Below, one piece after another: positions 1 to 64,000 of a stretch of 64,000 nucleotides of DNA (position 1 is the stretch's first letter; every line of letters begins with the position of its first letter). The stretch spans positions 339,647-403,646 of the forward strand of contig AWSN01000001.1 in the NCBI GenBank assembly GCA_000505065.1, in the 5' to 3' direction. Source of the stretch: Parcubacteria bacterium RAAC4_OD1_1. GTDB lineage: Bacteria; Patescibacteriota; Minisyncoccia; Phycocordibacterales; UBA9973. Under the pieces are notes generated by a model. The model had not been told where the DNA came from and ran no database searches. It saw only the letters and a program-made list of their open reading frames with translations. The translations under genes and the position numbers were made by a program.

Positions 1-165
1 ACTTAGGGGGAAGTTCCTATGTATTACTACCTCGTTCGCCACTAACTTTAAACGACCTTTGACCTTGATATAATCTCAATCTCCGGAAATAAAAAGTCCG
101 TTCGACTTGCATGCCTTATCCACGCCGCCAGCGTTCATCCTGAGCTAGGATCAAACTCTATTAAA
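1..165 (-). rRNA. rrs: 16S rRNA, 5' end only (gene continues past window start)
   Basis: Reverse complement of about 100-159 reads AGAGTTTGATCCTAGCTCAGGATGAACGCTGGCGGCGTGGATAAGGCATGCAAGTCGAACGG, the universal 16S 5' region. Downstream matches the h5-h6/V1 pattern (GTGGCGAACGAGGTAGTAATACATAGG). Confidence 0.9.
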
Positions 166-213
166 AAAATAGAACGAAACAAAATAAAAAATACTTTGTT
201 TTTACTGGATTAT

Positions 214-232
214 CGTCTCGCACGTTGCGAGA
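214..232 (-). other. Perfect hairpin (gtctcgcacgttgcgagac) in the 16S 5' leader; possible rRNA processing stem
   Basis: 8-bp inverted repeat about 60 nt upstream of the mature 16S 5' end; function inferred. Confidence 0.3.
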
Positions 233-468
233 CTTAACTTTATGATTTGCTACCACTTAAAAAGTGGGCAAATATTATATTGCCTCGATTAATTTACTCC
301 TAAAATAATCGGGCTAATTGAATGATACATTTCTATATAATTTTCAAAGAAATTAAAACAGCCAGAAACTAATCAGACTGTGGGTTCTATTATATACAAA
401 TCAATAAATAAGTCAAGGGTTTTTTATATAAAATAATACATAATAAAAACCCTTATTTTAAAAGGTTT

Positions 469-918
469 TTATTTGATGTTATCTTTATTAAAAGCTTTCC
501 TTATTTTACCTTCATTTGGGTCTTTGCCAATATTAGATTTCTTGATATTAGATAATTTATTTTTCTTATTTTCAATATTTTGTCTTTTAGCTTCATTAAA
601 TCTTCCAAACAATTCCCAACCTTGATCTTCTTTCTCAAACAAAATATTATCATCTAATTTAAGTTCTTTTAAGCTTACATAAGATTCGTCTTCGTTATTA
701 TCTTTTTTAACTTCTTCTATATCTCCATTTTGTTCTAACTCTTTAATAACTTCAAAATCATACTCCGTCAAAAGATGACCATTTTCTTTTGGTGCTTCTA
801 GTGGTTCTTCTTTTTTATCATCAATCTGATTGTCAAATTTTATTTCGAGTTGCTCTGCATCTGGTTTATTTATTTTTTTATTAAAACTAAATTTTTCCAT
901 AGCTCTATTATAATACAT
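469..918 (-). CDS. hypothetical charged (Lys/Glu/Asn-rich) protein
   Basis: 149-aa ORF with no recognisable motif; a hairpin terminator follows at 415-460. Confidence 0.4.
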   Translation of the reverse strand: MYYNRAMEKFSFNKKINKPDAEQLEIKFDNQIDDKKEEPLEAPKENGHLLTEYDFEVIKELEQNGDIEEVKKDNNEDESYVSLKELKLDDNILFEKEDQGWELFGRFNEAKRQNIENKKNKLSNIKKSNIGKDPNEGKIRKAFNKDNIK

Positions 919-1045
919 TTTTAATATTTACAAAAACCTATTTTTCTGCAATAATTCATTTAACTAACATTCCCTGTTATGCTGTTTTGGTAAATCTAAA
1001 GCTAATACAGTAAAATAAAGTTTAGTTTAAGAAAATAAATAGTTT

Positions 1046-1121
1046 GCCCTGTTAGCTCAGCTGGTAGAGCAGCTCCCTCTTAAGGAGATGGTCGGGGGTT
1101 CGATCCCCTCACGGGGCACCA
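1046..1121 (+). tRNA. tRNA-Lys (anticodon CTT), CCA encoded
   Basis: Cloverleaf GCCCTGT/ACGGGGC acceptor, D-arm GCTCAGCTGGTAGAGC, anticodon loop CT-CTT-AA, T-arm GGGGGTTCGATCCCCT, 3' CCA. Confidence 0.9.
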
Positions 1122-1134
1122 AAGCGTGAGACCA

Positions 1135-1168
1135 AAGAAAGCAACCTTCGTTGCTTTCTTTCGCTTTT
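1135..1168 (+). terminator. rho-independent terminator after tRNA-Lys
   Basis: Hairpin aagaaagcaaccttcgttgctttctt followed by a T-rich run. Confidence 0.5.
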
Positions 1169-1179
1169 GTGAGACGGAG

Positions 1180-1386
1180 TCATATTTTTTTCAGCAGAAA
1201 AAATAGACGAGTCAGGGTCGTGAAATTTTTCTTGTGACGACAAAAAAAATATTCCTGACCAAATAAAAAAGCACAAAATTTGTGATTTTTAAACATACCT
1301 AAATGTATGTTTAAAAAGATCGAAAGACGGACCGCGACGGCGGGAGTCGGGGTCGCAAGATTTTTCAGTAGAAAAATACTTGTGAC
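1180..1386 (+). repeat. two partial copies of structured repeat family 1 between tRNA-Lys and its 3'-end duplicate
   Basis: Contains the family modules ccgc-gacg-gcgg hairpin and atttttcag(c/t)agaaaaat hairpin (twice). ORF 1180..1407 here is judged spurious. Confidence 0.5.
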
Positions 1387-1406
1387 CGATTCCCTCACGG
1401 GGCACA
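1387..1406 (+). repeat. partial direct duplicate of the tRNA-Lys 3' end (19 of 21 nt)
   Basis: cgattccctcacggggcaca matches cgatcccctcacggggcacca at 1101-1121 (tRNA T-arm and acceptor 3' half). Confidence 0.7.
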
Positions 1407-1435
1407 AAAATAAAAAACCATTACAAAATGGTTTT

Positions 1436-2419
1436 TTATTTTCTCAACATTTTTACAAGCCCATCTATTAAGTATTTAATAGACTTATCATCATATAATG
1501 ACAAAGTGAAAACTGAATTCCCTGTTTTTTCAAAATCACTTTTTATTTTTTCTAATTTCTTTTGATCCGTCTTTTTACTTAAATCAAGCACGTCAGTTTT
1601 TGTAAGAATTATCACTTCCTTTTTTTCTAAAAGACTTTTATCGTAACTACCCAATTCTTTCCTGATCTGTTTGTAAACTTTTATTGGATTTTCATTTTCC
1701 AAAGATACAAGATGCGCAAGCATCCTAGTCCTCTTTATATGCTTTAAAAATTTAATTCCAAGTCCTTTTCCTTCACTCGCTCCCTCGATAAGTCCAGGAA
1801 TATCAGCAATGGTAAATCCATAAAAATCACCAAGGTTTGGATCAAGAGTTGTAAACTGATAACTACCAATTTTTGCATTTGCATTTGTAATAGAATTAAG
1901 AAGAGATGACTTCCCAGCATTAGGAAGACCAACTAGTCCAACATCAGCAAAAAGCTCAAGTTCTATTTTAAAATTACCCTCTTCCCCCCTTTTCCCTTTT
2001 GTTGCTCTTGTTGGAGTTGTGTTTGTTGAAGTTTTAAATTGTTCATTACCATATCCACCCACACCACCCTTAAGTAAAAGTTCTTTTTGTCCTGCCTCAT
2101 CTAAAGATACAGAAAATCCACTTTCGATATTTGTGATCACAGATCCCACTGGAAGCTCAATGATCAAATCTTTTCCATCACCGCCTTTTCTACTTCCCCC
2201 CGCTCCATCTTCACCACTCTCTCCTTCAAATTTTTTCTTATGTTTATATCTACTAAGTAAATGTATATCTTGGAGAGCTATAGCATAAATATCTCCACCA
2301 CGTCCTCCATCTCCACCGTTTGGACCTCCCTTATCTATAAACTTTTCTCGACGCCAGCGAACAACCCCGTCTCCACCGTGGCCAGCTTGTGCATAAAATT
2401 TTATTTCATCGATAAACAT
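1436..2419 (-). CDS. obg: GTPase Obg
   Basis: N-terminal Obg fold MFIDEIKFYAQAGHGGDGVVRWRREKFIDKGGPNGGDGGRGGDIY followed by a GTPase domain (GLVGLPNAGKSSLL...DIPGLIEGA). The upstream 26 codons of the ORF come from a family-1 repeat, so the start is set at the MFIDE Met. Confidence 0.9.
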   Translation of the reverse strand: MFIDEIKFYAQAGHGGDGVVRWRREKFIDKGGPNGGDGGRGGDIYAIALQDIHLLSRYKHKKKFEGESGEDGAGGSRKGGDGKDLIIELPVGSVITNIESGFSVSLDEAGQKELLLKGGVGGYGNEQFKTSTNTTPTRATKGKRGEEGNFKIELELFADVGLVGLPNAGKSSLLNSITNANAKIGSYQFTTLDPNLGDFYGFTIADIPGLIEGASEGKGLGIKFLKHIKRTRMLAHLVSLENENPIKVYKQIRKELGSYDKSLLEKKEVIILTKTDVLDLSKKTDQKKLEKIKSDFEKTGNSVFTLSLYDDKSIKYLIDGLVKMLRK

Positions 2420-2434
2420 AAAAGCTAAAATTAA

Positions 2435-2535
2435 AATAGTCTTATTGGAGTGGCTTGCGAGCGCGACGGCGCGAGCACTTGAGAAAATTTTTAGCAAAAA
2501 ATTTTCGTGCCCTCCGAGAAGAGCTATTTTAATTT
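2435..2535 (+). repeat. structured repeat family 1, copy D
   Basis: gcttgcgagcgcgacggcgcgagc...aaaatttttagcaaaaaatttt...gagaagagctatttta shares the modular architecture of copies at 4288, 15478 and 33072. Its 3' end forms the hairpin agagctattttaattttagctct. Confidence 0.7.
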
Positions 2536-2557
2536 TAGCTCTCCATTATTTATAACC

Positions 2558-3454
2558 TTAACTCATTAAAGCTTTTTTAACAAGTTCCATAATTCCTTCT
2601 TTAGATTTAGCAACAATTAAAAATCTACCATTATGACAAAAAATTGCATCTTTCACTCCAGATACTTGTGACATTTCTTCATCTCTTTTTCCAGCCCACT
2701 CTACAGGAAATGGCTTTCTTGTTTCAAATTTATACTTTTCTTTACGAACTGCTTCTGCTCGCCAAGTATCTCCTTTTTTAAAAACTACATACAATGGTTC
2801 ACTATATTCATTTATAATTTCAAACCAAGGGTATGATTTATCAAAAATAAGAACTCTTTTATCTTCTGACTCCTCGTAAACTTTTTTAACAATAGATGCT
2901 ACTTCAATAGAATCTTTAATTCTTACAATTTCTCTTTTTAAAATATCTGCAACTAAAGGAACTAATTTAATAAATGGAGCATCATAATCTTCTTTTTCTT
3001 TCCAGCTTGGTCTAAAACTAAAAAATAAATCCTGTATTGTATATGGAGCAATTCCACTATTAACATCAAAAAGATTTATGCCATTATCGTTTGCATCAAT
3101 TGGTAAAACTAATCTCTCTTCTATCTTCTCCGCAACTTCTTTACTCTCACAAATTTCTTCTCCATACTTTTTCCAAATAAGACCAAAAGATGAGTAAGGA
3201 ATTCCATTTTCTCTTTGCCCAGCACCACCCTTCTGATGGTGATCAAACTTATTTTTCTCTGGGTCATATTCTCCACCTACATCATATAAATAATCAGCTT
3301 TCTCAAAAATTTTCGGATCTCTTGTGCGAATGATTTTGATATTTCCATCATTTAAAATAGAGAGTGTCGCTGTTGCAAAAAGATCATCAGCATGAAAAGC
3401 TCCATTGTGAGTGACACATATTTTCTTTTTTTTTAAAAAATTCATATTAATCAA
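2558..3454 (-). CDS. MYG1/UPF0160 family metal-dependent hydrolase
   Basis: N-terminal CVTHNGAFHADD and DHHQ motifs typical of the MYG1 family. Confidence 0.8.
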   Translation of the reverse strand: MINMNFLKKKKICVTHNGAFHADDLFATATLSILNDGNIKIIRTRDPKIFEKADYLYDVGGEYDPEKNKFDHHQKGGAGQRENGIPYSSFGLIWKKYGEEICESKEVAEKIEERLVLPIDANDNGINLFDVNSGIAPYTIQDLFFSFRPSWKEKEDYDAPFIKLVPLVADILKREIVRIKDSIEVASIVKKVYEESEDKRVLIFDKSYPWFEIINEYSEPLYVVFKKGDTWRAEAVRKEKYKFETRKPFPVEWAGKRDEEMSQVSGVKDAIFCHNGRFLIVAKSKEGIMELVKKALMS

Positions 3455-3788
3455 AATGAAAAAATTTTGTAAGTATCCAGTTTATAATTGAAACAACTAT
3501 AGCACTTATAAATGCCGAAACAAAAGTTGCAACAACAAATCCGTCTATAACGGTTCCAAGATACCAAAAAACTAGGCCATTTATAACAAGAGAAAAAAGA
3601 CCTAGTGTAATTATATTTATAGGAAGAGTTAATATTTTTATAACAGGTTTAATAAACATATTAAAAAGTGCTAAACAAGCACCTACCACAAAAGAAGACA
3701 AGACGGAATCTGTACTTACTCCTGAAATCAATTCGGATGTGACCCAAACTGCTATAGACAATATCAACCAACGTAAAATAATTCGCAT
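3447..3788 (-). CDS. small 4-TM membrane protein (YvlD/DUF360, phage-holin-4-like superfamily)
   Basis: 113 aa with four hydrophobic segments; resembles PF04020-type proteins. Confidence 0.55.
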   Translation of the reverse strand: MRIILRWLILSIAVWVTSELISGVSTDSVLSSFVVGACLALFNMFIKPVIKILTLPINIITLGLFSLVINGLVFWYLGTVIDGFVVATFVSAFISAIVVSIINWILTKFFHFD

Positions 3789-3799
3789 AATTTTATATT

Positions 3800-4255
3800 T
3801 TATTTATAAAGTTCATCAACCACACTTTTAACCATAGCTCCATCTGCTTTACCCTTCAAATCTTTCATAAGTGTTGCCATAAACATTCCTTTCTTTGTAG
3901 GGTCTATTATACTTACTTCTCTGATTTTATTTTTTACAAATTCTTCCACTTCTTCCTTCTCCATCAATTTGGGTAAATATTCATTGAGTATTGCAAGTTG
4001 TTTAGATTCTTCTTCAACAAGATCCATTCTTCCTCCCTTGGTAAATTGCTCTATAGAATCTTTTCTTTGTTTTGCTAGTCTTGTAATCACAATAATTGAT
4101 TGCTCATCAGTAAGAGTATCTTGTGGGGTCCTCCCTGTTGCCACAAGTTCATTCATAAATGCAGTTGAAAGGCCCCTCATCACTTCGAGCCTCACCTTAT
4201 CCCCTGCTTTCATACTTTCTTTTATTCCATTTTTTATATTTTCATGTAATGTCAT
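3800..4255 (-). CDS. yqeY: GatB/YqeY domain protein
   Basis: Typical YqeY sequence (MKAGDKVRLEVMRGL...TDEQSIIVI...EYLP). The ORF's upstream 27 codons lie in a family-1 repeat, so the start is set at MTLHENIK. Confidence 0.8.
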   Translation of the reverse strand: MTLHENIKNGIKESMKAGDKVRLEVMRGLSTAFMNELVATGRTPQDTLTDEQSIIVITRLAKQRKDSIEQFTKGGRMDLVEEESKQLAILNEYLPKLMEKEEVEEFVKNKIREVSIIDPTKKGMFMATLMKDLKGKADGAMVKSVVDELYK

Positions 4256-4287
4256 GTATTTATTATAACACAAAAATCTTGAATAAA

Positions 4288-4384
4288 ATAGTCTTTGAGA
4301 AATGCCTTGCGCAGGACGACGGTCCGAGCAGAGCAAAAATCCAGCAGGATTTTATGTGTGCATTTCAAGAAGAGCTATTTTATT
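4288..4384 (+). repeat. structured repeat family 1, copy A (reference copy)
   Basis: aatagtctttgagaaatgccttgcgcagg-ACGACGG-tccgagcagagcaaaaatccagcaggattttatgtgtgcatttcaagaagagctatttta; about 85 percent identical to the reverse complement of 33072-33168. Confidence 0.8.
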
Positions 4385-4414
4385 CAAGATTAATAAAATG
4401 CTACAATATAATAT

Positions 4415-5140
4415 ATGAAACAAATTATATTTTTTGATACAGAGACAACAGGCAATGAACCCAAAAAAGATTTCCTTTGCCAATTAGCATATAAAAATGG
4501 CACAGAAACTTTCTGTGAACTTTACAAACCATCTATTCCTATACCACCTGAAGCAAGTGCTATTACCCATATTACAAACAAAATGGTTACCACAAAAAAT
4601 CATTTCCAAGAAGATCCAAGTTATAAAACAATCAAAGAATTATTTGAAGATCCAAATGGAGTAGTCGTCGCCCACAATGCCAAGTTTGACCTTGCTATCA
4701 TAGAAAAAGAAAACATCAAGCCAGCCAATTTCATTTGCACTCTTCGTGTCGCAAGATATTTAGATAAAGAAAATGTAATTCCCCAATATAAACTCCAATA
4801 TTTAAGATACTATCTAGAGATAGAAATAGAAGCTTCGGCTCATGATGCACTTGGAGATGTCCTCGTGCTTGAGAAATTATACGAGAGATTAATTGCAAAA
4901 ATAATGAAGGAAGAAAATTGTGATGAAGCTAATGCCATAGAAAAAATGATAGAAATTTCAAGTCGTCCTTCACTTATGAATATGTTTAATTTTGGAAAAT
5001 ACAATGGCAAAACAGTCGAGGAGGTAGCAAATATTGACCGCGGATATTTAGAATGGATGCTTGCCCAAAAAGAGCAAAACCCTGACAACGAAGAAGATTG
5101 GATTTATACATTAAAACATTATTTGGGGAAATTAAAATAA
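4415..5140 (+). CDS. DEDDh 3'-5' exonuclease (DnaQ/ExoX-like) with C-terminal KYNGKT..YLEWM domain
   Basis: Exo motifs FFDTETTG, VAHNAKFDLAII, HDALGDV; C-terminal FGKYNGKTVEEV...GYLEWM. Confidence 0.8.
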   Translation: MKQIIFFDTETTGNEPKKDFLCQLAYKNGTETFCELYKPSIPIPPEASAITHITNKMVTTKNHFQEDPSYKTIKELFEDPNGVVVAHNAKFDLAIIEKENIKPANFICTLRVARYLDKENVIPQYKLQYLRYYLEIEIEASAHDALGDVLVLEKLYERLIAKIMKEENCDEANAIEKMIEISSRPSLMNMFNFGKYNGKTVEEVANIDRGYLEWMLAQKEQNPDNEEDWIYTLKHYLGKLK

Positions 5141-5161
5141 AAATATGCTAAAATATACCAT

Positions 5162-6211
5162 ATGGAAATTTTAATTATTATATTTTTAGGAGTACTTATT
5201 GTTCTAGTTATAGGATTATTTTTCTTTTTGAAAAAGCCGACAAAAGACAATAGCGACGGGGTGACAAATATGCTCCTCCAACAGATCAATGAGCTTTCTC
5301 GAACCATAGATAACAAGCTTGGGGAATCACAAAAAGAAATAAATCAATCAATGCGATACCAATCTACAGAAACTTCCCGTATCATAGCTGACATTACAGA
5401 AAAGATTACAAGGCTTGATGAAACGAACAAGCAAGTTGTTTCTTTCGCAGACCAACTTAAAAATTTACAAGACATTTTAAAGAACCCAAAGCAACGCGGA
5501 ATATTGGGAGAGTATTATCTAGAAACATTATTAAAGAATGTCATGCCTCCGGGGTCTTACCAGATGCAGTACCCATTCCCTGATGGCACAATAGTTGATG
5601 CAGTCGTATTTGTAAAAGACAAAATCATCCCAATAGATTCAAAATTCTCGCTCGAAAATTATAATCGTATAAGTGAAACTAGCGACAAGACAGAAAAAGA
5701 AAGGCTAGAAAAAGTTTTTATAAATGATTTAAAGAATAGAATTGTAGAAACTTCCAAATATATTTTACCTGAAGAAAATACAATGGACTTTGCATTTATG
5801 TTTATACCCCATGAAGCAATTTACTACGATCTACTTATAAATAAAATCGGTGCAGTGACAGAGGATACCGAGAATCTAATCCAGCGTGCCGCAAGCAAAT
5901 ACAAAGTTATCATTGTTTCCCCTACTTCATTCCTTGCATATCTTCAAACTGTACTTCAAGGTCTCAAGGCTATGCAGATAGAAGAAAGTGCTAAAGATAT
6001 AGTCAAAAGAGTTGGAGACTTGGGTAAACATTTAAAATCATATGAGGAAGTTCACCAAAAGTTGGGCAATGCCATCTCCACAGTCGCTAATCATTTCACA
6101 AAATCAAATCAGGAGTTTAAAAAAATAGACAAAGACGTTATGAGGATAACTGGTGAAGCTATAGGAATAGAAACAATACAAATAGAAAAGCCAGATCAAG
6201 AAGAAATGTAA
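5162..6211 (+). CDS. rmuC: DNA recombination protein RmuC
   Basis: N-terminal TM segment, coiled coil, and an RmuC-like C-terminal region (YILPEENTMDFAFMFIPHEAIYYDL...IIVSPTSFLAYLQTV). Confidence 0.8.
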   Translation: MEILIIIFLGVLIVLVIGLFFFLKKPTKDNSDGVTNMLLQQINELSRTIDNKLGESQKEINQSMRYQSTETSRIIADITEKITRLDETNKQVVSFADQLKNLQDILKNPKQRGILGEYYLETLLKNVMPPGSYQMQYPFPDGTIVDAVVFVKDKIIPIDSKFSLENYNRISETSDKTEKERLEKVFINDLKNRIVETSKYILPEENTMDFAFMFIPHEAIYYDLLINKIGAVTEDTENLIQRAASKYKVIIVSPTSFLAYLQTVLQGLKAMQIEESAKDIVKRVGDLGKHLKSYEEVHQKLGNAISTVANHFTKSNQEFKKIDKDVMRITGEAIGIETIQIEKPDQEEM

Positions 6212-6217
6212 AACAAA

Positions 6218-6256
6218 CAGTCCAGCTCCGGCTTAAGCCGGAGCTGGACTGTTTTT
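6218..6256. terminator. bidirectional hairpin terminator between rmuC and the GY-rich gene
   Basis: cagtccagctccggcttaagccggagctggactg followed by T-run. Confidence 0.6.
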
Positions 6257-6274
6257 AAATCTATTTTATCTTTA

Positions 6275-6742
6275 TTAGTTACAATAGTAACTTCCACATT
6301 GTGGATAGAAAAACTTTGGTCCTATAAATGATACATAATCACTAGGAACTCCACTGTATCCACCATTTAGATATGGATAACCACTCATAGTTGTTCTTTG
6401 TGATCCATAAATACTATTACTAAACATTGGATTTTGATAGTATCCATAATTTCCTCCATAATATGAAGGAGAATAACCATAGCCACCACCATAATTAGAA
6501 GCATAATTATAATTATCATAGCCGTAGCCACCATAACTAGAGCCATAACCATAATTATCGTAACCATAGCCACTATCATATCCATAGTTATCATAGCCAT
6601 AACCATACCCATCATTATAATAATTACTTGAGCCAAAACTTATATCAACCCCAAAGTAAGCATCAGATTTCTCAGGAAGAGCAAATACTGAAACTCCAAC
6701 AAGGATGACAAAAGCGACTACTAAAATGTTAATTTTTTTCAT
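6275..6742 (-). CDS. secreted Gly/Tyr-repeat low-complexity protein
   Basis: Signal peptide MKKINILVVAFVILVGVSVFA, then GYGYDNYGYD-type repeats, C-terminal CGSYYC. Confidence 0.65.
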   Translation of the reverse strand: MKKINILVVAFVILVGVSVFALPEKSDAYFGVDISFGSSNYYNDGYGYGYDNYGYDSGYGYDNYGYGSSYGGYGYDNYNYASNYGGGYGYSPSYYGGNYGYYQNPMFSNSIYGSQRTTMSGYPYLNGGYSGVPSDYVSFIGPKFFYPQCGSYYCN

Positions 6743-6873
6743 AACATATATATTATATACCTTTTAAATCATTTTGTCAAGCCTAATTAAAACCCTTTAT
6801 TTAATACCTTTTCTATAAAAAAACCATCACCTAAACGTAGGGATGGTTTAATCTTATAAAAAACAAAAAAAAA

Positions 6874-7749
6874 TTAACTAGCCAACACCTGCTCTTTAAT
6901 CTTTTCCAAATAAGAACATTTTCTAAGTTTTCGAAAAGCCACAGTTTTAATATTTTCAACTGTTTCTTTTGGAATTTTCATTTCAAAAGCTATTTCACTA
7001 ATCGTTTTCTTTTCATAACCAATTCCAAAATTTTTCACGATGATTTCTTTTTGAACATCAGATAAAACAGATAACAGTCTTTGAACATTTTCATATCCCG
7101 ACATTACTTCTAAAAGTCTAAATGGATTGGGAGCATTTTTATCTTCTAAAACATCATATAAGTTTTTTTCTTCTTCATTATTTTTATAATCAAGTGAAAA
7201 AGCTGGTATTGAATATTGAGAAGCGGCTAATATGTTTTTAACACTTTTGCCTGTAATCTGAGACAACTCTTCAAGTGTAGGATTACGATCATTTTCTTTT
7301 TCAAATGAAGCTTTCACTTTCTTAATTTTATTAATAAGTTCAATTGCATTATAAGGAAGAGATATTACTCTGTCTTGCTTATAACTAAGATCTATCATTG
7401 ATTGTTTAATCCACGAAACAGCATAAGTAATCAACTTAAAACCTTTTGTGTCATCAAATCTTTCAATTGCTTTAATGAGTCCCAGATTCCCTGCATTAAT
7501 AAGATCAGACAGTTCCGAAAAGGGATATTTCTTTTTATGTTCATTTGCGACAGAAATTACAAATCGCAAATTTGCACAAATAAGTTCGTTCCTTGCCTCA
7601 ATGTCACCCTTCTTAGCTTTTCTAACTAAAACCACTTCCTTTTCAGCATTTATTAAATGATATTTACTAACATCATTTAAATAATAAGAAATCACAGATG
7701 TTCTTTCTGTGATAGAAAATTGGGATACTTTTAAATTAAGCTTTGTCAT
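6874..7749 (-). CDS. RNA polymerase sigma-70 family factor (compact RpoD-like)
   Basis: Region 2 (ICANLRFVISVANEH...GNLGLIKAIERFD), regions 3 and 4 present. Confidence 0.85.
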   Translation of the reverse strand: MTKLNLKVSQFSITERTSVISYYLNDVSKYHLINAEKEVVLVRKAKKGDIEARNELICANLRFVISVANEHKKKYPFSELSDLINAGNLGLIKAIERFDDTKGFKLITYAVSWIKQSMIDLSYKQDRVISLPYNAIELINKIKKVKASFEKENDRNPTLEELSQITGKSVKNILAASQYSIPAFSLDYKNNEEEKNLYDVLEDKNAPNPFRLLEVMSGYENVQRLLSVLSDVQKEIIVKNFGIGYEKKTISEIAFEMKIPKETVENIKTVAFRKLRKCSYLEKIKEQVLAS

Positions 7750-7831
7750 TCTCGTAAGTTTTTAATTGTTTATTTTTTGTTTTGTTAAATTACTATTTTT
7801 AAAATTAAATTACACTATTTTTACATAAAAA

Positions 7832-8416
7832 TCAACCCTTCTTACCTTTTCTAAATACCACTAATAACAAAACCAATGTATCAAATATAAATAAATATAA
7901 TGGATAAAGGAACTCTATTGGCATAAAATTATTAACTGCAAAAAGACTAAAAAGTCCTGCCAAAGAACAGAAACCCCAAGCAAGTGCTAACTCAGATTTT
8001 GGATTTTTATATGTTTTTATAATTGTTGGAATTCCAAAAAATAGATCAGCAAGTACTGCACACACGACCGCAACAAGAGCAATATCAGTAATTTGCCATA
8101 GTACTACTCCCAAGATTCCTAATCCAAAAAACATATAATCATATGTGGTCGTAGACCATACTCCTACTTTTTTATAAACAGAATAAATAACCACAAGCAC
8201 ACATGAAAGTGTATTAGCAAAAAGTATAATAACAGACCACTCTCCACCTTCAGATAACATTGCAAGCCCCCCTATAAATGTGATGAACGCCCACCCAAGC
8301 CAAGACAAATTGTGTGGATGTATTTCCTTTTTGTGAATACTAAAAAAGTAAGGCACAATCCCAAGGAAAGTAAAAACTGCTGACAAAATCCCAAATAAAA
8401 TTTTAATATTATACAT
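7832..8416 (-). CDS. polytopic membrane protein, unknown function
   Basis: 194 aa with about six hydrophobic helices. Confidence 0.5.
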   Translation of the reverse strand: MYNIKILFGILSAVFTFLGIVPYFFSIHKKEIHPHNLSWLGWAFITFIGGLAMLSEGGEWSVIILFANTLSCVLVVIYSVYKKVGVWSTTTYDYMFFGLGILGVVLWQITDIALVAVVCAVLADLFFGIPTIIKTYKNPKSELALAWGFCSLAGLFSLFAVNNFMPIEFLYPLYLFIFDTLVLLLVVFRKGKKG

Positions 8417-8419
8417 ATT

Positions 8420-8692
8420 TTATTTCTCTAACTTTTTATATAAAGTCCCTGTTATGATTAGTATAATGACTCCAAAAGAAAACATAGCCCAAGGGTTAAA
8501 TTTCAAAAAATTTATACTAAGTATCAAATCTTTAACTCCTTGGCTCATCATCGTCGCCCCAATGACGACAAGGAAAGCAAAAAGAAGCGGATATCTCTCA
8601 AAGACAGATTTCCCTTTTTTACTAAACATCTCATTTATTTTTGCGGTAAGTTCTTCTACTTTTTTTAATAAATCTAATTGATTTTTATCCAT
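8420..8692 (-). CDS. small membrane protein, unknown function
   Basis: 90 aa with a coiled-coil N-terminus and two TM segments. Confidence 0.45.
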   Translation of the reverse strand: MDKNQLDLLKKVEELTAKINEMFSKKGKSVFERYPLLFAFLVVIGATMMSQGVKDLILSINFLKFNPWAMFSFGVIILIITGTLYKKLEK

Positions 8693-8726
8693 AATTCTAT
8701 TCTATCATTTTATCAGCCAAAAATAA

Positions 8727-8750
8727 AAAGCCCCATAGGGCTTTTTATTT
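8727..8750. terminator. hairpin terminator
   Basis: aaaagccccatagggctttt flanked by A/T runs. Confidence 0.5.
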
Positions 8751-8756
8751 TTGAAA

Positions 8757-9308
8757 TTATTTAGATTTCTTTTTTGAAGCTACTTTTTTAACTTCCACTT
8801 TCTTTACAGGTGCTTTTAAAGCTACTTTTTTAACTGAAACTTTTTCAGTAGGCTTAGATACAGTCACTTTAGCAATTTCTTTTTTAGAAGTCATCCCTTC
8901 TATTGCATTTATAAGACGATCTAATTTTATATTCATTTCACTTAATTGCTTTTTAACATCATCATTTCCACCATGTGAATCATTTCTTACAAAAGAAGGC
9001 TTTCCGCCAAAATCTCTCCTTCCTCCTCTATCTCCAAAATCTTTTCTTCCTGTATCATTTCCTTTTTTACCTGAAAAACAATCATTACAATATATTGGCT
9101 TATCAGAAGATGGGCGAAAAGGAACTTCGCAAGGTTTATGACATTCATCACATACAGCTTTATGCATAGAAATTTCTCTTCTATCTCCACCGCGTCCTCC
9201 ACCAAATCCACCCTTGTTAAAACTAGGTCTTCCACCTCTGTCTCCTCCTCTAAACCCTCCATCTCTTCCTCCACCTCTATTACCTCCCCTATCATTAAAA
9301 TTTCCCAT
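8757..9308 (-). CDS. RGG-repeat protein with CxxC-x17-CxxC zinc ribbon and Lys-rich C-terminal tail
   Basis: Repeated RGG/GGR motifs, CDECHKPCEVPFRPSSDKPIYCNDCF (exactly CxxC-x17-CxxC), coiled coil, KKV-rich tail. Confidence 0.7.
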   Translation of the reverse strand: MGNFNDRGGNRGGGRDGGFRGGDRGGRPSFNKGGFGGGRGGDRREISMHKAVCDECHKPCEVPFRPSSDKPIYCNDCFSGKKGNDTGRKDFGDRGGRRDFGGKPSFVRNDSHGGNDDVKKQLSEMNIKLDRLINAIEGMTSKKEIAKVTVSKPTEKVSVKKVALKAPVKKVEVKKVASKKKSK

Positions 9309-9449
9309 TTTTATTTTTACCCATCTCCCTTACACTAGACAAGTTATTATTATTATTTCTTAATAATACCCTATTTCCAATAAAATAGCAAGGAAAACAA
9401 AAAGAGTCTCAACAATGTTGTGACTCTTTTAGAATAAACTAATTTATTT

Positions 9450-10013
9450 TTATATCTTCCCTATCAGGTCAACTCCAGGAGTAAGCACATCTTTCCCTGG
9501 TTCCCAACTAGCAGGACAAACATTCCCATCATGCTCTCTCACAAATTTTGCTGCCTCGAGCTTCCTTATCAATTCTTTTGTACTTCGGCCAATACTATTG
9601 TCATGTATTTCTATTGTCTTTAGTACTCCGTCTGGATCTATTATAAATGTTCCCCGAAGTGAGAGTCCTTCTTTCTCAATATAAGTTCCAAAAATATTAC
9701 AAACCTCCCCTGTCGTATCGGCAAGCATTGGGTATTCTATTTTTCCTATTGCAGGTGAGCTGTCGTGCCAAGCCTTATGAGTAAATGCTGTATCTGTACT
9801 TATACTTAGTATTTCCCCTCCCAATTTTTTAACTTCCTCATAGTGACCCTGTGCATCTTCTAATTCTGTTGGACACACAAAAGTAAAATCGGCTGGATAA
9901 AATATCAAAACTACCCACTTGCCCTTATAATTAGAAAGTTTAACTTTCTTTATTTCATTTGCCTTATAAGCATCAAGCTCAAACTCAGGCACGATATCAT
10001 TAATTTTTAACAT
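9450..10013 (-). CDS. peroxiredoxin (AhpC/TSA 2-Cys family)
   Basis: FTFVCPTE peroxidatic Cys motif, thioredoxin fold, resolving-Cys region. Confidence 0.9.
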   Translation of the reverse strand: MLKINDIVPEFELDAYKANEIKKVKLSNYKGKWVVLIFYPADFTFVCPTELEDAQGHYEEVKKLGGEILSISTDTAFTHKAWHDSSPAIGKIEYPMLADTTGEVCNIFGTYIEKEGLSLRGTFIIDPDGVLKTIEIHDNSIGRSTKELIRKLEAAKFVREHDGNVCPASWEPGKDVLTPGVDLIGKI

Positions 10014-10137
10014 ATATTATATTATACTAAGAATCAATAAAAACCCAAACCAAATACTTATTCTAATAAATAAATTTGACATTATTTAAAATAAATTGAC
10101 AAAAAATAGATTTAAAGTAATATCTAATTCAATAAAC

Positions 10138-10209
10138 GGATCTATAGTTCAGGGGCTAGAACACCAGATTTTAATTCTGGAAACATGAGTTCAACTCTCG
10201 TCAGATCTA
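10138..10209 (+). tRNA. tRNA-like gene with anticodon TTA (would read UAA; ochre-suppressor-like), possibly a pseudo-tRNA
   Basis: Cloverleaf: acceptor GGATCTA/CAGATCT (one A:C mismatch, one G:U); D-arm GTTC-AGGGGCTA-GAAC; anticodon stem CCAGA/TCTGG with loop TT-TTA-AT; 4-nt variable loop; T-arm ATGAG-TTCAACT-CTCGT. A terminator follows at 10313-10345. Confidence 0.5.
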
Positions 10210-10312
10210 CGGAAAGTTCTTTGTATATATAAACATATAAAAATGTGATTTTGGGAGAGGTCAACATTAAAGGGCATTCAACCGCTCGTTTGTTTATATT
10301 TGAAGAACTTAG

Positions 10313-10345
10313 AGCCGGTATTTGTTAAAAGTATCGGCTTTTTTC
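10313..10345 (+). terminator. rho-independent terminator
   Basis: agccggtatttgttaaaagtatcggct followed by tttttt. Confidence 0.55.
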
Positions 10346-10400
10346 TTTTTTATTATCTATTTAGCATCAAAACACTATAAAATATAACTTAAAAATAGTA

Positions 10401-10436
10401 CTGGGGTACATGGACCGTGAGTACATTTATCGAACC
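10401..10436 (-). repeat. degenerate duplicate of the tRNA-Gln 3' half
   Basis: ctggggtacatgga identical to 11352-11365 in the tRNA-Gln gene, then a 16-nt insert, then cgaacc as in the tRNA. Confidence 0.55.
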
Positions 10437-10703
10437 TTACAGGTTCAGTACACCTTTTTTGTTAATTAAATCAATTTTCTTTTCTCTTCTCCATCCTTTC
10501 AATTCAGTTTCTCGTTGGCGGGATTCTCTTAATGTTTCAAATTCTTCTTTATATTTCAAGATTACTGGCCTTCTTATTTTAGTATAATGTGCACCTGATT
10601 TAGAATTATTGTGTTGTTCTAATCTTCTCTCTAAATTATTAGTGGAACCAACATAAAAAGATTTATCTGCACATTCTAAGATGTAAGTAAAGAATTTATT
10701 CAT
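10437..10703 (-). CDS. GIY-YIG nuclease family protein (UPF0213-like)
   Basis: FFTYILECADKSFYVGSTNNLERRLEQH matches GIY-YIG. Confidence 0.8.
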   Translation of the reverse strand: MNKFFTYILECADKSFYVGSTNNLERRLEQHNNSKSGAHYTKIRRPVILKYKEEFETLRESRQRETELKGWRREKKIDLINKKGVLNL

Positions 10704-10830
10704 AAAATGATTTCCTTCGCTTATTAAAGCTCAGGACCTTCGTCTCTATAATTCGGGTCGAAGACCCTGAGGAGACTAGCAAGGCGACGAAGGGCTGAGC
10801 GTCACGAGTTAGAACTTTTCAATTCCTTAT
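10704..10830 (-). other. GC-rich structured element upstream of the GIY-YIG gene
   Basis: Nested inverted repeats gctcag..ccttcgtc / gacgaagg..ctgagc enclose a GGGTC-TTCG-ACCC hairpin; GC-rich in an AT-rich context. Confidence 0.35.
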
Positions 10831-10888
10831 CCCGTAATGCTATTTTAACTAATTTTATTATATTAAAACGACGTATCAAGAGCGACTA

Positions 10889-11275
10889 TTATTTTTTATT
10901 TCTATGCTCTTTTTTTATTTTCCAATAAATACTCTTTGAATCTGAATCAACTTTTTTATCTCTGTTTTTAAATAGATGTGCTGGATATTTTTGTTTTACT
11001 TTTTTTAATTTACTTAAAAATATTTTTCCCATATCAAAATTTAATAGAACACCCATATTGAAACAATATATTAATACATCAGCTAGTTCTTCTTTTATTT
11101 CTTCAATTTTTTCTTTATCTTTTTTAACTTCATCAAGTTCTTGATTTGTCCATTGGAATATTTCCAGTAACTCAGATGATTCTATTGATATAGATTTTGC
11201 AATATCTACTGGGCGTAAATTATCCCAATCTCGTTCTTTTAAATATTTTTTAACTTCATTTTCATATTTTTTCAT
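10889..11275 (-). CDS. MazG-like nucleotide pyrophosphohydrolase (small single-domain)
   Basis: EIFQWTNQELDE...ELADVLIYCFNM matches the MazG/NTP-PPase fold. Confidence 0.7.
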   Translation of the reverse strand: MKKYENEVKKYLKERDWDNLRPVDIAKSISIESSELLEIFQWTNQELDEVKKDKEKIEEIKEELADVLIYCFNMGVLLNFDMGKIFLSKLKKVKQKYPAHLFKNRDKKVDSDSKSIYWKIKKEHRNKK

Positions 11276-11348
11276 AGTTCAATTATATCGCTAAACAACA
11301 TAAATTAATAGATACAACGTATCTCGAGCGTAATAACCTCGCTCTTGC

Positions 11349-11422
11349 TGGCTGGGGTACATGGATTCGAACCACGATTAAAGGCTTCAAAGGCCTCTGT
11401 CCTACCATTAGACGATACCCCA
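11349..11422 (-). tRNA. tRNA-Gln (anticodon TTG), CCA encoded
   Basis: On minus strand: TGGGGTA acceptor with U1:A72 and G73 (typical bacterial tRNA-Gln), anticodon stem GAGGC/GCCTT with loop CT-TTG-AA, T-loop TTCGAAT. Confidence 0.85.
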
Positions 11423-11487
11423 ATATAAAACAATATAAGGATACAATAAAAATGGTTATTTTTCAACTCGCACCAAGAATATCCTTT

Positions 11488-11496
11488 TGATATAAT
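11488..11496 (+). promoter_or_regulatory. extended -10 promoter (TGaTATAAT) giving a probably leaderless mRNA for ORF 11503
   Basis: TGATATAAT ends 7 nt before the ATG at 11503; no Shine-Dalgarno sequence is possible. Confidence 0.4.
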
Positions 11497-11502
11497 GAAT
11501 TT

Positions 11503-11820
11503 ATGAGTATAGATAAAACAATGAATCAATTATTAGATATATTTGATTTTTTTAATCAAAAAAATGATAGTGAGGAGATCGAGGTAAACAAGAAATTTAT
11601 ATATAATAATAAATCCAATACTCTTAAGGTGATAATACCTCCACGTGGTGAAGGTCATCTTTTTGTTACAGACTATCTAATCAAAAGATTAAATAAAAAT
11701 AAATATTCGTGTTTATCTTATTATTTTGATGGTGAATTACTCAAAGAAAGCACAGAGAAAACTTTAGAAAATTTTAGAAAAATAATAATTACCACTTTTA
11801 AAAGGATATTTCTAGTCTAA
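11503..11820 (+). CDS. hypothetical protein
   Basis: 105-aa ORF with no recognisable motif. Confidence 0.4.
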   Translation: MSIDKTMNQLLDIFDFFNQKNDSEEIEVNKKFIYNNKSNTLKVIIPPRGEGHLFVTDYLIKRLNKNKYSCLSYYFDGELLKESTEKTLENFRKIIITTFKRIFLV

Positions 11821-11847
11821 TATTTAATTTCTTGGTATAATATATTT

Positions 11848-12861
11848 ATGCAAACAACACAAACAGAAAGACATTTTATATTTACATTATTAATAATTGT
11901 TCTTATTTTAACAGTAGCCATACTCTTCCCATTCCTGACTGTCATTATTTTATCTGCAGCTTTTGCTGTAGTACTTTCTCCACTTTATAAATGGATTAAA
12001 AAATACATTACAAGGGGAATCTCTTGGCTTGCATCACTTCTTACTATTCTCATATTTTTAATAGGTCTTTGCGTGCCACTTTTCTTTGTCGGCAAAGCAG
12101 TCTTCATCCAGTCTGAAGAAGCATATTACTCTATAGTTGCTGATGGAAGTGCTGACAAATTTATAAATTCTCTAGACAGTTCAATAAACAATTTACTCCC
12201 GGAAGGAATTTATTTTGACACTGGGACAAAAGTTATGAATTTTGTGGGTTCACTATCTGACAATATTGCCTCTATATTTTCTTCAACATTCAATTCCATT
12301 ATAATGTTCACAATTATGATATTCGCCTTATTCTATATTTTAAAAGATGGAGAAGTTTGGAAGAAAGGAGTTATATCGATACTCCCACTTTCTAATGAAA
12401 ACTCTCACAAAATATTAGCAAGCTTATCAGGCTCAATAAATAGAGTATTGAAAGGATCTTTTGTTATTGCTATTGCTCAAGGATTACTTGCTTGGATTGG
12501 ATTTACAATTTTTGGAGTTCCCAATGCTGCGATCTGGGCAGTTATAGCAGGAATAGCATCTTTTATCCCTACATTTGGGACATCGATAGTTTCTATCCCT
12601 GCTATGATCTACCTATTTGCAACAGGAATGCAGATACAAGCCCTTGGTCTTTTATTGTGGTCACTTCTTCTTATAGGAACAATAGACAACATTCTTGCTC
12701 CTTATATTATCTCCAAAAATACAGAAATCCCTTCACTCTTTATATTATTTTCAATCCTAGGTGGTATATCACTTATGGGCCCAGTAGGCATACTTATTGG
12801 ACCGCTTGTAATAGGACTACTTTATAGTTTAGTTTCAATATATAAGACAGAATTAAAATAA
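11848..12861 (+). CDS. AI-2E family transporter (UPF0118/PerM-like)
   Basis: 337 aa with 7-8 TM helices and the family's characteristic C-terminal region (NILAPYIISK). Confidence 0.8.
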   Translation: MQTTQTERHFIFTLLIIVLILTVAILFPFLTVIILSAAFAVVLSPLYKWIKKYITRGISWLASLLTILIFLIGLCVPLFFVGKAVFIQSEEAYYSIVADGSADKFINSLDSSINNLLPEGIYFDTGTKVMNFVGSLSDNIASIFSSTFNSIIMFTIMIFALFYILKDGEVWKKGVISILPLSNENSHKILASLSGSINRVLKGSFVIAIAQGLLAWIGFTIFGVPNAAIWAVIAGIASFIPTFGTSIVSIPAMIYLFATGMQIQALGLLLWSLLLIGTIDNILAPYIISKNTEIPSLFILFSILGGISLMGPVGILIGPLVIGLLYSLVSIYKTELK

Positions 12862-12911
12862 TATAACAATAAAATTCCCACAGCTTCAATCTGTGGGAAT
12901 TTTAAATTTAT

Positions 12912-14159
12912 TTAACAAAACTTTCCTGCTATATACCCTGTCGTCCAGCAAATTTGAAGACTATACCCTCCTGAATTTCTGTTCATATCAAGTAGATCCC
13001 CAGTCACGTACAGATTATTAATTATTTTCGATCTCATTGTTTTCATATCTATTTCTTTCATATCCACTCCTCCATCTGCAACTACCGCTCTGTCATACCC
13101 CATAGTTCCAGAGATATATATAGGTAATCCTTTAATGAGCTTAGAAATTTGTTTTCTCTCTTCTTTGGTTATACTATGCACTTTTTTATTTAAATCCACA
13201 AAATTAAAAAGCTCTATAATCCCCTTTGCAATACCATCTGGAACAATTTCTTTAAAAATATTTTTAAATGTTTTATTTTTATTGTTATTAAAAACTTTTA
13301 TCAAATTCATCTCTATTGATTTGATATCAGTATCAGGGTAAAGATCAATAAAAGCTTTCACTTCTCCACTATGAAGTAATTCTTTAACTTTTTTTGCACT
13401 ATTTAAAATAAGTGGACCGGAAAGTCCAAAATGAGTAAACAAAATTTTACCAGTCTTTGAAAATTGCTTCTTTTCGTCTAGATAAAAAGTAATTTTCATA
13501 AAAGAAAGAGATACTCCAGCAAGTGAGTGAACCCAAGAGTCTGGTACCGCAAGTGGTACGACATCTGGGCTAGGTTCGGTAACCTTATGCCCCAAATTTT
13601 TTAAAAAAACAAGTCCATCTCCTGTTGATCCAGTTTCAGGATGTGAAAGTCCACCAGTTGAAAGAATAAAAGATTTGGCATAAAAGTCTCCCTGATTAGT
13701 CTTAACATATTTTATTTCACCTTTTTCTTTTTCAAAACCTAAAACCCTACAATTTGTTTTTATAAATACTTTATTATCCAAAATCTCTTTATTTAAAATA
13801 TTAAAAACATCAAGTGCTTTTTGACTTTCTGGAAAGACTCTATATCTTGCTTCAATTACAAGTGGAAGTCCTCGACTTTCAAAATAAGTAAATGTATCCT
13901 TTACTCCAAAAATAGAAAAAGGTGTGTAAAGAAAATCTTTCCCTTTTCCATATATTTCTAAAAATTTATGGATATCTGGCTCTGCATTAGTGATATTGCA
14001 TCTTCCCCCACCAGTAATTTTAAGTTTCTCTCCTAAATTTTTATTCTTTTCTAAAAGGAGTACTGACTTGCCCAAAGAAGAAGCGACAGAAGAAGCCATC
14101 ATCCCTGATGCTCCACCTCCTATTATCACCACATCCCAAATTTTATTTTGCTTATACAT
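12912..14159 (-). CDS. NAD(P)/FAD-dependent oxidoreductase, HI0933/YhiN family
   Basis: VVIIGGGASGMMAS dinucleotide fold and GGGRCNITN motif. Confidence 0.85.
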   Translation of the reverse strand: MYKQNKIWDVVIIGGGASGMMASSVASSLGKSVLLLEKNKNLGEKLKITGGGRCNITNAEPDIHKFLEIYGKGKDFLYTPFSIFGVKDTFTYFESRGLPLVIEARYRVFPESQKALDVFNILNKEILDNKVFIKTNCRVLGFEKEKGEIKYVKTNQGDFYAKSFILSTGGLSHPETGSTGDGLVFLKNLGHKVTEPSPDVVPLAVPDSWVHSLAGVSLSFMKITFYLDEKKQFSKTGKILFTHFGLSGPLILNSAKKVKELLHSGEVKAFIDLYPDTDIKSIEMNLIKVFNNNKNKTFKNIFKEIVPDGIAKGIIELFNFVDLNKKVHSITKEERKQISKLIKGLPIYISGTMGYDRAVVADGGVDMKEIDMKTMRSKIINNLYVTGDLLDMNRNSGGYSLQICWTTGYIAGKFC

Positions 14160-14180
14160 AGATTACATTATAAAAGAAAA

Positions 14181-15233
14181 TTATTTTCCTTCATTTATAA
14201 TCTTGATTAGAGCAAGCTCAAGAGGTAAAGAAGTTATAAATGAATTTTTTAAATTACCATATGATTCAAGGAGAATATAAAGTGTATGTGATGATATTTT
14301 TTCTGGTTTAGATGAAACAAGTGATGATATATAATTTATATCATTTAAAGAGAGAGTTTTATTTAAATCATTTTTCATAGTGGGCACATAGCGAAGCATA
14401 AGTGAAAAACGAAGCTTGGAAAGTATCATCTTTAGATAAATTTCCATATCTATATTTTCTTCATTTGCTTTCTTTATAGAAAGTAAACCTTTTTCTAAAT
14501 CATTCTCTGCTATAGCATCAAGAAAACCATTCACTAGGTCTTCTTTGGGTGAACCCGTCACATCTTCGATTTCTTTTATTTTTATTTTTTTATCTTTCGA
14601 AAAAGAAATAACTTTTTGCAAAGTCCCAAGTGCATCTCTAAAAGCTCCATCTGCAAGTAGAGCAATGAGATCTGCCCCACCTTCTTCGAGTGTGTATCCT
14701 TCTTTTTCCGCGACATTTTCTATTACCTGTGCAAGCACAGCATCAGTCGGCTTTTTAAATATAAAAGTCTGACAACGAGATATTATTGTCTCAGGGACTT
14801 TCTCAAGCTCAGTAGTTGCAAGTATAAAAATTACATGCTTGGGTGGCTCCTCGATAGTCTTAAGCAGTGCATTCCAAGCATCTTTGGTAAACATATGCAC
14901 TTCATCTAAAATATAAATTTTATATTTAGAATCAAATGGCATAGTATTCACACTCTCTCTGATATTTCTTACATCATCAATACCCCTGTTTGAAGCTGCA
15001 TCAAGCTCATAGATATCATTCACAGAGGAACCCAATTCAGAAGCAATAATGCGAGCAATGGTCGTCTTTCCTGTACCACGTGGACCACAAAGTAAATACG
15101 CATGAGAAACCTTCCCTGCTTCTATTGCTCCCCCAATAGCTTTTACTATATGGTCTTGACCAATAACCTCCTCCCAGTTCTCTGGCCTGTATTTACGATA
15201 TAAAGCAATATTTGAATTTTTATCTAGTTTCAT
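14181..15233 (-). CDS. dnaX: DNA polymerase III subunit gamma/tau (short form)
   Basis: YRPENWEEVIGQDHIVKAIGGAIEAGKVSHAYLLCGPRGTGKTTIARIIA, AAA+ clamp-loader motifs. Confidence 0.9.
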   Translation of the reverse strand: MKLDKNSNIALYRKYRPENWEEVIGQDHIVKAIGGAIEAGKVSHAYLLCGPRGTGKTTIARIIASELGSSVNDIYELDAASNRGIDDVRNIRESVNTMPFDSKYKIYILDEVHMFTKDAWNALLKTIEEPPKHVIFILATTELEKVPETIISRCQTFIFKKPTDAVLAQVIENVAEKEGYTLEEGGADLIALLADGAFRDALGTLQKVISFSKDKKIKIKEIEDVTGSPKEDLVNGFLDAIAENDLEKGLLSIKKANEENIDMEIYLKMILSKLRFSLMLRYVPTMKNDLNKTLSLNDINYISSLVSSKPEKISSHTLYILLESYGNLKNSFITSLPLELALIKIINEGK

Positions 15234-15256
15234 GAAATGATTATACCATTTACTTT

Positions 15257-16351
15257 TTATTTTGTCTTTTTTAAATATTCTTTCACAATTTTCTCTACTT
15301 CTTTTGCATTTTTGGTATTCATTAGTTTTATGCGAAGATCCTTAGCTCCATCCCATCCATTCACATACGCTTTATAATGCTTTTTCATAATATTAAAACT
15401 TTTTACTTTTCCTAGCATCTTCTCAAAAAGTTTTGTGTGTTCTACTAAAATTTTTAATCTTTCTTTTAGCGAAGGGATATGTTCTGAAAAGCCTTGCGCA
15501 GGGCGACTGGCCCGAGCAGAGAAATTTTTCACCAGAAAAATATTCGTGCTTTTCGGAATATATCCCAAGCGAAAAGAATCTAACCCAGCAAAAAACCACG
15601 GCTTGCCGAAAATACCCCTTCCCACCATTATCCCATCACATCCAGTTTTTTTCCATTTATTTATTCCATCTTCAAGACTTTCTACATCTCCATTACCAAT
15701 TATTTTCGTTTTCAATCCCATTTTATTTCTTATATCCACTACTTCTTTTATATGCTCCCAACGAGCTGGAACGAGGGACATTTCTTTTCTTGTTCTCGCG
15801 TGTATAGTAAGAGCATCTATGTCTTGAGAAAGAAGAAATGGTATCCATTCATTTATTTCATTTTTATTATATCCAATACGAGTTTTCACAGATATAGAGA
15901 TTTTCCTTGCCCGCCCTTTGGAATAGGGTTCTGCACTTGCATCTTTTATCCCATCTTTCACAGCTTGTATTATTTCTCCTGCAAGCTTAGGATTCTTCAT
16001 TAAGGATGCTCCTGCACCCTGCTTCTCTACTTTCTTATCAGGGCAACCCATATTGATATCTATGCCATCAAAACCAAGTGAGGCTACATATTTCGATGCT
16101 TCTCTCATTTTTTTAGGATTTGAAGAAAAAAGTTGTGCCACTATTGGCTTTTCTTTTTTATTAAATTTCAAATCTATTTCTAGTGCTTTTCTTCCTTCTT
16201 TATTTGAAAGTCCATCAGCAGAAACAAACTCTGTCCACATAACATCCGGCTTACCATATTTTACAAACATAGAGCGAAAAGAAGCATCTGTGACATCTGC
16301 CATCGGTGCAATACAAAAAAATGGTTTTTTTAATTTATTCCAAAAATTCAT
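15257..16351 (-). CDS. dus: tRNA-dihydrouridine synthase carrying an in-frame insertion from a family-1 repeat
   Basis: Dus motifs (FFCIAPMADVTD, NMGCP, GRGIFGKPWFF). Residues about 262-292 (LGYIPKSTNIFLVKNFSARASRPAQGFSEHI) are encoded by repeat copy B. Confidence 0.85.
   Translation of the reverse strand: MNFWNKLKKPFFCIAPMADVTDASFRSMFVKYGKPDVMWTEFVSADGLSNKEGRKALEIDLKFNKKEKPIVAQLFSSNPKKMREASKYVASLGFDGIDINMGCPDKKVEKQGAGASLMKNPKLAGEIIQAVKDGIKDASAEPYSKGRARKISISVKTRIGYNKNEINEWIPFLLSQDIDALTIHARTRKEMSLVPARWEHIKEVVDIRNKMGLKTKIIGNGDVESLEDGINKWKKTGCDGIMVGRGIFGKPWFFAGLDSFRLGYIPKSTNIFLVKNFSARASRPAQGFSEHIPSLKERLKILVEHTKLFEKMLGKVKSFNIMKKHYKAYVNGWDGAKDLRIKLMNTKNAKEVEKIVKEYLKKTK
15478..15568 (+). repeat. 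structured repeat family 1, copy B, inside the dus CDS
   Basis: gttctgaaaagccttgcgcagg-GCGACTGG-cccgagcagagaaatttttcaccagaaaaatattcgtgcttttcggaata; GC-rich island within the gene. Confidence 0.75.
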
Positions 16352-16353
16352 AA

Positions 16354-17217
16354 TTATTTTTCAAATTTATATAAAATCTTATTTTTAAAACGAAGATCAA
16401 GATAAAGAAGCTTATTATAACCAGACTCCAATTCATTTTTAAATTCTTTCTCCCTTAAAGATACAGAAAAATCATTAATTAAAGATTCTAAATCTTCATT
16501 GGTCTTAAATATAATTTTAGGCTCAGTTGCAATGTTTCTATGCTCTAAATATAAGTGTCCTGTATTATCACTATCTATAATCAAATATATAGGCTCAAAT
16601 CCAAGATGTTTTATGCCATTTATAAACCTAGTCATTTGAATAAAATACTCACCATCAAAAAGATTTGATCCTAAAATATTTTGGGAATCTAACTTTAAAT
16701 AATATTTAAAATAAATATTACCAGAATAATAAGGGGCCTTATCAAAAATATACCCGGCATCATTTATAAAATAACAATTCTCCCCTACATCTTTCTTTTC
16801 TTCTGGAACAATTTCTCCACAATAAAGATAAACTCCGACTCTTTCTTTAATATTTATTTTTAATTTATTAAATCCATCTTTACTAATTTCCAAAGTCTCT
16901 ATTCTTGGAAAATTAAAAATAAGTCCATTGTAAATTTCTTTTTTGGGATAAATAAAATTATTTGCTCTTGAAAATAAATAAAGATAATTGCCTGATAATT
17001 TTTGATTTATAAAATATTTTAAATCATCTTCATCTATTACGTTTACCCCATTCACCTCTATCTCTCCCAAAATAAGTTTCTTGTGATGAGAAAAAAAGGA
17101 TAAAGCAAAAATCATTGAGACAATTAAAAAAAAGAAAAGTAAAGACACCCTAATTCGGTATTTTTTTCTTTTTTTTTGTTCTTCTATTAACCTTCCGGAA
17201 ATAGGTAAATCTCTCAT
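16354..17217 (-). CDS. cell-division protein FtsQ/DivIB-like (N-terminal TM plus POTRA-like domain)
   Basis: Basic N-terminus, one TM, then an ILGEIEVNGVNVIDEDDL POTRA-like start; adjacent to serS. Confidence 0.55.
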   Translation of the reverse strand: MRDLPISGRLIEEQKKRKKYRIRVSLLFFFLIVSMIFALSFFSHHKKLILGEIEVNGVNVIDEDDLKYFINQKLSGNYLYLFSRANNFIYPKKEIYNGLIFNFPRIETLEISKDGFNKLKINIKERVGVYLYCGEIVPEEKKDVGENCYFINDAGYIFDKAPYYSGNIYFKYYLKLDSQNILGSNLFDGEYFIQMTRFINGIKHLGFEPIYLIIDSDNTGHLYLEHRNIATEPKIIFKTNEDLESLINDFSVSLREKEFKNELESGYNKLLYLDLRFKNKILYKFEK

Positions 17218-17223
17218 TCTAAT

Positions 17224-18489
17224 TTATGAAATAAATTCTTTATCATTAAAATACTTTCTCAAAACTTCTGGGATTTTTATCGTGCCATCTATTTGCTGGA
17301 AATTTTCTACAAGCGAAACCAATATGCGAGGAGTGGGAATCGCGGTACTATTTAATGAGTGTGCATAACGAAGCTTTCCATCTTCATCTCTATATCTGAT
17401 ATTAAATCTTCTAGTCTGAAAATCATGAAAATAAGAAGCAGATGATATCTCACGATATTTTTCTTCTTTTGGAACCCAAAGCTCTATATCGTATTTCTTC
17501 ACTTGTCCAAGACCAAGGTCTCCTCCGCAATTGATTACAGTGTGATAAGGTATACCGAGTGACTCGATAAATTTTTCTGTATTCCTATTTATTTCTTCAT
17601 GAAAATTTACAGATGTTTGATGATTTGCTTCACAAAGTATGACTTGTTCAAATTTATAAAATTCATGGACACGAATAAGACCTTTTACGTCCTTACTATG
17701 ACTTCCTGCTTCACGTCTAAAACAAGGAGAAAATCCAAGATACTTTATAGGAAAATCTTTCATATCTAAAATCTCATCAGAATGAAATCCCATAAGTGGA
17801 ACCTCAGCGGTGCCCGCTAGAGCATCTCCATCTTGAGTCATATAATAATCTTCTACATCTCCTGGGAGATGCCCCGTCCCATAAAGATTTTGCTTACGTA
17901 TAATAACTGGAGGAATAATAGGCGTAAATCCTTTATCACCAAAAAAGTCCATTGCGTAATTCCAAATGGCAAAACAAAGTCTCGCTCCTTCTCCTGTCAA
18001 AAAATAACCTCTAAATCCATGAACTTTTGCTCCTCTTTCAAAATCAACCATTTTAAGTTTAGTCATTAACTCAATATGATCTTTTGGTTCAAAATCGAAT
18101 TTTGTTAACTCTCCCCATTTTTTTATTTCTTGATTTTCTGCATCACTATCACCATCAGGAACTGACATATCAGGAATGTTTGGGACTTGAAGCATAAGAG
18201 CCTGCCAATCTTGCATTATTACTTTTAATTCTTCTTCTTTTTTACCCAAATCTTCCTTAAGCATTTTCATTTCATTTATCATTTGGGAACGAGCATTCAT
18301 ATCCTTTTCTATAGCGATAGATGTATTCATTTTATTTTGCTCTCCTCTTAAAGCTTCCACTTCTCCCAAAAGTGATATCCTCTTTTCATCAATATTTATA
18401 AGATCATCCACATTAAAAGAACTATGTTTCTTCTCTGAAGCCATTTTAACCAAATCCTTATTTTCTTTTATAAATTTGATGTCTAACAT
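17224..18489 (-). CDS. serS: seryl-tRNA synthetase
   Basis: N-terminal coiled coil (MLDIKFIKEN...), class II motifs, FRREAGSHSKDVKGLIRVHEF. Confidence 0.9.
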   Translation of the reverse strand: MLDIKFIKENKDLVKMASEKKHSSFNVDDLINIDEKRISLLGEVEALRGEQNKMNTSIAIEKDMNARSQMINEMKMLKEDLGKKEEELKVIMQDWQALMLQVPNIPDMSVPDGDSDAENQEIKKWGELTKFDFEPKDHIELMTKLKMVDFERGAKVHGFRGYFLTGEGARLCFAIWNYAMDFFGDKGFTPIIPPVIIRKQNLYGTGHLPGDVEDYYMTQDGDALAGTAEVPLMGFHSDEILDMKDFPIKYLGFSPCFRREAGSHSKDVKGLIRVHEFYKFEQVILCEANHQTSVNFHEEINRNTEKFIESLGIPYHTVINCGGDLGLGQVKKYDIELWVPKEEKYREISSASYFHDFQTRRFNIRYRDEDGKLRYAHSLNSTAIPTPRILVSLVENFQQIDGTIKIPEVLRKYFNDKEFIS

Positions 18490-18557
18490 ATAGATTTTAT
18501 TATACTACTTTCATATATTTTTTCAAAATAGATAAAATAAGTGGTATAATAGATGGG

Positions 18558-19421
18558 ATGGATGACATAAGAAAAATGAAAAAAGAGGAATATCCAGAAT
18601 CTCTTTTAGAAATTCCTCAACCTCCAAAAGTTTTATATATTCGTGGTGAACTTCCAAAAGAAGATTTAATTTATTTGGCAGTTGTAGGTTCTCGTAAATA
18701 CACTTCATATGGTAAAGATATTTGTGAAAAATTAATCAAAGGGTTAAAGGGTTATCCTGTTTGTATTGTATCTGGTCTTGCTATAGGTATAGACAGTATC
18801 GCACATCGTACAGCTCTAGATAGTGGTTTAACCACTATCTCTTTTCCTGGTTCAGGGCTCGACAGAAATGCTCTCCACCCAAAATCAAATATCCGCCTTG
18901 CAGATGAAATAGTGGAAAGTGGTGGATGCCTTATATCTGAAATGGAACCCAATATGAAAGCTACTTTATATTCTTTTCCTCAAAGGAATAGACTAATGGC
19001 GGGAATTTCAAAAGCAGTCCTTATAATAGAAGCTGAAGAAAAGTCGGGTACTCTTATTACTGCACGTATGGCGCTTGACTACAATCGTGATGTCCTTGCC
19101 GTCCCCGGCTCTGCTTTCTCTTCAAATTCCAATGGCACCAACTGGCTCATAAAAGAAGGTGCCACCCCTGTGACAAGTAGTGAAGATGTATTAATTGCAT
19201 TAGGATTTAATATAGAAAAACCAAAATTATCTGATAAAGAAAAATACGCCGACTGTGGCAAGGATGAAATGAAAATTATAGAACTTCTTCGTGAACCAAT
19301 ACCTCGCGATGAACTAATCCGAGCCTCCGGCCTCCCCATCTCTTCTGCCAACGCCCTTCTTTCCATAATGGAAATTAAAGAATTAATTAAAGAAGAATTA
19401 GGGGAGATGAGAAGAATTTAA
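18558..19421 (+). CDS. dprA: DNA processing protein DprA (Smf)
   Basis: VVGSRKYTSYGK...IVSGLAIGIDSIAHRTAL...SGTLITARMALDYNRDVLAVPG Rossmann-like DprA core plus C-terminal wHTH. Confidence 0.85.
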   Translation: MDDIRKMKKEEYPESLLEIPQPPKVLYIRGELPKEDLIYLAVVGSRKYTSYGKDICEKLIKGLKGYPVCIVSGLAIGIDSIAHRTALDSGLTTISFPGSGLDRNALHPKSNIRLADEIVESGGCLISEMEPNMKATLYSFPQRNRLMAGISKAVLIIEAEEKSGTLITARMALDYNRDVLAVPGSAFSSNSNGTNWLIKEGATPVTSSEDVLIALGFNIEKPKLSDKEKYADCGKDEMKIIELLREPIPRDELIRASGLPISSANALLSIMEIKELIKEELGEMRRI

Positions 19422-19423
19422 AT

Positions 19424-19672
19424 TTATTTCTTTTTAAATTTTATTTTGAGTAAAGAATATACTGCAATTAAAGCCCAGATTATTTGAAGAGTAAAAGCTG
19501 GCCAAGCTGTTTTATAAAAAACACTAACTCCAATAAAGATAGCACCAAAAAGATTAAGTAATTGATATGATTTACTGTTTTCAGTTATATCTTCTCTATA
19601 AACTAAAATAAAATATGCAAAGACAACAAAAAATGTCCCTACCCACCCAAGTATTTGTGAAAATATTTCCAT
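19424..19672 (-). CDS. small 3-TM membrane protein
   Basis: 82 aa, hydrophobic. Confidence 0.4.
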   Translation of the reverse strand: MEIFSQILGWVGTFFVVFAYFILVYREDITENSKSYQLLNLFGAIFIGVSVFYKTAWPAFTLQIIWALIAVYSLLKIKFKKK

Positions 19673-19742
19673 TTAATTATTATCTCATTTTAATATTAAA
19701 TTTGCAAAAAAATATAGTTTCGTGTAATACTTAGTGACATAT

Positions 19743-22037
19743 ATGAAACTTTTAATCGTTGAGTCACCATCAAAAGCAAAAACTATAGAAAAATATTTGG
19801 GTGGAGAATACACTGTCCGTGCTTCTGTTGGTCATATTCGTGATTTACCAAAATCAAACAAAAACGCTATCGATATAGAAGGTGGTTTTATTCCACGTTA
19901 TGAAATTTCAAAAGGAAAAGAGAAAGTGGTTCATGATTTAAAATCTCTCGGAGAAAAAGCGACAGACATAATGCTCGCGACAGACCCGGACCGTGAAGGA
20001 GAAGCTATATCTTGGCATATTAAAGAATTGCTTGATGATGATAAAAAAATAAAATCATCTATCAAAAGAGTGGCTTTCCATGAAATTACAAAAGAAGCAA
20101 TAATAGAAGCTATTCAAAATCCGAGAGATATAGATCAAGATTTAGTAAAAGCCCAAGAAGCTCGCCGAGTGCTAGACAGGTTAGTAGGTTATGATTTGTC
20201 TGGAGTGATCTGGAAAAAAGTTCGCTATGGCCTCTCTGCTGGCCGAGTCCAATCCCCTGCTCTTCGTATAATAATGGAAAAAGAAAGAGAAATCCGTGCT
20301 TTTATACCAGAAAAATATTGGGTAATTGATGGAGATTTTGAGACAAATAAAAACAAAATAACTCTCTATTGCGAAGAAGAACCACGTGATGAAAAAGTTG
20401 TAGAAAAAATTATTTCATTAGGTAAGAAAGAAGAATGGTTCATAAAAGATGTAAAATCAAGTGAACAAAAAAGAAGTCCTAGGGCTCCATTTACTACATC
20501 GACACTCCAACAAACAGCCAGCACACGTTTAGGATTCTCTCCTTCTCGTACTATGAGTGTAGCCCAGAAACTTTACGAAGCAGGACTCATCACCTATATG
20601 CGTACAGATAGTACAAATCTAAGTTCTCAAGCCCAAGGTCAAATACTTGCACTTATAGAAAAGAAGTATGGTAAAGAATACGCAGAGAAAAATTTTTATA
20701 AAACAAAATCCAAAAATGCTCAAGAAGCACACGAAGCTATTCGTCCTACACATATAAATGAATTGAATGCCGGATACAATGAAGAACAAAAGAAACTTTA
20801 CAAACTTATTTGGGAAAGGGCTGTTTCCTCTCAAATGACTGATGCAAAATTACTAAAAACAAAAATAATTGCAAATATTGAGCCAGAGGCCTTGCCTATG
20901 GCTTTAGCCATAGGCAAGGCCTCTGGTGAATTTGTTTTCCCAGACTTTTATATCAATGGTTCTCAGGTTCTTTTCCCTGGATGGCTTGTATGTGATCAAT
21001 CAGCAAAAGGAGAAGATGTAGAACTCCCTTCTGTAAAAACTGGTGAAAAAATAAAATTATTAAATATCAGAAGTACAGAAAAATCAACAGAACCTCCAAA
21101 TAGATACACAGAAGCAGGGCTAGTAAAAGAATTAGAAACTAGAGGTATAGGTAGACCTTCTACTTATGCATCTATAATGAAGACATTAGAAGATCGAGGT
21201 TATGTAATCAAAGAAGGGAGAACTTTATTCCCCACAGATACAGGAGATGTAGTCTCGACATTTTTAGAAGAAAATTTTGCAAAATATATAAGTGATACTT
21301 TTACTGCAGAAATGGAAGACGAACTCGATGATATTTCAAATGGTAAAAGAGATTATGTAAAAACTTTAAAAGATTTTTATATCCCTTTTCAGAAAGAAGT
21401 TAAAGAAAAAGATAAACTTGCAAAAGCTACAAATATGGGTGAAGCTCCAGAAGAAATAAGATGCCCTAAGTGTAATGAAAATATGATAATAAAACTTTCT
21501 CGTGGTGGTAAATTCTATTCTTGTAGTAAATATCCTGATTGTGATGGAGCACGCACAATCGAAGGAGAAATATTAGAAGGTCCAAAAGAAACAGGAGAAA
21601 AGTGTCCTCTTTGTGGCGATAAAAAACCTGTCCGCCCTCGCGGGAACTCGGGAACAGGCGGGGGAAAAAATGAAGGAGGAAAACTTGTTATTCGCACTAG
21701 GCGCGATGGAACTGGCACATTTATTTCATGTTCTCGTTATCCAAAATGCAAATTCATAAAACAAGATGAGGAGGAGCTCAAAAAGAAAATGACAGATGTT
21801 ACTTGTCCAATTTGTAAGAAAGGTAAAATGATGGAAAGAAAAGGAAGATTTGGAATATTTTATTCATGTTCAAATTATCCAGATTGTAAAAATGCCATAA
21901 AAGCAAAACCTACAGGAAATATTTGTGAATACTGTAACTCACTAATGATGGAAGGCACAAAAACTATCCCCGAAAGATGTAGTAATAAAATGTGCAAAAA
22001 TCACAATCCACTCAAGCTAGCGAGACAAAATGCCTAA
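19743..22037 (+). CDS. topA: DNA topoisomerase I with C-terminal Cys4 zinc ribbons
   Basis: Toprim MKLLIVESPSKAKTI, active-site region LITYMRTDS, and three C4 zinc ribbons (CPKCN..CSKYPDC and others). Confidence 0.9.
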   Translation: MKLLIVESPSKAKTIEKYLGGEYTVRASVGHIRDLPKSNKNAIDIEGGFIPRYEISKGKEKVVHDLKSLGEKATDIMLATDPDREGEAISWHIKELLDDDKKIKSSIKRVAFHEITKEAIIEAIQNPRDIDQDLVKAQEARRVLDRLVGYDLSGVIWKKVRYGLSAGRVQSPALRIIMEKEREIRAFIPEKYWVIDGDFETNKNKITLYCEEEPRDEKVVEKIISLGKKEEWFIKDVKSSEQKRSPRAPFTTSTLQQTASTRLGFSPSRTMSVAQKLYEAGLITYMRTDSTNLSSQAQGQILALIEKKYGKEYAEKNFYKTKSKNAQEAHEAIRPTHINELNAGYNEEQKKLYKLIWERAVSSQMTDAKLLKTKIIANIEPEALPMALAIGKASGEFVFPDFYINGSQVLFPGWLVCDQSAKGEDVELPSVKTGEKIKLLNIRSTEKSTEPPNRYTEAGLVKELETRGIGRPSTYASIMKTLEDRGYVIKEGRTLFPTDTGDVVSTFLEENFAKYISDTFTAEMEDELDDISNGKRDYVKTLKDFYIPFQKEVKEKDKLAKATNMGEAPEEIRCPKCNENMIIKLSRGGKFYSCSKYPDCDGARTIEGEILEGPKETGEKCPLCGDKKPVRPRGNSGTGGGKNEGGKLVIRTRRDGTGTFISCSRYPKCKFIKQDEEELKKKMTDVTCPICKKGKMMERKGRFGIFYSCSNYPDCKNAIKAKPTGNICEYCNSLMMEGTKTIPERCSNKMCKNHNPLKLARQNA

Positions 22038-22058
22038 TTTAAATTAGGCATTTTTAGT
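22030..22058 (+). terminator. terminator after topA
   Basis: aatgcctaatttaaattaggcattttt. Confidence 0.55.
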
Positions 22059-22089
22059 TTTTGTAAAATATATAGTATAATAAATTATT

Positions 22090-23565
22090 ATGATAGGCCA
22101 AGTAGATGAAATATTCGGAGCAATACATAAAAAGCTTACAGCTAAAGATAAAGAGCTTATAAAAAAGGCTTATAATTTTTCTCATAAAGCACACGAAGGG
22201 CAACTTCGAAAAAGTGGTGAACCATATTTTAATCATGTCTTTGCGACAGCAAAAAATTTAGCAGAATTAGGTATGAGCCCTATCGTTATATCTGCAGGAT
22301 TTCTACACGATGTACTAGAAGATACTCCAGTAAAAGAAGAAGAAATGGAAAAAGAATTTGACCACGAGATAACAAACTTAGTGAAAGGTGTGACCAAATT
22401 GGGCACAGTCAGATATAAAGGTATGGAAAGAAATGTGGAAAATTTACGAAAATTTTTCGTCTCAATGGCTGAAGATTTACGAGTTCTTGTTATTAAACTT
22501 GCAGATAGACTTCATAATATAGAAACACTCGAATTTGTAAGAGGAGATAAGCAAAAAAGAATCGCTCTAGAAACTCTCGAAGTTTATGCTCAACTTGCAA
22601 ATAGACTATCGATGGGTAAACTCAAAGGTAGATTAGAAGATGCTTCTTTTAAATATGCATATCCTAAAGAATATGAGGAGACTAAAAAATTTTTAGAAGA
22701 AAAAAAAGATGCTAAAGAAAAATATTTGATAGAAGTAAGAGATGTTCTACTTGAAAAATTGCATGAAGAAAAAATAAAAGGATTTAAAATAGATTATAGG
22801 CAAAAACATTTATATTCTCTATGGAAAAAAATGCAAAAATACAATATGGATATCGGAAAAATCTATGATATTATTGCTCTCCGCGTAATGGTAAATACTG
22901 TCTCTGATTGCTACCATGTATTGGGTATTATCCATGGAGAATGGACTCCCGTCCCAAACAGATTCAAAGACTACATCGCGACACCAAAAGCCAACGGATA
23001 CCAAAGTCTTCATACTACAATATTTACAGGTACAGGTGGAATAGTAGAAATACAGATAAGAACACATGAGATGCATGAACAAGCTGAAAATGGTATCGCC
23101 TCTCACTTTATATATAAAGAAAAAATTTCAAATATAAATGATAAAAGTCTAGAGTGGGTAAATCAACTACACGAAATAGGTAAAGAGGTTGTAAGTGAAA
23201 AAGAAAAACCAGAGAAAGTCTTAGAAAAAATTAAAATAAATTTCTTTAAAAATCGTGTTTTTGTCTTTACTCCAAAAGGAGATATTATAGATCTACCCGA
23301 AGAAGCCTCTGTTATTGATTTTGCTTATGCTATACATACAGACCTGGGTTGTCACGCTCAAGGAGCAAAAGTAAATGGTAAAAATGTTTCACTGGGGACC
23401 AAACTTAAAACTCATGACATCGTTGAAATTCAAGTAAACAAAAATGCCAAACCTTCATCTAAGTGGCTAGATTATGCAAAAACAACTCTTGCAAAAAGAG
23501 AAATAAATGCATACCTAAAAAACAATAGCCTTCTCTCCAAATTTCTTTCTTTTGGTAAAAATTAA
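22090..23565 (+). CDS. rel: bifunctional (p)ppGpp synthetase/hydrolase, short RelA/SpoT homologue (HD-Synth-TGS, no ACT)
   Basis: HD motif FLHDVLEDT, synthetase motifs DIIALRVMV and HTTIF, TGS region VFVFTPKGDIIDLPEEASVIDFAYAIHTDLG. Confidence 0.85.
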   Translation: MIGQVDEIFGAIHKKLTAKDKELIKKAYNFSHKAHEGQLRKSGEPYFNHVFATAKNLAELGMSPIVISAGFLHDVLEDTPVKEEEMEKEFDHEITNLVKGVTKLGTVRYKGMERNVENLRKFFVSMAEDLRVLVIKLADRLHNIETLEFVRGDKQKRIALETLEVYAQLANRLSMGKLKGRLEDASFKYAYPKEYEETKKFLEEKKDAKEKYLIEVRDVLLEKLHEEKIKGFKIDYRQKHLYSLWKKMQKYNMDIGKIYDIIALRVMVNTVSDCYHVLGIIHGEWTPVPNRFKDYIATPKANGYQSLHTTIFTGTGGIVEIQIRTHEMHEQAENGIASHFIYKEKISNINDKSLEWVNQLHEIGKEVVSEKEKPEKVLEKIKINFFKNRVFVFTPKGDIIDLPEEASVIDFAYAIHTDLGCHAQGAKVNGKNVSLGTKLKTHDIVEIQVNKNAKPSSKWLDYAKTTLAKREINAYLKNNSLLSKFLSFGKN

Positions 23566-23598
23566 AATCTTCCCAAAATTTGGGAAGATTTTAATTTT
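23566..23598. terminator. bidirectional terminator between rel and parB
   Basis: aaaatcttcccaaaatttgggaagatttt. Confidence 0.55.
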
Positions 23599-23599
23599 A

Positions 23600-24619
23600 T
23601 TAAATTGAAAAGTTTTTTATATTATATAAATCTTCTTCAGCTTTCTGTTTTTCCTCTTCTGTTCTATCATCGAGCATTTCTATATCTTCATCTATTAAAA
23701 CACCTTCTATGGTCGCTTCACTTGGTGCAGAAAGTACAACTTCCCCACCCTTTGATGCAATATATTTATCAAGCATTTCAGTTTTATTTCCCTCATTTCT
23801 TTCTTTTATAAGACTCAATATAGTGTGAAGATCATCATTGGTAAAGAAATCAATTTTGATTTGTCCTCCATTTTCTTTTTTGTCTATCTGAACTCTTGTA
23901 CCAAGAGTCTCCCCTAGTTTTTCTTCCATCTCTGCTATTTCTGGATCTAAAATATATTCTTTCTTTCGAACACGATCATAAGCTATTCTTCGCGCCACTT
24001 TTTCCGCGTCTCTCACTGTCATCTTTTTAAAGACAATTTCTTTAAATAAAACCATTTGCTCTTCAGGCCTATCTGTAAGCATAAGAATAGGCCTTGTATG
24101 CCCTTCGCTTATTTTACCAGCAGAAAGTGCATCTAGTACTTCTTGAGGTAAAGAAAGGAGCCTTAAAGTATTGGAAACATACTCACGACTTTTACCCATC
24201 TTCTGCCCGATTTGTGTATGAGTAAATTTAAATTCTTCAACAAGCCTAAAGAATGCTCTTGCTCTTTCAACAGCATTTAAATCTTCTCTTTGTAAATTCT
24301 CTATTATCGCAAGTTCAAGCTTGGCCATATTGTCATCCCCAACACGGATGATAACTGGCACCTGAGCTACCCCTGCAAGCTTGGAAGCCCTAAGCCTTCT
24401 TTCCCCAGCGATAAGTTCATATTCGGCTATTATCCCCCCGTCTTCTTTTTCTATTTCTACACGAGAAACTACAAGTGGCTGAAGCACTCCATACTGACGA
24501 ATAGAATCTGCCAAATCTTTCAATCTAGCTTCGTCAAATTCTCGCCTTGGTTGAAAAGGATTTGGCTTAATTTTCTCTACATCTATAAAAAATATTGAAT
24601 TACTATAAAGCTGTGACAT
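23600..24619 (-). CDS. parB: ParB/Spo0J partition protein
   Basis: IKPNPFQPRREFDEARLKDLADSIRQYGVLQPLVV and GERRLRASKLAG motifs. Confidence 0.85.
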   Translation of the reverse strand: MSQLYSNSIFFIDVEKIKPNPFQPRREFDEARLKDLADSIRQYGVLQPLVVSRVEIEKEDGGIIAEYELIAGERRLRASKLAGVAQVPVIIRVGDDNMAKLELAIIENLQREDLNAVERARAFFRLVEEFKFTHTQIGQKMGKSREYVSNTLRLLSLPQEVLDALSAGKISEGHTRPILMLTDRPEEQMVLFKEIVFKKMTVRDAEKVARRIAYDRVRKKEYILDPEIAEMEEKLGETLGTRVQIDKKENGGQIKIDFFTNDDLHTILSLIKERNEGNKTEMLDKYIASKGGEVVLSAPSEATIEGVLIDEDIEMLDDRTEEEKQKAEEDLYNIKNFSI

Positions 24620-24696
24620 ATGTCTTTATTTTAGCATAAAATTATTATATTGAAAATTTTAAATATTTGTGTATAATCTAATAGTAGTATTGTGAT

Positions 24697-24780
24697 GCGT
24701 CGGTGGCAGAGTGGTCAATTGCAACTGACTGTAAATCAGTCGCCCTTAGGGCTACGTAGGTTCAAATCCTACCCGGCGCA
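24697..24780 (+). tRNA. tRNA-Tyr (anticodon GTA), type II with long variable arm
   Basis: Acceptor GCGTCGG/CCGGCGC, anticodon stem ACTGA/TCAGT with loop CT-GTA-AA, variable arm CGCCCTTAGGGCTACG, T-loop TTCAAAT. Confidence 0.85.
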
Positions 24781-24991
24781 CAAGAAAGATATTTGTAATT
24801 ATAGATTACAAGTTGTATAATATTCTCGAATATGAAATTTAAGATATTAAATATATCAATCAATCAATTAAGTTCAAGGCAAATTGCTATGAAAAAATTT
24901 ATTGAAAATTGGGATAAAGGGCAGAACGAATGTGTCTGTCCCTTTTCTTTTTATTTGATTTTTAAGATTATATAAGTTAATCTATTTATAT

Positions 24992-25924
24992 ATGTTAAAT
25001 GATTTGTTTATTCTATCAATTTCAATTTTTCTTATCATTAAAGGAGCAACAATGGCTACCAAGTACTCAGCACAACTTGCTGAGAATTATAGATTATCTA
25101 AATACATTATAGGTTTTATTATTGTCGCCGTTATATCAATACTTCCAGAAACATTAATTTCTATAAATTCTGCTATAGAAGGAGTTCCTGAAGTAGGACT
25201 AGGAACACTTTTTGGTTCAAATGTTGCTGACCTTACACTTGTTTTTGCTATTATTATTGCTATATCAGGAAGAAGCATCAGTATAGATAGTAAAATACTA
25301 AAAAACAATATTATATATCCTCTCTTACTTATAATTCCAATAGCACTTGGAATAGATGGACATTACAGTAGAATAGAAGGTATATCGCTTATATTAACAG
25401 GAATCGTATTTTATATAATGGCTTTCAAAAACAGTGTAGATGAAGAAGTCTTAGAGCCAATAAAAAAAGAAAATCGCAAGAAGAATATTTTATTTTTAAT
25501 TTCAAGTATGTTTATACTTCTTTTAGGTTCCCATTTTATAGTTACCTCTTCAACTGATATTGCAAACTATCTGGGTATAAATCCAATTTTTATTGGGATA
25601 TTTATAATAGGCTTAGGAACAGTTATCCCCGAATTAATATTTTCTCTCAAGTCTGTTAAAAAGGACAATGATTCACTTGCTGTTGGAGACATCCTAGGTA
25701 CAGTTCTAGCCGATGCGACAATAGTTGTGGGAATACTTTCTCTTATAAATCCATTTGATTTTCCTAAAAAAATAATCTATGTATCTGGATTGTTTATGAT
25801 TATTGCATCATTTCTTTTGTTTTATTTTATGAAGTCTGGTAAAACACTTTCAAAGAAAGAAAGTTTTATGCTTCTTCTATTTTGGGCATTATTTATAATT
25901 ATAGAATTCTCTATAAATTACTAG
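24992..25924 (+). CDS. Ca2+/cation antiporter (CaCA family, YrbG-like)
   Basis: Two alpha-repeat regions (GSNVADLTL... and GLGTVIPELIFSL) in a 10-TM protein. Confidence 0.7.
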   Translation: MLNDLFILSISIFLIIKGATMATKYSAQLAENYRLSKYIIGFIIVAVISILPETLISINSAIEGVPEVGLGTLFGSNVADLTLVFAIIIAISGRSISIDSKILKNNIIYPLLLIIPIALGIDGHYSRIEGISLILTGIVFYIMAFKNSVDEEVLEPIKKENRKKNILFLISSMFILLLGSHFIVTSSTDIANYLGINPIFIGIFIIGLGTVIPELIFSLKSVKKDNDSLAVGDILGTVLADATIVVGILSLINPFDFPKKIIYVSGLFMIIASFLLFYFMKSGKTLSKKESFMLLLFWALFIIIEFSINY

Positions 25925-28617
25925 ACATTAACAGGCTTCGCAATTTTTATGGGAGTAATACTCTTTTTCTTTTTCATTTCTATCAGTAATTCTTTATCTT
26001 TTAGAGTCACATAGACAGTATCTCCTTTTTTTACCCCTTTTGAAATCATAAAGTAAGCTACTTTATTTAAAATTTTACTTTGGATGAGTCTCGCAAGTGG
26101 TCTTGCTCCATAATGTGGATCATACCCAGTATCTGCGAGATAGTTTAATGCTTCTTCACTAATTTCTAAATTTATTCCTTTAGAGATAAGTCTATCTCGA
26201 ATAACTCCAATTTTTAAATCTACAATATTTCTAATTACTTCTTTTGAAAGAACATCAAATACAATCACATCATCAAGTCTATTTAAAAACTCTGGTCTAA
26301 AATGATCTTTTAAACTTTCTAAGACTTTATTTTTTGTATTATCATAATCTTTCTCGTTTGAATTATTGGAAAAACCAAGAGATTCCATCTTCTCTATAAA
26401 TTGTGATCCGATATTTGAAGTTAAAATTATTATTGTATTTTTAAAATTTACAACTCTGCCTTTTGCATCAGTAAGCCTACCTTCATCTAAAACTTGAAGT
26501 AAAATATTAAAAATCTCAGGATGTGCTTTTTCTATTTCATCAAACAATAAAACAGAATATGGCCTATGCCTTACTGCTTCGGTTAAATTTCCAGATTCAT
26601 CATACCCCACATACCCAGGAGGAGAACCAATAAGCTTGGAAACACTATGACGCTCCATATATTCACTCATATCCACTCTTATCAAAGCCTTATCATCATT
26701 AAACATAAATTCTGCTAATGCTTTAGTAAGTTCAGTCTTTCCTACTCCAGTAGGACCAAGGAAAATAAATGAACCAATTGGCCTATTTGGATCTGAAATA
26801 CCTGCTCTGTTTAATCTTACAACATCAGAAATTTTACTAATCGCTTCATCTTGACCAAGAACTCTTTTTTTAAGTTCTTCTTCCATATTTGAAAGTTTTT
26901 TTATTTCTTCTTCCATCATTTTAGAAAGCGGTATTCCAGTCCACCCAGAAACTACCGAAGCAATATCCTCAGATGTAATATCTTCTTTTAGAATTCTTCT
27001 TGATTTTTGAAGCTTCTTTAGTCTTGCTAATTTTGACTCCAATTTATTTTGAAGTTCAGGAATAAGTCCATATCTTATTTCAGCAGCTCTTCCTAGGTCA
27101 GATCTCATTTCAGCATTTTCTGCTTCAAGCCTTAATGTTTCCAACTGTTTCTTTATTGAGCGTATTTCAATTACAGTCTCTTTTTCATTTTTCCATTTAA
27201 GTTCTATTTCGTAAGTTTTCTCTTTTAGATTTGCAATTTCTTTTTCTATAATCTTTATTCTTTCTTTTGTTTCTTTTAAGGAAGAATGATTATCTTTTAT
27301 GTCTCTTTCCATTTCTTTAGTCAAAGCTTCTTTTTCAATTTCAAATCTCATTATTTTTCTATCAGTATCTTCAAGTATCTGTGGCTTATTCTCAAGCGCA
27401 AGTCGAAGTGAGGAACAAGCTTCATCGATTAAATCTACTGCCTTATCGGGAAGATATCGATTTGTGATATATCTTGAACTTAAATTTACTGCAGTGATAA
27501 TAGCATCATCTGTAATGCGTACCCCATGGAACAATTCATATTTTTCTTTAAGTCCACGAAGTATTGCTATGGCATCATCTATGTTTGGCTCATCTATATA
27601 TATAGGCTGAAAACGGCGAGCTAATGCTGGATCTTTTTCTATATGCTTCTGATATTCTTTTAAAGTTGTAGCCCCTATCACATGAAGTTCCCCACGAGCA
27701 AGTGCTGGCTTTAGCATATTTGAAGCATCAAGTGACCCTTCAGAAGCCCCAGCTCCTACGATTGTATGTATCTCATCAATAAATAAAATTATTTTTCCTT
27801 CTGCTTTTTCTATTTCTTTCATTATTCCACGCAATCTTTCTTCAAATTCCCCTCTGTATTTAGTCCCAGAAAGAAGGAGCCCTAAATCAAGAGCCACAAT
27901 TTCTTTGTCTCGCAAACTTTCGGGAATATCATTTTTAGCAATACGAATAGCTAAAGCTTCTGCAACTGCAGTCTTCCCAGTTCCTGCTTCACCTATAAGA
28001 ATAGGATTGTTTTTGGTTCTCCTAGAAAGGATTTGCATCATACGCATTATCTCTGTATCTCTTCCTATCACAGGGTCTAGTTTATCTTGTTTAGCAAGTA
28101 AAGTAAGATTCCTAGTAAATTTTGTAAGAAGTTTTGGCTTTTTAGAACTTGGGGAATCGATTGTATTTTTATCATTTTTAAAAAGTTCTAAAATATTTAT
28201 TATTTTACTTTTTTCTATTTTAAATTTTGCTAAAATTTCTTTTGCTTCACCTTTTGTTTCAAGTAAAGATAGAAATAAATGCTCTGTTCCTACAAATTCA
28301 TCTTTGAGTTCTGTGGCAACTTTTGAAGAATTTTCAATAGCTTGTGCAAGATCTGGGGTAAGGTATATCTGATAACTTGGTGAAACAGTATTTCTACTTT
28401 CAGGAGATTCTATCATTTCACTCAAATTATCTATAAGTAGAGTTGTGTCAATCTCCATTTTATCCAAAATAGATAAAACCAAAGAATCTTCTTGAATAAG
28501 AAGTGCTGTGAGTAAATGAAGTCCATTTACATGATTCTGCCCACGCTCAATAGCGAGCTCGTGAGCCTTTCTAATAACTTCCTTTGCTTTAGTTGTAAAA
28601 TGATTAAATGGGGGCAT
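25921..28617 (-). CDS. clpB: ATP-dependent chaperone ClpB (Clp_N, AAA-1, M-domain coiled coil, AAA-2)
   Basis: Walker A GEAGTGKTA and GPTGVGKTE, long coiled-coil middle domain, N-terminal Clp repeat. Confidence 0.9.
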   Translation of the reverse strand: MPPFNHFTTKAKEVIRKAHELAIERGQNHVNGLHLLTALLIQEDSLVLSILDKMEIDTTLLIDNLSEMIESPESRNTVSPSYQIYLTPDLAQAIENSSKVATELKDEFVGTEHLFLSLLETKGEAKEILAKFKIEKSKIINILELFKNDKNTIDSPSSKKPKLLTKFTRNLTLLAKQDKLDPVIGRDTEIMRMMQILSRRTKNNPILIGEAGTGKTAVAEALAIRIAKNDIPESLRDKEIVALDLGLLLSGTKYRGEFEERLRGIMKEIEKAEGKIILFIDEIHTIVGAGASEGSLDASNMLKPALARGELHVIGATTLKEYQKHIEKDPALARRFQPIYIDEPNIDDAIAILRGLKEKYELFHGVRITDDAIITAVNLSSRYITNRYLPDKAVDLIDEACSSLRLALENKPQILEDTDRKIMRFEIEKEALTKEMERDIKDNHSSLKETKERIKIIEKEIANLKEKTYEIELKWKNEKETVIEIRSIKKQLETLRLEAENAEMRSDLGRAAEIRYGLIPELQNKLESKLARLKKLQKSRRILKEDITSEDIASVVSGWTGIPLSKMMEEEIKKLSNMEEELKKRVLGQDEAISKISDVVRLNRAGISDPNRPIGSFIFLGPTGVGKTELTKALAEFMFNDDKALIRVDMSEYMERHSVSKLIGSPPGYVGYDESGNLTEAVRHRPYSVLLFDEIEKAHPEIFNILLQVLDEGRLTDAKGRVVNFKNTIIILTSNIGSQFIEKMESLGFSNNSNEKDYDNTKNKVLESLKDHFRPEFLNRLDDVIVFDVLSKEVIRNIVDLKIGVIRDRLISKGINLEISEEALNYLADTGYDPHYGARPLARLIQSKILNKVAYFMISKGVKKGDTVYVTLKDKELLIEMKKKKSITPIKIAKPVNV

Positions 28618-28722
28618 AAAATTTATTATATATAATTAATTAAAATTGTCTGGAGGTATATTATACCACTTCTCGCCCCGTAGTAAAATTTAAATGCTTT
28701 TAATTTAAATTTTTACTTCTGG

Positions 28723-28745
28723 GGTGATTAAATGGGGGCATAAAT
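28723..28745 (-). repeat. 23-nt duplicate of the clpB start region (ATGCCCCCATTTAATCAcccc)
   Basis: Direct repeat of 28597-28620 lying 126 bp upstream of the real start. An extended -10 (TGGTATAAT, about 28655-28663, minus strand) sits between the copies. Confidence 0.5.
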
Positions 28746-28794
28746 AAAATAATTACTAATTAATAATTACCAGTTAAAAATATAAATATTGGTT

Positions 28795-29334
28795 TTAATT
28801 TTCTTTATTCTCTGACTGAATAATCGTATCAGTATTTTCTGGTTGTGTTGATTTTTCTTCTTCAATCTCTGATTTTTCTTTAATACTTAAAATAGCAAAT
28901 CCATTGTCATATTTTTTTACTACACTTGCATCAAATTCTATTTCTCCTAAAACTATAAAATATTTTTCATCTCCATTTAAAATATTTTCATCGACAAGTA
29001 TTAACCCTGTATCAGAAATGAGAACACCTTCACCTAAAATATTATTTTCTAAAATTTCATCTTTATATATTTTTATAAGTACATCTCCCGATGAAATTAA
29101 AGAATTTTTAGGTTGTTCGTTTGAAGTAGAAATATTTTCTTCTTTTGATGGTTCTGTAACTGTTGTCACTTTTTCAATAGTTCTTTGTATGACATTGTTT
29201 ACAGTATAGGGGACACTTTTAGGCATCTGGTTCATCAAAGAAACAGTAATTATTCCTGTTGCTATAGAAACAATAAAAGTTATAAGTAATGTGAGTAAAA
29301 TAAGTTGTTTTTTATCTAAATCTTTAATATCCAT
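28795..29334 (-). CDS. membrane-anchored hypothetical protein
   Basis: 179 aa, one N-terminal TM, acidic C-terminus. Confidence 0.45.
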   Translation of the reverse strand: MDIKDLDKKQLILLTLLITFIVSIATGIITVSLMNQMPKSVPYTVNNVIQRTIEKVTTVTEPSKEENISTSNEQPKNSLISSGDVLIKIYKDEILENNILGEGVLISDTGLILVDENILNGDEKYFIVLGEIEFDASVVKKYDNGFAILSIKEKSEIEEEKSTQPENTDTIIQSENKEN

Positions 29335-29448
29335 ATTACTATTATATCACAAAAGTCAATCTATTTCCACCCCTTAATTAACGGTCTGATTCTATTAATA
29401 AACTCCTAGCAAGGACGGTCCTTGCTACTTGCTAGGATACTAGGATTA

Positions 29449-30672
29449 TTAAGATTTTTTGAAATTCTTATATTTATTAAGAATTTTAATTAAAGAAGAA
29501 ATAAGATAGTCTATATCCATCTTTTTAGTCCCCCGTCCAAGAGAGATACGAACAGATCCTTCTTCTTTATTTTTAGAACAAGTTTTTCTTATTGCTTTAA
29601 TAACATATGAGGAATTTTCATCGCTAGAGTGGCAAGCACTTTTCTCGGACACTTCTATCCCCATAGCATCAAGCTCTACAACCAAAAGTTCACTAGATAT
29701 CCCTAATACTGAAATATTTATATTATTGGGAAGTCTAGCATCTTTATCTCCATTTAAAATAATTTTATATCCTGTTTTTTCTCTTATATAATTTATATTA
29801 TTTATAAAATAATTACGAATTTGTATTAATCTTTTTGATTCTTTTTCTTTTATTAATTCAGTAATTTCTAATGCCTTTGCAAGACCTACAATACTTGAAA
29901 CATTTTCTGTCCCCGAACGTAATCCCATTTCCTGTCCTCCACCTTTATATATTGGAGATATATTTATATTTCTTTTTTTATAAAGTACTCCAATACCCTT
30001 TGGTCCATAAATTTTTGCTCCATTAAAAGACATCATATCTACTCCTAATTTTTCAATATTGGAAATAAACAAATAATTTAAGGCCTGACAAGCATCAGTA
30101 TGAAAAATAGGAAAAGTTTTATTATTATGTTTTTTATAATGTCTAATCTCTTTTGCAATCTCTTCTATTTTTTGAATTGTACCTATTTCATTATTTGCAT
30201 ACATAATAGAAACCAGGATAGTATTGTCTTTAATAACATCTTTAATATCTTTTGGATTTATGATTCCATCTTTATCTGGATTTATATATGTTACCTCTAC
30301 CTCTTTTTTTTCTTCTAAAAGTTTACAATTTTCAAGTACAGCCGGATGTTCTATTGTTGAAGTAATAATATGTGGAATAATATTTCCATTAATAGATCTA
30401 AAATATTCTATGGTCCCCAAAATAGCGAGAGCGTCACTCTCTGTACCACTTCCAGTAAAGAATATCTCATCACTGTGAGCATTTATAATTCTAGCTATTT
30501 TTTCTCTTGACTCTTCTATTTTTTCTCTCACCCTAACCCCAAGAGTGTGTATAGAATTTGGATTTGCATAAAGAGAATTCGTCTCTCGCATAACAAAAGA
30601 AACCCGTTTATCAATTGGACAAGAAGAGGCGTAATCTAAATATATTCTTTTTTTATTAAATAAATTAATCAT
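29449..30672 (-). CDS. cysteine desulfurase / class V aminotransferase (IscS/NifS-like)
   Basis: PLP-fold motifs HTDACQAL and SFNGAKIYGPKGIGVLY; start set at MINLFNKK. Confidence 0.8.
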   Translation of the reverse strand: MINLFNKKRIYLDYASSCPIDKRVSFVMRETNSLYANPNSIHTLGVRVREKIEESREKIARIINAHSDEIFFTGSGTESDALAILGTIEYFRSINGNIIPHIITSTIEHPAVLENCKLLEEKKEVEVTYINPDKDGIINPKDIKDVIKDNTILVSIMYANNEIGTIQKIEEIAKEIRHYKKHNNKTFPIFHTDACQALNYLFISNIEKLGVDMMSFNGAKIYGPKGIGVLYKKRNINISPIYKGGGQEMGLRSGTENVSSIVGLAKALEITELIKEKESKRLIQIRNYFINNINYIREKTGYKIILNGDKDARLPNNINISVLGISSELLVVELDAMGIEVSEKSACHSSDENSSYVIKAIRKTCSKNKEEGSVRISLGRGTKKMDIDYLISSLIKILNKYKNFKKS

Positions 30673-30718
30673 ATTGCTACACAATATAATATAGCACAAC
30701 ATTGTAAAAAAGGCTTTA

Positions 30719-31186
30719 TTGGTATATACTCTTAAAGTTATGACTATTTCTATTTTAATTTATATATTAGTGGTACTTATTATAATACTTTTAGTATGGA
30801 ACACACTTCTAGAAAGAAGGTTTAAAAGGCTTTTTATGGGAACAAAAGCAAAAGATTTAGAAGAAATTATGATATACCTAGGTAAACAAGTAGAAAATAT
30901 TAAAAACAGCCAGATCGATACAAAAAAACATTTAAATATTATAGATTCTAGATTAGATAAAACAGTTAGAAATGTAGAAATGATAAGATTTAATCCATTT
31001 ATAGATGCCGGAAGCAATCAAAGTTTTGCAATAGCATTTATAAACGATGAAGGAGATGGGGTTGTAATGTCTAGTCTTTATGCTAGAGATAGAATGAGTA
31101 TTTTTGCTAAACCAATAAATAAAGGCAAATCAACTTTTGAATTATCAACAGAAGAAAAAGAAGTTTTAGAAAAAGCTTTAAAATAA
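30719..31186 (+). CDS. DUF4446-like membrane-anchored protein
   Basis: N-terminal TM, then RFNPFIDAGSNQSFAIAFINDEGDGVVMSSLYARDR. Confidence 0.5.
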   Translation: MVYTLKVMTISILIYILVVLIIILLVWNTLLERRFKRLFMGTKAKDLEEIMIYLGKQVENIKNSQIDTKKHLNIIDSRLDKTVRNVEMIRFNPFIDAGSNQSFAIAFINDEGDGVVMSSLYARDRMSIFAKPINKGKSTFELSTEEKEVLEKALK

Positions 31187-31189
31187 ATT

Positions 31190-32707
31190 ATGAATGATAA
31201 AGATCCACAAAAAAATATTATTAAAACCAAAAGACCACCAGTAGTGGTTGTTATGGGGCATGTGGATCATGGTAAATCTACCTTGCTTGATTATATAAGA
31301 AAAACAAATATAGTAGCCGGAGAGGCTGGTGGTATCACTCAACACATCAGTGCTTATGAAGTCAATCACAAAGATGAAAATAAAAATGATAGAAAAATTA
31401 CTTTTCTAGATACCCCAGGTCATGAAGCCTTTTCAAAAATGAGAGAACGTGGAGCAATGGCTGCAGATATCGCTATACTTGTAGTTTCAGCTGAAGATTC
31501 TGTTAAAGCTCAGACAATAGAAGCTTACAATACAATAATAGAAAGCAAGACACCTTATATTGTAGCTATAAATAAAATAGATAGACCAAATGCCAATGTA
31601 GAAAAAACCAAAATGGATCTAGTGGAAAAAGGTATATATCTCGAAGGTCTAGGTGGAGATATTTCATACGTAATGATATCAGCAAAAACTGGAGCTGGTA
31701 TAAATGATCTTTTAGATATGATAATACTTGTTTCTGATATGAATGACTTTACTGGTAATAATGAAATTCCAGCAAGTGGATTTATCATTGAAGCAAATAG
31801 AGATCCTAAAAGAGGAGTAACTGCCACTTGTGTAATAAAAAATGGAACAATAAAATCTGGGATGTTTGTAGTCGCAGGTACTGCTTTAGTAACAACAAGA
31901 ATAATGGAAAACTTTATGGGTAAAATAATAAAAGAAGCTACTTTTTCATCCCCTATTAGACTAGTTGGATTCGAATCTTTACCTCAAGTTGGATCATCTT
32001 TTGAATCATTTAATACAAAAAAAGAAGCAGAAGCTTATATAGAAATGATTAAAAATGAAACTATAAATAAATGTAAAAATAACCAATTTGAAAATGAAAC
32101 AAAAAAAATTATCCCAATATTAATAAAAACAGATGTATCAGGGACAGTTGAAGCAATAGAAAAAGAAATAAACAAACTAAATAATGAAGAAATATGTTTC
32201 AAAATAATCGGATCTGGGATAGGAGCTATTAATGAATCTGATTTAAAACTTGCCGGAATAAACAAAGAAGGTATTATTGTTGGTTTTGGGGTCAAAATGG
32301 ACAATGCTTCTAAAGATTTAAATGAATCACTTGGTGTAAATATAAAATTATTTGATATTATTTACAAACTAACAGACTGGCTAAAAGAACTTATAGAAGA
32401 AAGAAGACCAAGACAAGAAATCAAAGAAATAATAGGAGAACTGAAAGTTCTTAAAATATTTGGAGAAACAAAAGGAAAAAGAGTTATTGGTGGTAAGGTG
32501 ATAAAAGGAAGAATTGCTCAAGGCTCTAATATAAAAATAATACGAAGAGATTTTGAAATAGGAACAGGGAAAATTGTCGAGCTACAATTAAATAAAATAA
32601 AAGTAAAAGAGGTGTTAGAAGATACCGAGTGTGGAGCTCTTATAGAAACAAAAGTAGATGTATCGAGCGGAGATATACTTGAATCATTTTTAATGACCTT
32701 AAAATAA
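31190..32707 (+). CDS. infB: translation initiation factor IF-2 (short form starting at G domain)
   Basis: VVVVMGHVDHGKSTLLD, DTPGHEAF, NKID G-motifs; C-terminal beta-barrel domains. Confidence 0.9.
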   Translation: MNDKDPQKNIIKTKRPPVVVVMGHVDHGKSTLLDYIRKTNIVAGEAGGITQHISAYEVNHKDENKNDRKITFLDTPGHEAFSKMRERGAMAADIAILVVSAEDSVKAQTIEAYNTIIESKTPYIVAINKIDRPNANVEKTKMDLVEKGIYLEGLGGDISYVMISAKTGAGINDLLDMIILVSDMNDFTGNNEIPASGFIIEANRDPKRGVTATCVIKNGTIKSGMFVVAGTALVTTRIMENFMGKIIKEATFSSPIRLVGFESLPQVGSSFESFNTKKEAEAYIEMIKNETINKCKNNQFENETKKIIPILIKTDVSGTVEAIEKEINKLNNEEICFKIIGSGIGAINESDLKLAGINKEGIIVGFGVKMDNASKDLNESLGVNIKLFDIIYKLTDWLKELIEERRPRQEIKEIIGELKVLKIFGETKGKRVIGGKVIKGRIAQGSNIKIIRRDFEIGTGKIVELQLNKIKVKEVLEDTECGALIETKVDVSSGDILESFLMTLK

Positions 32708-32715
32708 TTAATAAA

Positions 32716-33042
32716 ATGTCTAATTTTAGAGATATAAAAATAGAAAATAGAGTAAAAGAATTATCTGCTAGCTTTATTGAAAGAGAAGCTAGCCCTTCTT
32801 CTCTTATTACTGTCACAAGAGTACTGATGAGCAAAGACAGTAAAAAGGCTAAAATTATGATAAGCGTTTTGCCTAAAGAAAAAGAAAATGCGGCTTATGG
32901 ATTTATAAAAAGAAATTTAGGAGAAATGAGAAAATACATATCTTCAAGTCTAAAAATAAATCCTATCCCCTTTTTAGATGTAGAAATAGACGAAGGAGAA
33001 AAAAATCGCCAAAAAATTGACGAATTGCTAAATAATAGTTAG
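32716..33042 (+). CDS. rbfA: ribosome-binding factor A
   Basis: KH-like RbfA core LITVTRVLMSKDSKKAKIMISVL; immediately downstream of infB as in most bacteria. Confidence 0.75.
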   Translation: MSNFRDIKIENRVKELSASFIEREASPSSLITVTRVLMSKDSKKAKIMISVLPKEKENAAYGFIKRNLGEMRKYISSSLKINPIPFLDVEIDEGEKNRQKIDELLNNS

Positions 33043-33071
33043 TATTAAACTACTGAGAAGAAAATCTACAC

Positions 33072-33168
33072 CAAATAGCTCTTCTCAAAATGCACACATA
33101 ATTTTCTGCTGAAAATTTGCTCTGCTCGGCTCGACAGCCTGCGCAAGGCATTTCTCAAAGACTATTTG
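33072..33168 (-). repeat. structured repeat family 1, copy C (inverted orientation)
   Basis: Reverse complement reads aatagtctttgagaaatgccttgcgcagg-CTGTCGAG-ccgagcagagcaaattttcagcagaaaattatgtgtgcattttgagaagagctattt. Confidence 0.8.
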
Positions 33169-33186
33169 GTTTCGATTTTTAAATAT

Positions 33187-33258
33187 CGGCGTGGTAGCCA
33201 AGTGGTAAGGCAGAGATCTGCAAAATCTCTATGCAGCGGTTCAATTCCGCTCCACGCC
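33187..33258 (+). tRNA. tRNA-Cys (anticodon GCA)
   Basis: Acceptor GGCGTGG/CCACGCC, anticodon stem GAGAT/ATCTC with loop CT-GCA-AA, discriminator U. Confidence 0.85.
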
Positions 33259-33261
33259 TCA

Positions 33262-33305
33262 AAAAAAATGCATTACTTCTTTCACAAAGCAATGCATTTT
33301 TATTT
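33262..33305 (+). terminator. terminator after tRNA-Cys
   Basis: aaaaatgcattacttctttcacaaagcaatgcattttt. Confidence 0.55.
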
Positions 33306-33736
33306 TAATCCGCCAGAACTGTTTCGGCTGTTTTAAAGTACCACATATACGCCAATATTTCTGCTAAAAATAGTATTGTCGCAATTGCAATACCAAACAT
33401 CACTCCAAAAAAGAAACAGGAGATCAGATTAATCATGCAGGCTGCGGCAAATCCCACAAAAAGACTTGCCGACATGTATCCGCTTTTGAATAATGCAAAT
33501 ATGCTTTGCAAAAATAAATACAAAAAAGCGTAAACAAAAAACAACTGGAACTTCACTCCCACAGAATCCCAGTATGACAAATTGCCGAAACTGAAATCTT
33601 GTGGTTCGAATTTTGCATAGAATCCAATCAGCAATTTGTATAAAACAAAAGCTGAAATTAAAAAGAATAGTACCCTTGTACTTACCTTGTAAGCCATAGA
33701 GTTTGACAATTCATTTTGGTTCATTTTTTGAAACAT
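33305..33736 (-). CDS. 4-TM membrane protein, unknown function
   Basis: 143-aa hydrophobic ORF. Confidence 0.45.
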   Translation of the reverse strand: MFQKMNQNELSNSMAYKVSTRVLFFLISAFVLYKLLIGFYAKFEPQDFSFGNLSYWDSVGVKFQLFFVYAFLYLFLQSIFALFKSGYMSASLFVGFAAACMINLISCFFFGVMFGIAIATILFLAEILAYMWYFKTAETVLAD

Positions 33737-33811
33737 TTAATTTTAATATGAGTTTACATCTAAAATAAAATTTGTCAATATTTGTTTTTTTTGTTATTAT
33801 CTCTTTTATAA

Positions 33812-33895
33812 GCCGGGGTGGCGAAATTGGCAGACGCACTTGCCTTAGGAGCAAGCGGAAGAAATTCCATGGAGGTTCAAGTCCTCTCCCCGGCA
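33812..33895 (+). tRNA. tRNA-Leu (anticodon TAG), type II
   Basis: Acceptor GCCGGGG/CCCCGGC, anticodon stem CTTGC/GCAAG with loop CT-TAG-GA, long variable arm. Confidence 0.85.
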
Positions 33896-33938
33896 CAATT
33901 TATTGCAAAAATAGCCAGAGTATGCTAATATACTAATT

Positions 33939-34172
33939 ATGACGATTATTGCTAATATATTACCTTATTTGCAGATTATTTTATCTATAATACTTGTAGT
34001 TGCTATTCTATTTCAGCAATCCAATGCTGGTGTAGGTGGTGCTTTAGGAGGAGGAGATGGAGATGGACTATATCACACACGTAGAGGTTTTGATAAGTTT
34101 ATTTTTATGGTTACTATAGTTATATCTATCCTCTTTGCTATTTCTGCAATAATCGCTGTTTTAATTAAATAA
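33939..34172 (+). CDS. secG: preprotein translocase subunit SecG
   Basis: 77 aa, two TM helices flanking a Gly-rich loop (SNAGVGGALGGGDGDGLYHTRRG). Confidence 0.7.
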   Translation: MTIIANILPYLQIILSIILVVAILFQQSNAGVGGALGGGDGDGLYHTRRGFDKFIFMVTIVISILFAISAIIAVLIK

Positions 34173-34213
34173 CTTAATTTTAAATAAATAAGTTATTTGT
34201 TCTGAATGCATTT

Positions 34214-36007
34214 ATGCATAATTTAATCTCATTTCTAAAAGAATTTAAATTTTATAAAAAAGATGAAATCTTAGAAAGCATAGCATCTTTCAAAAAAAGA
34301 GAGCTTTTGTTATTCATATCTATTTTTATAGTAACTTTTACATCATTTGTATTACTTATAAGTAAAATAAACAATACTTTTAGCATAGAAGTACCTACTG
34401 ATGGTGGTAGTGTAACCGAGGGTATTATAGGTATGACAAATCTAGTAAATCCAGTACTTGCCACTTCTGATGCAGATAAAGATTTAACCCTACTCGTATA
34501 TTCAGGGTTAATGAGAAAAAGCATAGATGGTACCCTAATCCCAGATCTAGCAGAAGAATACCCCACCATATCTACAGATGGCAAAACTTATACATTTAAA
34601 ATACGAGGTGATGCAAAATTTCATAATGGCGTTGAAGTTAAATCAGATGATATAATTTTTACAATAGAAAAAATTAAAGACTCTTCAATAAAAAGTCCAA
34701 AGAAAATAATTTGGGATAATATAAATATTAAAAAAATAGATGAAAAAACAATAGAATTTATTCTTCCAGAACCATATATATACTTCTTAGATAACACCAC
34801 ACTAGGTATACTTCCATCTTCTTTATGGAAAAAGGTAAATTCTTCAGAATTTGGAATCTCACCTTTAAACATAAAAGCTGTAGGTTCTGGTCCATATAAA
34901 ATAAAATCAGTTAAAAAAGACAACGATGGGATACCAGAAAAATATGAATTAGAAAGTTTTAATAATTTTACACTCGGTAAACCTCACATCAAATATCTCA
35001 CCATTATATCTTATGCAAATGAAAAAGATCTCATCAAAGCTCTAAATTCTGGATCTATAGATCAAGCTAATGGTATAAGTGCAAATAACATAAAAAATAT
35101 AAATGAGAATGATTTCAATATTACAACAGCAACACTCTCTAGATTATTTGGATTATTTTTTAATAATACAGACAACAAAATATTAGAAGATACATCTGTA
35201 ATTAAAGCAATAAACCTAAGTTTGGACAGAAATATTATAATAGAACAAGTCTTGGGTGGGTATGGTACCCCCATAAACAACCCTGTTCCAGAAAGTATCG
35301 TCAACTATAACGACAATATCCTCTCAAATAAAATTGAAGCTGTAAGTTTATTAGAAAAAGCAGGATGGACACTAAGAGAAGATGGTTTTAGAGCAAAAGG
35401 AGGAGATGTCGTGACCACTCAAACTAAAAAAGTAAATGGCAAAACAATAAAACAAGAAGTAAAAACCAATACTCCACTTACTAATCTTGTAATATCCATA
35501 ACCACAGGCGACACTCCAGAATTAAGAACTACAGCAATACTCGTCAAAGAACAATTAGAGCAAATAGGTATAAAAGTTGAAATTAAAAAAGTTTTTGAAA
35601 CAGGACAATTAAATCAAATAATAAGAGATCGTGATTATGAAGTATTACTTTTTGGACAAGTAGTAAACAATGAATCTGATCTTTATTCATTCTGGCATTC
35701 ATCTCAAAAGAATGATCCGGGGTTAAATATTGCAATGTATAATAATAAAAAAGTTGATACATTATTAGAATCTGTTCAAAATATATTATCTTTTGAACAG
35801 AGATTACCAAAATATGAGGATTTGTATAAAGAATTTAATTTAAACATTCCTGCAGTATTTATATACTCACCAAAATATTTATATATAACATCAAAGAAAT
35901 TAAATAACGTGTCCTTAGACACAATAAGAACTCAGTCAGACAGATTCCTATCTATATACGAATGGTATGCAGACAAAGATAATGTTTGGAAAGTTTTTGA
36001 AAAATAA
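34214..36007 (+). CDS. ABC transporter substrate-binding protein, family 5 (peptide/nickel type)
   Basis: N-terminal anchor, SBP_bac_5-like core (FHNGVEVKSDDIIFTIE...). Confidence 0.75.
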   Translation: MHNLISFLKEFKFYKKDEILESIASFKKRELLLFISIFIVTFTSFVLLISKINNTFSIEVPTDGGSVTEGIIGMTNLVNPVLATSDADKDLTLLVYSGLMRKSIDGTLIPDLAEEYPTISTDGKTYTFKIRGDAKFHNGVEVKSDDIIFTIEKIKDSSIKSPKKIIWDNINIKKIDEKTIEFILPEPYIYFLDNTTLGILPSSLWKKVNSSEFGISPLNIKAVGSGPYKIKSVKKDNDGIPEKYELESFNNFTLGKPHIKYLTIISYANEKDLIKALNSGSIDQANGISANNIKNINENDFNITTATLSRLFGLFFNNTDNKILEDTSVIKAINLSLDRNIIIEQVLGGYGTPINNPVPESIVNYNDNILSNKIEAVSLLEKAGWTLREDGFRAKGGDVVTTQTKKVNGKTIKQEVKTNTPLTNLVISITTGDTPELRTTAILVKEQLEQIGIKVEIKKVFETGQLNQIIRDRDYEVLLFGQVVNNESDLYSFWHSSQKNDPGLNIAMYNNKKVDTLLESVQNILSFEQRLPKYEDLYKEFNLNIPAVFIYSPKYLYITSKKLNNVSLDTIRTQSDRFLSIYEWYADKDNVWKVFEK

Positions 36008-36008
36008 A

Positions 36009-38078
36009 ATGAATACACAAAAAAATATAAAACATAATAACAATATAAATAGAAAGAATTTTATCAATAGAAATAAAATAAACTCCATAAGAGTACTTCA
36101 TAAAGAAGGGTCTCCTGCCAAGATGCCTATAATTAAAAGTAGCTCTTTTGTTGCTGAAAGTATAAATGCATTTAAAAAAGAAGATTCACGTACAATACAA
36201 AATATACAAAAAAAAATAGTACACTCAAATAATCATATAAACAACAATCCAAATAATAAAAATAATAGAAATATTAAGGGTAGCTATCAATATTCCACAA
36301 ATAGAAGACCAAAACATAACAATATAGATACGTCTTCAAATAAAAATCTAAATAATAGAGATATCTTTAAAAGAAAAACAAACCTTATACCAAAACCTGA
36401 TGCTGGAGTTATACGAATAATTCCACTAGGTGGAGTTGAAGAAATTGGTAAAAATATGACAGCTATTGAGATAGGAGAAGACATTATAGTTATAGATGCT
36501 GGTATGCAATTTAAAACAGAAGATACCCCAGGAATAGACTACATCATACCAAATACAACATATCTAGAAGAAAGAAAAGATAAAATAAGAGCAATGTTCG
36601 TCACTCATGGTCACCTAGACCATATAGGTGGTATACCTCTTGTCATGAGCAGAATTGGTAATCCCCCACTGTATTCTAGAAACTTAAGTATTTTGATGAT
36701 AAAAAAACGTCAAGAAGAATTTCCTCATCTTCCAGCACTCAATGTAAACATAGTGGAAAAAGACTCAGTAATATATGCTGGAAATATTAGGGTTAGATTC
36801 TTTGGTGTGACTCACACTGTTCCTGACTCAATGGGTCTCATAATAGAAACCCCTTATGGCTCAATAGTAACCCCAGGAGACTATAAACTCGATCAAATAG
36901 ATGGAAAAGTCACAGAAGAAGAGGAGAAAGAGTATTCTATTTTTGAAAAAGAGAAAGTTTTACTTTTACTTACTGATTCTACTAATATCGAAAATGAAGG
37001 TTTTGCACTACCTGAAGTAAAAGTCCATGAAGGTCTTAGTAAATTGATAAGAGGTATCAGTGGACGTATTATTATAGCAGCATTTGCTTCACACATAACT
37101 AGACTTGTAAAAGTTATAGAAGTTGCAGAATCTTTAGGTAAAAAAGTAATCCTAGACGGTAGATCACTTAAAACCAATATGGAAGTCTGTGAACAAGCAG
37201 GAATTTTCAAACCAAAAAAAGGCACAATGATACCTCTTGAAGATGTAGAGAAATATCCTCCAAATAAAATTGTTATCTTGATGACAGGAGCCCAGGGTGA
37301 AGAATTTGCAGCATTAAATAGAGCAGCCAATAAGACCCATAAAAAATTTACAATCAGAAAAGGAGACACCATAATACTTTCTGCTTCTATTGTTCCAGGA
37401 AATGAAATGTCTGTTCAGCATTTAAAAGATAATCTTGCTCGTCACGGAGTAAGAATAATAAGTTATAGAACAAGTGAAGAATATATCCATGCAACAGGAC
37501 ATGGAAATCAAGAAGATATCAAATGGCTACACAATAAACTAAAAGCTAAATTCTTTATTCCTATACACGGGCATCATTCTATGCTTGTAAAACATAAAGA
37601 GCTTGCAATATCTTGGGGGGTAAAAGAAGAAAATATAATTGTCCCAGACAATGGTTCTATAATCGAAATCATAGATAATGGTAATAAAATAATTTTAAGA
37701 AAAGAAAAAGCTCCATCAGGTCCTATGCTGGTAGATGGTTTCTCTGTGGGAGATGAGCAAGATGTAGTTATAAGGGATAGAGTAATGCTTGCTCAAGATG
37801 GTATGTTTGTCCTTATTGCTACGATAGATTCATCAAATGGTAAACTCAAAAAATCTCCAGACATTATATCTCGTGGTTTTATATATTTAAAAGAAAATCA
37901 AGAATTACTTCATCAAGTAAGACTTATTGTAAAGAAAACTATTGAAGATGGTGCTAGAGGAATGCACCCTATAAATCTAGATGTTATAAAAACAAACCTA
38001 GGAGATAATGTTTCTAAATTCTTATATCAAAAAACAGCCAAAAGACCACTTGTAATCCCCGTATTATTAAATATATAA
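36009..38078 (+). CDS. rnj: ribonuclease J with about 140-aa Asn/Lys-rich N-terminal extension
   Basis: Metallo-beta-lactamase motif HGHLDHIGG, beta-CASP and RNase J C-terminal domains; start set at ATG 36009 just after the upstream stop. Confidence 0.85.
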   Translation: MNTQKNIKHNNNINRKNFINRNKINSIRVLHKEGSPAKMPIIKSSSFVAESINAFKKEDSRTIQNIQKKIVHSNNHINNNPNNKNNRNIKGSYQYSTNRRPKHNNIDTSSNKNLNNRDIFKRKTNLIPKPDAGVIRIIPLGGVEEIGKNMTAIEIGEDIIVIDAGMQFKTEDTPGIDYIIPNTTYLEERKDKIRAMFVTHGHLDHIGGIPLVMSRIGNPPLYSRNLSILMIKKRQEEFPHLPALNVNIVEKDSVIYAGNIRVRFFGVTHTVPDSMGLIIETPYGSIVTPGDYKLDQIDGKVTEEEEKEYSIFEKEKVLLLLTDSTNIENEGFALPEVKVHEGLSKLIRGISGRIIIAAFASHITRLVKVIEVAESLGKKVILDGRSLKTNMEVCEQAGIFKPKKGTMIPLEDVEKYPPNKIVILMTGAQGEEFAALNRAANKTHKKFTIRKGDTIILSASIVPGNEMSVQHLKDNLARHGVRIISYRTSEEYIHATGHGNQEDIKWLHNKLKAKFFIPIHGHHSMLVKHKELAISWGVKEENIIVPDNGSIIEIIDNGNKIILRKEKAPSGPMLVDGFSVGDEQDVVIRDRVMLAQDGMFVLIATIDSSNGKLKKSPDIISRGFIYLKENQELLHQVRLIVKKTIEDGARGMHPINLDVIKTNLGDNVSKFLYQKTAKRPLVIPVLLNI

Positions 38079-38084
38079 TATAAA

Positions 38085-39260
38085 ATGACAAACAAATTAA
38101 ATAAAATGTATTTGGTTTCGTTTATTTTTACTCTTCATATTGCTCTTTCGGCATATGTCAATTCAACATTTTTAGTTAGTATTATGTCTGAAAAATATGT
38201 TGGGATATTATACACAGTAGCATCTCTTGTCACACTTATATTACTTACAAATAGCTCAAAAATATTAAAAAATTTTGGAAACAAAAAAATAACTTTAATT
38301 TTTCTATTTATAAACATTTTGTCATTAATAGGACTCATTGTATCAAAAAATCCAATCATAACAGGAACTTCTTTTGTTCTTTTTATGTCTACTAACACTT
38401 TGGTCCTTTTCTGTATTGATATTTTCATAGAACATTTTAGTGATCAAACAAAAACTGGTAAAACAAGAGGTACATATCTCACTATAATAAACATTGCATG
38501 GATGCTATCCCCCCTTATTTCCACATTCATTATGACAAAAGAAGGAGGATATCAGACTATTTATTCTATCTCACTTATAATGGCAATCCTTATGATGATA
38601 AGTCTTATTTTTTCAGTAAAAACATTTAAAGACAGAACATACAAAAGAACACCATTTTTTGAAACATTTTATTTTATTAAGAAAAATAAAGGAATAGAAG
38701 CAATAGTCATAATAAACTTCATATTACAATTCTTTTTCTCTTGGATGGTTGTCTACACTCCGCTTTACCTATATGATCACATAGGTCTTAACTGGACACA
38801 AATCGGTAGTATATTTACTGTTATGCTTGCTCCTTTTGTTATCCTTGGACTTCCTGTAGGTATTTTAATAGACCGATACAAAATAAGCAAAAAAAAGTTA
38901 CTAAAAATTGGACTTTTAACAATGATAATATCTACATCTATAATATCTATAGTATCCACAAAAGAAGTTGTAATATGGGCAATAATATTATTTTTTACTA
39001 GAGTTGGAGCAAGTATCATAGAAACCACTAGTGAAATATATTTTTTCTCAAAAATAAAGGAAGATGATGCATATCTTTTAGGGATTTTTAGAGATATGAA
39101 TCCTGTAGCATATATTATAGGTCCAATTATAGCTACAGTTATCCTTATAATATTCCCTTTTCAATATTTATTTCTCATATTGGGAATAATCATCATATCA
39201 GGATTTTATTATGTATCTAAGTTAGAAAAAGAAAATGGAATACCCAATCAGAATAAATAA
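38085..39260 (+). CDS. MFS transporter
   Basis: 12 predicted TM helices with 6+6 organisation. Confidence 0.65.
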   Translation: MTNKLNKMYLVSFIFTLHIALSAYVNSTFLVSIMSEKYVGILYTVASLVTLILLTNSSKILKNFGNKKITLIFLFINILSLIGLIVSKNPIITGTSFVLFMSTNTLVLFCIDIFIEHFSDQTKTGKTRGTYLTIINIAWMLSPLISTFIMTKEGGYQTIYSISLIMAILMMISLIFSVKTFKDRTYKRTPFFETFYFIKKNKGIEAIVIINFILQFFFSWMVVYTPLYLYDHIGLNWTQIGSIFTVMLAPFVILGLPVGILIDRYKISKKKLLKIGLLTMIISTSIISIVSTKEVVIWAIILFFTRVGASIIETTSEIYFFSKIKEDDAYLLGIFRDMNPVAYIIGPIIATVILIIFPFQYLFLILGIIIISGFYYVSKLEKENGIPNQNK

Positions 39261-39933
39261 ATATTTGTCATTAAACAAAATAACAACAAGAAGAGAGGCT
39301 GATTCTTTAATAGAAAAAGGTTTAATTTTTATAAATGGGAGAAAAGCAAAATTAGGAGATAAGGTACAAGAAAATGACAAAATAGAAGTTTCAGAAAGTG
39401 TACTTAACAAAAAATATTTATATTATGCTTATAATAAACCTATAGGTATCTCTACAAATAAAGATTCTGGGGTCAAAGATATAATATCAGTCACCAAATT
39501 TCCTACAAAAGTATTTCCTGTGGGTAGATTAGATAAAGACTCTCACGGATTAATAATTATGACAAACGATGGCCGAACAACAGATAGACTACTTTCTCCT
39601 AAATATTTTCACGATAAAGAATATATAGTAAAAGTAGAACCAAATATAACAGAGAAATTTATAGAACTTATGGGGAGTGGTGTTAGATTTGATAAATATG
39701 TAAGTAAAAAATGTAAAGTTTGGTTTATAAATAAAAATACATTTAATATCATACTTACTGAAGGAAAAAAAAGACAGATAAGAAGAATGAGTGAAGCTCT
39801 TCATCATAATGTAACAGATTTAAAACGAATAAGAATAATGAATATAAAATTAGGTAATATAAAAGAAGGAGAATATAGAGAAATAAAAGGTAAAGAATTA
39901 GAAGAGTTTCTAAAACTTCTTAATTTAAATTAA
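39235..39933 (+). CDS. rRNA pseudouridine synthase (RsuA/RluB family) with N-terminal S4 domain
   Basis: S4 domain IRINKYLS..., catalytic VFPVGRLDKDSHGLIIMTNDG. Confidence 0.85.
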   Translation: MEYPIRINKYLSLNKITTRREADSLIEKGLIFINGRKAKLGDKVQENDKIEVSESVLNKKYLYYAYNKPIGISTNKDSGVKDIISVTKFPTKVFPVGRLDKDSHGLIIMTNDGRTTDRLLSPKYFHDKEYIVKVEPNITEKFIELMGSGVRFDKYVSKKCKVWFINKNTFNIILTEGKKRQIRRMSEALHHNVTDLKRIRIMNIKLGNIKEGEYREIKGKELEEFLKLLNLN

Positions 39934-39940
39934 ATAAACT

Positions 39941-39985
39941 AAATCTCCCAGATAGCGCCTTAAGCGCTATCTGGGAGATTTTTAG
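39941..39985. terminator. bidirectional terminator
   Basis: aaatctcccagatagcgccttaagcgctatctgggagattttt. Confidence 0.6.
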
Positions 39986-39999
39986 TAATTTTTTATTTA

Positions 40000-42435
40000 C
40001 TAATTTACACAAAAACTTTGTAATTTAGAATTGGCTACACTTCTAGTCTCACTACCAACGATTCCATCATTTTTCAAATTATTATCAATCTGGAATTGTC
40101 GAACAGCAAATAGTGTAATGCTACCATATTTACCATCAATTCCACTACTATCCAAATATCCAAGCTTATTTAATATAGTTTGTAACGATTTAACTTGACT
40201 TGTATAACTAGAACCAAAATACAAATTATTACTTATAAAATTACTATTACAAGAAACATTACCCTCTAATATATTAAAGACTAAATCTTTTTCAGATTTA
40301 GTAGAGACGTAGTCTCCAGTCAATAACCCACCAACATGGCAACCCTTATCACCAATATCTATAAAACCATCTCCATCGTTATCTTTTTTATCACGACATT
40401 CTGAAGATGTAAAAAACATTGGAGAAATTGTAGTATTTGAAGGAGTTGTAGGTGCAACATTGCCTATTACGCTAGACACACACTTCTCTGACCATCTTGC
40501 ATTAAGAGTTGTTCTGGTATTTAATCCAACCACACCATCTACATATAATCCATATTTTGTTTGGAATGATTTAACTGCATTGTATGTTGCAATCCCAAAT
40601 TTACCATCTACATTAGTTGTACTTAAATATCCTAATCCATTTAACATCTTTTGTAATACATCTACTTGGCTACCTGACATACCAGATTCTAGTTTTTCAG
40701 TTAATTGTGCTCCGCAAGTCATGTCGTTAATGAAGGTGGAAGTATTTTCATATTTTTTAATCAAGATTTCTCTTTCATCTGATTGATCTGATGAAACATT
40801 CTTACCTCTTATTTTTAAAACTAAATTATAGGTAGAAGTATTATCAACTTTTGGTATGATAATTGTTTCTTCTCCATCATTTAAAGTAGAAATACTATAC
40901 GGATATGTATTATTTGGGCCCATAATAACTAAAGCAAGTTCATCTGTAGGCAAAAAACCACCAGATGTTTTCCATTTTACAGTAATTTTATCTCCAGTCT
41001 TAAACGTCTCCCCTCCATTTGGATAAGTTACAGTTATTAAAGGAGTTGTATCGTTATCACTTGCACATTTTGAATTCCACTTTGCTCTTAAAGCATCTAC
41101 TGTGAGTTTACCTGCTATTCCATCAGCTGTTAGATTATTGTCTTTCTGAAATAGTCCTACAGAATATTGGGTCAAACCATTCCAAACATATTTACCATCA
41201 ATATCTCCATACATATAACCAAAAACACTAAGCATCTTTTGTAAAGAAGTTATTTCACTAGAAGAAGCAGGAAAACCGTACTGCTGACTAAAAACAACAG
41301 AACCCCTATTTGTTTTTAAATATTCAAAATCAGGAAATCCAGCTTTACATACCTCATCTAAACTAACAGATGAATTTAATTTTGGAGCAGTGTCAACGGT
41401 TCCACAAGATATATATTGATACCAATCTCCTGAGCAAGTCTTACCACCGTTTTGAGGAGTTGGATTTGTACATCTTCTTACTTGTTTTTGTTGATTATTT
41501 GTACAAGTTCCAGAGTCTATCCAAGCACTCCACCCTCCATCAATAGGATCAGTTATAGTCCCAGTTCTCTGAACACATTTTGTAGACATTGTTGTATAAG
41601 TATATGCTCCTGCATTCCCTGCTGCTCTCCATGTATCTATAGTTTCATTTTTGTAATTCTCTACACTTATAGTATTTGGATACCATCTTTTACAATATGT
41701 AAGTTTATCTAAAATCGCACCTGATGATCCATCTGGATCAGTTTGCCAAACACCAGATCCATCAGTAGAAATATGCTGATTAACTTTTCCCCACCAATAC
41801 ATTATACGAGGAGTTGGATCGTTTACATCGGTAGTAGCAGTACAACTTACACTTCTTCCAATACTTCCTACACACCCTGCTCCACCATTTGCTGGAGCAG
41901 GGTTTGTACAAGATCTGATCTGTGGTTTCATTCCATCAACACAATCTCCATAATCTGCCCAATCTGTCCAACCACCAGGAACTGCAACAGCAGTATTTGC
42001 TGATTTTGTTTCAGAAGTTAGCTGTACACATTTGAAAGACATTTTAGTTCCAGTGTATGCTCCTCTATTTCCTGCAGCTCTCCAAGTATCTATTGTTTCA
42101 TTTTTATAATCTTCTACAGAAACAGTATTGGTCCAAAATTTTTTACAATAAGTAAGCTTATCTAAATTAGCACCTGAGGATCCATCAGAGTCTGTCTGCC
42201 AAACACCATTACTATCTATATGTTGGTTCACCATACCCCACCAATACATTATACGAGGAGTCATATCATTTGTAGCAGAAAGAGCTGTAGCCATCTGACT
42301 ACCTTTAAGTAAAGCAATCTGTACCCTTAATTCACCCACTTCTTTTTTGAGATCATCTAAAAGTGAAGCATCTGCAAACTTCACAAAACTAAAAACTAAA
42401 ACAAAAGAAACCAATCCGACTAAAAATTTTTTCAT
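40000..42435 (-). CDS. large secreted multidomain protein: signal peptide, 2x novel MYWWG-VNQH repeat domain, 2x thrombospondin-type-1-like repeat, Kre9/KNH-like beta-sandwich, 3x peptidoglycan-binding domain
   Basis: TPRIMYWWG(K/M)VNQHI...TYCKK(F/W)(W/Y)...ETIDTWRAAGN...KCVQ occurs twice. WxxWxxC...RxCTNP(A/T)PxNGGxxCxG occurs twice. Three LQKMLxxxGY..DGKFG..T..AVxxFQ PG_binding_1 repeats. Also a CRDKKDNDGDGFIDIGDKGC Ca-binding-like motif. Confidence 0.8.
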   Translation of the reverse strand: MKKFLVGLVSFVLVFSFVKFADASLLDDLKKEVGELRVQIALLKGSQMATALSATNDMTPRIMYWWGMVNQHIDSNGVWQTDSDGSSGANLDKLTYCKKFWTNTVSVEDYKNETIDTWRAAGNRGAYTGTKMSFKCVQLTSETKSANTAVAVPGGWTDWADYGDCVDGMKPQIRSCTNPAPANGGAGCVGSIGRSVSCTATTDVNDPTPRIMYWWGKVNQHISTDGSGVWQTDPDGSSGAILDKLTYCKRWYPNTISVENYKNETIDTWRAAGNAGAYTYTTMSTKCVQRTGTITDPIDGGWSAWIDSGTCTNNQQKQVRRCTNPTPQNGGKTCSGDWYQYISCGTVDTAPKLNSSVSLDEVCKAGFPDFEYLKTNRGSVVFSQQYGFPASSSEITSLQKMLSVFGYMYGDIDGKYVWNGLTQYSVGLFQKDNNLTADGIAGKLTVDALRAKWNSKCASDNDTTPLITVTYPNGGETFKTGDKITVKWKTSGGFLPTDELALVIMGPNNTYPYSISTLNDGEETIIIPKVDNTSTYNLVLKIRGKNVSSDQSDEREILIKKYENTSTFINDMTCGAQLTEKLESGMSGSQVDVLQKMLNGLGYLSTTNVDGKFGIATYNAVKSFQTKYGLYVDGVVGLNTRTTLNARWSEKCVSSVIGNVAPTTPSNTTISPMFFTSSECRDKKDNDGDGFIDIGDKGCHVGGLLTGDYVSTKSEKDLVFNILEGNVSCNSNFISNNLYFGSSYTSQVKSLQTILNKLGYLDSSGIDGKYGSITLFAVRQFQIDNNLKNDGIVGSETRSVANSKLQSFCVN

Positions 42436-42489
42436 AATATTTACAATAAAACTAATAATAATCGACTAATAACAAAAAAATAATAAAAA

Positions 42490-44025
42490 CTAATCTAAAT
42501 TTAATAACTCAAATTTAATACGGTCCAAAACTTCATCATTATTTATAAATCCACTAACATTTAAATTATTATTTTTTTGATACTCAACGACAGCCAAACG
42601 TGTCTTCTCTCCATAAATTCCATCTATTTTATCTATATTATACCCTTTATCTTTTAAGATTTTCTGTAAAAGTTTTACATCATTACCAGACACTCCGACA
42701 ACTAAATCTCTATAAAAAGAAACATTTACTAAGTCTAATTCTTTATATTCCTGATTTTCTTGTTCTATAATTGGATTTATTTCAGGAATAGTGGCTACAC
42801 AATCAACTTCTTCATTATTAATATCAAAACACATATTTTCATTATCTACAATAGGCAATACAGAAGGTAATGTTTTCTCAGAAATACATTCTATAGACAT
42901 CTTTGTGGCTGTATAAGCTCCGGTATTTTTAACCGCTCTCCATGTATTGATAGTTTCATTTTTATAGTCTTTTGTATTTGTGATATTTAATTTTGGATAC
43001 CATTTCTTACAATATGTAAGTTTATCTAAATTTGCTCCAGAAACTCCATCTGGGTCTGTTTGCCAAACTCCAGCATTATCTATATGCTGATTAACTTTTC
43101 CCCACCAATACATTATACGAGGAGTTTTATCTATGTTTGTATCAATAATTGTCGGTAAACATTCTTTTCCTGTTATGGTGCTAAATTTATTTCCAAAACC
43201 ACAACCAATATATGGGTCTACAATAACTAATGTATCATCTTCTGGGTCTCCAGGTTGTACACATTTCATAGACATTTTTGTAGATGTCCAATTATTTTTA
43301 TTTCCTCTTTCTTTCCACTTATCGATAGTTTCCAATTTATGATCAATAACTTTTATAGTCTTTGGATACCATTTCTTACAATATGTAAGTTTATCTAAAT
43401 TTGCTCCAGAGACTCCATCTGGGTCTGTTTGCCAAACTCCAGTATTGTCTATATGCTGATTAACCTTACCCCACCAATACATTATACGAGGAGTTTTATC
43501 ATTTGTGGTAATTTTATCAGTAATAATTTTAGTTTTATCTATAGATAATTTGTAAATTAAGCCACCAGGATTTAATTTTGGATCTGTGTGAATTGAAGAA
43601 TTATTTACAACTGTAAATTTTACAGTATTATTCCCTTGTTTTAAATAATTTGTTATATCTCTTGTTGTGATATAAGTAAACGCACTACCTAAATAATTAT
43701 CTTCAAAAATAATATTGTTAATTTCTAGTATATAACCATTATCTGTAGCAAATTGTATTTGTGCTGAATTAATATCATTTTCTATGGTAAAAGTTTTTGT
43801 AAAAGTTTCAACTTCTCCATTTATAGAGTTAGAAGCATAATATGAATTCCATATCCAAAAAGCACCAGGGATACTAACCCATTTTTTATTTTTCCATGCA
43901 TAAACAGCATTGTCTCCATTACTTAATATATCTGTATTATCACTATATATATTTAAAGTATCAGCACTAGAAATACCTCCAAATGAAATAAATAAAACAA
44001 ATATGAATAATATTTTTTTTAGCAT
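42490..44025 (-). CDS. secreted paralogue: signal peptide, beta-sandwich/lectin-like N-domain, 2x MYWWGKVNQH repeat domain, C-terminal peptidoglycan-binding domain
   Basis: Two copies of TPRIMYWWGKVNQHIDN(T/A)GVWQTDPDGVSGANLDKLTYCKKWYPK...ETI(D/N)(K/T)W...KCVQ/ECIS; C-terminal LQKILKDKGYNIDKIDGIYGEKTRLAVVEYQ. Confidence 0.8.
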   Translation of the reverse strand: MLKKILFIFVLFISFGGISSADTLNIYSDNTDILSNGDNAVYAWKNKKWVSIPGAFWIWNSYYASNSINGEVETFTKTFTIENDINSAQIQFATDNGYILEINNIIFEDNYLGSAFTYITTRDITNYLKQGNNTVKFTVVNNSSIHTDPKLNPGGLIYKLSIDKTKIITDKITTNDKTPRIMYWWGKVNQHIDNTGVWQTDPDGVSGANLDKLTYCKKWYPKTIKVIDHKLETIDKWKERGNKNNWTSTKMSMKCVQPGDPEDDTLVIVDPYIGCGFGNKFSTITGKECLPTIIDTNIDKTPRIMYWWGKVNQHIDNAGVWQTDPDGVSGANLDKLTYCKKWYPKLNITNTKDYKNETINTWRAVKNTGAYTATKMSIECISEKTLPSVLPIVDNENMCFDINNEEVDCVATIPEINPIIEQENQEYKELDLVNVSFYRDLVVGVSGNDVKLLQKILKDKGYNIDKIDGIYGEKTRLAVVEYQKNNNLNVSGFINNDEVLDRIKFELLNLD

Positions 44026-44092
44026 TTTTTTATTATTATATTGATAAAAAACTATATATATTATACACCTTATAAAATCTTAGGTAAATAGT

Positions 44093-44120
44093 AAAAATGC
44101 CACCTCGTGGTGGCATTTTT
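44093..44120. terminator. bidirectional terminator downstream of rpsR
   Basis: aaaaatgccacctcgtggtggcattttt. Confidence 0.6.
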
Positions 44121-44121
44121 A

Positions 44122-44322
44122 CTATTTAGCTATATAAGGCAATAACCCCATAAATCTAGATCTTTTCACAGCTAATGCTAATTTCCTTTGATTTTTAGAA
44201 GTAACATTTGTGCGTTTTTTAGACATTATTTTCCCACTAGGAGTAAGGAACCTTTTCAATAGTTCTACATCTTTATAGTCAATATGTTTTATGTTATTTG
44301 ATGAAAAATAATCTTGCTTCAT
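44122..44322 (-). CDS. rpsR: 30S ribosomal protein S18
   Basis: 66 aa, KRFLTPSGKI...LALAVKRSRFMGLLPY. Confidence 0.85.
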   Translation of the reverse strand: MKQDYFSSNNIKHIDYKDVELLKRFLTPSGKIMSKKRTNVTSKNQRKLALAVKRSRFMGLLPYIAK

Positions 44323-44420
44323 AATTTAGTTTCTAGTGACTAGTTTATAGTGACTAAAATTTATTAATTCTTTTAATTTGACTAGCAACTACAATCTAGC
44401 TACTAATCACTATCTTAATC

Positions 44421-44867
44421 TTAAAATGGTATATCTTCGACATTTATCTGTTCATCTGGATATTCTATAGTATCTAATTCTTCTTCTTTTGGAGAGTCTT
44501 GTTTTGTATTATCTGAACTCATTGATGGTCTTCCAGAAGAACTATTTCCAAATTGGACACGATCAGCAATAATTTCAGTTCTATATTTCTTTGTATTTGT
44601 AGCTGTATCATCCCAAGATCTTGTCTGCATTCTACCTTCTATCATAACTTGACTACCCTTTTTCATATATTGTGCTACTGTTTCTGCTTGTCTTCCGAAA
44701 ACTACAATATTGTGATAATCAGCAGATTCCTGTTTTTGACCATTTTTATCTTTCCAAACACGATTAGTCGCAACAGAGAAACTACAAACCTTGATTCCAG
44801 AAGGTATAGCTCTGATCTCTGGATCACGAGTTAAATTACCTATTATAAATGCTTTATTTAGATACAT
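44421..44867 (-). CDS. ssb: single-stranded DNA-binding protein
   Basis: OB fold NKAFIIGNLTRDPEIR...TDWHNIVVFG-like, acidic C-terminal tail ending DIPF. Confidence 0.9.
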   Translation of the reverse strand: MYLNKAFIIGNLTRDPEIRAIPSGIKVCSFSVATNRVWKDKNGQKQESADYHNIVVFGRQAETVAQYMKKGSQVMIEGRMQTRSWDDTATNTKKYRTEIIADRVQFGNSSSGRPSMSSDNTKQDSPKEEELDTIEYPDEQINVEDIPF

Positions 44868-44994
44868 CCCATTAGAAGTAGGTCGCGGTCTTAAATAACA
44901 CCTACTTGATTAATTTGATTCGACATAATAATAAACAATATATTTCATATCCCATAAGAATTGCGACCGCAACTTCTAACGGGATACATAATTA
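44868..44994 (-). other. structured rpsF-ssb intergenic region with long-range inverted repeat
   Basis: ttagaagtaggtcgcggtc (44875-44893) pairs with gcgaccgcaacttctaa (44953-44969), enclosing about 60 nt. Confidence 0.3.
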
Positions 44995-45486
44995 TTATAC
45001 CACAAGTGCGTCAATTTCTTTGTCTATTGTTTCTTCACTTACTTTCTCTGTTTCTTCAACACGTGGAGTAACTTTTCTTTTAGAATCTTGTCTATTATAA
45101 GAACGTTTTACAGACATTGTGTTTTCTCGAACAGTTTTAACAAGAAGATATCTGATGATTTTTTCATTCTTATCAAGAGCTTCTTTTATTTCTTGTGCTC
45201 CATTAGTAGAACATTCAAATTTAACCCAACCAAAATATCCATAAGAAAACTTTTGTTTCTTATTGTTAACAGAACGAGTCATTTCATACGCAAGCTCTAT
45301 TAGTTTAGGATATTCATCAGAAATAAAAACTGCTCCATAAGAAGAAAGAGAATCTTTGAAAGATGTCACTTCTCCACCGAGATTTTCTTCTGCAATAGAA
45401 GGTACCATAAGGTATCCTATCTCATAAATAGAAGTCTTTACATCTTTTTCTTCAACGATAACTTCCTCTTTATTTACTTTAACCAT
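44995..45486 (-). CDS. rpsF: 30S ribosomal protein S6 with C-terminal extension
   Basis: S6 core YEIGYLMVP...; operon rpsF-ssb-rpsR. Confidence 0.8.
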   Translation of the reverse strand: MVKVNKEEVIVEEKDVKTSIYEIGYLMVPSIAEENLGGEVTSFKDSLSSYGAVFISDEYPKLIELAYEMTRSVNNKKQKFSYGYFGWVKFECSTNGAQEIKEALDKNEKIIRYLLVKTVRENTMSVKRSYNRQDSKRKVTPRVEETEKVSEETIDKEIDALVV

Positions 45487-45624
45487 AAATTAATTAAATT
45501 TTAAAAAATAATAAAACACTTCACTATGGACCTTTGTGTGCTAGCTTCAGTGCTAGAACAAGTGAAATGTGTCTTTATATTAACAAAAAAATAGCCTTTT
45601 GTCCAGACTAAAATCGAAACAAAC

Positions 45625-45715
45625 TTTTTCAAGAAAAAATGTCTGGCACCGGCCCCCCCTAAATCCGAGGACTTTTTTATTGATAAAGTTTGTGAAGATT
45701 TTTTATATTTTAAAA
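45625..45715 (+). repeat. repeat family 2, copy 1 (in rpsF 5' region)
   Basis: gaaaaaatgtctggcaccggccccccctaaatccgaggacttttttattgataaagtttgtgaagatttttt matches 59345-59435. Confidence 0.7.
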
Positions 45716-46566
45716 AGTTTTTTAGCATTTTCTAATATCTGAATAGCAACTTTTTCCTCATCCAATCTTTTTATCTCTGCAATCTTTTTTACTATATCTT
45801 TAACATAAACAGATTCATTTCTTTTCCCCCTATGTGGAACAGGGGCGACATAAGGGCTATCTGTGTCTGCCATAATCCTATCTAACGGTAATTCTTTTAT
45901 AATTTCTTCATAATTTATTTTTCTTGGATCATTTTTTTTTGGAGGATAAGTTATAACCCCAGCAAAAGAAACATAAAAACCAAAATCAATAAAATCTTTC
46001 GCGTCTTTTAGAGTCCCAGCAAAAAAATGTATCACACCTTTGACCTTAGAATATTTTTTCAATATTTCAAGTACATCCTGATAGGCACTTATATTTAAAT
46101 TCTCATCACTATTTCTTATGTGGAGCATTAGGGGTATTTCTAACTCATTAGCAAGCTCTATCTGGTCTATAAAAGCTTTCTTTTGTTTTTCTACACTATC
46201 GGGAGATAAATGATAATAATCAAGTCCACACTCACCTACTCCTACTACCTTCCCTATTTTAGTAAGCTCTCTGTATTTATTTTTATCAAAAATTTCACCA
46301 CGTGAAGTAAATTCTTTTTCTTCACTTCCGAGCTCACTTTCATCATGATATGAGGTGCTCGTATGTATAGGGTGAAGCCCAATAGTAGAATAAACCCCCT
46401 CTTTGTATTTATTCGTCATCTCTACAGCCTTTTTTGAAGTATCATATTGTGTGCCGATATTTATTACCCAAGTATCTCCCTCTAATGCACGAGAAATAAC
46501 AGCATCACGATCTTCATCAAATGCCACAAAATTAATATGTGCATGTATGTCTATATATTTAGGCAT
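45703..46566 (-). CDS. TatD family metal-dependent DNase/hydrolase
   Basis: IDIHAHINF..., GLHP, and further His/Asp metal ligands in TIM-barrel order. Confidence 0.8.
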   Translation of the reverse strand: MPKYIDIHAHINFVAFDEDRDAVISRALEGDTWVINIGTQYDTSKKAVEMTNKYKEGVYSTIGLHPIHTSTSYHDESELGSEEKEFTSRGEIFDKNKYRELTKIGKVVGVGECGLDYYHLSPDSVEKQKKAFIDQIELANELEIPLMLHIRNSDENLNISAYQDVLEILKKYSKVKGVIHFFAGTLKDAKDFIDFGFYVSFAGVITYPPKKNDPRKINYEEIIKELPLDRIMADTDSPYVAPVPHRGKRNESVYVKDIVKKIAEIKRLDEEKVAIQILENAKKLFKI

Positions 46567-46567
46567 A

Positions 46568-48031
46568 TTATTTCCTTAAAAATAATGAAGTTTCTGGCTT
46601 TTTGTTTTGCTTAATTAATTCTTGAATTTTTTGAGATGTTTCTGGAAGCAATGGAACAAGCATCTTAGATATTACAAAGAGATTTAAAACATTTTCTCTT
46701 ATTAATTCTTTTCCTTTTTCCAGATCAACTTTTACAATCTTGAATGGTTCTGTCTCTTGAATTCTTTTATCTAATTCCCCTACTTTCTCCCATATAAAGG
46801 AAGCCGCTTTTTGTATATCAAAATTGTCTAAGTGAGCAAAAAATTCCGTAGGAATTTTTTGCTCTTCTAAATTTAAATTAGCATCCAAATATTTTTCAGA
46901 AAGTGTAAGGATTCTCGAAGTTAAATTACCTAATCCATTTGCGAGGCCTGAGTTATATGCATCCTTAAATCTCTCCATTGTAAAAGGACTATCTTCAAAG
47001 CTCCCTACTTCACGAAGAAGAAAATATCTAAGAGCATCTATACCATATTCGGCCACGATATCTCTCGGGTCCACTACATTACCCAATGTCTTTGACATTC
47101 TTATCCCTCCTTCACCAGTAATAAATCCATTGATAATTATCTGATGCGAATTTGGTACATTTGCAGCCATAAGCATCGCTTGCCACATAGCAGCCTGAAA
47201 TCGAATATTGTCTTTCCCACAATACTGAGTAGGATTTCCATTTACCCAATATTTTATAAATTTCTCACTTTTTAAAAGTTCATCTAAGGTCTCTATTCCG
47301 TCATCTGCAAGTGTTGATATATAATTAGTAAGAGCATCAAACCATACATACATCACCTGTGAAGGATCTCCTGGTACTTCGATCCCCCATGGCATTTTTT
47401 CTTTAAGTCTTGATATAGAAAAATCCTGCAGACCATTTTTCACAAAATTCTTTATCTCATTCAAGCGAAAATCAGGTATGACAAAATTTGTATTTTTCTC
47501 ATACAAATCTAAAAGTTTATTTCCAAAAAGACTATATTTGAAAAAGTAATTCTCCTCATTGATTATTTTAAGTTCATGCCCTGGATGAAGTGGACATTCA
47601 TTATTTACAAGCTCACTATCTGTCTTTTCACTTTCACACCCAGCACAATATTTAGCTTCATAAGCCTTTTTATATATATAACCATTCTTTTCTACTACTC
47701 TCCAAAAATCTTGAGCAATTTTTATATGCTTCTCATCTGTTGTTCTTATAAAATGAACATCTTCTAGTATTCCAAATATTTTTATTTGTTCTCTAAAAGT
47801 CTCAAAACTTTGATTAACAAAATCTTGAGGAGATATTCCTAGGTTGTATGCTTTATCATAAATCTTTACTCCGTGTTCATCTGTCCCAGTATTAAAATAT
47901 ACATCACATCCTATTAGCTTTTTATATCTAGCAATAGCATCTGTTCTAACAAATTCAAGAGCATGCCCTAAATGAAGTGGTGCATTTACATAAGGAAGAG
48001 TTGTTGTTATAAAAAAATTTTTATCATTCAT
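46568..48031 (-). CDS. metG: methionyl-tRNA synthetase
   Basis: HLGH (PYVNAPLHLGHA), zinc knuckle CAGC..C..H, KMSKTLGN; start set at MNDKNFFITT. Confidence 0.9.
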   Translation of the reverse strand: MNDKNFFITTTLPYVNAPLHLGHALEFVRTDAIARYKKLIGCDVYFNTGTDEHGVKIYDKAYNLGISPQDFVNQSFETFREQIKIFGILEDVHFIRTTDEKHIKIAQDFWRVVEKNGYIYKKAYEAKYCAGCESEKTDSELVNNECPLHPGHELKIINEENYFFKYSLFGNKLLDLYEKNTNFVIPDFRLNEIKNFVKNGLQDFSISRLKEKMPWGIEVPGDPSQVMYVWFDALTNYISTLADDGIETLDELLKSEKFIKYWVNGNPTQYCGKDNIRFQAAMWQAMLMAANVPNSHQIIINGFITGEGGIRMSKTLGNVVDPRDIVAEYGIDALRYFLLREVGSFEDSPFTMERFKDAYNSGLANGLGNLTSRILTLSEKYLDANLNLEEQKIPTEFFAHLDNFDIQKAASFIWEKVGELDKRIQETEPFKIVKVDLEKGKELIRENVLNLFVISKMLVPLLPETSQKIQELIKQNKKPETSLFLRK

Positions 48032-48032
48032 A

Positions 48033-49118
48033 TTAAGATTGTTCTTTATGCTCTTTAAAAATATTTTTCTTTTTCTCGATATCGTAATAAAGTTCAAACA
48101 AAAATACTGAAATAGGTATAGCGAGAACTATCCCCCAAAAACCTGCTAAGTGTCCACCAATCAATACAGAAAGTATTACAACCAAAGGAGAAATACCTAT
48201 GACATTTTTAACAATAAGCGGATAGATAAGGTAATTTTCAAATTGGTGAAGTATAAAAAACATAGCAGCTGCAATAATAGCAAGCGTAACCCCTCCATCC
48301 AAATAACTAAAAACAGTAGCAGGAATCATTGCAACAAATATTCCAAATGGTATAAGTTCACAAAATGCAGTAAGTATTGCAATAATCAAAGAGTATTTGA
48401 CCCCCATAATTGTAAGACCTAAATAAACCAAAATACCCATAATGACACCCAAAAGAAGCTGTCCCTGAAACCAAAGACCAATCTTTCTCTCTGTTCTTCT
48501 CCAAAGATCTATTACATATTCTTCTTGATTGTAAGGGGTAATTATTCTCAAAAAATTTTCTACTCCTCTTTCTGTCAGAGAAAGGAATATTGATAATATA
48601 AAAATAATAACTAAATTAAATATTCCACCAAAAGCTTGACCAAATACATTAAAAAATCCACCAGACAAACTATTTATCATTCCTCTTCCTGATTGAATCA
48701 CATTTTCAATCGAAGAATTCGAGGTAATATCAGAAACAACATCTTTAGCACCAGTTATAGTTTCAGGCTGAAAAGTATTTAAAACACTTGTATCAGGAAT
48801 ATATTTACCAAGTGAATTTACTAAAAGAGACATCTCTTCTATAAATACTGGTAAAAAAATAGATGACAATCCTACTAATGTTGCAATAACGATAAAGTAT
48901 ATTATAAAAACTATTAATGCTCTATTTTTAATATATTTTTTAAATTTCAGAACTGCATATTCAACAAAAGAAGCGATCACGATAGATGTAAGAATTATAA
49001 GGATCACATTATAGAGCTTAAATAAAGCAAAGACTAAAAAACCAAAAAGTACCACTCTTATGATAGTGCTATTAGATATATTTATATTCATATTTTGTGG
49101 ATTATTCTCCATAAGCAT
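48033..49118 (-). CDS. AI-2E family transporter (second paralogue)
   Basis: 361 aa with 8 TM helices, UPF0118 pattern. Confidence 0.75.
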   Translation of the reverse strand: MLMENNPQNMNINISNSTIIRVVLFGFLVFALFKLYNVILIILTSIVIASFVEYAVLKFKKYIKNRALIVFIIYFIVIATLVGLSSIFLPVFIEEMSLLVNSLGKYIPDTSVLNTFQPETITGAKDVVSDITSNSSIENVIQSGRGMINSLSGGFFNVFGQAFGGIFNLVIIFILSIFLSLTERGVENFLRIITPYNQEEYVIDLWRRTERKIGLWFQGQLLLGVIMGILVYLGLTIMGVKYSLIIAILTAFCELIPFGIFVAMIPATVFSYLDGGVTLAIIAAAMFFILHQFENYLIYPLIVKNVIGISPLVVILSVLIGGHLAGFWGIVLAIPISVFLFELYYDIEKKKNIFKEHKEQS

Positions 49119-49156
49119 ATATTATCACAAAATCATAATTTAGGTTAATTAAATAT

Positions 49157-50434
49157 TTATAAATTAAAACTTAAAATCTTTTCAAGTTTTAATTTATCTT
49201 TTACGGGTCCAACAATAGCTAAATTTAAATTTTTATCTTTAAAAATTTCCTTGGCAACTTTTCTTATATCTTCACTTTTTACACTCTTTACTTCTTTTAT
49301 TTTTTCATCCATTGTTTTTATTTCCTTTTTTAAAAGTTCTTGCCCACCATAAAAATTAGCTACATCATCAGTAGATTCTAACGCCATCTTCATATTCCCT
49401 ATCAAAAAAGATTTTACTTTTTCTAATTCTTTTTCTCCTACAAGTTCAGTCGTCATTGTTTTGCATTCTTTTATTATTTCATTTAAAACTTCAAAAAGTT
49501 TTTCATTATTTAATCCTACATATATCTGGAAAGAACCATGATCAAGGGAAGGATTATTTGAAGCTCTCACATTGTAAGCTACCCCCATATCTTCACGAAG
49601 TTTATTAAAAAGTCTTGAACTCATCCCTGCTCCCAAAACAGCAGAAAGTATAGAAATATCTTTATTTTTCTTATTAAAAATATCAAAGGTTCGAACTCCT
49701 AATACAAGATGAGTTTGATCTATCTCTTTGTATTTTATAAACATCTCTGGCTTATTCTGATTTATTTTAGTTTTTGGTTTCTTTCCTTCTTTGCTAATTT
49801 TAATATTCTTAAAATATTTATCTATTTCTTTATAAACTTCCTTTTCATTTATATTTCCAGAAACAACAACAAGAGTATTTGAGGATACATAGTGTAATTT
49901 TTTATAATCTATAAAATCTTTTTGAGTCATTTTGTAAATATTTTCTTTCGTTCCTAGTGTGCTTCTTCCTGTTGGTTGATCTCCATACAAAACTTTCTCA
50001 AACAAATCCTGCACTTGAGCTTGTGGTATATCTTCATACATATTTATTTCTTCAATTATCACCCCTTTTTCTTTCTCTATTTCTTTTTCTGGAAAAGTAG
50101 AATTTAAATAAATATCAGAAATTATTTCAAAAATTTTCCCAATTTTTTTCGCATCCCCCTTCATATAATACCCAGTATATTCATTACTTGTGAATGCATT
50201 ATACTGGCACCCCAAAGCATCAAGCTCGTGAGATATTTCCTTACTTGTTGGTCTCTTTTCTGTTCCTTTAAAGCACATATGCTCTAAAAAGTGCGAGATC
50301 CCATTGATTTCTTTTGGTTCATAATCACTACCCGTACCTACAAGCACAAGCACAGTCACTGTAGGATTGTCCTTCATTGGTATCGTCATTACCCGAAGTC
50401 CATTTTTATATATTTTCTTTTTTGCTTTTAACAT
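49157..50434 (-). CDS. M16 family zinc peptidase (pitrilysin/insulinase-like)
   Basis: Inverted zincin motif HFLEHMCFKGT. Confidence 0.85.
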   Translation of the reverse strand: MLKAKKKIYKNGLRVMTIPMKDNPTVTVLVLVGTGSDYEPKEINGISHFLEHMCFKGTEKRPTSKEISHELDALGCQYNAFTSNEYTGYYMKGDAKKIGKIFEIISDIYLNSTFPEKEIEKEKGVIIEEINMYEDIPQAQVQDLFEKVLYGDQPTGRSTLGTKENIYKMTQKDFIDYKKLHYVSSNTLVVVSGNINEKEVYKEIDKYFKNIKISKEGKKPKTKINQNKPEMFIKYKEIDQTHLVLGVRTFDIFNKKNKDISILSAVLGAGMSSRLFNKLREDMGVAYNVRASNNPSLDHGSFQIYVGLNNEKLFEVLNEIIKECKTMTTELVGEKELEKVKSFLIGNMKMALESTDDVANFYGGQELLKKEIKTMDEKIKEVKSVKSEDIRKVAKEIFKDKNLNLAIVGPVKDKLKLEKILSFNL

Positions 50435-50500
50435 AATGGCATTTTAGCACAAAACTTGTATATTAAAAATCTCCCACATATCGGATATGTGGGAGATTTT

Positions 50501-51796
50501 TTAATTCAATCTTTCTTTTATATATTCTACAATTTTATCTTTATGAACCCTCTCTTGCTCTCCAGTATCACGGTCGCGGATGGTAAGGGTGTCATCTCCT
50601 AATGTATCAAAGTCCACAACGATACACCATGGAGTCCCTATTTCATCTTGCCTACGGTAACGCTTGCCGATGTTGCCATTGTCATCCCACATTACCCTTC
50701 CAAATTCAGCCTTAAGAATACCATAAATTTTTTCTGCATATTCCCTAAGTTCAGCTTTGTTTTTAAGAAGTGGAGATACAGCACAAATTACAGGTGCCAC
50801 GGATGGCTTAAAAGACAGATAAGGTCTAGGTTCTTCTCCTTTCAAATCCTCCCTATAAGATGAAGAAAGAAGTGCGAGTACCGTCCTGTCTACCCCAAAA
50901 GTTGGTTCTATCACATGAGGAATTAATTTTACATTTGATTCTTCATCTTGATAATTTATATTGTGTCTAGATAAATCAAAGTCCGTCCTATACGCAAGAC
51001 CATAAAGCTCTTTCCTGCCAAAAGGAAAATCAAACTCAAAATCAATCGTGCGCTTGGAGTAGTGAGCTAAATCATCCGTTGAAACTTCTAGCTCATAAAC
51101 CTTTTCCATATCAATACCTACTCCATCCATCCATTCAAGCATTTCATCTCTCCAATATTCAAAATATTTTTGCCAATCTTCTTCTTTTATAAAATATTCA
51201 ATTTCCATTTGCTCAAACTCACGCACACGGAAAATAAAATCACGAGGTGTAATTTCATTTCTAAACGCTTTACCGATTTGACCCATTCCAAAAGGAAGCT
51301 TTGGGTGAAATGAGTCTACAATATTTTTAAAATTTACAAACATCCCTTGAGCAGTCTCAGGCCTTAGATACACTGTCGCCGAAGAATCTTCTACTGCTCC
51401 AATCTGAGTTTGAAACATCATGTTAAATTGTTTTGCTTCTCCGACGAGACTTCCACACTCATCACATTTTCCTTTTTCTTTTAGTTGATCTTCTCTGAAA
51501 CGACGCTTACATTTAACACATTCTACAAGTGGATCTGAAAATGTATCTACATGCCCTGATGCTTTCCATACAGAAGAATTCATTATGATGGCCGCATCTA
51601 CCCCATACATATCATTCCTTCCATCGACAAACTTTTTCCACCAAGAATTTTTAATATTATTTTTGAGTGAGACACCTAGTGGCCCATAGTCATATGTCCC
51701 TGCAAGCCCGCCGTAAATATCACTCCCAGGATATATAAAACCCCTTCTTTTACATAGAGATATAATCTTTTCCATTAATTTTTCATCTTTTTCCAT
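50501..51796 (-). CDS. glyQS: glycyl-tRNA synthetase (dimeric class II GlyQS type)
   Basis: MEKIISLCKRRGFIYPGSDIYGGLAGTYDYGPLG, Zn/insertion and anticodon-binding domains. Confidence 0.9.
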   Translation of the reverse strand: MEKDEKLMEKIISLCKRRGFIYPGSDIYGGLAGTYDYGPLGVSLKNNIKNSWWKKFVDGRNDMYGVDAAIIMNSSVWKASGHVDTFSDPLVECVKCKRRFREDQLKEKGKCDECGSLVGEAKQFNMMFQTQIGAVEDSSATVYLRPETAQGMFVNFKNIVDSFHPKLPFGMGQIGKAFRNEITPRDFIFRVREFEQMEIEYFIKEEDWQKYFEYWRDEMLEWMDGVGIDMEKVYELEVSTDDLAHYSKRTIDFEFDFPFGRKELYGLAYRTDFDLSRHNINYQDEESNVKLIPHVIEPTFGVDRTVLALLSSSYREDLKGEEPRPYLSFKPSVAPVICAVSPLLKNKAELREYAEKIYGILKAEFGRVMWDDNGNIGKRYRRQDEIGTPWCIVVDFDTLGDDTLTIRDRDTGEQERVHKDKIVEYIKERLN

Positions 51797-51836
51797 AATT
51801 TATTATATTATATTATTTGTGGATATAAGTCATCTT

Positions 51837-53744
51837 TTATTTTACAACCTTTTCATTTCCATATTGAAAATTAGGATCATTCTGTAAAAAAGTCGTAGAT
51901 GCTTGTTTTTCACTATTTACTTCTACTTCTGCAAAAGAATCAAATCCAGATAAGTAAATTCCTTTCATTATTGTGGGAACAGATCCTACCTGAGAAATAG
52001 AAGGTCTAAATGATATAATAAAAGAAACTTCTTTACTTGTGTCAAATCCGGTATTAGGTCTTACAGATCCCGCATTCCAAATTATTTCTCTAGTAGAATT
52101 GTTATAAGATACTGAGTCATTAGTACCTGAAGCCATTCCCACAAAATCTACATATTCTGGAAGCTCTGTTTTAGCCTGTGCATTATTAATAAAATTTGAA
52201 GTATTAGAAAGTGTCCAAGTTACAATGTATCTAGTCTCATTTTCAGCCTTAGGAGGTAAAGGACCTGAAAGATATTTTACAGAATTTGCAATTTGAAAAT
52301 CTGAAATTATTTTTATAGATTTTTTAACAAAATTATTTACTTCATCAAAAGACGTCCCTGTGGTAGGCTGTTTGCCTTTTATACTTACTTCAATGTTTAT
52401 CTGTGGATCTTTTATGCTTGTATTACCAATAAGTAAAGATGCGGGTTTGATATTGAAGTCGACAGTTCCACTTTCACCAGGCTCTATATCAGAAAGACTA
52501 GAAATAGTGTTCTTGCTCCAAATTATTTTATTATTTAAAGAATCAAAATATCCATTATATGGATTTACATTATTTTTATCAAAAACATTTCCAGAAAGTG
52601 TTGCTACAATCTCTGCATCTATTATCCTTGAAGGTAAATTATTCGCCCATACAAGAGATACATTTATGTTTCCATTTGAATAAGCAGAGGGTTCAAATTT
52701 TTCTTCCCCATTTACTAAAATTTTTGTTTCAAGAAATGGTTTTGTGATTGAAACTTTATGAAGAAAAGAATTATAAACCATCTCCACAATAGCGGGATTA
52801 TTCCTTCCTGTTGCTCCAGCATACACTCTAAAAGATTGCTCATCTCCCTCATTACCCACCATCATCCCTTTTATCTCAATTGAAAATGGTTTTGTTAAAG
52901 AGAGTTCTGATAAATTCCAAACAGAATTTCCAATAGTAGGAGAAGGAACAGCGTTTTCAAAGACGAAATTACTTGGGTAATATACCTGTACAATATTATT
53001 TCCTTCTGGTAATGTGGTATTTAAGCTAGTATTTATTTTTATAGAAAAATCCTGTTCATTTGTAACATCACTAGGAGCCGTAAGGGTAAGAGATAGTGGT
53101 GCCGAAGAAATAGTGACCGGATGCTCAATGGTCTTTGTTATGATAGCATTTGAACCCTCTGAGTGGTATTCTAGGCTCACTTTTACATTTCTCGTAGATT
53201 TTTCCTCTCCATATAAAGTCACATTTACATTTCTTATAACACTTTCGCCAGATTTAATCGTCCCAATAACATCTCTAGGAAGTCTCACTATATCAGTATT
53301 TTCATCACTAGCACCCTTAGGATATTCAATCAAAAGATTTGCAAATTCTAATTTGGCGCTATTTTTGTTTGTAATCTCTACTTGTAATTGCAACTCTTCT
53401 CCCCCTTTTGCAAAAGCATTACCAAGGACAAGTATATCAATCTTTTCACTGGAAACAGAAGAATCTCCATTATAAAATTTATAAACAGAAAATCCAACAG
53501 CAAACAAGAAAAACACAAGAGCTCCAATAAAAAACTTTTTTGAAAATGATGATTTTGGTTTTTCTATTTTATTTTGTCTTTTCATATTTTCTAATTCTTC
53601 TTTAGAATAATCATCTCTCCAACTATAAGGCACTTCATGCCCTACTCGATGAAGAACCCTATCTTTATGTCTTTCTGATATTGTATCTTCTTTATCATAC
53701 AATCTGCGTCTTAAGTCTTCTATTTTAGAATCTTTTTCATTCAT
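51837..53744 (-). CDS. large membrane-anchored extracytoplasmic protein, unknown function
   Basis: Basic cytoplasmic N-terminus, one TM (FFIGALVFFLFAVGF), then about 550 aa of predicted beta-rich extracellular domains. Confidence 0.5.
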   Translation of the reverse strand: MNEKDSKIEDLRRRLYDKEDTISERHKDRVLHRVGHEVPYSWRDDYSKEELENMKRQNKIEKPKSSFSKKFFIGALVFFLFAVGFSVYKFYNGDSSVSSEKIDILVLGNAFAKGGEELQLQVEITNKNSAKLEFANLLIEYPKGASDENTDIVRLPRDVIGTIKSGESVIRNVNVTLYGEEKSTRNVKVSLEYHSEGSNAIITKTIEHPVTISSAPLSLTLTAPSDVTNEQDFSIKINTSLNTTLPEGNNIVQVYYPSNFVFENAVPSPTIGNSVWNLSELSLTKPFSIEIKGMMVGNEGDEQSFRVYAGATGRNNPAIVEMVYNSFLHKVSITKPFLETKILVNGEEKFEPSAYSNGNINVSLVWANNLPSRIIDAEIVATLSGNVFDKNNVNPYNGYFDSLNNKIIWSKNTISSLSDIEPGESGTVDFNIKPASLLIGNTSIKDPQINIEVSIKGKQPTTGTSFDEVNNFVKKSIKIISDFQIANSVKYLSGPLPPKAENETRYIVTWTLSNTSNFINNAQAKTELPEYVDFVGMASGTNDSVSYNNSTREIIWNAGSVRPNTGFDTSKEVSFIISFRPSISQVGSVPTIMKGIYLSGFDSFAEVEVNSEKQASTTFLQNDPNFQYGNEKVVK

Positions 53745-53772
53745 AAATTTATTATATCACAAATTTCGTTAA

Positions 53773-54360
53773 TTAAAGTTGGCTTTCGTTTAAAGCCTTG
53801 TTGATATATCCAATGATTGATCTTTTATCTTTAAGTAATGATTCTGTCTTCTTTATATTAATATCTCCATCCAAATAATCTCTTAAGGTGCTCGACTCTC
53901 CAATGTAACCAAGTGAGTCCATAATTCTAAGCACTAAATGTATCTCCAAGGCTTCTCTAGAAGATTTTGATACATCTTCATCATCTAATATATAAAGACA
54001 ATTTATAAGATCATCAAATATTTTTATATTAGCTTCTTCTCCCACACAAAGTCTCTCAAGAAGAGAGCTTACTTTTGCAATAAAAAATATAGAATCTTTA
54101 TTTGCCCGAGCGATAGGAAAGGTCGATATATTTCCTGCTGTAGTTATCCTCCAAATATCCTTACCTCTAACAAAGTCTATTTTTGCATACGAAAAATCTT
54201 GAAGTGAAAAACGAAGTTTTGATCTATGAAGTCTCACTCCTTGGACCATCGCCCGCACAAGCCCAAGCTCCCGAGTATAAACTGAAAGCATTTTATTCGC
54301 CTCCCCTTTATTTTTAGAGCTTAAAACAAATCCGTGAGTATGATAAATATGGTGATGCAT
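53773..54360 (-). CDS. recO: DNA repair protein RecO (short form)
   Basis: N-terminal OB fold HTHGFVLSSKNKGEANKMLSVYTRELGLVRAMVQG. Confidence 0.7.
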   Translation of the reverse strand: MHHHIYHTHGFVLSSKNKGEANKMLSVYTRELGLVRAMVQGVRLHRSKLRFSLQDFSYAKIDFVRGKDIWRITTAGNISTFPIARANKDSIFFIAKVSSLLERLCVGEEANIKIFDDLINCLYILDDEDVSKSSREALEIHLVLRIMDSLGYIGESSTLRDYLDGDINIKKTESLLKDKRSIIGYINKALNESQL

Positions 54361-54407
54361 AAATAGTTTCTAGTGTTTAGTAATTAGTTTTTAGGTTTAT
54401 AAATAAT

Positions 54408-55613
54408 TTATGGGATAAAAATTTCTTTTTCTATATATTCATTTGATTTTTGTTTTATAAAATCACGTAAATCATTTTTAATATCATCTTTATAATCATA
54501 AACAAAATTATCTAATTTATTAATTTTTAATTCTTTTGCTTTTTTAAGCATTTCTAAATATCTTTTACCTTTATCAGTTTGTAGATAATTATATACTGCT
54601 TCATTTTTATAAAATAAATCACAAATTTCTTCATAAGACAGAGTGTCCCATTTTTCATCTATCTCTTTTGATATAAATTCAACATATTTTCTAAATTCTT
54701 TCGATTCTTCACTTATTTCTTTTAAAATAATATTCCCTCTTTTTTCCTTCGGTAAATATTTTTTAAGAAAATCTTCAGTTTTTATAAATCCTTTTGAAGT
54801 ATAAAAATCTGGTATGCCTGTCTTTATAAATTTATTCATTCTTTCTTTATTTAATTTCCCGTTCTCATCTATAAATTGGCCCCAAAATCCTTCATTACCA
54901 GAAACTTGTTCTTTTCTTCCAGAAACAATAAAACCAATTCTTTTCCCAATAGGAGAATCTACAAGCCAAGAATTTGCAGTTATTGCTTTTACTTGTGGAT
55001 ATTCATCAACTATTTTAGAAGCTAAAATAGATAATGAATCTCCTGAAAATATACTTTTTAAATTAGAATCTTTTTCTTTTTGTTTGTACAATTCCTCAAA
55101 ATGAATTTCCAAACAATCATCCATATCAGATATACCAAATTTTTCTAATTCTTCATATCCTTTTACATTAAAATGAATCAACCCAGCACTAGGTCCTGAT
55201 TTTTCTGGTAATTTATTTATCTCGGGACCAATTTTATTTAAATTTTCCAAAGATATTTCTTTTATATTATATTTCCATTGTTTTTTATCTTTTAAATAAG
55301 AATCATTAATCTGACGAGATATTACTCCTGTAGTATACCCAATAATTTGATCAATTTTATCTTTTTTCATCTTTTCAAAATTAGGAATTCTTTTTAGACA
55401 TTCATCATAAATTACCCTTTTTAAATAAGAAAAATCCATAACCAAATCTCCAATATCTTTATCTTTTTCAATTTTTTGTTTAAATTCCCCAGAATATAAT
55501 TTCTCCACATATTGAAGTTGGTAATCAAAAACTTCTTCTCGGACACTCTCAAAACGTCTAGAATTATCAATATTAGAAATATCTTCCTTTTTAGGTATAT
55601 TTATTTTCTCCAT
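54408..55613 (-). CDS. hypothetical protein
   Basis: 401-aa ORF, charged, no motif recognised. Confidence 0.45.
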   Translation of the reverse strand: MEKINIPKKEDISNIDNSRRFESVREEVFDYQLQYVEKLYSGEFKQKIEKDKDIGDLVMDFSYLKRVIYDECLKRIPNFEKMKKDKIDQIIGYTTGVISRQINDSYLKDKKQWKYNIKEISLENLNKIGPEINKLPEKSGPSAGLIHFNVKGYEELEKFGISDMDDCLEIHFEELYKQKEKDSNLKSIFSGDSLSILASKIVDEYPQVKAITANSWLVDSPIGKRIGFIVSGRKEQVSGNEGFWGQFIDENGKLNKERMNKFIKTGIPDFYTSKGFIKTEDFLKKYLPKEKRGNIILKEISEESKEFRKYVEFISKEIDEKWDTLSYEEICDLFYKNEAVYNYLQTDKGKRYLEMLKKAKELKINKLDNFVYDYKDDIKNDLRDFIKQKSNEYIEKEIFIP

Positions 55614-55660
55614 ATTTGTATTTTATCACAAATAAAATTAACTTGTAATCATACAGCCTA

Positions 55661-55701
55661 ACACACAAAATCGGAAGGTCTTGCCTTCCGATTTTGTGTG
55701 T
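55661..55701 (-). terminator. terminator after ileS
   Basis: acacacaaaatcggaaggtcttgccttccgattttgtgtgt. Confidence 0.6.
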
Positions 55702-55704
55702 TTC

Positions 55705-58700
55705 TTATATTTTTATATCAATTTTTAATAGTATGTCTCCAATTTTTATTTCTTCTCCTTCATTTTCTTTTATAGAAACTTTGGCGCTTACAGCCTTTTC
55801 AAATTCTTTTTCAAATCTATTTATTATTTTCTGCCCTTCTACCCCTGTCTCTATCTCTAGATTTACCACATCATTTGGATTAAGTCCCATTTTCTTTCTC
55901 ATATCTTGGACCGCCCGTACCAACTCACGATAATTCCCCTCTTGTTTAAGTTCTGGGGTGATTTCTGTATCAAGCTGAATTGGTAAACTCATATCTATAG
56001 TAATAGTCTTAATTACTGAAGCAGAAATTTCATTCATAGAATGACCAAAATATATCTTTTTAACATTTACTTCTTCTTTAATAAGTTCTATAAATTGAAT
56101 ATCAGATTCATTTAATATTTTTGAATCATTTATTATCATTGAATTAAGTACTTGTCTTACGGGTCTTTGGTTTTTTTGTCTAGACTCCAAACCTAAAGAA
56201 ACCAATCTTCGAGTTTCCTCCATTTTTTGATTTAAATCATCTTTTAATTCTTGAATCTCTGGCCAGTTTGCAAGATGTACACTCTCTTCATCCATATCAT
56301 TTCTTAATTTCTGCCATATATCCTCACTCGCAAATGGAGCAAATGGGGCCATTAGTTTTGCTAAATTTTTTAAAACAAAATATAAAGTCTGCCTCGCCTC
56401 GCCATAGCCTTGTGCGGAGGCAGGTTGACTTGCTTCATCTTTTATTCTTTCTCTACTTCTCCTTAAATACCAAGTCGAAAGATCATCTATAAAATCTCTT
56501 ATAGATCTCACTGGCTCTAGGAGTTTATAATTTTCTAATCCTTCTGTTATATTTTTTGCAAGCTCAGCAAATCTTACCAAAATCCATTGATCAAGAACAT
56601 TAGCCTCCTCAAGGCCTTGCCTTGGACCCCCTAAAGGCAAGGCCTTTTCCCGGCTCTCTAATTCTTTATCTCTATAAAGCTCATAAAAAGCTAAAACATT
56701 GTAAAGTAAATTGAAAACTTTATTATGAAGTTCAGAGACAGTTTTTTCATCAAAGTTTTTTGATTCTCCTGGTTGATTCACCGAATACATCCACATACGG
56801 AGAGTGTCTGCACCATATTTATGTATCATCTCCCATGGGTCAACAATATTCCCAAGTGATTTACTCATCTTCTTTCCATTTGCATCTAATATATGACCAA
56901 GACAAATCACATTCTTATACGCTTTTCCTCGCCCCATTAAAACCCCCACAGCATGAAGTGTATAGAACCACCCACGAGTCTGATCTATTGCCTCTGAAAT
57001 AAAATCAGCTGGGTAATTTATCTCTCCATCAAACGGATAGTGATCTTGCGAGAATGGCATTGTGCCAGAGTCTAGCCAGACATCCATAACTTCTTTTGAT
57101 CTTTCTAATTTACCACTACATTCACATTGCAATTCTACTTCATCAATATAAGGCCTATGTAAATCAAGCTCATAGTTCTCATCATGAGGAATAGGATAAA
57201 AGGGTACTTCTCTCCATTCTGCATTCTTCAAATAATTATAATCCTTTATCATTTTTAAAGACTCTTCTCCATTAAGCCCCATAGATCCAGCGACAGCAAG
57301 CCAAGACGGCCCACCGTGAGTTACTATCAAAATATTTTTCCCAGAATATTTATCTTCCATTTCATAAAGGAAACTCATAATCCTTCTTTTCATATCATTG
57401 TATGATTCATTGCCATCTTCCCCATGATAAAATGTCTCCACTGTATTTGGGTAATCTTTATGATATTCTGTCCAAGTTCTACCTTCATACATAGGAAGAG
57501 ACATTTCGTGAAGCCTATCATCTACTATTACTTTTTCATCCTCTAATCCAATTACATCTTGCACAATCTCAGATGTTTCTCTTGCTCTAACAAAAGGAGA
57601 AGTAAAAATAAAATCAATATTTTTATCTTTCAAATTTTCTGCATTTTCTTTTACTTGATTCTTTCCATTTTCTGTTAAATGGTCTTCATTATTATATGAA
57701 GTGCTCACAAGATCAGTCAGATTATTGTCCGCCTCTCCGTGACGCATCACAAAATATTTATTCCCAGATTTCTTGGTTTTATTTTTTAAATCTTCTAGAC
57801 TTCTTATGACTTCAATTTTATTACACTTCTCGCATTTCCAGACCGGAAGTGGAGTACCCCAATAACGCTCCCGAGAAATTGCCCAATCTTTAATATCAGA
57901 AAGCCACTCACCAAATCGCCCTTCTTTTATATATGAAGGTTCCCAATTTATTCCTTTATTTTCTTCTACAAGCTTATCACGGAGGGCTGACATTTTGATA
58001 TACCAAGAATCTCGAGCATAGTATATGAGCGCAGTTTTACAACGCCAACAATGTGGGTATGAGTGCTCATATTTTTCTTTTTTAAATAATAATCCTCGAT
58101 GTGCCAAATCTTTGATTATTTCTACGGCAGTTTCTTCATCCCCGCCTGCAGTAGCTATGCTATCAGCATTGCGGGCAGGACGCACAAATCGCCCTTCAAG
58201 GAACCCAGTTCCCGGAAGGAATTTGCCATCAAGCCCTACAAGGTGATGCTTTGGAAGCCCAATCTCATTACCAAGCACAAAGTCATCTTGCCCATACATC
58301 ACTGCAGTGTGTACTACCCCTGTACCATCCTCTGTAGTCACAAAATCCGCAGGATAAACTTTAAAAGCTTTCTCAAGTTTATTTTTTTCACTATCAGAAA
58401 TAGTATCTTTTAAAAATGGATAAAGTGGTTCATATTCTAAACCAACTAAATCTGAGCCTTTAAATTCTTCTAGAATTTCATATTCACCTTCTATTGTGGA
58501 CAAGCGAGCCTTTGCAAGAATATAAATTTCATTTTCTTTTTTTATTTTTACATAATCAATATCCTTCCCCACAGCAAGTGCCACATTCCCTGGTAATGTC
58601 CAAGGTGTTGTCGTCCAAGCCAAAATATAAGTATTTTCTTGTCCTTTTATTTTAAACTTCGCATATACAGATAAATCTTTTACATCTTGGTACCCTTGAG

Positions 58701-59277
58701 CAAGCTCATGAGAAGAAAGCGTAGTTCCACATCTTGGACACCAAGGCACAACTTTATAATCTTTAAACAAAAGTCCTTGATCATTTACATTTTTTATAAT
58801 ATTCCAAACAGATTCTATGTAATCATTATGATAAGTCACATAAGCATTCTTCTGATCCACCCAGTATCCGATACGGTCTGTAAATTTCTCCCAGATGTCA
58901 GTATACTCCCAAACGGATTCTTTACATTCATGATTAAATTTTGAAATTCCATATTCTTCAATTGCCTTTTTGGAAGTAAGTCCTAATTTTTTCTCTACTT
59001 GAAGTTCTACTGGTAATCCATGAGTATCCCAGCCACCTTTCCTGCGGACATGGTAGCCTTTCATTGTTTTATATCTTGGTATTGCATCCTTGAAAGCTCT
59101 CGCCTCTAGGTGGTGTATCCCCGGCTTTCCATTGGCAGTCGGAGGGCCTTCATAGAAAACATACTCCCCTTTTGGCGCATCCTTCTCTAAACTTTTTTGA
59201 AATATATTATTTTCTTTCCAAAATTCTAAAATTTTTTCTTCATTCTGTGCCCTTTGTGATTTTATTTCTTCGTTCAT
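55705..59277 (-). CDS. ileS: isoleucyl-tRNA synthetase (type 2) with about 185-aa histidine-phosphatase (PGAM-like) domain inserted in the catalytic core
   Basis: HIGH (PPTANGKPGIHH), CP1 editing domain, KMSKS, anticodon-binding domain. Residues about 505-690 (YFVMRHGEADNN...ILIVTHGGPSW) lie between the WKCEKC zinc knuckle and LHRPYIDE. Confidence 0.9.
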   Translation of the reverse strand: MNEEIKSQRAQNEEKILEFWKENNIFQKSLEKDAPKGEYVFYEGPPTANGKPGIHHLEARAFKDAIPRYKTMKGYHVRRKGGWDTHGLPVELQVEKKLGLTSKKAIEEYGISKFNHECKESVWEYTDIWEKFTDRIGYWVDQKNAYVTYHNDYIESVWNIIKNVNDQGLLFKDYKVVPWCPRCGTTLSSHELAQGYQDVKDLSVYAKFKIKGQENTYILAWTTTPWTLPGNVALAVGKDIDYVKIKKENEIYILAKARLSTIEGEYEILEEFKGSDLVGLEYEPLYPFLKDTISDSEKNKLEKAFKVYPADFVTTEDGTGVVHTAVMYGQDDFVLGNEIGLPKHHLVGLDGKFLPGTGFLEGRFVRPARNADSIATAGGDEETAVEIIKDLAHRGLLFKKEKYEHSYPHCWRCKTALIYYARDSWYIKMSALRDKLVEENKGINWEPSYIKEGRFGEWLSDIKDWAISRERYWGTPLPVWKCEKCNKIEVIRSLEDLKNKTKKSGNKYFVMRHGEADNNLTDLVSTSYNNEDHLTENGKNQVKENAENLKDKNIDFIFTSPFVRARETSEIVQDVIGLEDEKVIVDDRLHEMSLPMYEGRTWTEYHKDYPNTVETFYHGEDGNESYNDMKRRIMSFLYEMEDKYSGKNILIVTHGGPSWLAVAGSMGLNGEESLKMIKDYNYLKNAEWREVPFYPIPHDENYELDLHRPYIDEVELQCECSGKLERSKEVMDVWLDSGTMPFSQDHYPFDGEINYPADFISEAIDQTRGWFYTLHAVGVLMGRGKAYKNVICLGHILDANGKKMSKSLGNIVDPWEMIHKYGADTLRMWMYSVNQPGESKNFDEKTVSELHNKVFNLLYNVLAFYELYRDKELESREKALPLGGPRQGLEEANVLDQWILVRFAELAKNITEGLENYKLLEPVRSIRDFIDDLSTWYLRRSRERIKDEASQPASAQGYGEARQTLYFVLKNLAKLMAPFAPFASEDIWQKLRNDMDEESVHLANWPEIQELKDDLNQKMEETRRLVSLGLESRQKNQRPVRQVLNSMIINDSKILNESDIQFIELIKEEVNVKKIYFGHSMNEISASVIKTITIDMSLPIQLDTEITPELKQEGNYRELVRAVQDMRKKMGLNPNDVVNLEIETGVEGQKIINRFEKEFEKAVSAKVSIKENEGEEIKIGDILLKIDIKI

Positions 59278-59344
59278 ATATTTTCTATTAAATTAATAAT
59301 TTAATAAATTAAAATTTTAATAAGTCTTTTTAACGAAGCAAATT

Positions 59345-59435
59345 ATTTTATGAAAAAATGTCTGGCACCGGTTCCCGTCCCCCTTGTCCGAGGACTTTTT
59401 TCAGAATATAATTTGCGAAGTTTTTATTTTTTAAA
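59345..59435 (+). repeat. repeat family 2, copy 2 (between T-box terminator and ileS start)
   Basis: tgaaaaaatgtctggcaccggttcccgtcccccttgtccgaggacttttttcagaatataatttgcgaagttttt. Confidence 0.7.
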
Positions 59436-59660
59436 TAAAAAACTCGTCCACATATAGCAATCCAATAGATTGTTATATAAGGACGAGTTTCTATCCTAAT
59501 TCGCAATGCGAACGGACAAGCCCGTGGTACCACCTTTTTTCTTCCGCAAAGCGGAACTCATTTATAGGGTTCTACCGACTCTTGAGGCCTTGCCTAAAGA
59601 GTTTTCTTCCCAGTGCTAGCCTTATAAATAAGGCAAAGGCTGATAACCTCGATCACACTC
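59428..59660 (-). promoter_or_regulatory. T-box riboswitch leader of ileS
   Basis: On minus strand: T-box sequence AAGGTGGTACCACGGG (59521-59536, consensus GGGTGGTACCGCGG), then terminator AAACTCGTCC-loop-GGACGAGTTT plus U-run (59428-59490); ATC in a candidate specifier region; about 200-nt structured leader. Confidence 0.7.
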
Positions 59661-59711
59661 TTAAATAATAACACTAATTTAATATATTGCAAACTTCTCA
59701 TAAAATTTTAA

Positions 59712-59735
59712 AACCCCTTAATTAAGGGGTTTTAA
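59712..59735. terminator. bidirectional hairpin terminator
   Basis: aaaaccccttaattaaggggtttt immediately after the stop of the small ORF. Confidence 0.55.
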
Positions 59736-59861
59736 AATTACTTTGATTTCTTTTTACTTTTTTTATTTTCTAGCATTACCTTCTTTATTGCCAATCTTTT
59801 CTTTGTCTTCTTTGAGTGTCTAGATTTTACATGCGGGTGTAATGATGTAGCTCTTTTTGCC
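59736..59861 (-). CDS. small basic protein (41 aa), possibly ribosomal-protein-like
   Basis: MAKRATSLHPHVKSRHSKKTKKRLAIKKVMLENKKSKKKSK; the stop abuts a hairpin terminator; not in the ORF track because shorter than 60 aa. Confidence 0.4.
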
Positions 59862-59957
59862 ATATATTTACTTGAGTGAACATTTAAATAAATGTTTTAA
59901 CTTAAATTAATTAATAAATCTACCTACTTATATAATATATTATTTTAAATAAATTAC

Positions 59958-61292
59958 CTAATTTATTATTTCTTCTATTTCGCTCCCCTTTTTATAAATT
60001 ACCAAATCTTTATCACCCAAATCTTCCCAATTCTTTTTTACTTGTCCGACTATCCTCCAAGTTTCTAAGACTTCTTTACCCGAAGTAAAAAATTTATGGT
60101 CTCCTAATATCGCGCTATATATCACCTGCTCATAAGCTTTTGGTAACGATTCATAATGATTCTTAAAATTAAATTCAAGTGTATGGCTTGCTACATCATG
60201 ATCATATCCTGGCTTTTTCGTAAGTAAAGAAAAAGATATTCCTTCATTTGGCTCAAGTCTGAAAAGTAATTCATTAGACTCATGATCACGAACTTTTTTA
60301 TATAAAATCCTTATCTCTGTATATTTCTCTTTTAAAGCTTTACCTGTCGAAAGCTTAATAGATACTCCCTTCCAATTCTTATCACTTGATGAAAGTGAGA
60401 TGGATGCAAAAGTTTCTACATTACTATTATCATTATTAACTTCTTCTTTATATCCCTCATATTGACCTCTAACAGATACAATTTTATTTTTATCTTTTAA
60501 AACTTTTACTTTCTTTAAAGCCTTAAACCTAAGTTCGCCGATATCAGAAATGCTATAATTTTTATCTAGATTTATAAGAGTAAGAGAAAGCAGTCCAAGT
60601 AAATGACTTTGGATAAGGTCACGAAGAGCTCCTGTCTGCTCATAAAAGTTTGCCCGCCCCTCAATACCAATACTTTCACTCACATTAATTTCAATACTAT
60701 TTATAAAATCTTTATTCCAAGTCTTTTTAAAGAGAGAGTTGCCTTCACGGAAAACAAGCAAATTTTGCACAGTTTCTTTCGCCAAATAATGATCTATGCG
60801 ATACACTTTATCCTCATCAAAATATTTATCTATATGAGAAAGCATTAAAGATGCCGAATCATAATCCACCCCAAAAGGCTTTTCTAAAAGTAATTTAGAA
60901 TTATCACTCGCAAGTCCTGACTTACCAATAAGTTCTATAATTTTTGAAGAAGCAAGAGGTGGAACAGAAAGATAAAATAAATATTGTGGATTATCTAAAT
61001 TATATTTTTCTCCAATTTCAAATAAAAACTTTTTTAAAGATAAATAATCTTTAATCTCATTTAAGTCCATTTCAAAAATGTCTATCTTGTCTTTAAGAAT
61101 CTTTTCATCCTCTTCATTCTTACACAATTTACCTTTATTAAAGTTACTTTGCCTAGTGACTCCGACTATCCTAAACTGATCTGGGAGTTTTTCATTTTTA
61201 GATATTTCAGCAAGTGCTGGTAAAAGCTTCCTGGTAGATAAATCCCCAGTTATACCTACTATTATCAATATTGTTGGTCTTAGATTATTCAT
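59958..61292 (-). CDS. zwf: glucose-6-phosphate 1-dehydrogenase
   Basis: NAD(P)-binding IVGITGDLSTRKLLPAL and active-site RIDHYLAKE. Confidence 0.9.
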   Translation of the reverse strand: MNNLRPTILIIVGITGDLSTRKLLPALAEISKNEKLPDQFRIVGVTRQSNFNKGKLCKNEEDEKILKDKIDIFEMDLNEIKDYLSLKKFLFEIGEKYNLDNPQYLFYLSVPPLASSKIIELIGKSGLASDNSKLLLEKPFGVDYDSASLMLSHIDKYFDEDKVYRIDHYLAKETVQNLLVFREGNSLFKKTWNKDFINSIEINVSESIGIEGRANFYEQTGALRDLIQSHLLGLLSLTLINLDKNYSISDIGELRFKALKKVKVLKDKNKIVSVRGQYEGYKEEVNNDNSNVETFASISLSSSDKNWKGVSIKLSTGKALKEKYTEIRILYKKVRDHESNELLFRLEPNEGISFSLLTKKPGYDHDVASHTLEFNFKNHYESLPKAYEQVIYSAILGDHKFFTSGKEVLETWRIVGQVKKNWEDLGDKDLVIYKKGSEIEEIIN

Positions 61293-62190
61293 TTATTTTA
61301 TGCCCACCGAAAGCATTTCGCATAGAAGCGAGTAGTTTGGTAGCAAAATTAATTTTACCTTTTTGTGACTCTATTCGTACATCAAAAGAAGAAGAGATGG
61401 CTGGTGTCTCTATATCATATTCTTTTGCCACTTCAAGTGCCCATCTTGCCTCCCCTGATTCAGACACAGTTCCGCTCACTCCCTCCTGATTAGGATTTTC
61501 TTTTAATGCATCACGAGTAAGTTCATTAAGCCAAGAAGTAATCACGCTTCTGTGTTGCCATACATCACCGGCTTTATACAAATCCAAATTCTTGTATGGT
61601 CCTTCTTTAAGAAGTCTATACCCCTCAGCGAGTGACTCCATCATCCCGTATTCTATAGCATTGTGTACCATTTTTACATAATGTCCCGATCCACTCTCAC
61701 CAAAATAAGCATACATCCCTGTAGGACTTTTCAGGGTTTCAAGCATAGGCTTTATGTACTCTATTGATTCGCTATCTCCTCCTATCATCATAGAGAATCC
61801 ATTTTGGTACCCCCACACTCCTCCACTAGTGCCTATATCAATAAATTTAAATCCAGAAGAAGAGAGTTCTTCACTTCTCCTTTTTGTATCCACAAAACGA
61901 GAATTCCCACCATCTATAATGATACTTTCTTTAGGTAGTATTTTTACCCATTCTTTCATTTCATCATCTACAGTCTCGTGGGGTATCATCATCCAAAGGA
62001 CAATCTTCTCGTCACCACTAAAATTTCCTAAAGCTTCTTCTTTAGTATAAGCTCCCACCATCCCCAATTCTTTATGTACATCAACTTTTTCTTTTCCTCT
62101 ATTATGAGCGATAACTATGTGCCCACCTTCGTGGAGCTTCTTCGCAATTTGTGAACCCATCCTCCCCAAACCTGATATAATAATTTTCAT
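61285..62190 (-). CDS. gnd: 6-phosphogluconate dehydrogenase (decarboxylating), short about 300-aa form
   Basis: MKIIISGLGRMGSQIAKKL Rossmann fold and 6PGD C-terminal region. Confidence 0.85.
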   Translation of the reverse strand: MKIIISGLGRMGSQIAKKLHEGGHIVIAHNRGKEKVDVHKELGMVGAYTKEEALGNFSGDEKIVLWMMIPHETVDDEMKEWVKILPKESIIIDGGNSRFVDTKRRSEELSSSGFKFIDIGTSGGVWGYQNGFSMMIGGDSESIEYIKPMLETLKSPTGMYAYFGESGSGHYVKMVHNAIEYGMMESLAEGYRLLKEGPYKNLDLYKAGDVWQHRSVITSWLNELTRDALKENPNQEGVSGTVSESGEARWALEVAKEYDIETPAISSSFDVRIESQKGKINFATKLLASMRNAFGGHKINE

Positions 62191-62191
62191 T

Positions 62192-62845
62192 TTATTTATA
62201 ATCTGTAAAAACTGTTAATTGTTTGACCTTTTTTAAAATTTGAGCAGGCATTTCTTCTTTATTGATATCTTTATTTAAATTCTCCACCATAGCCCATTTA
62301 TCACTACCAAAAACATAAAGAAATACTTCATCAAGATTTTCTAAAATTTTAAATGTTGTGGTAAATCTCTCAAAAACCCCTCCATCATAATAGCATAATA
62401 GCCCATCTTCAAACACAGCCGGACTTTTAGGAAGTATCCCCCCTGTATGACCATCACTACCCATCCCCATAAAAGCTACCTTATAATCTGCTTTTAAAAT
62501 AGCATCACGCAATTCCCTTTCTAAATAAGATTTTGTTTCCTCTACACTTTTACCAATCAAAAATGGTATAAGTTTTTTGTTTTCAAAATTGAAACCCAAA
62601 TTTTTCAATTTTTCCCAATTTGAATCTTTGTGTCCCACTTCTCCCCATCTTTCATCTGAAAGTGTTATCGTCAAATTATCTTCATTAAAGTTTTCAAGTT
62701 TTTGAGAAACCAAAACTTCTGTTTCCAATGATGACCCTCCACAAACAAAAAACAAAACCTTTTTACCTTCTTTTAATTTTTGATTTATAATAGAAGCCAC
62801 ATATTCTGCTATCTCTTCTTTGTTTAAATTATTTTTGATTTCCAT
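62192..62845 (-). CDS. pgl: 6-phosphogluconolactonase
   Basis: Fold of the glucosamine-6-P isomerase/6PGL family (FFVCGGSSLETEV...); operon zwf-gnd-pgl. Confidence 0.75.
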   Translation of the reverse strand: MEIKNNLNKEEIAEYVASIINQKLKEGKKVLFFVCGGSSLETEVLVSQKLENFNEDNLTITLSDERWGEVGHKDSNWEKLKNLGFNFENKKLIPFLIGKSVEETKSYLERELRDAILKADYKVAFMGMGSDGHTGGILPKSPAVFEDGLLCYYDGGVFERFTTTFKILENLDEVFLYVFGSDKWAMVENLNKDINKEEMPAQILKKVKQLTVFTDYK

Positions 62846-62884
62846 ATTCTCAATTATACCACCCCACCCAATTTTAAAAAACCC

Positions 62885-62916
62885 AGATAGGGGTCGGACC
62901 CCTATCTGGGTTTTTC
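62885..62916. terminator. hairpin terminator (T-run on plus side)
   Basis: cccagataggggtcggacccctatctgggttttt. Confidence 0.5.
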
Positions 62917-62927
62917 TTATTTAAATC

Positions 62928-62956
62928 TTGACTTTTAAGTAAATAAGAATAAGATA
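62928..62956 (+). promoter_or_regulatory. candidate sigma-70 promoter (TTGACT-N16/17-TAAGAT)
   Basis: Good -35 TTGACT; moderate -10. Confidence 0.35.
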
Positions 62957-62961
62957 CTAGA

Positions 62962-63290
62962 AAATTATCCATAAAAACCTCGGGCAAGGAACCAACACCG
63001 ATTGCCAGGTTCAGGAAATTTTTTCTTTAAAACTGATGAATTGAACTTTACTGTTTGAGAAAAACATTGGAATACATATACCCTATGGTCAGGGTCTCGT
63101 CCAAAGTATTCCAAAGTAAAGGAAACGAAAGTAGAGTCAACGCAAAATCGGGCTCATTCCGTTACTTTTGTTTCAGCAATTCAATTAAATTTTGCTTTGG
63201 GGGTCGGTCGTAACTATAACGATCTTCCTTTTATACACTGCCCAAAGCTTTAGCCTCACCCAATCTTCGGACGGTGAGGCTTTTTTTATT
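62962..63290 (+). ncRNA. candidate non-coding RNA of unknown identity (about 330 nt)
   Basis: Promoter-like element upstream, no ORF over 45 codons, ends at a strong rho-independent terminator gcctcacc-N11-ggtgaggc+T7 (63254-63287). Carries local hairpins (for example ggcaaggaaccaacaccgattgcc). It does not match the tmRNA, RNase P or SRP motifs that could be checked by eye. Confidence 0.35.
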
Positions 63291-63291
63291 T

Positions 63292-64000
63292 CTACATCCT
63301 CTCCGGAATTTCGATTCCTAAGAGCCAAAGGCCATTTTTCATAGTTTGATAAAATGATTTTATGAGATTCAAATGGTAATTCATATATTTATTTTCCTCA
63401 ACAAGAATTTGGGTATTGCCATAGAAAGTGTTAAATTCACTTGCGAGCTTTGTAAGATAAACTGCAATATGATGCGGAGCAAGCTCTTGATAAGAGTATT
63501 CTACAATCTCAGGGAATTGATATAATAATTTTTCAAAATCATTAATAATTTCTGGAATTATCCCTATGTCCAGGCCTTGCCTGGACACAATATCTTTTGC
63601 TTTATTTAAAATCGAATTTGCTCGTACAGCAGAGTATTGAAGGTATGGACCTGAATCACCATCGAAAGAAATTGATTTATCTTGGTCATAAACAATATCA
63701 GAACCTAATGATGATCTAAGTATTGAATATTTTAAAGCTGAAACTCCCACTATCCTTGAAATATCATTTTTTTCTTCATCCTGTATATCTCTTTCTTTTA
63801 TTTTTTCTAACACAATATTCATCGAATCATTGAGTAAAGATTCCCCTGTAACTACATTCCCTTTTCTTGAAGACATTTTACCATCAGCAAAACGCATCAT
63901 TCCATGAGTTATATGCAACATTCTTTTCTCATAATCAGGGTGAATGAGTGAAATAGCCTTCTGGACCACTTTCATATATTCTGCTTGTTCAGTAGCAGTT
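63292..64000 (-). CDS. argS: arginyl-tRNA synthetase, C-terminal part (gene continues past window end)
   Basis: Catalytic HITHGMMRFADGKMSSRKG and DALK anticodon-binding domain (DQDKSISFDGDSGPYLQYSAVRANSIL); ends with ...PERM stop. Confidence 0.9.
   Translation of the reverse strand, partial: TATEQAEYMKVVQKAISLIHPDYEKRMLHITHGMMRFADGKMSSRKGNVVTGESLLNDSMNIVLEKIKERDIQDEEKNDISRIVGVSALKYSILRSSLGSDIVYDQDKSISFDGDSGPYLQYSAVRANSILNKAKDIVSRQGLDIGIIPEIINDFEKLLYQFPEIVEYSYQELAPHHIAVYLTKLASEFNTFYGNTQILVEENKYMNYHLNLIKSFYQTMKNGLWLLGIEIPERM

What the first reader, a model, noticed from the sequence alone, without database searches (positions are those of the whole stretch)
4288..4384. Dispersed family of ~95-bp GC-rich structured repeats with compensatory base changes (family 1)
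At least five full or partial copies occur in this 64-kb window, in both orientations. They are at 2435-2535, 4288-4384, 15478-15568 and 33072-33168 (inverted), plus partial copies at 1180-1386. The copies share modules. Module 1 is gccttgcgcagg-[tetraloop hairpin]-cgagcagagc. Module 2 is aaattttt-cag(c)ag-aaaaat. Module 3 is ...tgtgtgc...gagaagagctatttta. The internal hairpin covaries: ggac-gacg-gtcc (A), gggc-gactg-gccc (B), ggct-gtcg-agcc (C), gcgc-gacg-gcgc (D), ccgc-gacg-gcgg (E). So the RNA or DNA structure is under selection while the sequence drifts. The second hairpin (atttttc-NNNN-gaaaaat) is likewise maintained. This resembles Rickettsia palindromic elements or REP/MITE-like elements. 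It could also be a family of small structured RNAs or terminators. Nothing I know of describes such an element for this kind of genome.
Basis: seen in the sequence. Interest (0 to 1): 0.75.

Follow-up and report, generated by a model that had tools for sequence, protein, structure and literature searches.

The report
RPE-like structured palindromic repeats in Patescibacteria
A real, apparently undescribed family of ~95-125-nt repeats that fold into a long hairpin capped by a three-way junction is scattered through the tiny genomes of Patescibacteria (CPR bacteria), sitting between genes and even in frame inside essential genes, much like the "selfish" palindromic elements of Rickettsia.

Summary
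The window holds four full copies (4274-4396+, 2422-2545+, 15460-15583+, 33057-33179-) and one core-only variant (1301-1413+). All fold into the same three-way junction: a 25-35-bp outer stem, a GC hairpin and an AT hairpin. A covariance model finds full-length members only in Patescibacteria records. In a 47-sequence alignment, 94% of cells pair and 43 of 45 pairs show compensatory changes. The junction core is nearly invariant and the stems vary freely. Wobble and G·A pairs occur on one strand only. The family is not in Rfam, is not terminator-like, and no paper describing it was found.

Copies fill intergenic gaps in either orientation. About one in five lies in frame inside unrelated housekeeping genes (Dus, LigA, MnmA, NifS-like, PheT, TsaD); window copy B adds ~35 residues to a Dus linker. 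Syntenic relatives show presence/absence at all four sites I could compare, plus one internal-deletion scar. The same sites carry other palindrome families in other lineages.

Best reading: a non-autonomous, RPE-like selfish or mobile hairpin element. Its apical junction, not its termini, is probably the part recognised in trans. The mobilising enzyme and the active form (ssDNA or RNA) remain unknown.

The parts
4274..4396 (+). Copy A, the flagged one. It is a full element lying between the divergent starts of a YqeY-like gene (3800-4255, -) and an exonuclease gene (4415-5140, +). The conserved unit is about 4286-4380, and the outer stem tcttgaat/attcaaga extends it.
   Evidence: CM 135.5 bits, E 6e-36. 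MFE -50.4 kcal/mol, z -9.0. The orthologous gap is only 20-50 nt and empty in L124, L126 and L129.
2422..2545 (+). Copy D, a full element of the 'D-type' subfamily. Its P2 reads GCUUGCG-AG-CGCG..CGCG-AG-CAC, with a symmetric GA/GA internal loop. It fills the gap between the Obg start (2419) and the MYG1-like stop (2558) and is antisense to both genes.
   Evidence: CM 113.7 bits. MFE -54.0 kcal/mol, z -7.3. The same site is filled in L125, empty in L124, and occupied by a different palindrome in L126 and L127.
15460..15583 (+). Copy B, a full element embedded antisense and in frame in the tRNA-dihydrouridine synthase gene. It is translated as ...LDSFRLGYIPKSTNIFLVKNFSARASRPAQGFSEH...
   Evidence: CM 98.4 bits. 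ORF translation. Orthologues of ~320 aa lack the ~33-35 residues. DNA alignment of filled, empty and scar alleles.
15257..16351 (-). Host gene of copy B: Dus (PF01207), 364 aa. The insert lies in the linker between the TIM barrel and the C-terminal helical domain.
   Evidence: Homologues carry PF01207. In the AF2 model, residues 264-287 have pLDDT below 50 and no secondary structure, while the flanking domains are confident.
33057..33179 (-). Copy C, a full element on the minus strand between rbfA (32716-33042, +) and tRNA-Cys (33188-33260, +). It is 86% identical to copy A over 95 nt.
   Evidence: CM 125.9 bits. Inverted-repeat pair I1. MFE -44.1 against -34.4 kcal/mol on the other strand.
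1301..1413 (+). Core-only variant (best-matching part 1326-1383). It has a P2-like hairpin GAC-GGA-CCGC-GACG-GCGG-GA-GUC and a P3-like hairpin, but no long outer stem. It lies in a hairpin-rich spacer between tRNA-Lys and the Obg stop.
   Evidence: R1 27.9 bits, E 2.4e-5. R2 25 bits. L127 has a collinear ~110-nt block with a covarying P2b (GGCU..AGCC), inverted relative to Obg.

Best explanation
Family 1 is a non-autonomous, selfish (mobile or recently mobile) palindromic repeat of Patescibacteria. It is functionally analogous to the Rickettsia palindromic elements.

One defined strand of the ~95-125-nt unit folds into a long outer stem (P1) that ends in a three-way junction with two short hairpins:
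- P2 is UGC / G(C)A-GA internal loop / GC stem / GAC(U)G loop.
- P3 is an A/U-rich stem with a bulged A and a CAGCAG loop.

Shown here:
- The fold, its massive covariation and its strand asymmetry.
- Its spread across many Patescibacteria records.
- Insertion both between genes and in frame inside unrelated housekeeping genes.
- Presence/absence, decay and one internal-deletion scar at orthologous sites.

Inferred: the near-invariant part is the apical junction, while the termini differ between copies and no target-site duplication is visible. The element is therefore probably recognised in trans through its folded apex, on single-stranded nucleic acid. It is probably not recognised through terminal inverted repeats by a DDE transposase. 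The closest mechanistic analogies are hairpin-recognising HUH/Y1 enzymes (REP/REPIN-RAYT, IS200/IS605) acting on ssDNA, or an RNA-intermediate route.

The stems are kept paired either by selection on each copy or by arm-to-arm templated correction. Copies inside genes survive when a stop-free frame falls in a tolerant loop or linker. The mobilising enzyme is not identified.
For: **Fold and covariation.** Four window copies share the same three-way junction, z -5 to -9. Across 47 sequences, 94.2% of cells pair, 43 of 45 pairs show changes on both sides, 0 of 500 shuffles reach this, and slid controls give 39-51%.

**Conservation pattern.** Mean pairwise identity is 0.41 in P1 against 0.91 in the junction, P2a and loops. 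This is partly by construction, because most loci were found through a 19-nt core pattern.

**Strand asymmetry.** GU/UG 72 against AC/CA 16, and GA/AG 56 against CU/UC 4. MFE is 3-11 kcal/mol better on one strand.

**Distribution.** Full-length hits (61-120 bits) occur only in Patescibacteria-titled records, in loci of 31-54% GC. Density is about 1 per 16-25 kb, from the window and 124 kb of protein-anchored relatives.

**In-frame copies.** They lie in Dus (two different sites), LigA, MnmA, a NifS-like gene, PheT and TsaD. The antisense ones share the peptide KSTNI.L..NFSAR.SRPAQGF.

**Dus alleles.** Orthologues occur with and without the ~33-aa insert. The insert is a low-confidence linker in the AF2 model.

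**Presence/absence between syntenic relatives.**
- Site A is filled only in the window. It is empty in L124 and L126, and in L129, whose exonuclease is 92% identical.
- The DprA|SerRS site is filled in L121 and L123 but empty in the window and L120.
- Site D is filled in the window and L125 and empty in L124.
- L122 keeps only a scar, and L120 has a decayed copy in a frame-broken Dus.

**Same subfamily at different loci.** The same ~97-nt subfamily, with 81-85% of aligned model columns identical, sits at non-homologous loci in other genomes: A compared with L083 and L030.

**Other negatives that fit.** No transposase, reverse transcriptase or integrase was found in the window (synteny). RPE behaviour as described in PMC10969869 matches.
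Against: - No transposition event, donor or enzyme was identified, and no target-site duplication or target consensus was seen.
- The core is conserved across very different hosts (31-54% GC). That is more typical of a functional RNA than of junk repeats.
- Same-site copies differ by 7-10 compensated double changes against 0-1 single changes. This implies in-situ maintenance of pairing, which a purely decaying selfish insert would not show.
- The same sites (Dus linker, Obg|MYG1) carry different palindrome families in other lineages. This could mean site-specific function or targeting rather than random insertion.
- Taxon labels of many MAG records ('uncultured Candidatus Saccharibacteria') may be imprecise, so the true phylogenetic breadth is uncertain.
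Confidence: 0.6

Rival explanations
1. A multi-copy functional structured RNA (small RNA, protein-binding RNA or ribozyme) conserved across Patescibacteria. On this reading the intragenic and polymorphic copies are by-products of gene duplication or retro-insertion.
For: The junction, internal loop and hairpin loops are near-invariant while the stems covary. G·U and G·A pairs occur on one strand only. The P2a helix covaries (UGC/GCA, UAC/GUA, UUC/GAA, GAC/GUC) around a kept G(C)A/GA internal loop. Pairing is maintained in situ between same-site copies.
Against: - No Rfam family, including all ribozyme classes, matches even at E up to 10.
- Orientation relative to flanking genes is mixed: about 9 sense against 12 antisense in tandem contexts (my tally), and majority coding strand 18 same against 30 opposite, p 0.11.
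- Copies abut or overlap ORF ends by 0-20 nt, leaving no room for a promoter or terminator.
- About 6 of 7 independent intragenic insertions are antisense to the host mRNA.
- Copies are present or absent between close relatives with no visible compensation.
Confidence: 0.2
2. A host-beneficial cis-acting signal, such as a transcript-processing or stabilising hairpin, a terminator or insulator, or a replication or uptake signal, that has been spread and retained by selection.
For: Most copies sit exactly in intergenic gaps at gene boundaries. The same boundaries are occupied by other palindrome families in other lineages. The structured strand lies on the locally C-rich strand in 34 of 48 cases, p 0.006 uncorrected. 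A 30-bp duplex would be an RNase III-type substrate (general knowledge).
Against: - None of the copies is terminator-like: there is no U-tract, although genuine terminators are detected elsewhere in the window.
- Copy A lies between divergent gene starts, and other copies lie inside coding sequences.
- Close relatives do without the copy at the same boundary.
- The orientation bias is inflated by intragenic and orthologous copies and is confounded with coding-strand composition.
Confidence: 0.12
3. A REP/REPIN-type repeat mobilised specifically by a RAYT (Y1/HUH transposase).
For: The elements are long hairpins with compensated arms, lack target-site duplications, and show strand-specific single-strand structure. 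Head-to-head pairs occur in L014, L058 and L033. A 237-aa Y1_Tnp gene with an HUH motif lies next to Dus in the syntenic relative L121, and a 36%-identical one lies in L088.
Against: The L121 Y1 gene is flanked by its own, unrelated small hairpins (ggaagtcggacttcc), not by family-1 copies. That hairpin and any Y1 homologue are absent from the window. Here the conserved part is the apex rather than the arms, and copies occur inside genes.
Confidence: 0.08

Closest known systems
Rickettsia palindromic elements (RPE-1 to RPE-10; Ogata et al. 2000/2002, as summarised in PMC10969869)
   Same: Both are short (~100-150 bp) dispersed palindromic repeats in small, AT-rich genomes of host-dependent bacteria. 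Both occur as several co-existing families. Both are frequently inserted in frame in unrelated housekeeping genes, encode a conserved peptide, and are tolerated in the protein. In both cases the mobilising machinery is unknown.
   Different: The host phylum is different (Patescibacteria, not Rickettsiales). No sequence relationship was tested or is expected. Here the conserved part is an apical three-way junction with near-invariant junction nucleotides across hosts of 31-54% GC, and the arms are free to vary.
REP / REPIN elements with RAYT (Y1/HUH) transposases
   Same: Both form hairpins as single strands, with compensatory changes between arms. Neither has target-site duplications. Both occur as inverted pairs. 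Y1-type genes exist in relatives of this genome.
   Different: In REPINs the conserved parts are the two arms (the REPs) and the loop is free, which is the reverse of what is seen here. REPs are extragenic. The Y1 gene seen in L121 has its own distinct hairpins, and none is present in the window.
Classical bacterial MITEs (Correia/NEMIS, ERIC, BOX, RUP)
   Same: Both are non-autonomous, ~100-200 bp, capable of folding, intergenic, and occasionally inserted in frame in ORFs.
   Different: MITEs are defined by conserved terminal inverted repeats matching a parent IS, and by target-site duplications. Here the termini vary between copies, no duplication was seen, and no parent IS was found.
Integron attC sites
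   Same: Both have a structure that is conserved more than the sequence, and both are active as a single folded strand.
   Different: attC sites conserve the base of the hairpin (R/L boxes). They lie in cassette arrays next to an IntI integrase. None of this is seen here.
GC-rich palindromic clusters of AT-rich yeast and fungal mitochondrial genomes
   Same: Both are GC-rich hairpin elements scattered in an AT-rich compact genome, occur as several families, and sometimes lie inside coding regions (from general knowledge).
   Different: The genetic system is unrelated, no sequence or structural relationship was tested, and those clusters have no three-way-junction core.

Membership tests
Rickettsia palindromic elements (RPE) | Short dispersed repeat able to form a long hairpin | tested here: met
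   Four window copies fold at -44 to -54 kcal/mol, z -5.4 to -9.0. 94% of cells pair across 47 sequences.
Rickettsia palindromic elements (RPE) | Recurrent in-frame insertion in unrelated protein-coding genes, encoding a conserved peptide | tested here: met
   Insertions lie in Dus (two sites), LigA, MnmA, a NifS-like gene, PheT and TsaD. The shared peptide is KSTNI.L..NFSAR.SRPAQGF. Insert-free orthologues exist.
Rickettsia palindromic elements (RPE) | Sequence homology to an RPE family consensus, in a Rickettsiales host | not tested
   No RPE consensus was available in the tools. All hosts found are Patescibacteria records. I therefore file this as RPE-like in behaviour, not as an RPE.
Rickettsia palindromic elements (RPE) | The insert lies in a structurally tolerant (surface or linker) part of the protein | tested here: met
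   In the AF2 model of the window Dus, residues 264-287 have pLDDT below 50 and no secondary structure, and lie between a confident TIM barrel and a confident helical domain. This is a model only.
Classical MITE (DDE-transposase derived) | Terminal inverted repeats conserved across the family | tested here: not met
   P1 columns have a mean pairwise identity of 0.41. AAAAUAG...CUAUUUU is shared only by a subfamily (copies A, C, D, L030, L083) and is absent from copy B.
Classical MITE (DDE-transposase derived) | Target-site duplication flanking the insert | tested here: not met
   Filled and empty sites were compared at YqeY|exo, DprA|SerRS and the Dus linker. No direct repeat was seen, and the flanks continue the inverted repeat instead. 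The flanks are diverged, so short duplications of 2-3 nt cannot be excluded.
Classical MITE (DDE-transposase derived) | A parent IS or transposase with matching ends | tested here: not met
   No transposase, integrase or reverse-transcriptase domain was found in 30 window ORFs scanned. The remaining ORFs are housekeeping genes by synteny. The rest of the genome was not available.
REP/REPIN-RAYT | A Y1/HUH (RAYT) gene flanked by copies of the repeat | tested here: not met
   Y1_Tnp genes occur in L121 and L088. The L121 gene is flanked by different hairpins, ggaagtcggacttcc. No Y1 homologue or such hairpin occurs in the window.
Intrinsic (rho-independent) terminator | A GC-rich stem immediately followed by a U-tract, placed at 3' ends of genes | tested here: not met
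   None of the copies is among the 20 terminator-like sites in 1-17000. Copy A lies between divergent starts and copy B lies inside an ORF.
Any Rfam 15 family (including hammerhead, twister, twister-sister, pistol, hatchet, HDV-like) | Covariance-model match | tested here: not met
   No hit at gathering threshold in the window. At E up to 10 on copy A and on a GC-rich member, only chance-level hits appeared.
Integron attC | A cassette array with an adjacent IntI integrase | tested here: not met
   No integrase domain was found in the window ORFs scanned. Copies are dispersed among housekeeping genes rather than in an array. The R/L boxes were not searched for.

The most novel reading that the evidence does not exclude
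The near-invariant three-way junction, with a tandem-G·A-type internal loop and GAC(U)G and CAGCAG loops, is an active module. It could be a catalytic or protein-recruiting RNA or ssDNA structure that makes this a new class of structure-addressed mobile element. Alternatively it could be a domesticated, genome-wide functional signal specific to Patescibacteria. Its arms would be kept paired in situ by selection or by templated arm-to-arm correction.
Probability: 0.15. Interest if true: 0.85.

Novelty: new variant of a known kind. Interest (0 to 1): 0.64.

Why it matters
Patescibacteria (CPR) make up a large share of bacterial diversity. They have ~1-Mb genomes thought to be streamlined and poor in mobile DNA.

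A dense repeat family (about one copy per 16-25 kb) that even sits in frame inside essential genes such as Dus, LigA, MnmA, PheT and TsaD has three consequences:
- It explains part of the odd extra loops seen in CPR proteins, and some split or frameshifted gene calls in MAGs.
- It offers a lineage marker.

The unusual conservation pattern, an invariant apex with free arms on one strand only, points to a recognition mechanism unlike terminal-repeat transposition. It gives a concrete ~60-nt bait for finding the partner protein. The covariance model could also be added to annotation pipelines.

Tried and rejected
- **Actinobacterial and other high-GC hits.** About 80 of the 119 loci from the genome scan lie in conserved coding sequence, have no hairpin between the two halves, and give no CM hit. 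They are chance or codon matches, not family members.
- **Rfam.** Nothing matched at gathering or at permissive thresholds.
- **Viral contigs.** One pattern match was found, but it is not a member.
- **RAYT link.** The Y1 gene in L121 carries its own unrelated REP hairpins, and these are absent from the window.
- **Terminator idea.** Rejected.
- **Outer stem as an inverted copy of host flank.** The Dus copy hints at this: ttctttt pairs with host aaaagaa. At sites A and DprA|SerRS, however, the whole hairpin including its outer stem is absent from the empty alleles. I treat the Dus case as chance or as later extension.
- **Target-site duplication or consensus.** None was seen.
- **Orientation bias to the C-rich strand.** 34 of 48, p 0.006. 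I do not rely on it, because intragenic and orthologous copies inflate it and skew is confounded with the coding strand. The bias relative to the coding strand is not significant (p 0.11).
- **Literature.** Seven searches found no description. The library lacks most subscription-journal papers.

Full report
**1. What is in the window**

The window is 31-32% GC and about 88% coding. It starts with the 5' end of a 16S rRNA gene and carries six tRNA genes. Its proteins are closest to those of MAG records titled Nomurabacteria or Paceibacterota.

The repeat finder pairs 4286-4380 with 33073-33167 at 86% complementarity. Each copy, with about 15 nt of flank on each side, folds into the same structure:
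- a 25-35-bp outer stem (P1);
- an A/U-rich hairpin (P3) with a bulged A and a CAGCAG-type loop.

Fold energies are -44 to -54 kcal/mol, z -5.4 to -9.0, and 0 of 200 shuffles fold as well. The opposite strand folds 3-11 kcal/mol worse.

RNAalifold on the four copies gives 45 pairs, 25 of which already show compensatory changes. A covariance model (R1) finds exactly these four in an unfiltered scan of the window, at 98-135 bits. It also finds a core-only relative at 1326-1383 (27.9 bits). Everything else is a generic hairpin. A second model built from 47 sequences gives the same answer.

**2. The family outside the window**

I scanned one genome per species (GTDB set) for the core pattern CCTTGCGCAGG-N8-11-CGAGCAGA. 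About 80 of these are high-GC Actinobacteria and others. There the pattern lies in conserved coding sequence, has no hairpin, and gets no model hit. I discard them.

The other ~40 loci are all records titled Saccharibacteria, Paceibacterota, Parcubacteria, Nomurabacteria, Zambryskibacteria, Minisyncoccia or 'Patescibacteria group'. They give full-length matches of 61-120 bits, sometimes two per 8-kb locus. Locus GC ranges from 31 to 54%, so the hosts are diverse. Some MAG taxon labels may be loose.

On the 47-sequence alignment:

| Measure | Observed | Control |
|---|---|---|
| Cells forming a standard pair | 94.2% | 62.6% in shuffles; 39-51% with partners slid by 1-3 columns |
| Pairs with changes on both sides | 43 of 45 | |
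| Shuffles reaching the observed values | 0 of 500 | |

Mean pairwise identity is 0.41 in P1 columns, 0.56-0.66 in the P3 and P2b stems, and 0.91 in the junction, P2a and loops. That last figure is inflated because most loci were seeded with the core pattern. 'By-catch' copies show what is really kept. P2a itself covaries (UGC/GCA, UAC/GUA, UUC/GAA, GAC/GUC) around a kept G(C)A / GA internal loop, which is GA/GA in the D-type. I read that loop as compatible with tandem sheared G·A pairs; this is inference.

No Rfam 15 family matches, even at E up to 10. No member was found in IMG/VR viral contigs.

**3. Which strand folds**

In the paired columns there are 72 G·U/U·G against 16 A·C/C·A, and 56 G·A/A·G against 4 C·U/U·C. 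One P3 base pair alone is G-C in 22 sequences and G·U in 17. So the fold matters on the strand that reads GCCUUGCGCAGG, as RNA or as single-stranded DNA. The model-fitted alignment leans slightly towards this result, but not by this margin.

**4. Genomic context**

Most copies fill an intergenic gap almost completely, 0-20 nt from the flanking ORFs. They occur in divergent, convergent and tandem gene arrangements. In tandem contexts they are sense or antisense about equally: about 9 against 12 by my tally, and 18 against 30 by majority coding strand, p 0.11.

None is terminator-like, although real terminators are detected elsewhere in the window. No transposase, integrase or reverse-transcriptase domain occurs among the window's ORFs (the rest are housekeeping genes by synteny).

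**5. Copies inside genes**

Copy B lies inside the 364-aa tRNA-dihydrouridine synthase gene. It is antisense and in frame, and reads ...PWFFAG-LDSFRLGYIPKSTNIFLVKNFSARASRPAQGFSEH-IPSLKERLK.... Many close orthologues are ~320 aa and read ...PWLFSG-KVPTIKEKLK... with nothing in between. Others carry the same ~33-residue insert.

The AF2 model places the insert (residues 264-287, pLDDT below 50, no secondary structure) in the linker between a confident TIM barrel and the helical domain.

In other genomes, family members are in frame in the following genes:
- Dus at a different, N-terminal site (L026);
- LigA (L091);
- MnmA (L101);
- a NifS-like desulfurase (L038);
- PheT (L030);
- TsaD (L118, the only sense-oriented one).

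The antisense-embedded copies belong to one subfamily: a 5-nt P2 loop...GAGAAAUU...AUAUUCGUGC. Its frame is open and free of Cys codons, giving KSTNI.L..NFSAR.SRPAQGF. This is the behaviour described for Rickettsia palindromic elements (PMC10969869).

**6. Gain, loss and decay**

I fetched syntenic loci of relatives through the Dus and exonuclease proteins.

| Site | Filled | Empty or other |
|---|---|---|
| A (YqeY\|exo) | window only | gap is 20-50 nt and empty in L124, L126 and L129 (exonuclease 92% identical) |
| DprA\|SerRS | L121 (105.9 bits), L123 (a degenerate 47-bit copy) | empty in the window and L120 |
| D (Obg\|MYG1) | window, L125 | empty in L124; a different palindrome in L126 and L127 |
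| Dus linker | window, L121, L048, L120 | empty in L123; L122 keeps only a 6-residue scar (LHKINF) matching L120's 5' arm; L125 and L126 carry two other GC-rich perfect hairpins |

In L120 the copy has 8 broken pairs and the gene is split into 280 + 53 aa.

The whole hairpin, including its copy-specific outer stem, is missing from the empty alleles. No direct repeat flanks the filled ones.

The same ~97-nt subfamily as copy A occurs at non-homologous loci in other genomes: 81-85% of aligned model columns are identical in L083 and L030.

Density is 4 copies per 64 kb in the window and 5 per 124 kb in protein-anchored relatives.

**7. An unexplained feature**

Copies at the same site in different genomes differ mainly by double, compensated changes: 7-10 double against 0-1 single, with 3-6 broken pairs. 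Many of these are transversion pairs that cannot pass through a wobble intermediate. There are three possible explanations:
- each copy is under selection for pairing;
- the arms correct each other by template switching within the hairpin;
- the same site was hit independently by different subfamily members.

The evidence here does not separate these.

**8. Interpretation**

The data fit best a non-autonomous selfish palindromic element of the RPE type. Its distinctive property is that the apex (the three-way junction) is conserved, rather than the termini. This, the one-strand asymmetry and the lack of duplications argue against a DDE/TIR mechanism. They favour recognition of a folded single strand by a trans-acting factor: HUH/Y1-like on ssDNA, or an RNA-mediated route.

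A RAYT-like Y1 gene does occur next to Dus in L121, and another in L088. The L121 gene has its own unrelated hairpins, and none is in the window. The link is therefore only an analogy.

A functional multi-copy RNA, or a beneficial cis signal, remains possible because of the deep conservation. Both fit the intragenic, polymorphic and orientation-free distribution less well.

**9. Novelty**

No Rfam family and no paper in the searchable library describes it. That library lacks most subscription journals. I classify it as a new variant of a known kind: RPE-like in behaviour, but not a member of the RPE families. Sequence homology was not testable here and the host is different.

Noticed in passing
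window 10138-10210 (+): A well-scoring tRNA gene (Rfam 58.4 bits) whose 7-nt anticodon loop UUUUAAU gives anticodon UUA, so it would read the stop codon UAA. ARAGORN calls it tRNA-Stop. ORFs in the window look intact under the standard bacterial code, so its role is unclear. It could be a suppressor, a misread Lys-type loop, or a pseudo-tRNA.
   Followed up: partly
window 45610-45706 and 59329-59429 (+): A second palindromic repeat family (repeat finder D9/D11). It has a long A/U-rich outer stem around a GC-rich core AUGUCUGGCACCGG...UCCGAGGAC. It folds only modestly better than shuffles (z about -3).
   Followed up: partly
L125 14523-15533, L126 13305-14348; L126 1862-1972, L127 2391-2501: Other lineages carry unrelated GC-rich perfect hairpins at exactly the same sites as family-1 copies. 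In the Dus linker these are gacccctccc...ggggaggggtc and aaaggccttgcctc...gaggcaaggcctt, both read in frame. In the Obg|MYG1 gap a third family is present. These sites are either hot spots or especially tolerant.
   Followed up: partly
L014 3582-3831, L058 3450-3695, L033 6762-7056: In three genomes two family members sit head-to-head, 7-53 nt apart. Each pair combines a canonical copy with a variant copy whose P2a helix has covaried (UAC/GUA, UUC/GAA, or D-type).
   Followed up: partly
L121 11435-12235: A 237-aa Y1/HUH (IS200/RAYT-like) gene is inserted between Dus and holB in a syntenic relative. It is flanked by its own small hairpins (ggaagtcggacttcc), and a ~1.8-kb block here is absent from the window. 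A 36%-identical homologue lies in L088.
   Followed up: yes
window 1122-1440 (+): The spacer between tRNA-Lys and the Obg stop is a chain of at least six hairpins (MFE -112.7 kcal/mol, z -10.3) and includes the core-only variant. The corresponding ~110-nt block in L127 is inverted relative to Obg.
   Followed up: partly
window 15257-16351 (-), residues about 141-149: Dus carries a second small lineage-specific insert (EPYSKGRAR) with low model confidence (residues 144-148). It is shared by some orthologues (P0007, P0019, P0085). Other orthologues have further small inserts at the N-terminus and in the helical domain.
   Followed up: no
window 55705-59277 (-): A 1190-aa isoleucyl-tRNA-synthetase-like ORF has a histidine-phosphatase domain (His_Phos_1, residues 509-676) matching inside the synthetase core.
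   Followed up: no
window 40000-44025 (-): Two adjacent large ORFs contain four diverged ~210-nt repeats (repeat finder D1/D2). They match PG_binding_1 plus, unexpectedly, the APP_N (amyloid A4 N-terminal heparin-binding) profile.
   Followed up: no
window 10437-10703 (-): A stand-alone 88-aa GIY-YIG nuclease-domain protein lies next to the unusual tRNA. The same small gene is syntenic in L127.
   Followed up: no
window 6275-6742 (-): A 155-aa signal-peptide-like ORF made largely of Gly/Tyr/Asn/Ser repeats (GYGYDNYGY...), with matching 42-45-nt DNA repeats (repeat finder D3). It has no Pfam match.
   Followed up: no

What the first reader, a model, noticed from the sequence alone, without database searches (positions are those of the whole stretch)
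10138..10209. tRNA-like gene with UUA anticodon (ochre-suppressor-like) in a tRNA-associated accessory stretch
The sequence folds into a complete cloverleaf with canonical D-arm, T-loop (TTCAACT) and a perfect anticodon stem whose loop reads UU-UUA-AU. That anticodon would decode UAA (and probably UAG). The housekeeping genes here clearly use UAA as their main stop codon, so a functional suppressor would be deleterious. This argues for a phage- or mobile-element-derived tRNA, a recoding tRNA used by an infecting phage, or a pseudogene; the A7:C66 mismatch and 4-nt variable loop favour the pseudogene reading. It lies next to a GIY-YIG nuclease gene, a MazG gene and a degenerate tRNA-Gln fragment.
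Basis: seen in the sequence. Interest (0 to 1): 0.55.

Follow-up and report, generated by a model that had tools for sequence, protein, structure and literature searches.

The report
Stop-codon-reading tRNA in a CPR bacterium
A well-formed tRNA gene whose anticodon matches the genome's main stop codon (UAA) is really there, but it was already noted in 2013 for this very genome, and it looks like a recently altered spare lysine-type tRNA, not a phage gene or a change of genetic code.

Summary
Window 10138-10209 (+) is a high-scoring tRNA (Rfam 58.4 bits, ARAGORN anticodon UUA). It has its own sigma-70 promoter, a structured 3' trailer and a terminator. TAA ends 44 of 52 genes in the window.

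The window comes from Parcubacteria (OD1/Nomurabacteria) bacterium RAAC4_OD1_1. Kantor et al. 2013 already reported this "suppressor tRNA that reads UAA" and left it unresolved.

New here:
- The gene is restricted to one lineage. It is absent from the syntenic region of 64 related genomes.
- A close relative (adjacent AhpC 97% identical) carries, at the same place and with the same promoter and flanks, a tRNA with a canonical Lys loop (CUUUUAA, anticodon UUU).
- The two tRNAs differ at 18 of 72 bases, about the neutral rate, yet each keeps 20 of 21 stem pairs (P about 7e-4). A plain decaying pseudogene is therefore unlikely.
- There are no phage genes nearby, no similar viral tRNAs, no TAA-interrupted genes, and no adaptation of backup stop codons.

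Best reading: a spare Lys-type tRNA whose anticodon loop changed to UUA, giving a natural and probably weak ochre suppressor. A translation-silent tRNA-like module and a very young relic remain serious rivals. Interest is moderate to low.

The parts
10096..10123 (+). Sigma-70-type promoter of the tRNA: TTGACA, 16 nt spacer, TAATAT. The -10 hexamer ends 14 nt before the tRNA.
   Evidence: Promoter scan scores 10 of 12. Both hexamers are identical in the L166 ortholog while the spacer has diverged.
10138..10209 (+). tRNA with anticodon UUA (anticodon at 10171-10173; loop UUUUAAU; discriminator A73; CCA not encoded).
   Evidence: ARAGORN; Rfam 58.4 bits. Identical in four independent assemblies. 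The ortholog with anticodon UUU is at L166:1895-1967.
10214..10310 (+). Structured 3' trailer co-transcribed with the tRNA. It is a long hairpin closed by AAGTTCTT...AAGAACTT with inner hairpins.
   Evidence: MFE fold of the whole unit has z = -3.75. Inverted repeat I10. The consensus fold with L166 keeps the stems, and three of its pairs changed on both sides and stayed paired. The first 41 nt (10210-10250) are 36/41 identical to L166, against 54/72 for the tRNA. No Rfam family matches.
10311..10351 (+). Intrinsic terminator of the tRNA unit (13-bp hairpin followed by a T tract).
   Evidence: Terminator scan. The hairpin is kept in L166 through four changes on both sides of a pair.
9450..10013 (-). 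Peroxiredoxin (AhpC) gene, transcribed divergently from the tRNA. It is the only neighbour shared with the ortholog locus.
   Evidence: Pfam AhpC-TSA. It is 97% identical at the protein level and 92% at the DNA level to the L166 AhpC.
10401..10414 (-). Context only: a copy of the 3' end of tRNA-Gln(UUG). It marks the far edge of the MazG-like/GIY-YIG stretch, about 50 nt beyond the tRNA's terminator.
   Evidence: Exact 14-nt direct repeat with 11352-11365. The same kind of repeat lies downstream of tRNA-Gln in at least 8 relatives.

Best explanation
This is a real, separately transcribed, lineage-restricted accessory tRNA gene of the OD1/Nomurabacteria bacterium RAAC4_OD1_1.

It is the ortholog of a tRNA in a close relative that has a canonical lysine anticodon loop (C32-U33-UUU-A37-A38, discriminator A73). 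In the RAAC4 lineage the loop has become U32-U33-UUA-A37-U38. That makes it a natural ochre-suppressor allele of the kind known from E. coli supG/supL, which are mutant lysine tRNAs.

The genome still uses the standard code with TAA as its main stop.

Inferred mechanism:
- The gene is transcribed from its own promoter.
- The transcript is trimmed by RNase P and 3' processing enzymes and given CCA, as other tRNAs of this genome that lack an encoded CCA must be.
- It is charged, probably poorly, by LysRS, which relies mainly on U34/U35/U36 and A73.
- It reads UAA only at low efficiency. Both release factors compete for UAA. In addition, A37 is unlikely to be hypermodified: A36-A37-U38 lacks the A36A37A38 motif needed for i6A, and t6A is characteristic of tRNAs with U36 (from memory).
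- Read-through tails would be short (median 8 codons to the next in-frame stop), so the allele is tolerated.

Shown: gene, fold, transcription signals, orthology, lineage restriction, standard code. Inferred: charging, amino acid, activity and its level.
For: - It is a real tRNA: 58.4 bits, with all conserved tertiary positions present.
- It has its own promoter and terminator. Both are conserved or compensated in the ortholog.
- The sequence is identical in four assemblies from different samples.
- Orthology with L166: the same divergent AhpC (97% aa), the same promoter, the same 3' flank CGGAAAGTTCTTTGTAT, and a tRNA(UUU) of 61.5 bits there.
- The L166 loop CUUUUAA has the same C32/A37/A38 context and A73 as this genome's own tRNA-Lys(CUU).
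- 18 of 72 differences, yet 20 of 21 pairs are kept in each. Random substitution gives 14.2 pairs on average; P = 7e-4.
- 10 of the 18 differences are GC in L166 and AT here, and GC content is 0.50 against 0.40. This fits change on the RAAC4 branch.
- The gene is an extra: it is absent from the syntenic region of 64 related genomes and from AhpC loci at 84-86% identity.
- Standard code: TAA ends 44 of 52 ORFs, and DnaX and AhpC have the same length as their homologues.
- Lys-tRNA ochre suppressors exist: supG/supL (Prather et al. 1983, as cited in PMC9164415).
- A36A37A38 is necessary for MiaA in E. coli (PMC5699536).
Against: - No evidence of expression, charging or read-through could be obtained.
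- The amino-acid identity is not established. The body resembles no single isotype. The exact anticodon arm CCAGAUU-NNN-AUUCUGG is mostly found on tRNA-Glu(UUC) in viral contigs (62 of 93 matches). UUA is also one step from UUC and UUG.
- No outgroup was found, so the direction UUU to UUA rests on parsimony and base composition.
- I could not show that the genome has another tRNA-Lys(UUU).
- The tRNA changes at the neutral rate (25%, against 22% at four-fold sites of AhpC), while tRNA-Tyr is identical between this genome and a relative with 88% DnaX identity. This is unusual for a tRNA used in decoding.
- Backup stop codons show no sign of adaptation to a suppressor.
- The 3' trailer is better conserved than the tRNA, which suggests that selection may act on something other than decoding.
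Confidence: 0.42

Rival explanations
1. Translation-silent tRNA-like module. The cloverleaf is kept because it serves another purpose. It could be a processing or stabilising handle (an RNase P / 3'-end processing site) for the structured ~100-nt RNA co-transcribed downstream. It could also be a tRNA used outside the ribosome. On this reading the anticodon is free to drift between UUU and UUA.
For: - Neutral-rate sequence change with stems preserved.
- All three anticodon-loop differences fall at positions that matter for decoding: 32, 36 and 38.
- The 3' trailer is more conserved than the tRNA and has pairs that changed on both sides and stayed paired.
- No promoter is predicted between the tRNA and the trailer.
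- No footprint of suppression was seen in the window.
Against: - Only two alleles are known, so drift of the anticodon is not demonstrated.
- The L166 loop is a perfect canonical Lys loop, which argues that at least that allele decodes.
- The anticodon stem, which acceptor/T-arm recognition would not need, is also preserved (29:41 G.U to A-U).
- The trailer matches no known RNA family.
- No function can be proposed for the trailer.
Confidence: 0.25
2. Very young relic. A redundant second tRNA-Lys(UUU) copy lost its function recently through the anticodon-loop change. It is now a neutral or mildly harmful leftover that has not yet decayed. This is the 'pseudo-tRNA' of Kantor et al. 2013.
For: - Lineage-specific and therefore dispensable.
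- Substitution rate equal to the neutral rate.
- AT-biased changes, and weakened stems: G1.U72, A7.C66 and U50.G64.
- Kantor et al. proposed this reading (PMC3812714).
Against: - 20 of 21 pairs are intact despite 18 substitutions, including two double changes that keep a pair (4:69 C-G to U-A, and 50:64 G-C to U.G by two transversions); P = 7e-4.
- The score of 58.4 bits is equal to that of housekeeping tRNAs.
- The -35 and -10 hexamers are perfectly conserved while the spacer diverged.
- The allele is identical in four assemblies from different samples.
Confidence: 0.25
3. Phage- or mobile-element-borne suppressor tRNA, used to translate recoded (TAA-containing) genes of an element or an infecting phage.
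For: - It lies about 50 nt from an att-like copy of the tRNA-Gln 3' end that bounds a MazG-like/GIY-YIG stretch.
- Its GC content is low (0.40) compared with the other tRNAs.
Against: - It lies outside the repeat-bounded stretch, and the surrounding genes are housekeeping genes.
- No integrase or phage genes are present.
- No viral contig matches its anticodon arm or its D-arm, and no close phage BLAST hit was found.
- The ortholog sits next to AhpC in a different, non-phage context.
- Phage recoding described so far concerns TAG and TGA (bioRxiv 10.1101/2021.08.26.457843).
- No in-frame TAA was found in window genes.
Confidence: 0.03
4. Genetic-code change: UAA is (partly) a sense codon in this organism.
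For: Only the presence of the tRNA itself, and the near-absence of TGA stops (1 of 52; 5% genome-wide according to PMC3812714), which shows that stop-codon usage here is unusual.
Against: - 44 of 52 ORFs end at TAA, with 87% coding density under table 11.
- DnaX (350 aa) and AhpC (187 aa) end where their homologues end.
- The five adjacent in-frame gene pairs are clearly separate genes.
Confidence: 0.01

Closest known systems
E. coli ochre suppressors supG/supL (mutant lysine tRNAs; Prather, Mims & Murgola 1983, cited in PMC9164415)
   Same: A chromosomal Lys-type tRNA gene whose anticodon reads UAA while the cell keeps the standard code. The suppressor coexists with normal termination. It arises by an anticodon change from UUU (my recollection for supG/supL; here shown by the ortholog).
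   Different: supG/supL were selected in the laboratory and differ from the parent essentially at the anticodon. Here the allele is natural and fixed in a wild population. It sits in a fast-evolving accessory gene, carries extra loop changes (C32U, A38U), and its charging and activity are untested.
[quoted passage not shown] 2013, mBio, PMC3812714)
   Same: It is the same gene in the same genome. The adjacent AhpC is ETB63887.1 of Parcubacteria bacterium RAAC4_OD1_1, and the paper's text was read.
   Different: [quoted passage not shown] The ortholog with UUU, the lineage restriction, the compensatory evolution, the transcription signals and the 3' trailer are added here.
Phage-encoded suppressor tRNAs of stop-codon-recoded phages (Borges et al. 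2022; preprint read)
   Same: A tRNA with an anticodon against a stop codon, present in a standard-code cellular background.
   Different: Those read TAG or TGA, lie in phage genomes and accompany in-frame stop codons in late genes. This one reads TAA, is chromosomal, has no viral relatives and has no recoded genes nearby.
tRNA-Gly(UCA) of SR1/Absconditabacteria and Gracilibacteria (code 25; PMC3812714, PMC13059738)
   Same: A stop-codon-reading tRNA in a CPR/Patescibacteria genome.
   Different: There UGA is a sense codon genome-wide and the tRNA is conserved across the lineage. Here UAA remains the main stop and the tRNA is confined to one species-level clade.

Membership tests
Canonical elongator tRNA (Rfam RF00005) | Cloverleaf with 7-bp acceptor stem, D, anticodon and T arms, scoring above the family threshold | tested here: met
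   58.4 bits against a gathering score of 29. ARAGORN agrees. 20 of 21 stem pairs are standard.
Canonical elongator tRNA (Rfam RF00005) | Conserved tertiary nucleotides (U8, A14, G18G19, A21, U33, G53-T54-Psi55-C56, A58, C61; G15:C48) | tested here: met
   Read directly from the sequence and from the cmscan alignment.
Canonical elongator tRNA (Rfam RF00005) | Matured (CCA end), aminoacylated and used by the ribosome | not testable with these tools
   CCA is not encoded. Going by the 3' ends in the alignment, the same appears true of three other tRNAs in the window. No expression data are available.
Nonsense (ochre) suppressor tRNA, supG/supL type | 7-nt anticodon loop with an anticodon complementary to UAA | tested here: met
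   Loop U-U-U-U-A-A-U on a perfect 5-bp stem. No alternative register gives a sense anticodon.
Nonsense (ochre) suppressor tRNA, supG/supL type | Derived from a sense tRNA by an anticodon change | tested here: met
   The ortholog at the same locus in L166 has the Lys loop CUUUUAA. The direction of change is inferred, because no outgroup was found.
Nonsense (ochre) suppressor tRNA, supG/supL type | Inserts an amino acid at UAA in vivo | not testable with these tools
   Indirect test only. Distances to the next in-frame stop are the same as in relatives that lack the tRNA (median 8 against 7.5 codons). This is inconclusive for a weak suppressor.
Phage-encoded recoding suppressor tRNA | Lies in a phage or prophage genome | tested here: not met
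   Neighbours are AhpC, a zinc-finger protein, a sigma factor, DnaX, SerRS and the like. No phage genes are present. The ortholog is in a chromosomal context.
Phage-encoded recoding suppressor tRNA | In-frame copies of the suppressed stop codon in associated genes | tested here: not met
   No TAA-interrupted genes among 52 ORFs. The in-frame neighbour pairs are separate genes.
Phage-encoded recoding suppressor tRNA | Relatives among viral tRNAs | tested here: not met
   No viral contig matches its anticodon arm or its D-arm. There is no close hit in 50,697 phage records.
tRNA pseudogene | Degraded fold or low covariance score | tested here: not met
   58.4 bits. There is a single mismatch (A7:C66), which is G:U in the ortholog.
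tRNA pseudogene | Neutral decay without compensation; loss of expression signals | tested here: not met
   Stems are kept through 18 substitutions (P = 7e-4). The promoter hexamers and the terminator hairpin are conserved. A very recent loss of function cannot be excluded.
Stop-codon reassignment (UAA as sense) | The codon is rarely used for termination and occurs in frame at conserved positions | tested here: not met
   TAA ends 44 of 52 ORFs, and protein lengths equal those of homologues.

The most novel reading that the evidence does not exclude
The tRNA is kept by selection as a working part of a small 'tRNA + structured RNA' transcription unit next to AhpC. Two versions fit.

(a) It is a naturally maintained Lys-inserting ochre suppressor in a bacterium that ends about 85% of its genes with UAA. 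It would be held at a low level by its unusual loop (U32, U38) and would perhaps buffer AAA-to-TAA nonsense mutations in a small, AT-drifting genome.

(b) It is a tRNA-like module that no longer decodes, whose anticodon can therefore flip between sense and stop. It would serve to process or stabilise the conserved 3' RNA, or to donate an amino acid outside the ribosome.
Probability: 0.25. Interest if true: 0.6.

Novelty: already known. Interest (0 to 1): 0.33.

Why it matters
If the tRNA is active, it would be a rare natural case of a chromosomal ochre suppressor coexisting with UAA as the dominant stop codon. That bears on how stop codons begin to be reassigned and on how much read-through a minimal cell tolerates.

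The pair of alleles (UUU in one species, UUA in its close relative, same locus) is a clean natural example of an anticodon switch in an accessory tRNA. It gives a concrete experiment: charge and test both alleles.

If the tRNA is inactive, it is a caution for annotation. 'Sup' tRNA calls in metagenome-assembled genomes do not imply recoding.

Tried and rejected
- **Viral origin.** A viral-contig scan with the exact anticodon arm plus T-loop found nothing. With the anticodon left open there were 91 hits, mostly tRNA-Glu(UUC) and none with UUA. A scan with the D-arm pattern shared by both alleles found nothing. BLAST of both alleles against phage records gave only about 74% matches, spread over several isotypes.
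- **More orthologs through the conserved 3' flank.** The 17-mer gave 18 chance hits in viral contigs. The T-loop-plus-flank pattern gave 5 chance hits in JGI metagenomes and no tRNA.
- **Synteny in genomes.** 64 Nomurabacteria/Paceibacteria loci around dnaX contain no tRNA(UUA). The contig of the closest species (L094, DnaX 88%) ends before the region.
- **AhpC relatives at 84-86% identity** (L167-L169) have no tRNA and no remnant of its promoter.
- **Isotype by body similarity.** Comparison with 557 distinct tRNAs, with the anticodon arm masked, gave no clear isotype. I rejected my early idea that the tRNA is simply a tRNA-Glu(UUC) with C36A. That idea rested on the anticodon arm alone, and the ortholog has a Lys loop.
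- **Search for the genome's own tRNA-Lys(UUU) or tRNA-Glu.** Walking 10 kb beyond each window end found no further tRNAs. Walking further was judged too unlikely to succeed.
- **Read-through fusions.** Five in-frame neighbour pairs were checked. All are unrelated genes, for example DUF4446/IF-2 and RNase J/MFS.
- **Rfam search for the 3' trailer and for the tRNA-Gln-associated element.** No family matched.
- **A correction to my own reading.** That was wrong, because the fragment exists.

Full report

Yes. ARAGORN calls a tRNA with anticodon UUA at 10138-10210. The Rfam tRNA model matches 10138-10209 at 58.4 bits (threshold 29, E 4.9e-10). That is inside the 55-66 bit range of the five ordinary tRNAs of the window.

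The sequence has a 7-bp acceptor stem with G1:U72 and one mismatch (A7:C66). It has a 4-bp D stem with an 8-nt loop containing GG, and a perfect 5-bp anticodon stem. The 7-nt anticodon loop is U-U-UUA-A-U, with the anticodon at 10171-10173. The variable loop has 4 nt and the T arm has the loop TTCAACT. The discriminator is A and no CCA is encoded. No other register gives a sense anticodon.

TAA ends 44 of 52 ORFs of at least 100 aa (TAG 7, TGA 1), with 87% coding density under the standard bacterial code.

- GIY-YIG at 10437-10703 and MazG-like at 10889-11275.
- A 14-nt exact copy of the 3' end of tRNA-Gln at 10401-10414. The intact tRNA-Gln(UUG), at 64.2 bits, lies at 11349-11422.

**2. Where the window comes from, and what was already known**

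The adjacent AhpC protein is identical to ETB63887.1 of "Parcubacteria bacterium RAAC4_OD1_1", on a 693,530-bp contig. DnaX is annotated as Candidatus Nomurabacteria. The same contig occurs in the Rifle sediment metagenome PRJNA167727.

The genome paper (Kantor et al. 2013, PMC3812714) says the following. [quoted passage not shown] So the observation itself is published. Its explanation is not.

**3. Anatomy of the unit**

- A near-consensus promoter (TTGACA, 16 nt, TAATAT; 10096-10123) ends 14 nt before the tRNA.
- An intrinsic terminator lies at 10311-10351.
- Between the tRNA and the terminator lies a ~100-nt trailer (10214-10310). It folds into a long hairpin closed by AAGTTCTT/AAGAACTT. 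The whole transcript folds with z = -3.75.
- AhpC (9450-10013) is transcribed divergently, starting 124 nt from the tRNA.
- The locus is base-for-base identical in the window and in three fetched assemblies (L001, L002, L193).

**4. Relatives**

I fetched dnaX plus or minus 10 kb from 64 Nomurabacteria/Paceibacteria genomes (DnaX 47-88% identical). None has a tRNA(UUA), whereas tRNA-Gln(UUG) near dnaX is present in most.

In several relatives GIY-YIG lies within about 0.2-0.5 kb of the zinc-finger gene that here follows AhpC. AhpC, the tRNA and MazG-like are absent from that position. AhpC loci at 84-86% identity have no tRNA and no trace of its promoter.

The decisive locus is L166, a 2.7-kb contig from another sample whose AhpC is 97% identical. 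At the same place, divergent from AhpC, it has the same promoter hexamers, the same 3' flank (CGGAAAGTTCTTTGTAT...) and an equivalent terminator. There it carries a 61.5-bit tRNA with the loop C-U-UUU-A-A, a canonical lysine anticodon loop, and discriminator A73. This genome's own tRNA-Lys(CUU) has the same C32/A37/A38/A73 features.

**5. How the two alleles differ**

The two tRNAs differ at 18 of 72 positions (25%). This equals the divergence at four-fold degenerate sites of the adjacent AhpC (22%). By contrast, the first 41 nt of the 3' trailer differ at only 5 positions.

Housekeeping tRNAs do not behave like this. tRNA-Tyr is identical over 84 nt between this genome and the closest sampled species (DnaX 88%).

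Yet both alleles keep 20 of 21 stem pairs. Seven pairs changed:
- Two changed on both sides and stayed paired (4:69 C-G to U-A; 50:64 G-C to U.G).
- Two improved (13:22 and 29:41).
- One went from G.U to A.C (7:66).

Random placement of the same number of transitions and transversions leaves 14.2 pairs on average and reaches 20 in 0.07% of trials. The -35 and -10 hexamers are unchanged while the spacer diverged. The terminator and the trailer stems are kept through changes on both sides of several pairs.

Ten of the 18 differences are G/C in L166 and A/T here, and GC content is 0.50 against 0.40. This suggests that most change happened on the RAAC4 branch.

The three loop differences (C32U, U36A, A38U) turn CUUUUAA into UUUUAAU.

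**6. Tests of the alternatives**

*Code change or programmed recoding.* No gene in the window is interrupted by TAA. The five neighbour pairs that happen to be in frame are unrelated genes, for example DUF4446/IF-2 and RNase J/MFS. C-termini match those of homologues.

*Adaptation to a suppressor.* The distance from a TAA stop to the next in-frame stop has a median of 8 codons, with 26% of genes having one within 3 codons. In 36 related loci that lack the tRNA the figures are 7.5 codons and 24%.

*Phage or mobile origin.* No viral contig matches the anticodon arm or the D-arm, and nothing close was found in phage records. There are no phage or integrase genes nearby. The tRNA lies just outside the repeat-bounded MazG-like/GIY-YIG stretch.

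*Amino-acid identity.* The anticodon arm with an open anticodon is mostly found on tRNA-Glu(UUC) in viral contigs. The rest of the molecule resembles no single isotype. Lysine is therefore assigned from orthology only.

**7. Interpretation**

The best-supported account is as follows. It is an accessory Lys-type tRNA gene, present only in the RAAC4/L166 clade. In RAAC4 its anticodon loop was remodelled to UUA. Formally that is the same kind of event that produced the E. coli ochre suppressors supG/supL, which are mutant lysine tRNAs (Prather et al. 1983, via PMC9164415).

Activity is probably low, for three reasons:
- UAA is read by both release factors (textbook knowledge).
- A36-A37-U38 lacks the A36A37A38 motif that is necessary for isopentenylation of A37 (PMC5699536).
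- t6A37 belongs to tRNAs with U36 (from memory).

Short read-through tails would make a weak suppressor tolerable.

Two rivals remain serious, because nothing here measures expression or charging:
- A tRNA-like module that no longer decodes and is kept for the sake of the co-transcribed 3' RNA or for a non-ribosomal use. This would explain neutral-rate change with preserved stems and a trailer better conserved than the tRNA.
- A very recent relic of a redundant tRNA-Lys copy.

Phage-borne recoding and a code change are effectively excluded for this window.

**8. Verdict**

The feature is real and correctly described. It has been known in the literature since 2013. It is neither a phage gene nor an obviously decaying pseudogene. 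The new element is the orthologous UUU allele and the evidence that the fold and the transcription signals are under selection.

Interest is moderate to low, unless activity or a non-decoding role is shown.

Noticed in passing
window 10401-10457 and 11300-11422; L095, L097, L100, L103, L111, L119, L120, L123 (downstream of their tRNA-Gln): The 3' end of tRNA-Gln(UUG) is repeated in the same orientation downstream of the gene. In 8 relatives the repeat lies 141-217 nt away, with 0-2 mismatches to the tRNA's last 14 nt. Here it lies 951 nt away and is exact, with MazG-like and GIY-YIG in between. In the relatives the stretch between holds a terminator-like hairpin, then an inverted copy of the tRNA's 3' part (GCTGGGAGA...TAGGGAATCGAA) interrupted by a hairpin, then further hairpins, then the direct copy. 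It is either an att-type scar of a recurrent insertion at tRNA-Gln or a conserved ~150-nt tRNA-Gln-derived structured RNA. No Rfam family matches it.
   Followed up: partly
window 10214-10310 (and L166:1790-1890, - strand): The trailer between the tRNA(UUA) and its terminator is a conserved, structured ~100-nt RNA. It has pairs that changed on both sides and stayed paired, it is better conserved than the tRNA itself, it has no predicted promoter of its own, and it matches no Rfam family.
   Followed up: partly
window, all ORFs: TGA is almost unused as a stop codon (1 of 52 ORFs). This agrees with the 5% reported for the genome by Kantor et al. 2013. In 36 related loci it is 25 of 518.
   Followed up: partly
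window 55705-59277 (-): A 1190-aa class I aminoacyl-tRNA synthetase has a histidine-phosphatase (His_Phos_1) domain inserted between two tRNA-synt_1 segments (precomputed Pfam hits for L196). It is probably IleRS; I infer this from the domains and did not test it. It recalls the interrupted IleRS that Kantor et al. described for the SR1 genome.
   Followed up: no
window 1-166 and L194:10450-13728: The 16S rRNA gene at the window start is followed within about 3.3 kb by secA. That leaves no room for a 23S gene, so the rRNA genes appear to be unlinked. tRNA-Lys(CUU) lies about 880 nt from the 5' end of the 16S gene.
   Followed up: no
window 40000-44025 (-): Two adjacent large proteins (811 and 511 aa) combine peptidoglycan-binding repeats with significant Pfam matches to APP_N (amyloid A4 N-terminal heparin-binding domain). 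This is an unusual domain for a bacterium.
   Followed up: no
window 30719-32707 (+): A DUF4446 gene and a short (505-aa) IF-2 gene are in the same frame, separated only by TAA and one codon. Four other neighbour pairs are also in frame (4415/5162, 11503/11848, 17224/16354, 35967/38085). All appear to be separate genes, but they are where read-through by a UAA suppressor would create fusions.
   Followed up: partly
literature: The same genome encodes a characterised cyclodipeptide synthase, an enzyme that uses aminoacyl-tRNAs outside translation. The abstracts read link the enzyme family to His-containing products. No link to this tRNA was found.
   Followed up: no

What the first reader, a model, noticed from the sequence alone, without database searches (positions are those of the whole stretch)
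15478..15568. Family-1 repeat inserted in-frame inside the tRNA-dihydrouridine synthase gene
Copy B of the repeat lies inside dus on the minus strand. It encodes about 30 extra residues (LGYIPKSTNIFLVKNFSARASRPAQGFSEHI) between the conserved GRGIFGKPWFF segment and the C-terminal helical domain, without breaking the frame. The same element, read in the same relative frame, gives RRPAQGISQRLF in the spurious 5' extension of yqeY, and it also extends the obg ORF. In-frame tolerance of a selfish repeat inside a housekeeping enzyme is the hallmark of Rickettsia RPEs and is rarely reported elsewhere.
Basis: partly seen in the sequence, partly recalled or inferred. Interest (0 to 1): 0.7.

Follow-up and report, generated by a model that had tools for sequence, protein, structure and literature searches.

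The report
Palindromic repeat inserted in-frame in dus
A roughly 100-base hairpin-forming repeat, found in many Patescibacteria (CPR) genomes, sits in-frame inside the tRNA-dihydrouridine synthase gene and adds about 31 residues, modelled as a disordered loop, much like the palindromic elements of Rickettsia.

Summary
Window 15468-15572 (-) is one of four copies of a repeat in the window; the others are at 4281-4384, 33069-33172 and a decayed copy at 2429-2533. It lies in-frame in dus (15257-16351, -) and adds residues ~261-292 between the TIM barrel and the C-terminal helical domain. AlphaFold models this stretch as low-confidence coil, and the solved Dus 1VHN has 8 residues there.

The repeat is not local. 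An exact 20-base core pattern found about 60 copies in Nomurabacteria, Zambryskibacteria, Paceibacterota and other Patescibacteria. All fold into a three-way junction with a largely conserved core and copy-specific arms that covary. No Rfam family matches.

About a quarter of the copies lie in-frame, in either orientation, in housekeeping genes (Dus, LigA, MnmA, ArgRS, TsaD, KsgA, GlmM, TruB). The five intergenic copies checked lie between complete genes.

The dus copy is orthologous in at least six other assemblies, so it is not an assembly artefact. Its arms covary inside the coding sequence. Relatives at the same site carry nothing, a footprint, or a second palindromic family.

Best reading: an RPE-like, non-autonomous palindromic element that is translated as a tolerated linker loop. 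How it moves is unknown. I found no published description.

The parts
15468..15572 (-). Copy B of the family-1 palindromic element, in-frame inside dus. It encodes residues ~261-292 (RLGYIPKSTNIFLVKNFSARASRPAQGFSEHI). The full palindrome, including the outer helix TTCTTTT/AAAAGAA, spans about 15463-15580.
   Evidence: cmsearch 92.6 bits, E = 1e-25. Three-way-junction fold. Alignments A4 and A7.
15257..16351 (-). dus, the tRNA-dihydrouridine synthase host gene (364 aa). TIM barrel to about residue 256; C-terminal helical domain from residue 295.
   Evidence: ORF. Homologues carry PF01207. PDB matches 1VHN, 6EI9 and 3B0V. AlphaFold model pLDDT 82, pTM 0.84.
4281..4384 (-). Copy A, intergenic between yqeY-like (-) and an exonuclease-like gene (+). 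It creates the spurious N-terminal extension MLCSDRRPAQGISQRLF of the yqeY ORF.
   Evidence: cmsearch 105.2 bits. ORF list. Fold -36/-40 kcal/mol, z = -7.3/-6.5.
33069..33172 (+). Copy C, intergenic between the 108-aa ORF (32716-33042) that I take to be rbfA-like (read by eye, no family scan) and tRNA-Cys (33188-33260).
   Evidence: cmsearch 101.8 bits. tRNA scan. ORFs.
2429..2533 (-). Copy D, with a decayed core (CTCAAGTGCTCGCGCCGTCGCGCTCGCAAGCC), between the 2558-3454 gene and obg. It extends the obg ORF at the 5' end.
   Evidence: cmsearch 52.8 bits, E = 7e-13. Sequence. ORFs.
45615..45716 (.). Family-2 palindromic element (core AAAAAATGTCTGGCACCGG..TCCGAGGACTTTTTT). A relative of this family occupies the same dus site in a close relative (L203).
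   Evidence: Repeat families D9/D11. Fold. Shared core GTCCTCGGA..GCCAGAC with the L203 dus insert.
59334..59439 (.). Second copy of the family-2 palindromic element.

Best explanation
Copy B is a non-autonomous, palindromic repeat element. The core is about 95-105 nt, and 118-125 nt with its outer arms. The family is spread through Patescibacteria.

As a single strand it folds into a Y-shaped three-way junction. There is a long outer stem (P1), an A/T-rich hairpin (P2, loop ~CUGCUG), and a G+C-rich hairpin (P3). The irregular base of P3 (CUCUGCUCGG / CCUGCGCAAG) and the junction bases are largely conserved, though half of those bases were fixed by the search pattern. The stems differ from copy to copy but stay complementary.

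One copy landed in the linker between the TIM barrel and the helical domain of Dus, in an ancestor of a Nomurabacteria-like clade. Its length is a multiple of three and one frame is stop-free. The ribosome therefore reads through it and Dus gains about 31 residues, modelled as an unstructured loop in a linker, which is tolerated (translation and tolerance inferred). The copy has since been inherited vertically. Its arms evolve by paired changes, and in some lineages it was lost, leaving a short footprint, or was replaced by a second palindromic family.

Shown: homology to the repeat, the structure and its covariation, the in-frame position, orthology across assemblies, and the same behaviour in many other genes.

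Inferred: that the insert is translated, that the element is or was mobile and selfish, and that it is recognised in single-stranded form by a trans-acting enzyme. Y1/HUH (RAYT-like) transposases exist in related genomes and are the only candidate seen, but no link to this element was found.
For: Repeat identity: 4 copies in the window; core pattern has 0 matches in shuffles.

Structure: 27 pairs, 21 with compensatory changes. 90.9% of cells paired vs 67.6% in shuffles. Covariation score 0.562 vs 0.163, and no more than 0.171 when partners are slid.

In-frame copies confirmed by Pfam: Dus, Aminotran_5, LigA, MnmA, ArgRS and a ComF-like protein in sense orientation; PGM/GlmM, TsaD, RsmA and TruB in antisense orientation. 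Where Pfam domain limits allow a reading, they sit between domains.

The five intergenic copies tested lie between complete, distinct genes. No split genes were seen.

The dus copy is orthologous in L001, L202, L205, L206, L027 and L123, with near-identical P2 and P3 sequences in window/L001/L202 and homologous arms in the rest. 14 of 42 pairs are compensatory, with 0/500 shuffles as high.

Empty or footprint site in L201; a different family at the same site in L203. Linker length at this site: 10-15 aa in 53 of the 82 rows scored, up to 68 aa elsewhere, with strongly folding DNA in the long ones.

Model: residues 264-289 have pLDDT below 50 and residues 263-294 are coil. 1VHN has 8 residues where this protein has 32.

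The sense frame used in dus is open in 65% of intergenic copies vs 28% of shuffled frames.
Against: No proteomic or transcript evidence that the insert is translated.

No target-site duplication, no conserved terminal inverted repeats and no autonomous parent were found, so mobility is inferred only from dispersal.

Several intergenic copies appear to be at orthologous positions in different species (dnaK operon, rnhA-comEC). The stems covary even inside a coding sequence. Both facts would also fit a host-selected function.

In the closest relative (L001) the same copy breaks the dus frame, yet the downstream domain still shows 14 synonymous vs 4 non-synonymous codon differences. Simple read-through does not explain this unless the frameshift is an assembly error or very recent.
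Confidence: 0.72

Rival explanations
1. The element is a functional structured nucleic acid kept by the host, not junk. It could be an RNA (processing or stability signal, antisense sRNA) or a single-stranded-DNA site for a conserved protein. On this view the dus copy is such a module embedded in a coding sequence.
For: The core is largely conserved in genomes of 30-55% GC, beyond the 20 bases fixed by the search pattern (positions C25 A26 C27 T31 A32 T39 T49 T50 C67 are at least 90% conserved).

Strong covariation in all variable stems, also among orthologous dus copies while the encoded arm peptide changes.

One strand, the reverse complement of the pattern strand, folds better in 61 of 64 copies: -43.4 vs -37.1 kcal/mol, p = 7e-12. 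In P1, A.C mismatches outnumber G.U about 49 to 26 on the pattern strand.

Many copies lie inside operons, between complete genes.
Against: Orientation relative to neighbouring genes is mixed, and in-gene copies occur in both orientations. That argues against a fixed cis-acting mRNA role.

Decayed copies exist (25-60 bits), as expected of elements not individually under selection.

Palindromes can keep their arms complementary by template-switch correction without selection.

The strand asymmetry partly rests on two wobble positions in the conserved consensus, so the 61 copies are not independent. No Rfam family matches.
Confidence: 0.17
2. The insert is not translated. It is removed from the mRNA or skipped by the ribosome (mini-intron, or translational bypass as for T4 gene 60 or the mitochondrial 'byps'). 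On this view in-frame status would be irrelevant.
For: L001: the same element with one extra base breaks the frame. Even so, the C-terminal domain downstream, in the +1 frame, is intact and shows 14 synonymous vs 4 non-synonymous differences. The element forms a very stable structure.
Against: All the other dus copies examined at this site, and about 16 copies in other genes, are stop-free and keep the host frame. In-gene copies that use other frames have lost the TAA/TGA of the consensus. None of the five tested intergenic copies splits a gene. No intron or ribozyme family matches. A single frameshift in a metagenome-assembled genome is most simply an error or a recent lesion.
Confidence: 0.06
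3. The segment is an ordinary lineage-specific Dus linker, or an assembly artefact, and only resembles the repeat by chance.
For: None beyond the fact that this Dus linker varies in length among bacteria.
Against: 92.6-bit covariance-model match. Shared three-way junction. Absent from close (L201) and distant orthologues and from solved Dus structures. Present in six or more independent assemblies.
Confidence: 0.02

Closest known systems
Rickettsia palindromic elements (RPE)
   Same: Dispersed palindromic repeats of ~100-150 bp with a stable predicted hairpin. They are found in intergenic DNA and, unusually often, in-frame in unrelated housekeeping genes, giving a conserved peptide compatible with the host fold. 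No known transposase. RPE description taken from review PMC10969869.
   Different: Different phylum (Patescibacteria vs Alphaproteobacteria) and no sequence relationship claimed or tested. This element has a Y-shaped core that is conserved across many lineages, with copy-specific covarying arms. It is read in both orientations. It shares its insertion site with a second family.
REP / BIME / REPIN elements with RAYT (Y1 HUH) transposases
   Same: Hairpin repeats without TIR or TSD, and often inside operons. Inverted adjacent doublets occur in 5 loci. RAYT-like Y1_Tnp genes flanked by short hairpins exist in related genomes, three times just downstream of dus.
   Different: REPs are simple 20-40 nt hairpins with a 5' GTAG/CGTC tag and are extragenic. 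This element is a 100-125 nt three-way junction and is often intragenic. The hairpins flanking the RAYT-like genes differ in sequence from family 1.
Classical bacterial MITEs (Correia, ERIC, RUP, BOX, Nezha, QMITE)
   Same: Small, non-coding, multi-copy. Occasionally fused in-frame to ORFs (review PMC10969869).
   Different: MITEs have conserved terminal inverted repeats, target-site duplications and a parent IS. None of these was found here.
G+C-rich palindromic clusters and 'byp' elements of yeast mitochondria (from my own knowledge)
   Same: G+C-rich hairpin elements in an A+T-rich genome that also invade coding sequences.
   Different: Organellar. Byps are skipped by the ribosome, whereas here read-through is the better-supported reading.

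Membership tests
Rickettsia palindromic elements (RPE) - used as functional analogue, membership not claimed | Multi-copy dispersed repeat of about 100-150 bp | tested here: met
   4 copies in 64 kb. Further copies in 13 of about 60 8-kb loci. Full palindrome median 123 nt.
Rickettsia palindromic elements (RPE) - used as functional analogue, membership not claimed | Palindromic, with a stable predicted secondary structure | tested here: met
   z-scores -3.9 to -7.3. Covariation.
Rickettsia palindromic elements (RPE) - used as functional analogue, membership not claimed | Frequent in-frame insertion in unrelated housekeeping ORFs, giving a conserved peptide | tested here: met
   About 16 of 63 copies. 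Hosts confirmed by Pfam. Peptides: KSTNIxLLxNFSARPSRPAQGF (sense) and PGSLAQDDGPSRSKIQQDFMCADG (antisense).
Rickettsia palindromic elements (RPE) - used as functional analogue, membership not claimed | Sequence homology to one of the RPE families; occurrence in Rickettsia | not tested
   No RPE sequences were compared. The hosts here are Patescibacteria (record titles).
Classical MITE | Terminal inverted repeats conserved among copies | tested here: not met
   Outer arms differ in every copy. Only the internal core is conserved.
Classical MITE | Target-site duplication flanking the element | tested here: not met
   No consistent direct repeat outside the palindrome. The TTCGCT on both sides of copy B is part of a conserved internal-loop motif (CTCGG / CCTTCG) seen in many copies.
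Classical MITE | Autonomous parent IS with the same ends | tested here: inconclusive
   No recurrent neighbouring gene other than orthologous loci. Only 8-kb flanks were available.
REP/REPIN-RAYT | Short (20-40 nt) simple hairpin with a conserved 5' tetranucleotide (GTAG/CGTC) | tested here: not met
   100-125 nt three-way junction. CGTC/AGTC occurs in the P3 loop, not at the foot of the hairpin.
REP/REPIN-RAYT | Copies flank a RAYT (Y1_Tnp) gene | tested here: not met
   RAYT-like genes in L205, L052 and L163 are flanked by other, simple hairpins. None is present in the window (tblastn).
REP/REPIN-RAYT | Inverted adjacent doublets | tested here: met
   L081, L092, L019, L007 and L034.
Described structured RNAs / self-cleaving ribozymes / introns (Rfam 15) | Match to a curated covariance model | tested here: not met
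   No hit at gathering threshold in the window. Nothing relevant at E up to 10 on the element alone, either strand.
tRNA-dihydrouridine synthase (Dus, PF01207) - host gene | TIM-barrel catalytic domain plus C-terminal helical domain | tested here: met
   PF01207 in all homologues. 1VHN/6EI9/3B0V matches in two stretches flanking the insert. Model.

The most novel reading that the evidence does not exclude
Family 1 is an undescribed structured module found across many Patescibacteria lineages. Its conserved Y-shaped core would be the recognition site, in single-stranded DNA or RNA, of a dedicated and still unidentified enzyme. It would still be active, together with sister families, and would be a main source of the lineage-specific insertions seen in CPR housekeeping proteins. 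In a stronger version, some copies are tolerated because they are bypassed or recoded, as the frame-broken but still conserved dus of L001 might suggest.
Probability: 0.2. Interest if true: 0.85.

Novelty: new variant of a known kind. Interest (0 to 1): 0.62.

Why it matters
Patescibacteria have very small, streamlined genomes and are thought to carry little repeated or mobile DNA. In-frame invasion of housekeeping genes by palindromic repeats is documented at high frequency chiefly for Rickettsia (PMC10969869).

A conserved, structured element of this kind in many CPR lineages would give a second, independent system for two questions: how such elements spread without an obvious transposase, and how they remodel proteins. 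It would also explain part of the unusual insertions in CPR proteins.

There is a practical side too. The elements create spurious ORF extensions (yqeY and obg here), inflate protein lengths, and can be mistaken for lineage-specific protein features.

Tried and rejected
1. Rfam, at gathering threshold on the window and in permissive mode on the element alone: no family.

2. The roughly half of the genome contigs pattern hits that lie in Actinomycetota are a chance match inside a high-GC protein-coding gene. They were discarded.

3. Viral contigs: one exact pattern match, not supported by the covariance model.

4. A census of proteins carrying the insert peptide failed three ways. The X-padded profile found no candidates. 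A 35-aa phmmer search against 1.84 billion representatives gave only 2 hits at E up to 1e-3. A 43-column profile gave 5 weak hits. The peptide is too short for database-wide E-values, so the generality claim rests on the DNA loci.

5. Terminator idea: A-runs and T-runs flanking intergenic copies are part of the palindrome arms. Outside them, T-runs and A-runs are at most marginally above background: 5 of 63 and 10 of 63 copies, against a background of about 9-10%. The simple terminator scan does not flag the copies.

6. Target-site duplications: none found.

7. Neighbour-gene enrichment for a transposase: only orthologous loci recur.

8. RAYT link: the RAYT-like genes have their own, different hairpins.

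9. GC skew in the window follows gene strand and gives no replication-direction test.

10. L020 and L041 carry the element in opposite orientation in the same rnhA-comEC spacer, but the flanks are too diverged to tell inversion from independent insertion.

11. Literature searches found no description for CPR/Patescibacteria.

Full report
**The observation.** The minus-strand ORF 15257..16351 encodes a 364-aa tRNA-dihydrouridine synthase. The G+C-rich core GGCCAGTCGCCCTGCGCAAGGC recurs at 4304-4325, with no matches in 100 shuffles. The repeat finder pairs 4286-4380 with 33073-33167 at 86%. Aligning the three copies shows a shared block...GCAC.CATA-hairpin-T.CTCTGCTCGG-hairpin-CCTGCGCAAGGC.... 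A covariance model built later finds four copies in the window:
- A, 4281-4384 (-), 105 bits
- C, 33069-33172 (+), 102 bits
- B, 15468-15572 (-), 93 bits
- D, 2429-2533 (-), 53 bits, decayed

Copy A produces the false N-terminal extension of yqeY (MLCSDRRPAQGISQRLF) and copy D that of obg. The frame shared by A and B holds only downstream of the P3 hairpin, whose tip differs by one base.

**Anatomy.** Each copy folds into a three-way junction: a long outer stem, an A/T-rich hairpin and a G+C-rich hairpin. Folding z-scores range from -3.9 to -7.3. The stems differ between copies but remain complementary.

**A wide family.** About half are a chance match inside a high-GC actinobacterial coding gene. 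The other ~60 (GC 0.30-0.55) come from records titled Nomurabacteria, Zambryskibacteria, Paceibacterota, Minisyncoccia, Parcubacteria, 'Saccharibacteria' and Patescibacteria. All show the same architecture.

On an alignment of 62 copies:
- RNAalifold predicts 27 pairs, 21 of them with compensatory changes.
- 90.9% of cells are paired, against 67.6% in shuffles.
- The covariation score is 0.562, against 0.163 in shuffles and at most 0.171 when partners are slid.
- The base of P3 and the junctions are conserved. Twenty of those bases were fixed by my search pattern, but nine further positions are at least 90% conserved.

Many copies also share an outer asymmetric internal loop (5' CTCGG / 3' CCTTCG) followed by a copy-specific outer helix. 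The TTCGCT on both sides of copy B belongs to that loop and is not a target duplication. The median full palindrome is 123 nt. No Rfam family matches, even in permissive mode on either strand.

**Which strand is structured.** The reverse complement of the pattern strand folds better in 61 of 64 copies: -43.4 vs -37.1 kcal/mol, p = 7e-12. In the variable outer stem, A.C mismatches outnumber G.U about 49 to 26 on the pattern strand. If a single strand is what matters, it is the one antisense to dus in this window. Part of the asymmetry comes from two wobble positions in the conserved consensus, so the copies are not independent evidence.

**Behaviour in genes.** In 63 copies, about 10 lie in the sense orientation and 6-7 in the antisense orientation inside long ORFs. 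Pfam confirms the hosts:
- Dus at the same site (L027, L123) and at another site (L013)
- class-V aminotransferase
- LigA
- MnmA
- ArgRS
- a ComF-like protein carrying two adjacent copies in opposite orientation
- in antisense orientation: phosphoglucosamine mutase, TsaD, RsmA/KsgA and TruB

Where Pfam domain limits allow a reading, the inserts fall between domains. Examples are MnmA between the PRC barrel and the C-terminal barrel, and GlmM between domains I and II. In-gene copies read in other frames have lost the TAA and TGA of the consensus.

Five intergenic copies that sit tightly between ORFs separate complete, distinct genes (atpD/atpC, rnhA/comEC, dnaK/dnaJ, rpsG/next, trmD/rpoB). None splits a gene. 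The frame used in dus is open in 65% of intergenic copies, against 28% of shuffled frames. This is the pattern described for Rickettsia palindromic elements (review PMC10969869).

**The dus site.** Homologues range from 318 to 401 aa. In the alignment, the point after GRGxFGxPWxF shows one of four states:
- no insert
- the family-1 peptide (KSTNI[SF]LLGNFSARASRPAQVFSQ)
- a second peptide (NSKFSRVLGRGRTRGQTSSKTLIN)
- a short third type

At DNA level, L001, L202, L205, L206, L027 and L123 carry a family-1 copy at this site, scoring 81-97 bits. Window, L001 and L202 have near-identical P2 and P3 sequences, and the more distant copies have homologous arms. I read this as one old insertion inherited vertically. 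Among these seven copies, 14 of 42 pairs changed on both sides, with 0/500 shuffles as high and at most 4 such pairs when partners are slid. Meanwhile the peptide encoded by the arms changes (LGYIP, SEYTS, SGYTS, SEHTS, REHIS).

L201, 88% identical in the aligned protein, has no core but keeps 5-6 extra residues, which looks like a footprint. L203 is otherwise close to L202 but holds a different palindrome sharing GTCCTCGGA..GCCAGAC with the window's family 2. Over the 82 Dus rows scored, the linker is 10-15 aa in 53 and up to 68 aa in the rest. The long ones encode strongly folding DNA.

So this linker is a recurrent landing or retention site.

**Structure.** AlphaFold with 32 homologues gives mean pLDDT 82 and pTM 0.84. 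Residues 264-289 are below 50, and residues 263-294 are coil between the last barrel elements and helix 295-313. Against the solved Dus 1VHN, residues 14-260 and 293-361 align to chain residues 9-229 and 238-306. Thirty-two residues here therefore replace eight.

**Assembly error.** This is excluded by the independent assemblies listed above.

**One unexplained case.** In L001, the closest relative, an extra base at the 5' edge of the element breaks the frame. Yet the downstream 73 codons differ from the window by 14 synonymous and 4 non-synonymous changes. This could be an error, a recent lesion or recoding. I could not decide between them.

**Mechanism of spread.** I found no target duplication, no conserved terminal repeats and no parent element. 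Adjacent inverted doublets occur in five loci. RAYT-like Y1_Tnp genes (HYHLII, YVHLNP motifs) lie just downstream of dus in L205, L121 and L163, and also in L052. Each is flanked by its own short hairpins, which also sit in-frame inside the RAYT ORF in L205 and L163. These hairpins are not family 1, and the window has no such gene. A single-strand-specific HUH enzyme is therefore a candidate only.

**Literature.** Seven full-text searches found no description of such elements in CPR/Patescibacteria.

**Verdict.** The finding is real, and the RPE-like reading is the best supported. The element is a widespread, structured, apparently undescribed family. It is a new variant of a known kind, and its mobility and any function remain open.

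Noticed in passing
window 10138-10210 (+): A tRNA gene with anticodon loop UUUUAAU, i.e. anticodon UUA, which would read the UAA stop codon. ARAGORN calls it 'tRNA-Stop'; the Rfam tRNA model scores 58 bits. Genes in the window, dus included, end in TAA under code 11, so a UAA suppressor is unexpected.
   Followed up: partly
window 15905-15937 (-), dus residues ~139-149: A second small G+C-rich insert in the same Dus protein (SAEPYSKGRAR). It is absent from the closest relatives and from 1VHN, present in a few distant orthologues (P0007, P0019, P0085), and has pLDDT below 50 at residues 143-148. It may be a remnant of another small hairpin element.
   Followed up: partly
window 45615-45716 and 59334-59439: A second family of palindromic elements (core TGTCTGGCACCGG...TCCGAGGAC). 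A relative of this family occupies the dus linker in L203.
   Followed up: partly
L001 10741-10871 (GCA_964618365.1): The orthologous dus copy has one extra base, so the gene is called as 280-aa and 53-aa pieces. The downstream part still shows 14 synonymous vs 4 non-synonymous differences from the window. Error, recent pseudogene or recoding: not resolved.
   Followed up: partly
L205 11487-12200; L121 1644-1790; L163 4140-4763; L052 6352-6915: RAYT-like Y1_Tnp (PF01797) genes, three of them immediately downstream of dus. Each is flanked by genome-specific short hairpins (e.g. GGAAGTCGGACTTCC). Some of these hairpins lie in-frame inside the RAYT ORF itself.
   Followed up: partly
L081 1120-1339; also L092, L019, L007, L034: Adjacent inverted doublets of family-1 copies. 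In L081 both copies lie in-frame in one ComF-like ORF.
   Followed up: no
L113 5177-5312 and 1542-1684; L079 1404-1534: Family-1 copies with an extra small G+C-rich hairpin nested in the P2 loop, making the hits 131-143 nt long.
   Followed up: no
window 41575-43506: Four diverged direct repeats of about 208 nt (63-79% identity), spaced 369-864 nt apart. They may be paralogous genes or domains.
   Followed up: no
window 6443-6605: Short tandem-like repeats of ACCATA(A/G)CC units of 33-45 nt. If this stretch is coding, I would guess it is a low-complexity segment.
   Followed up: no
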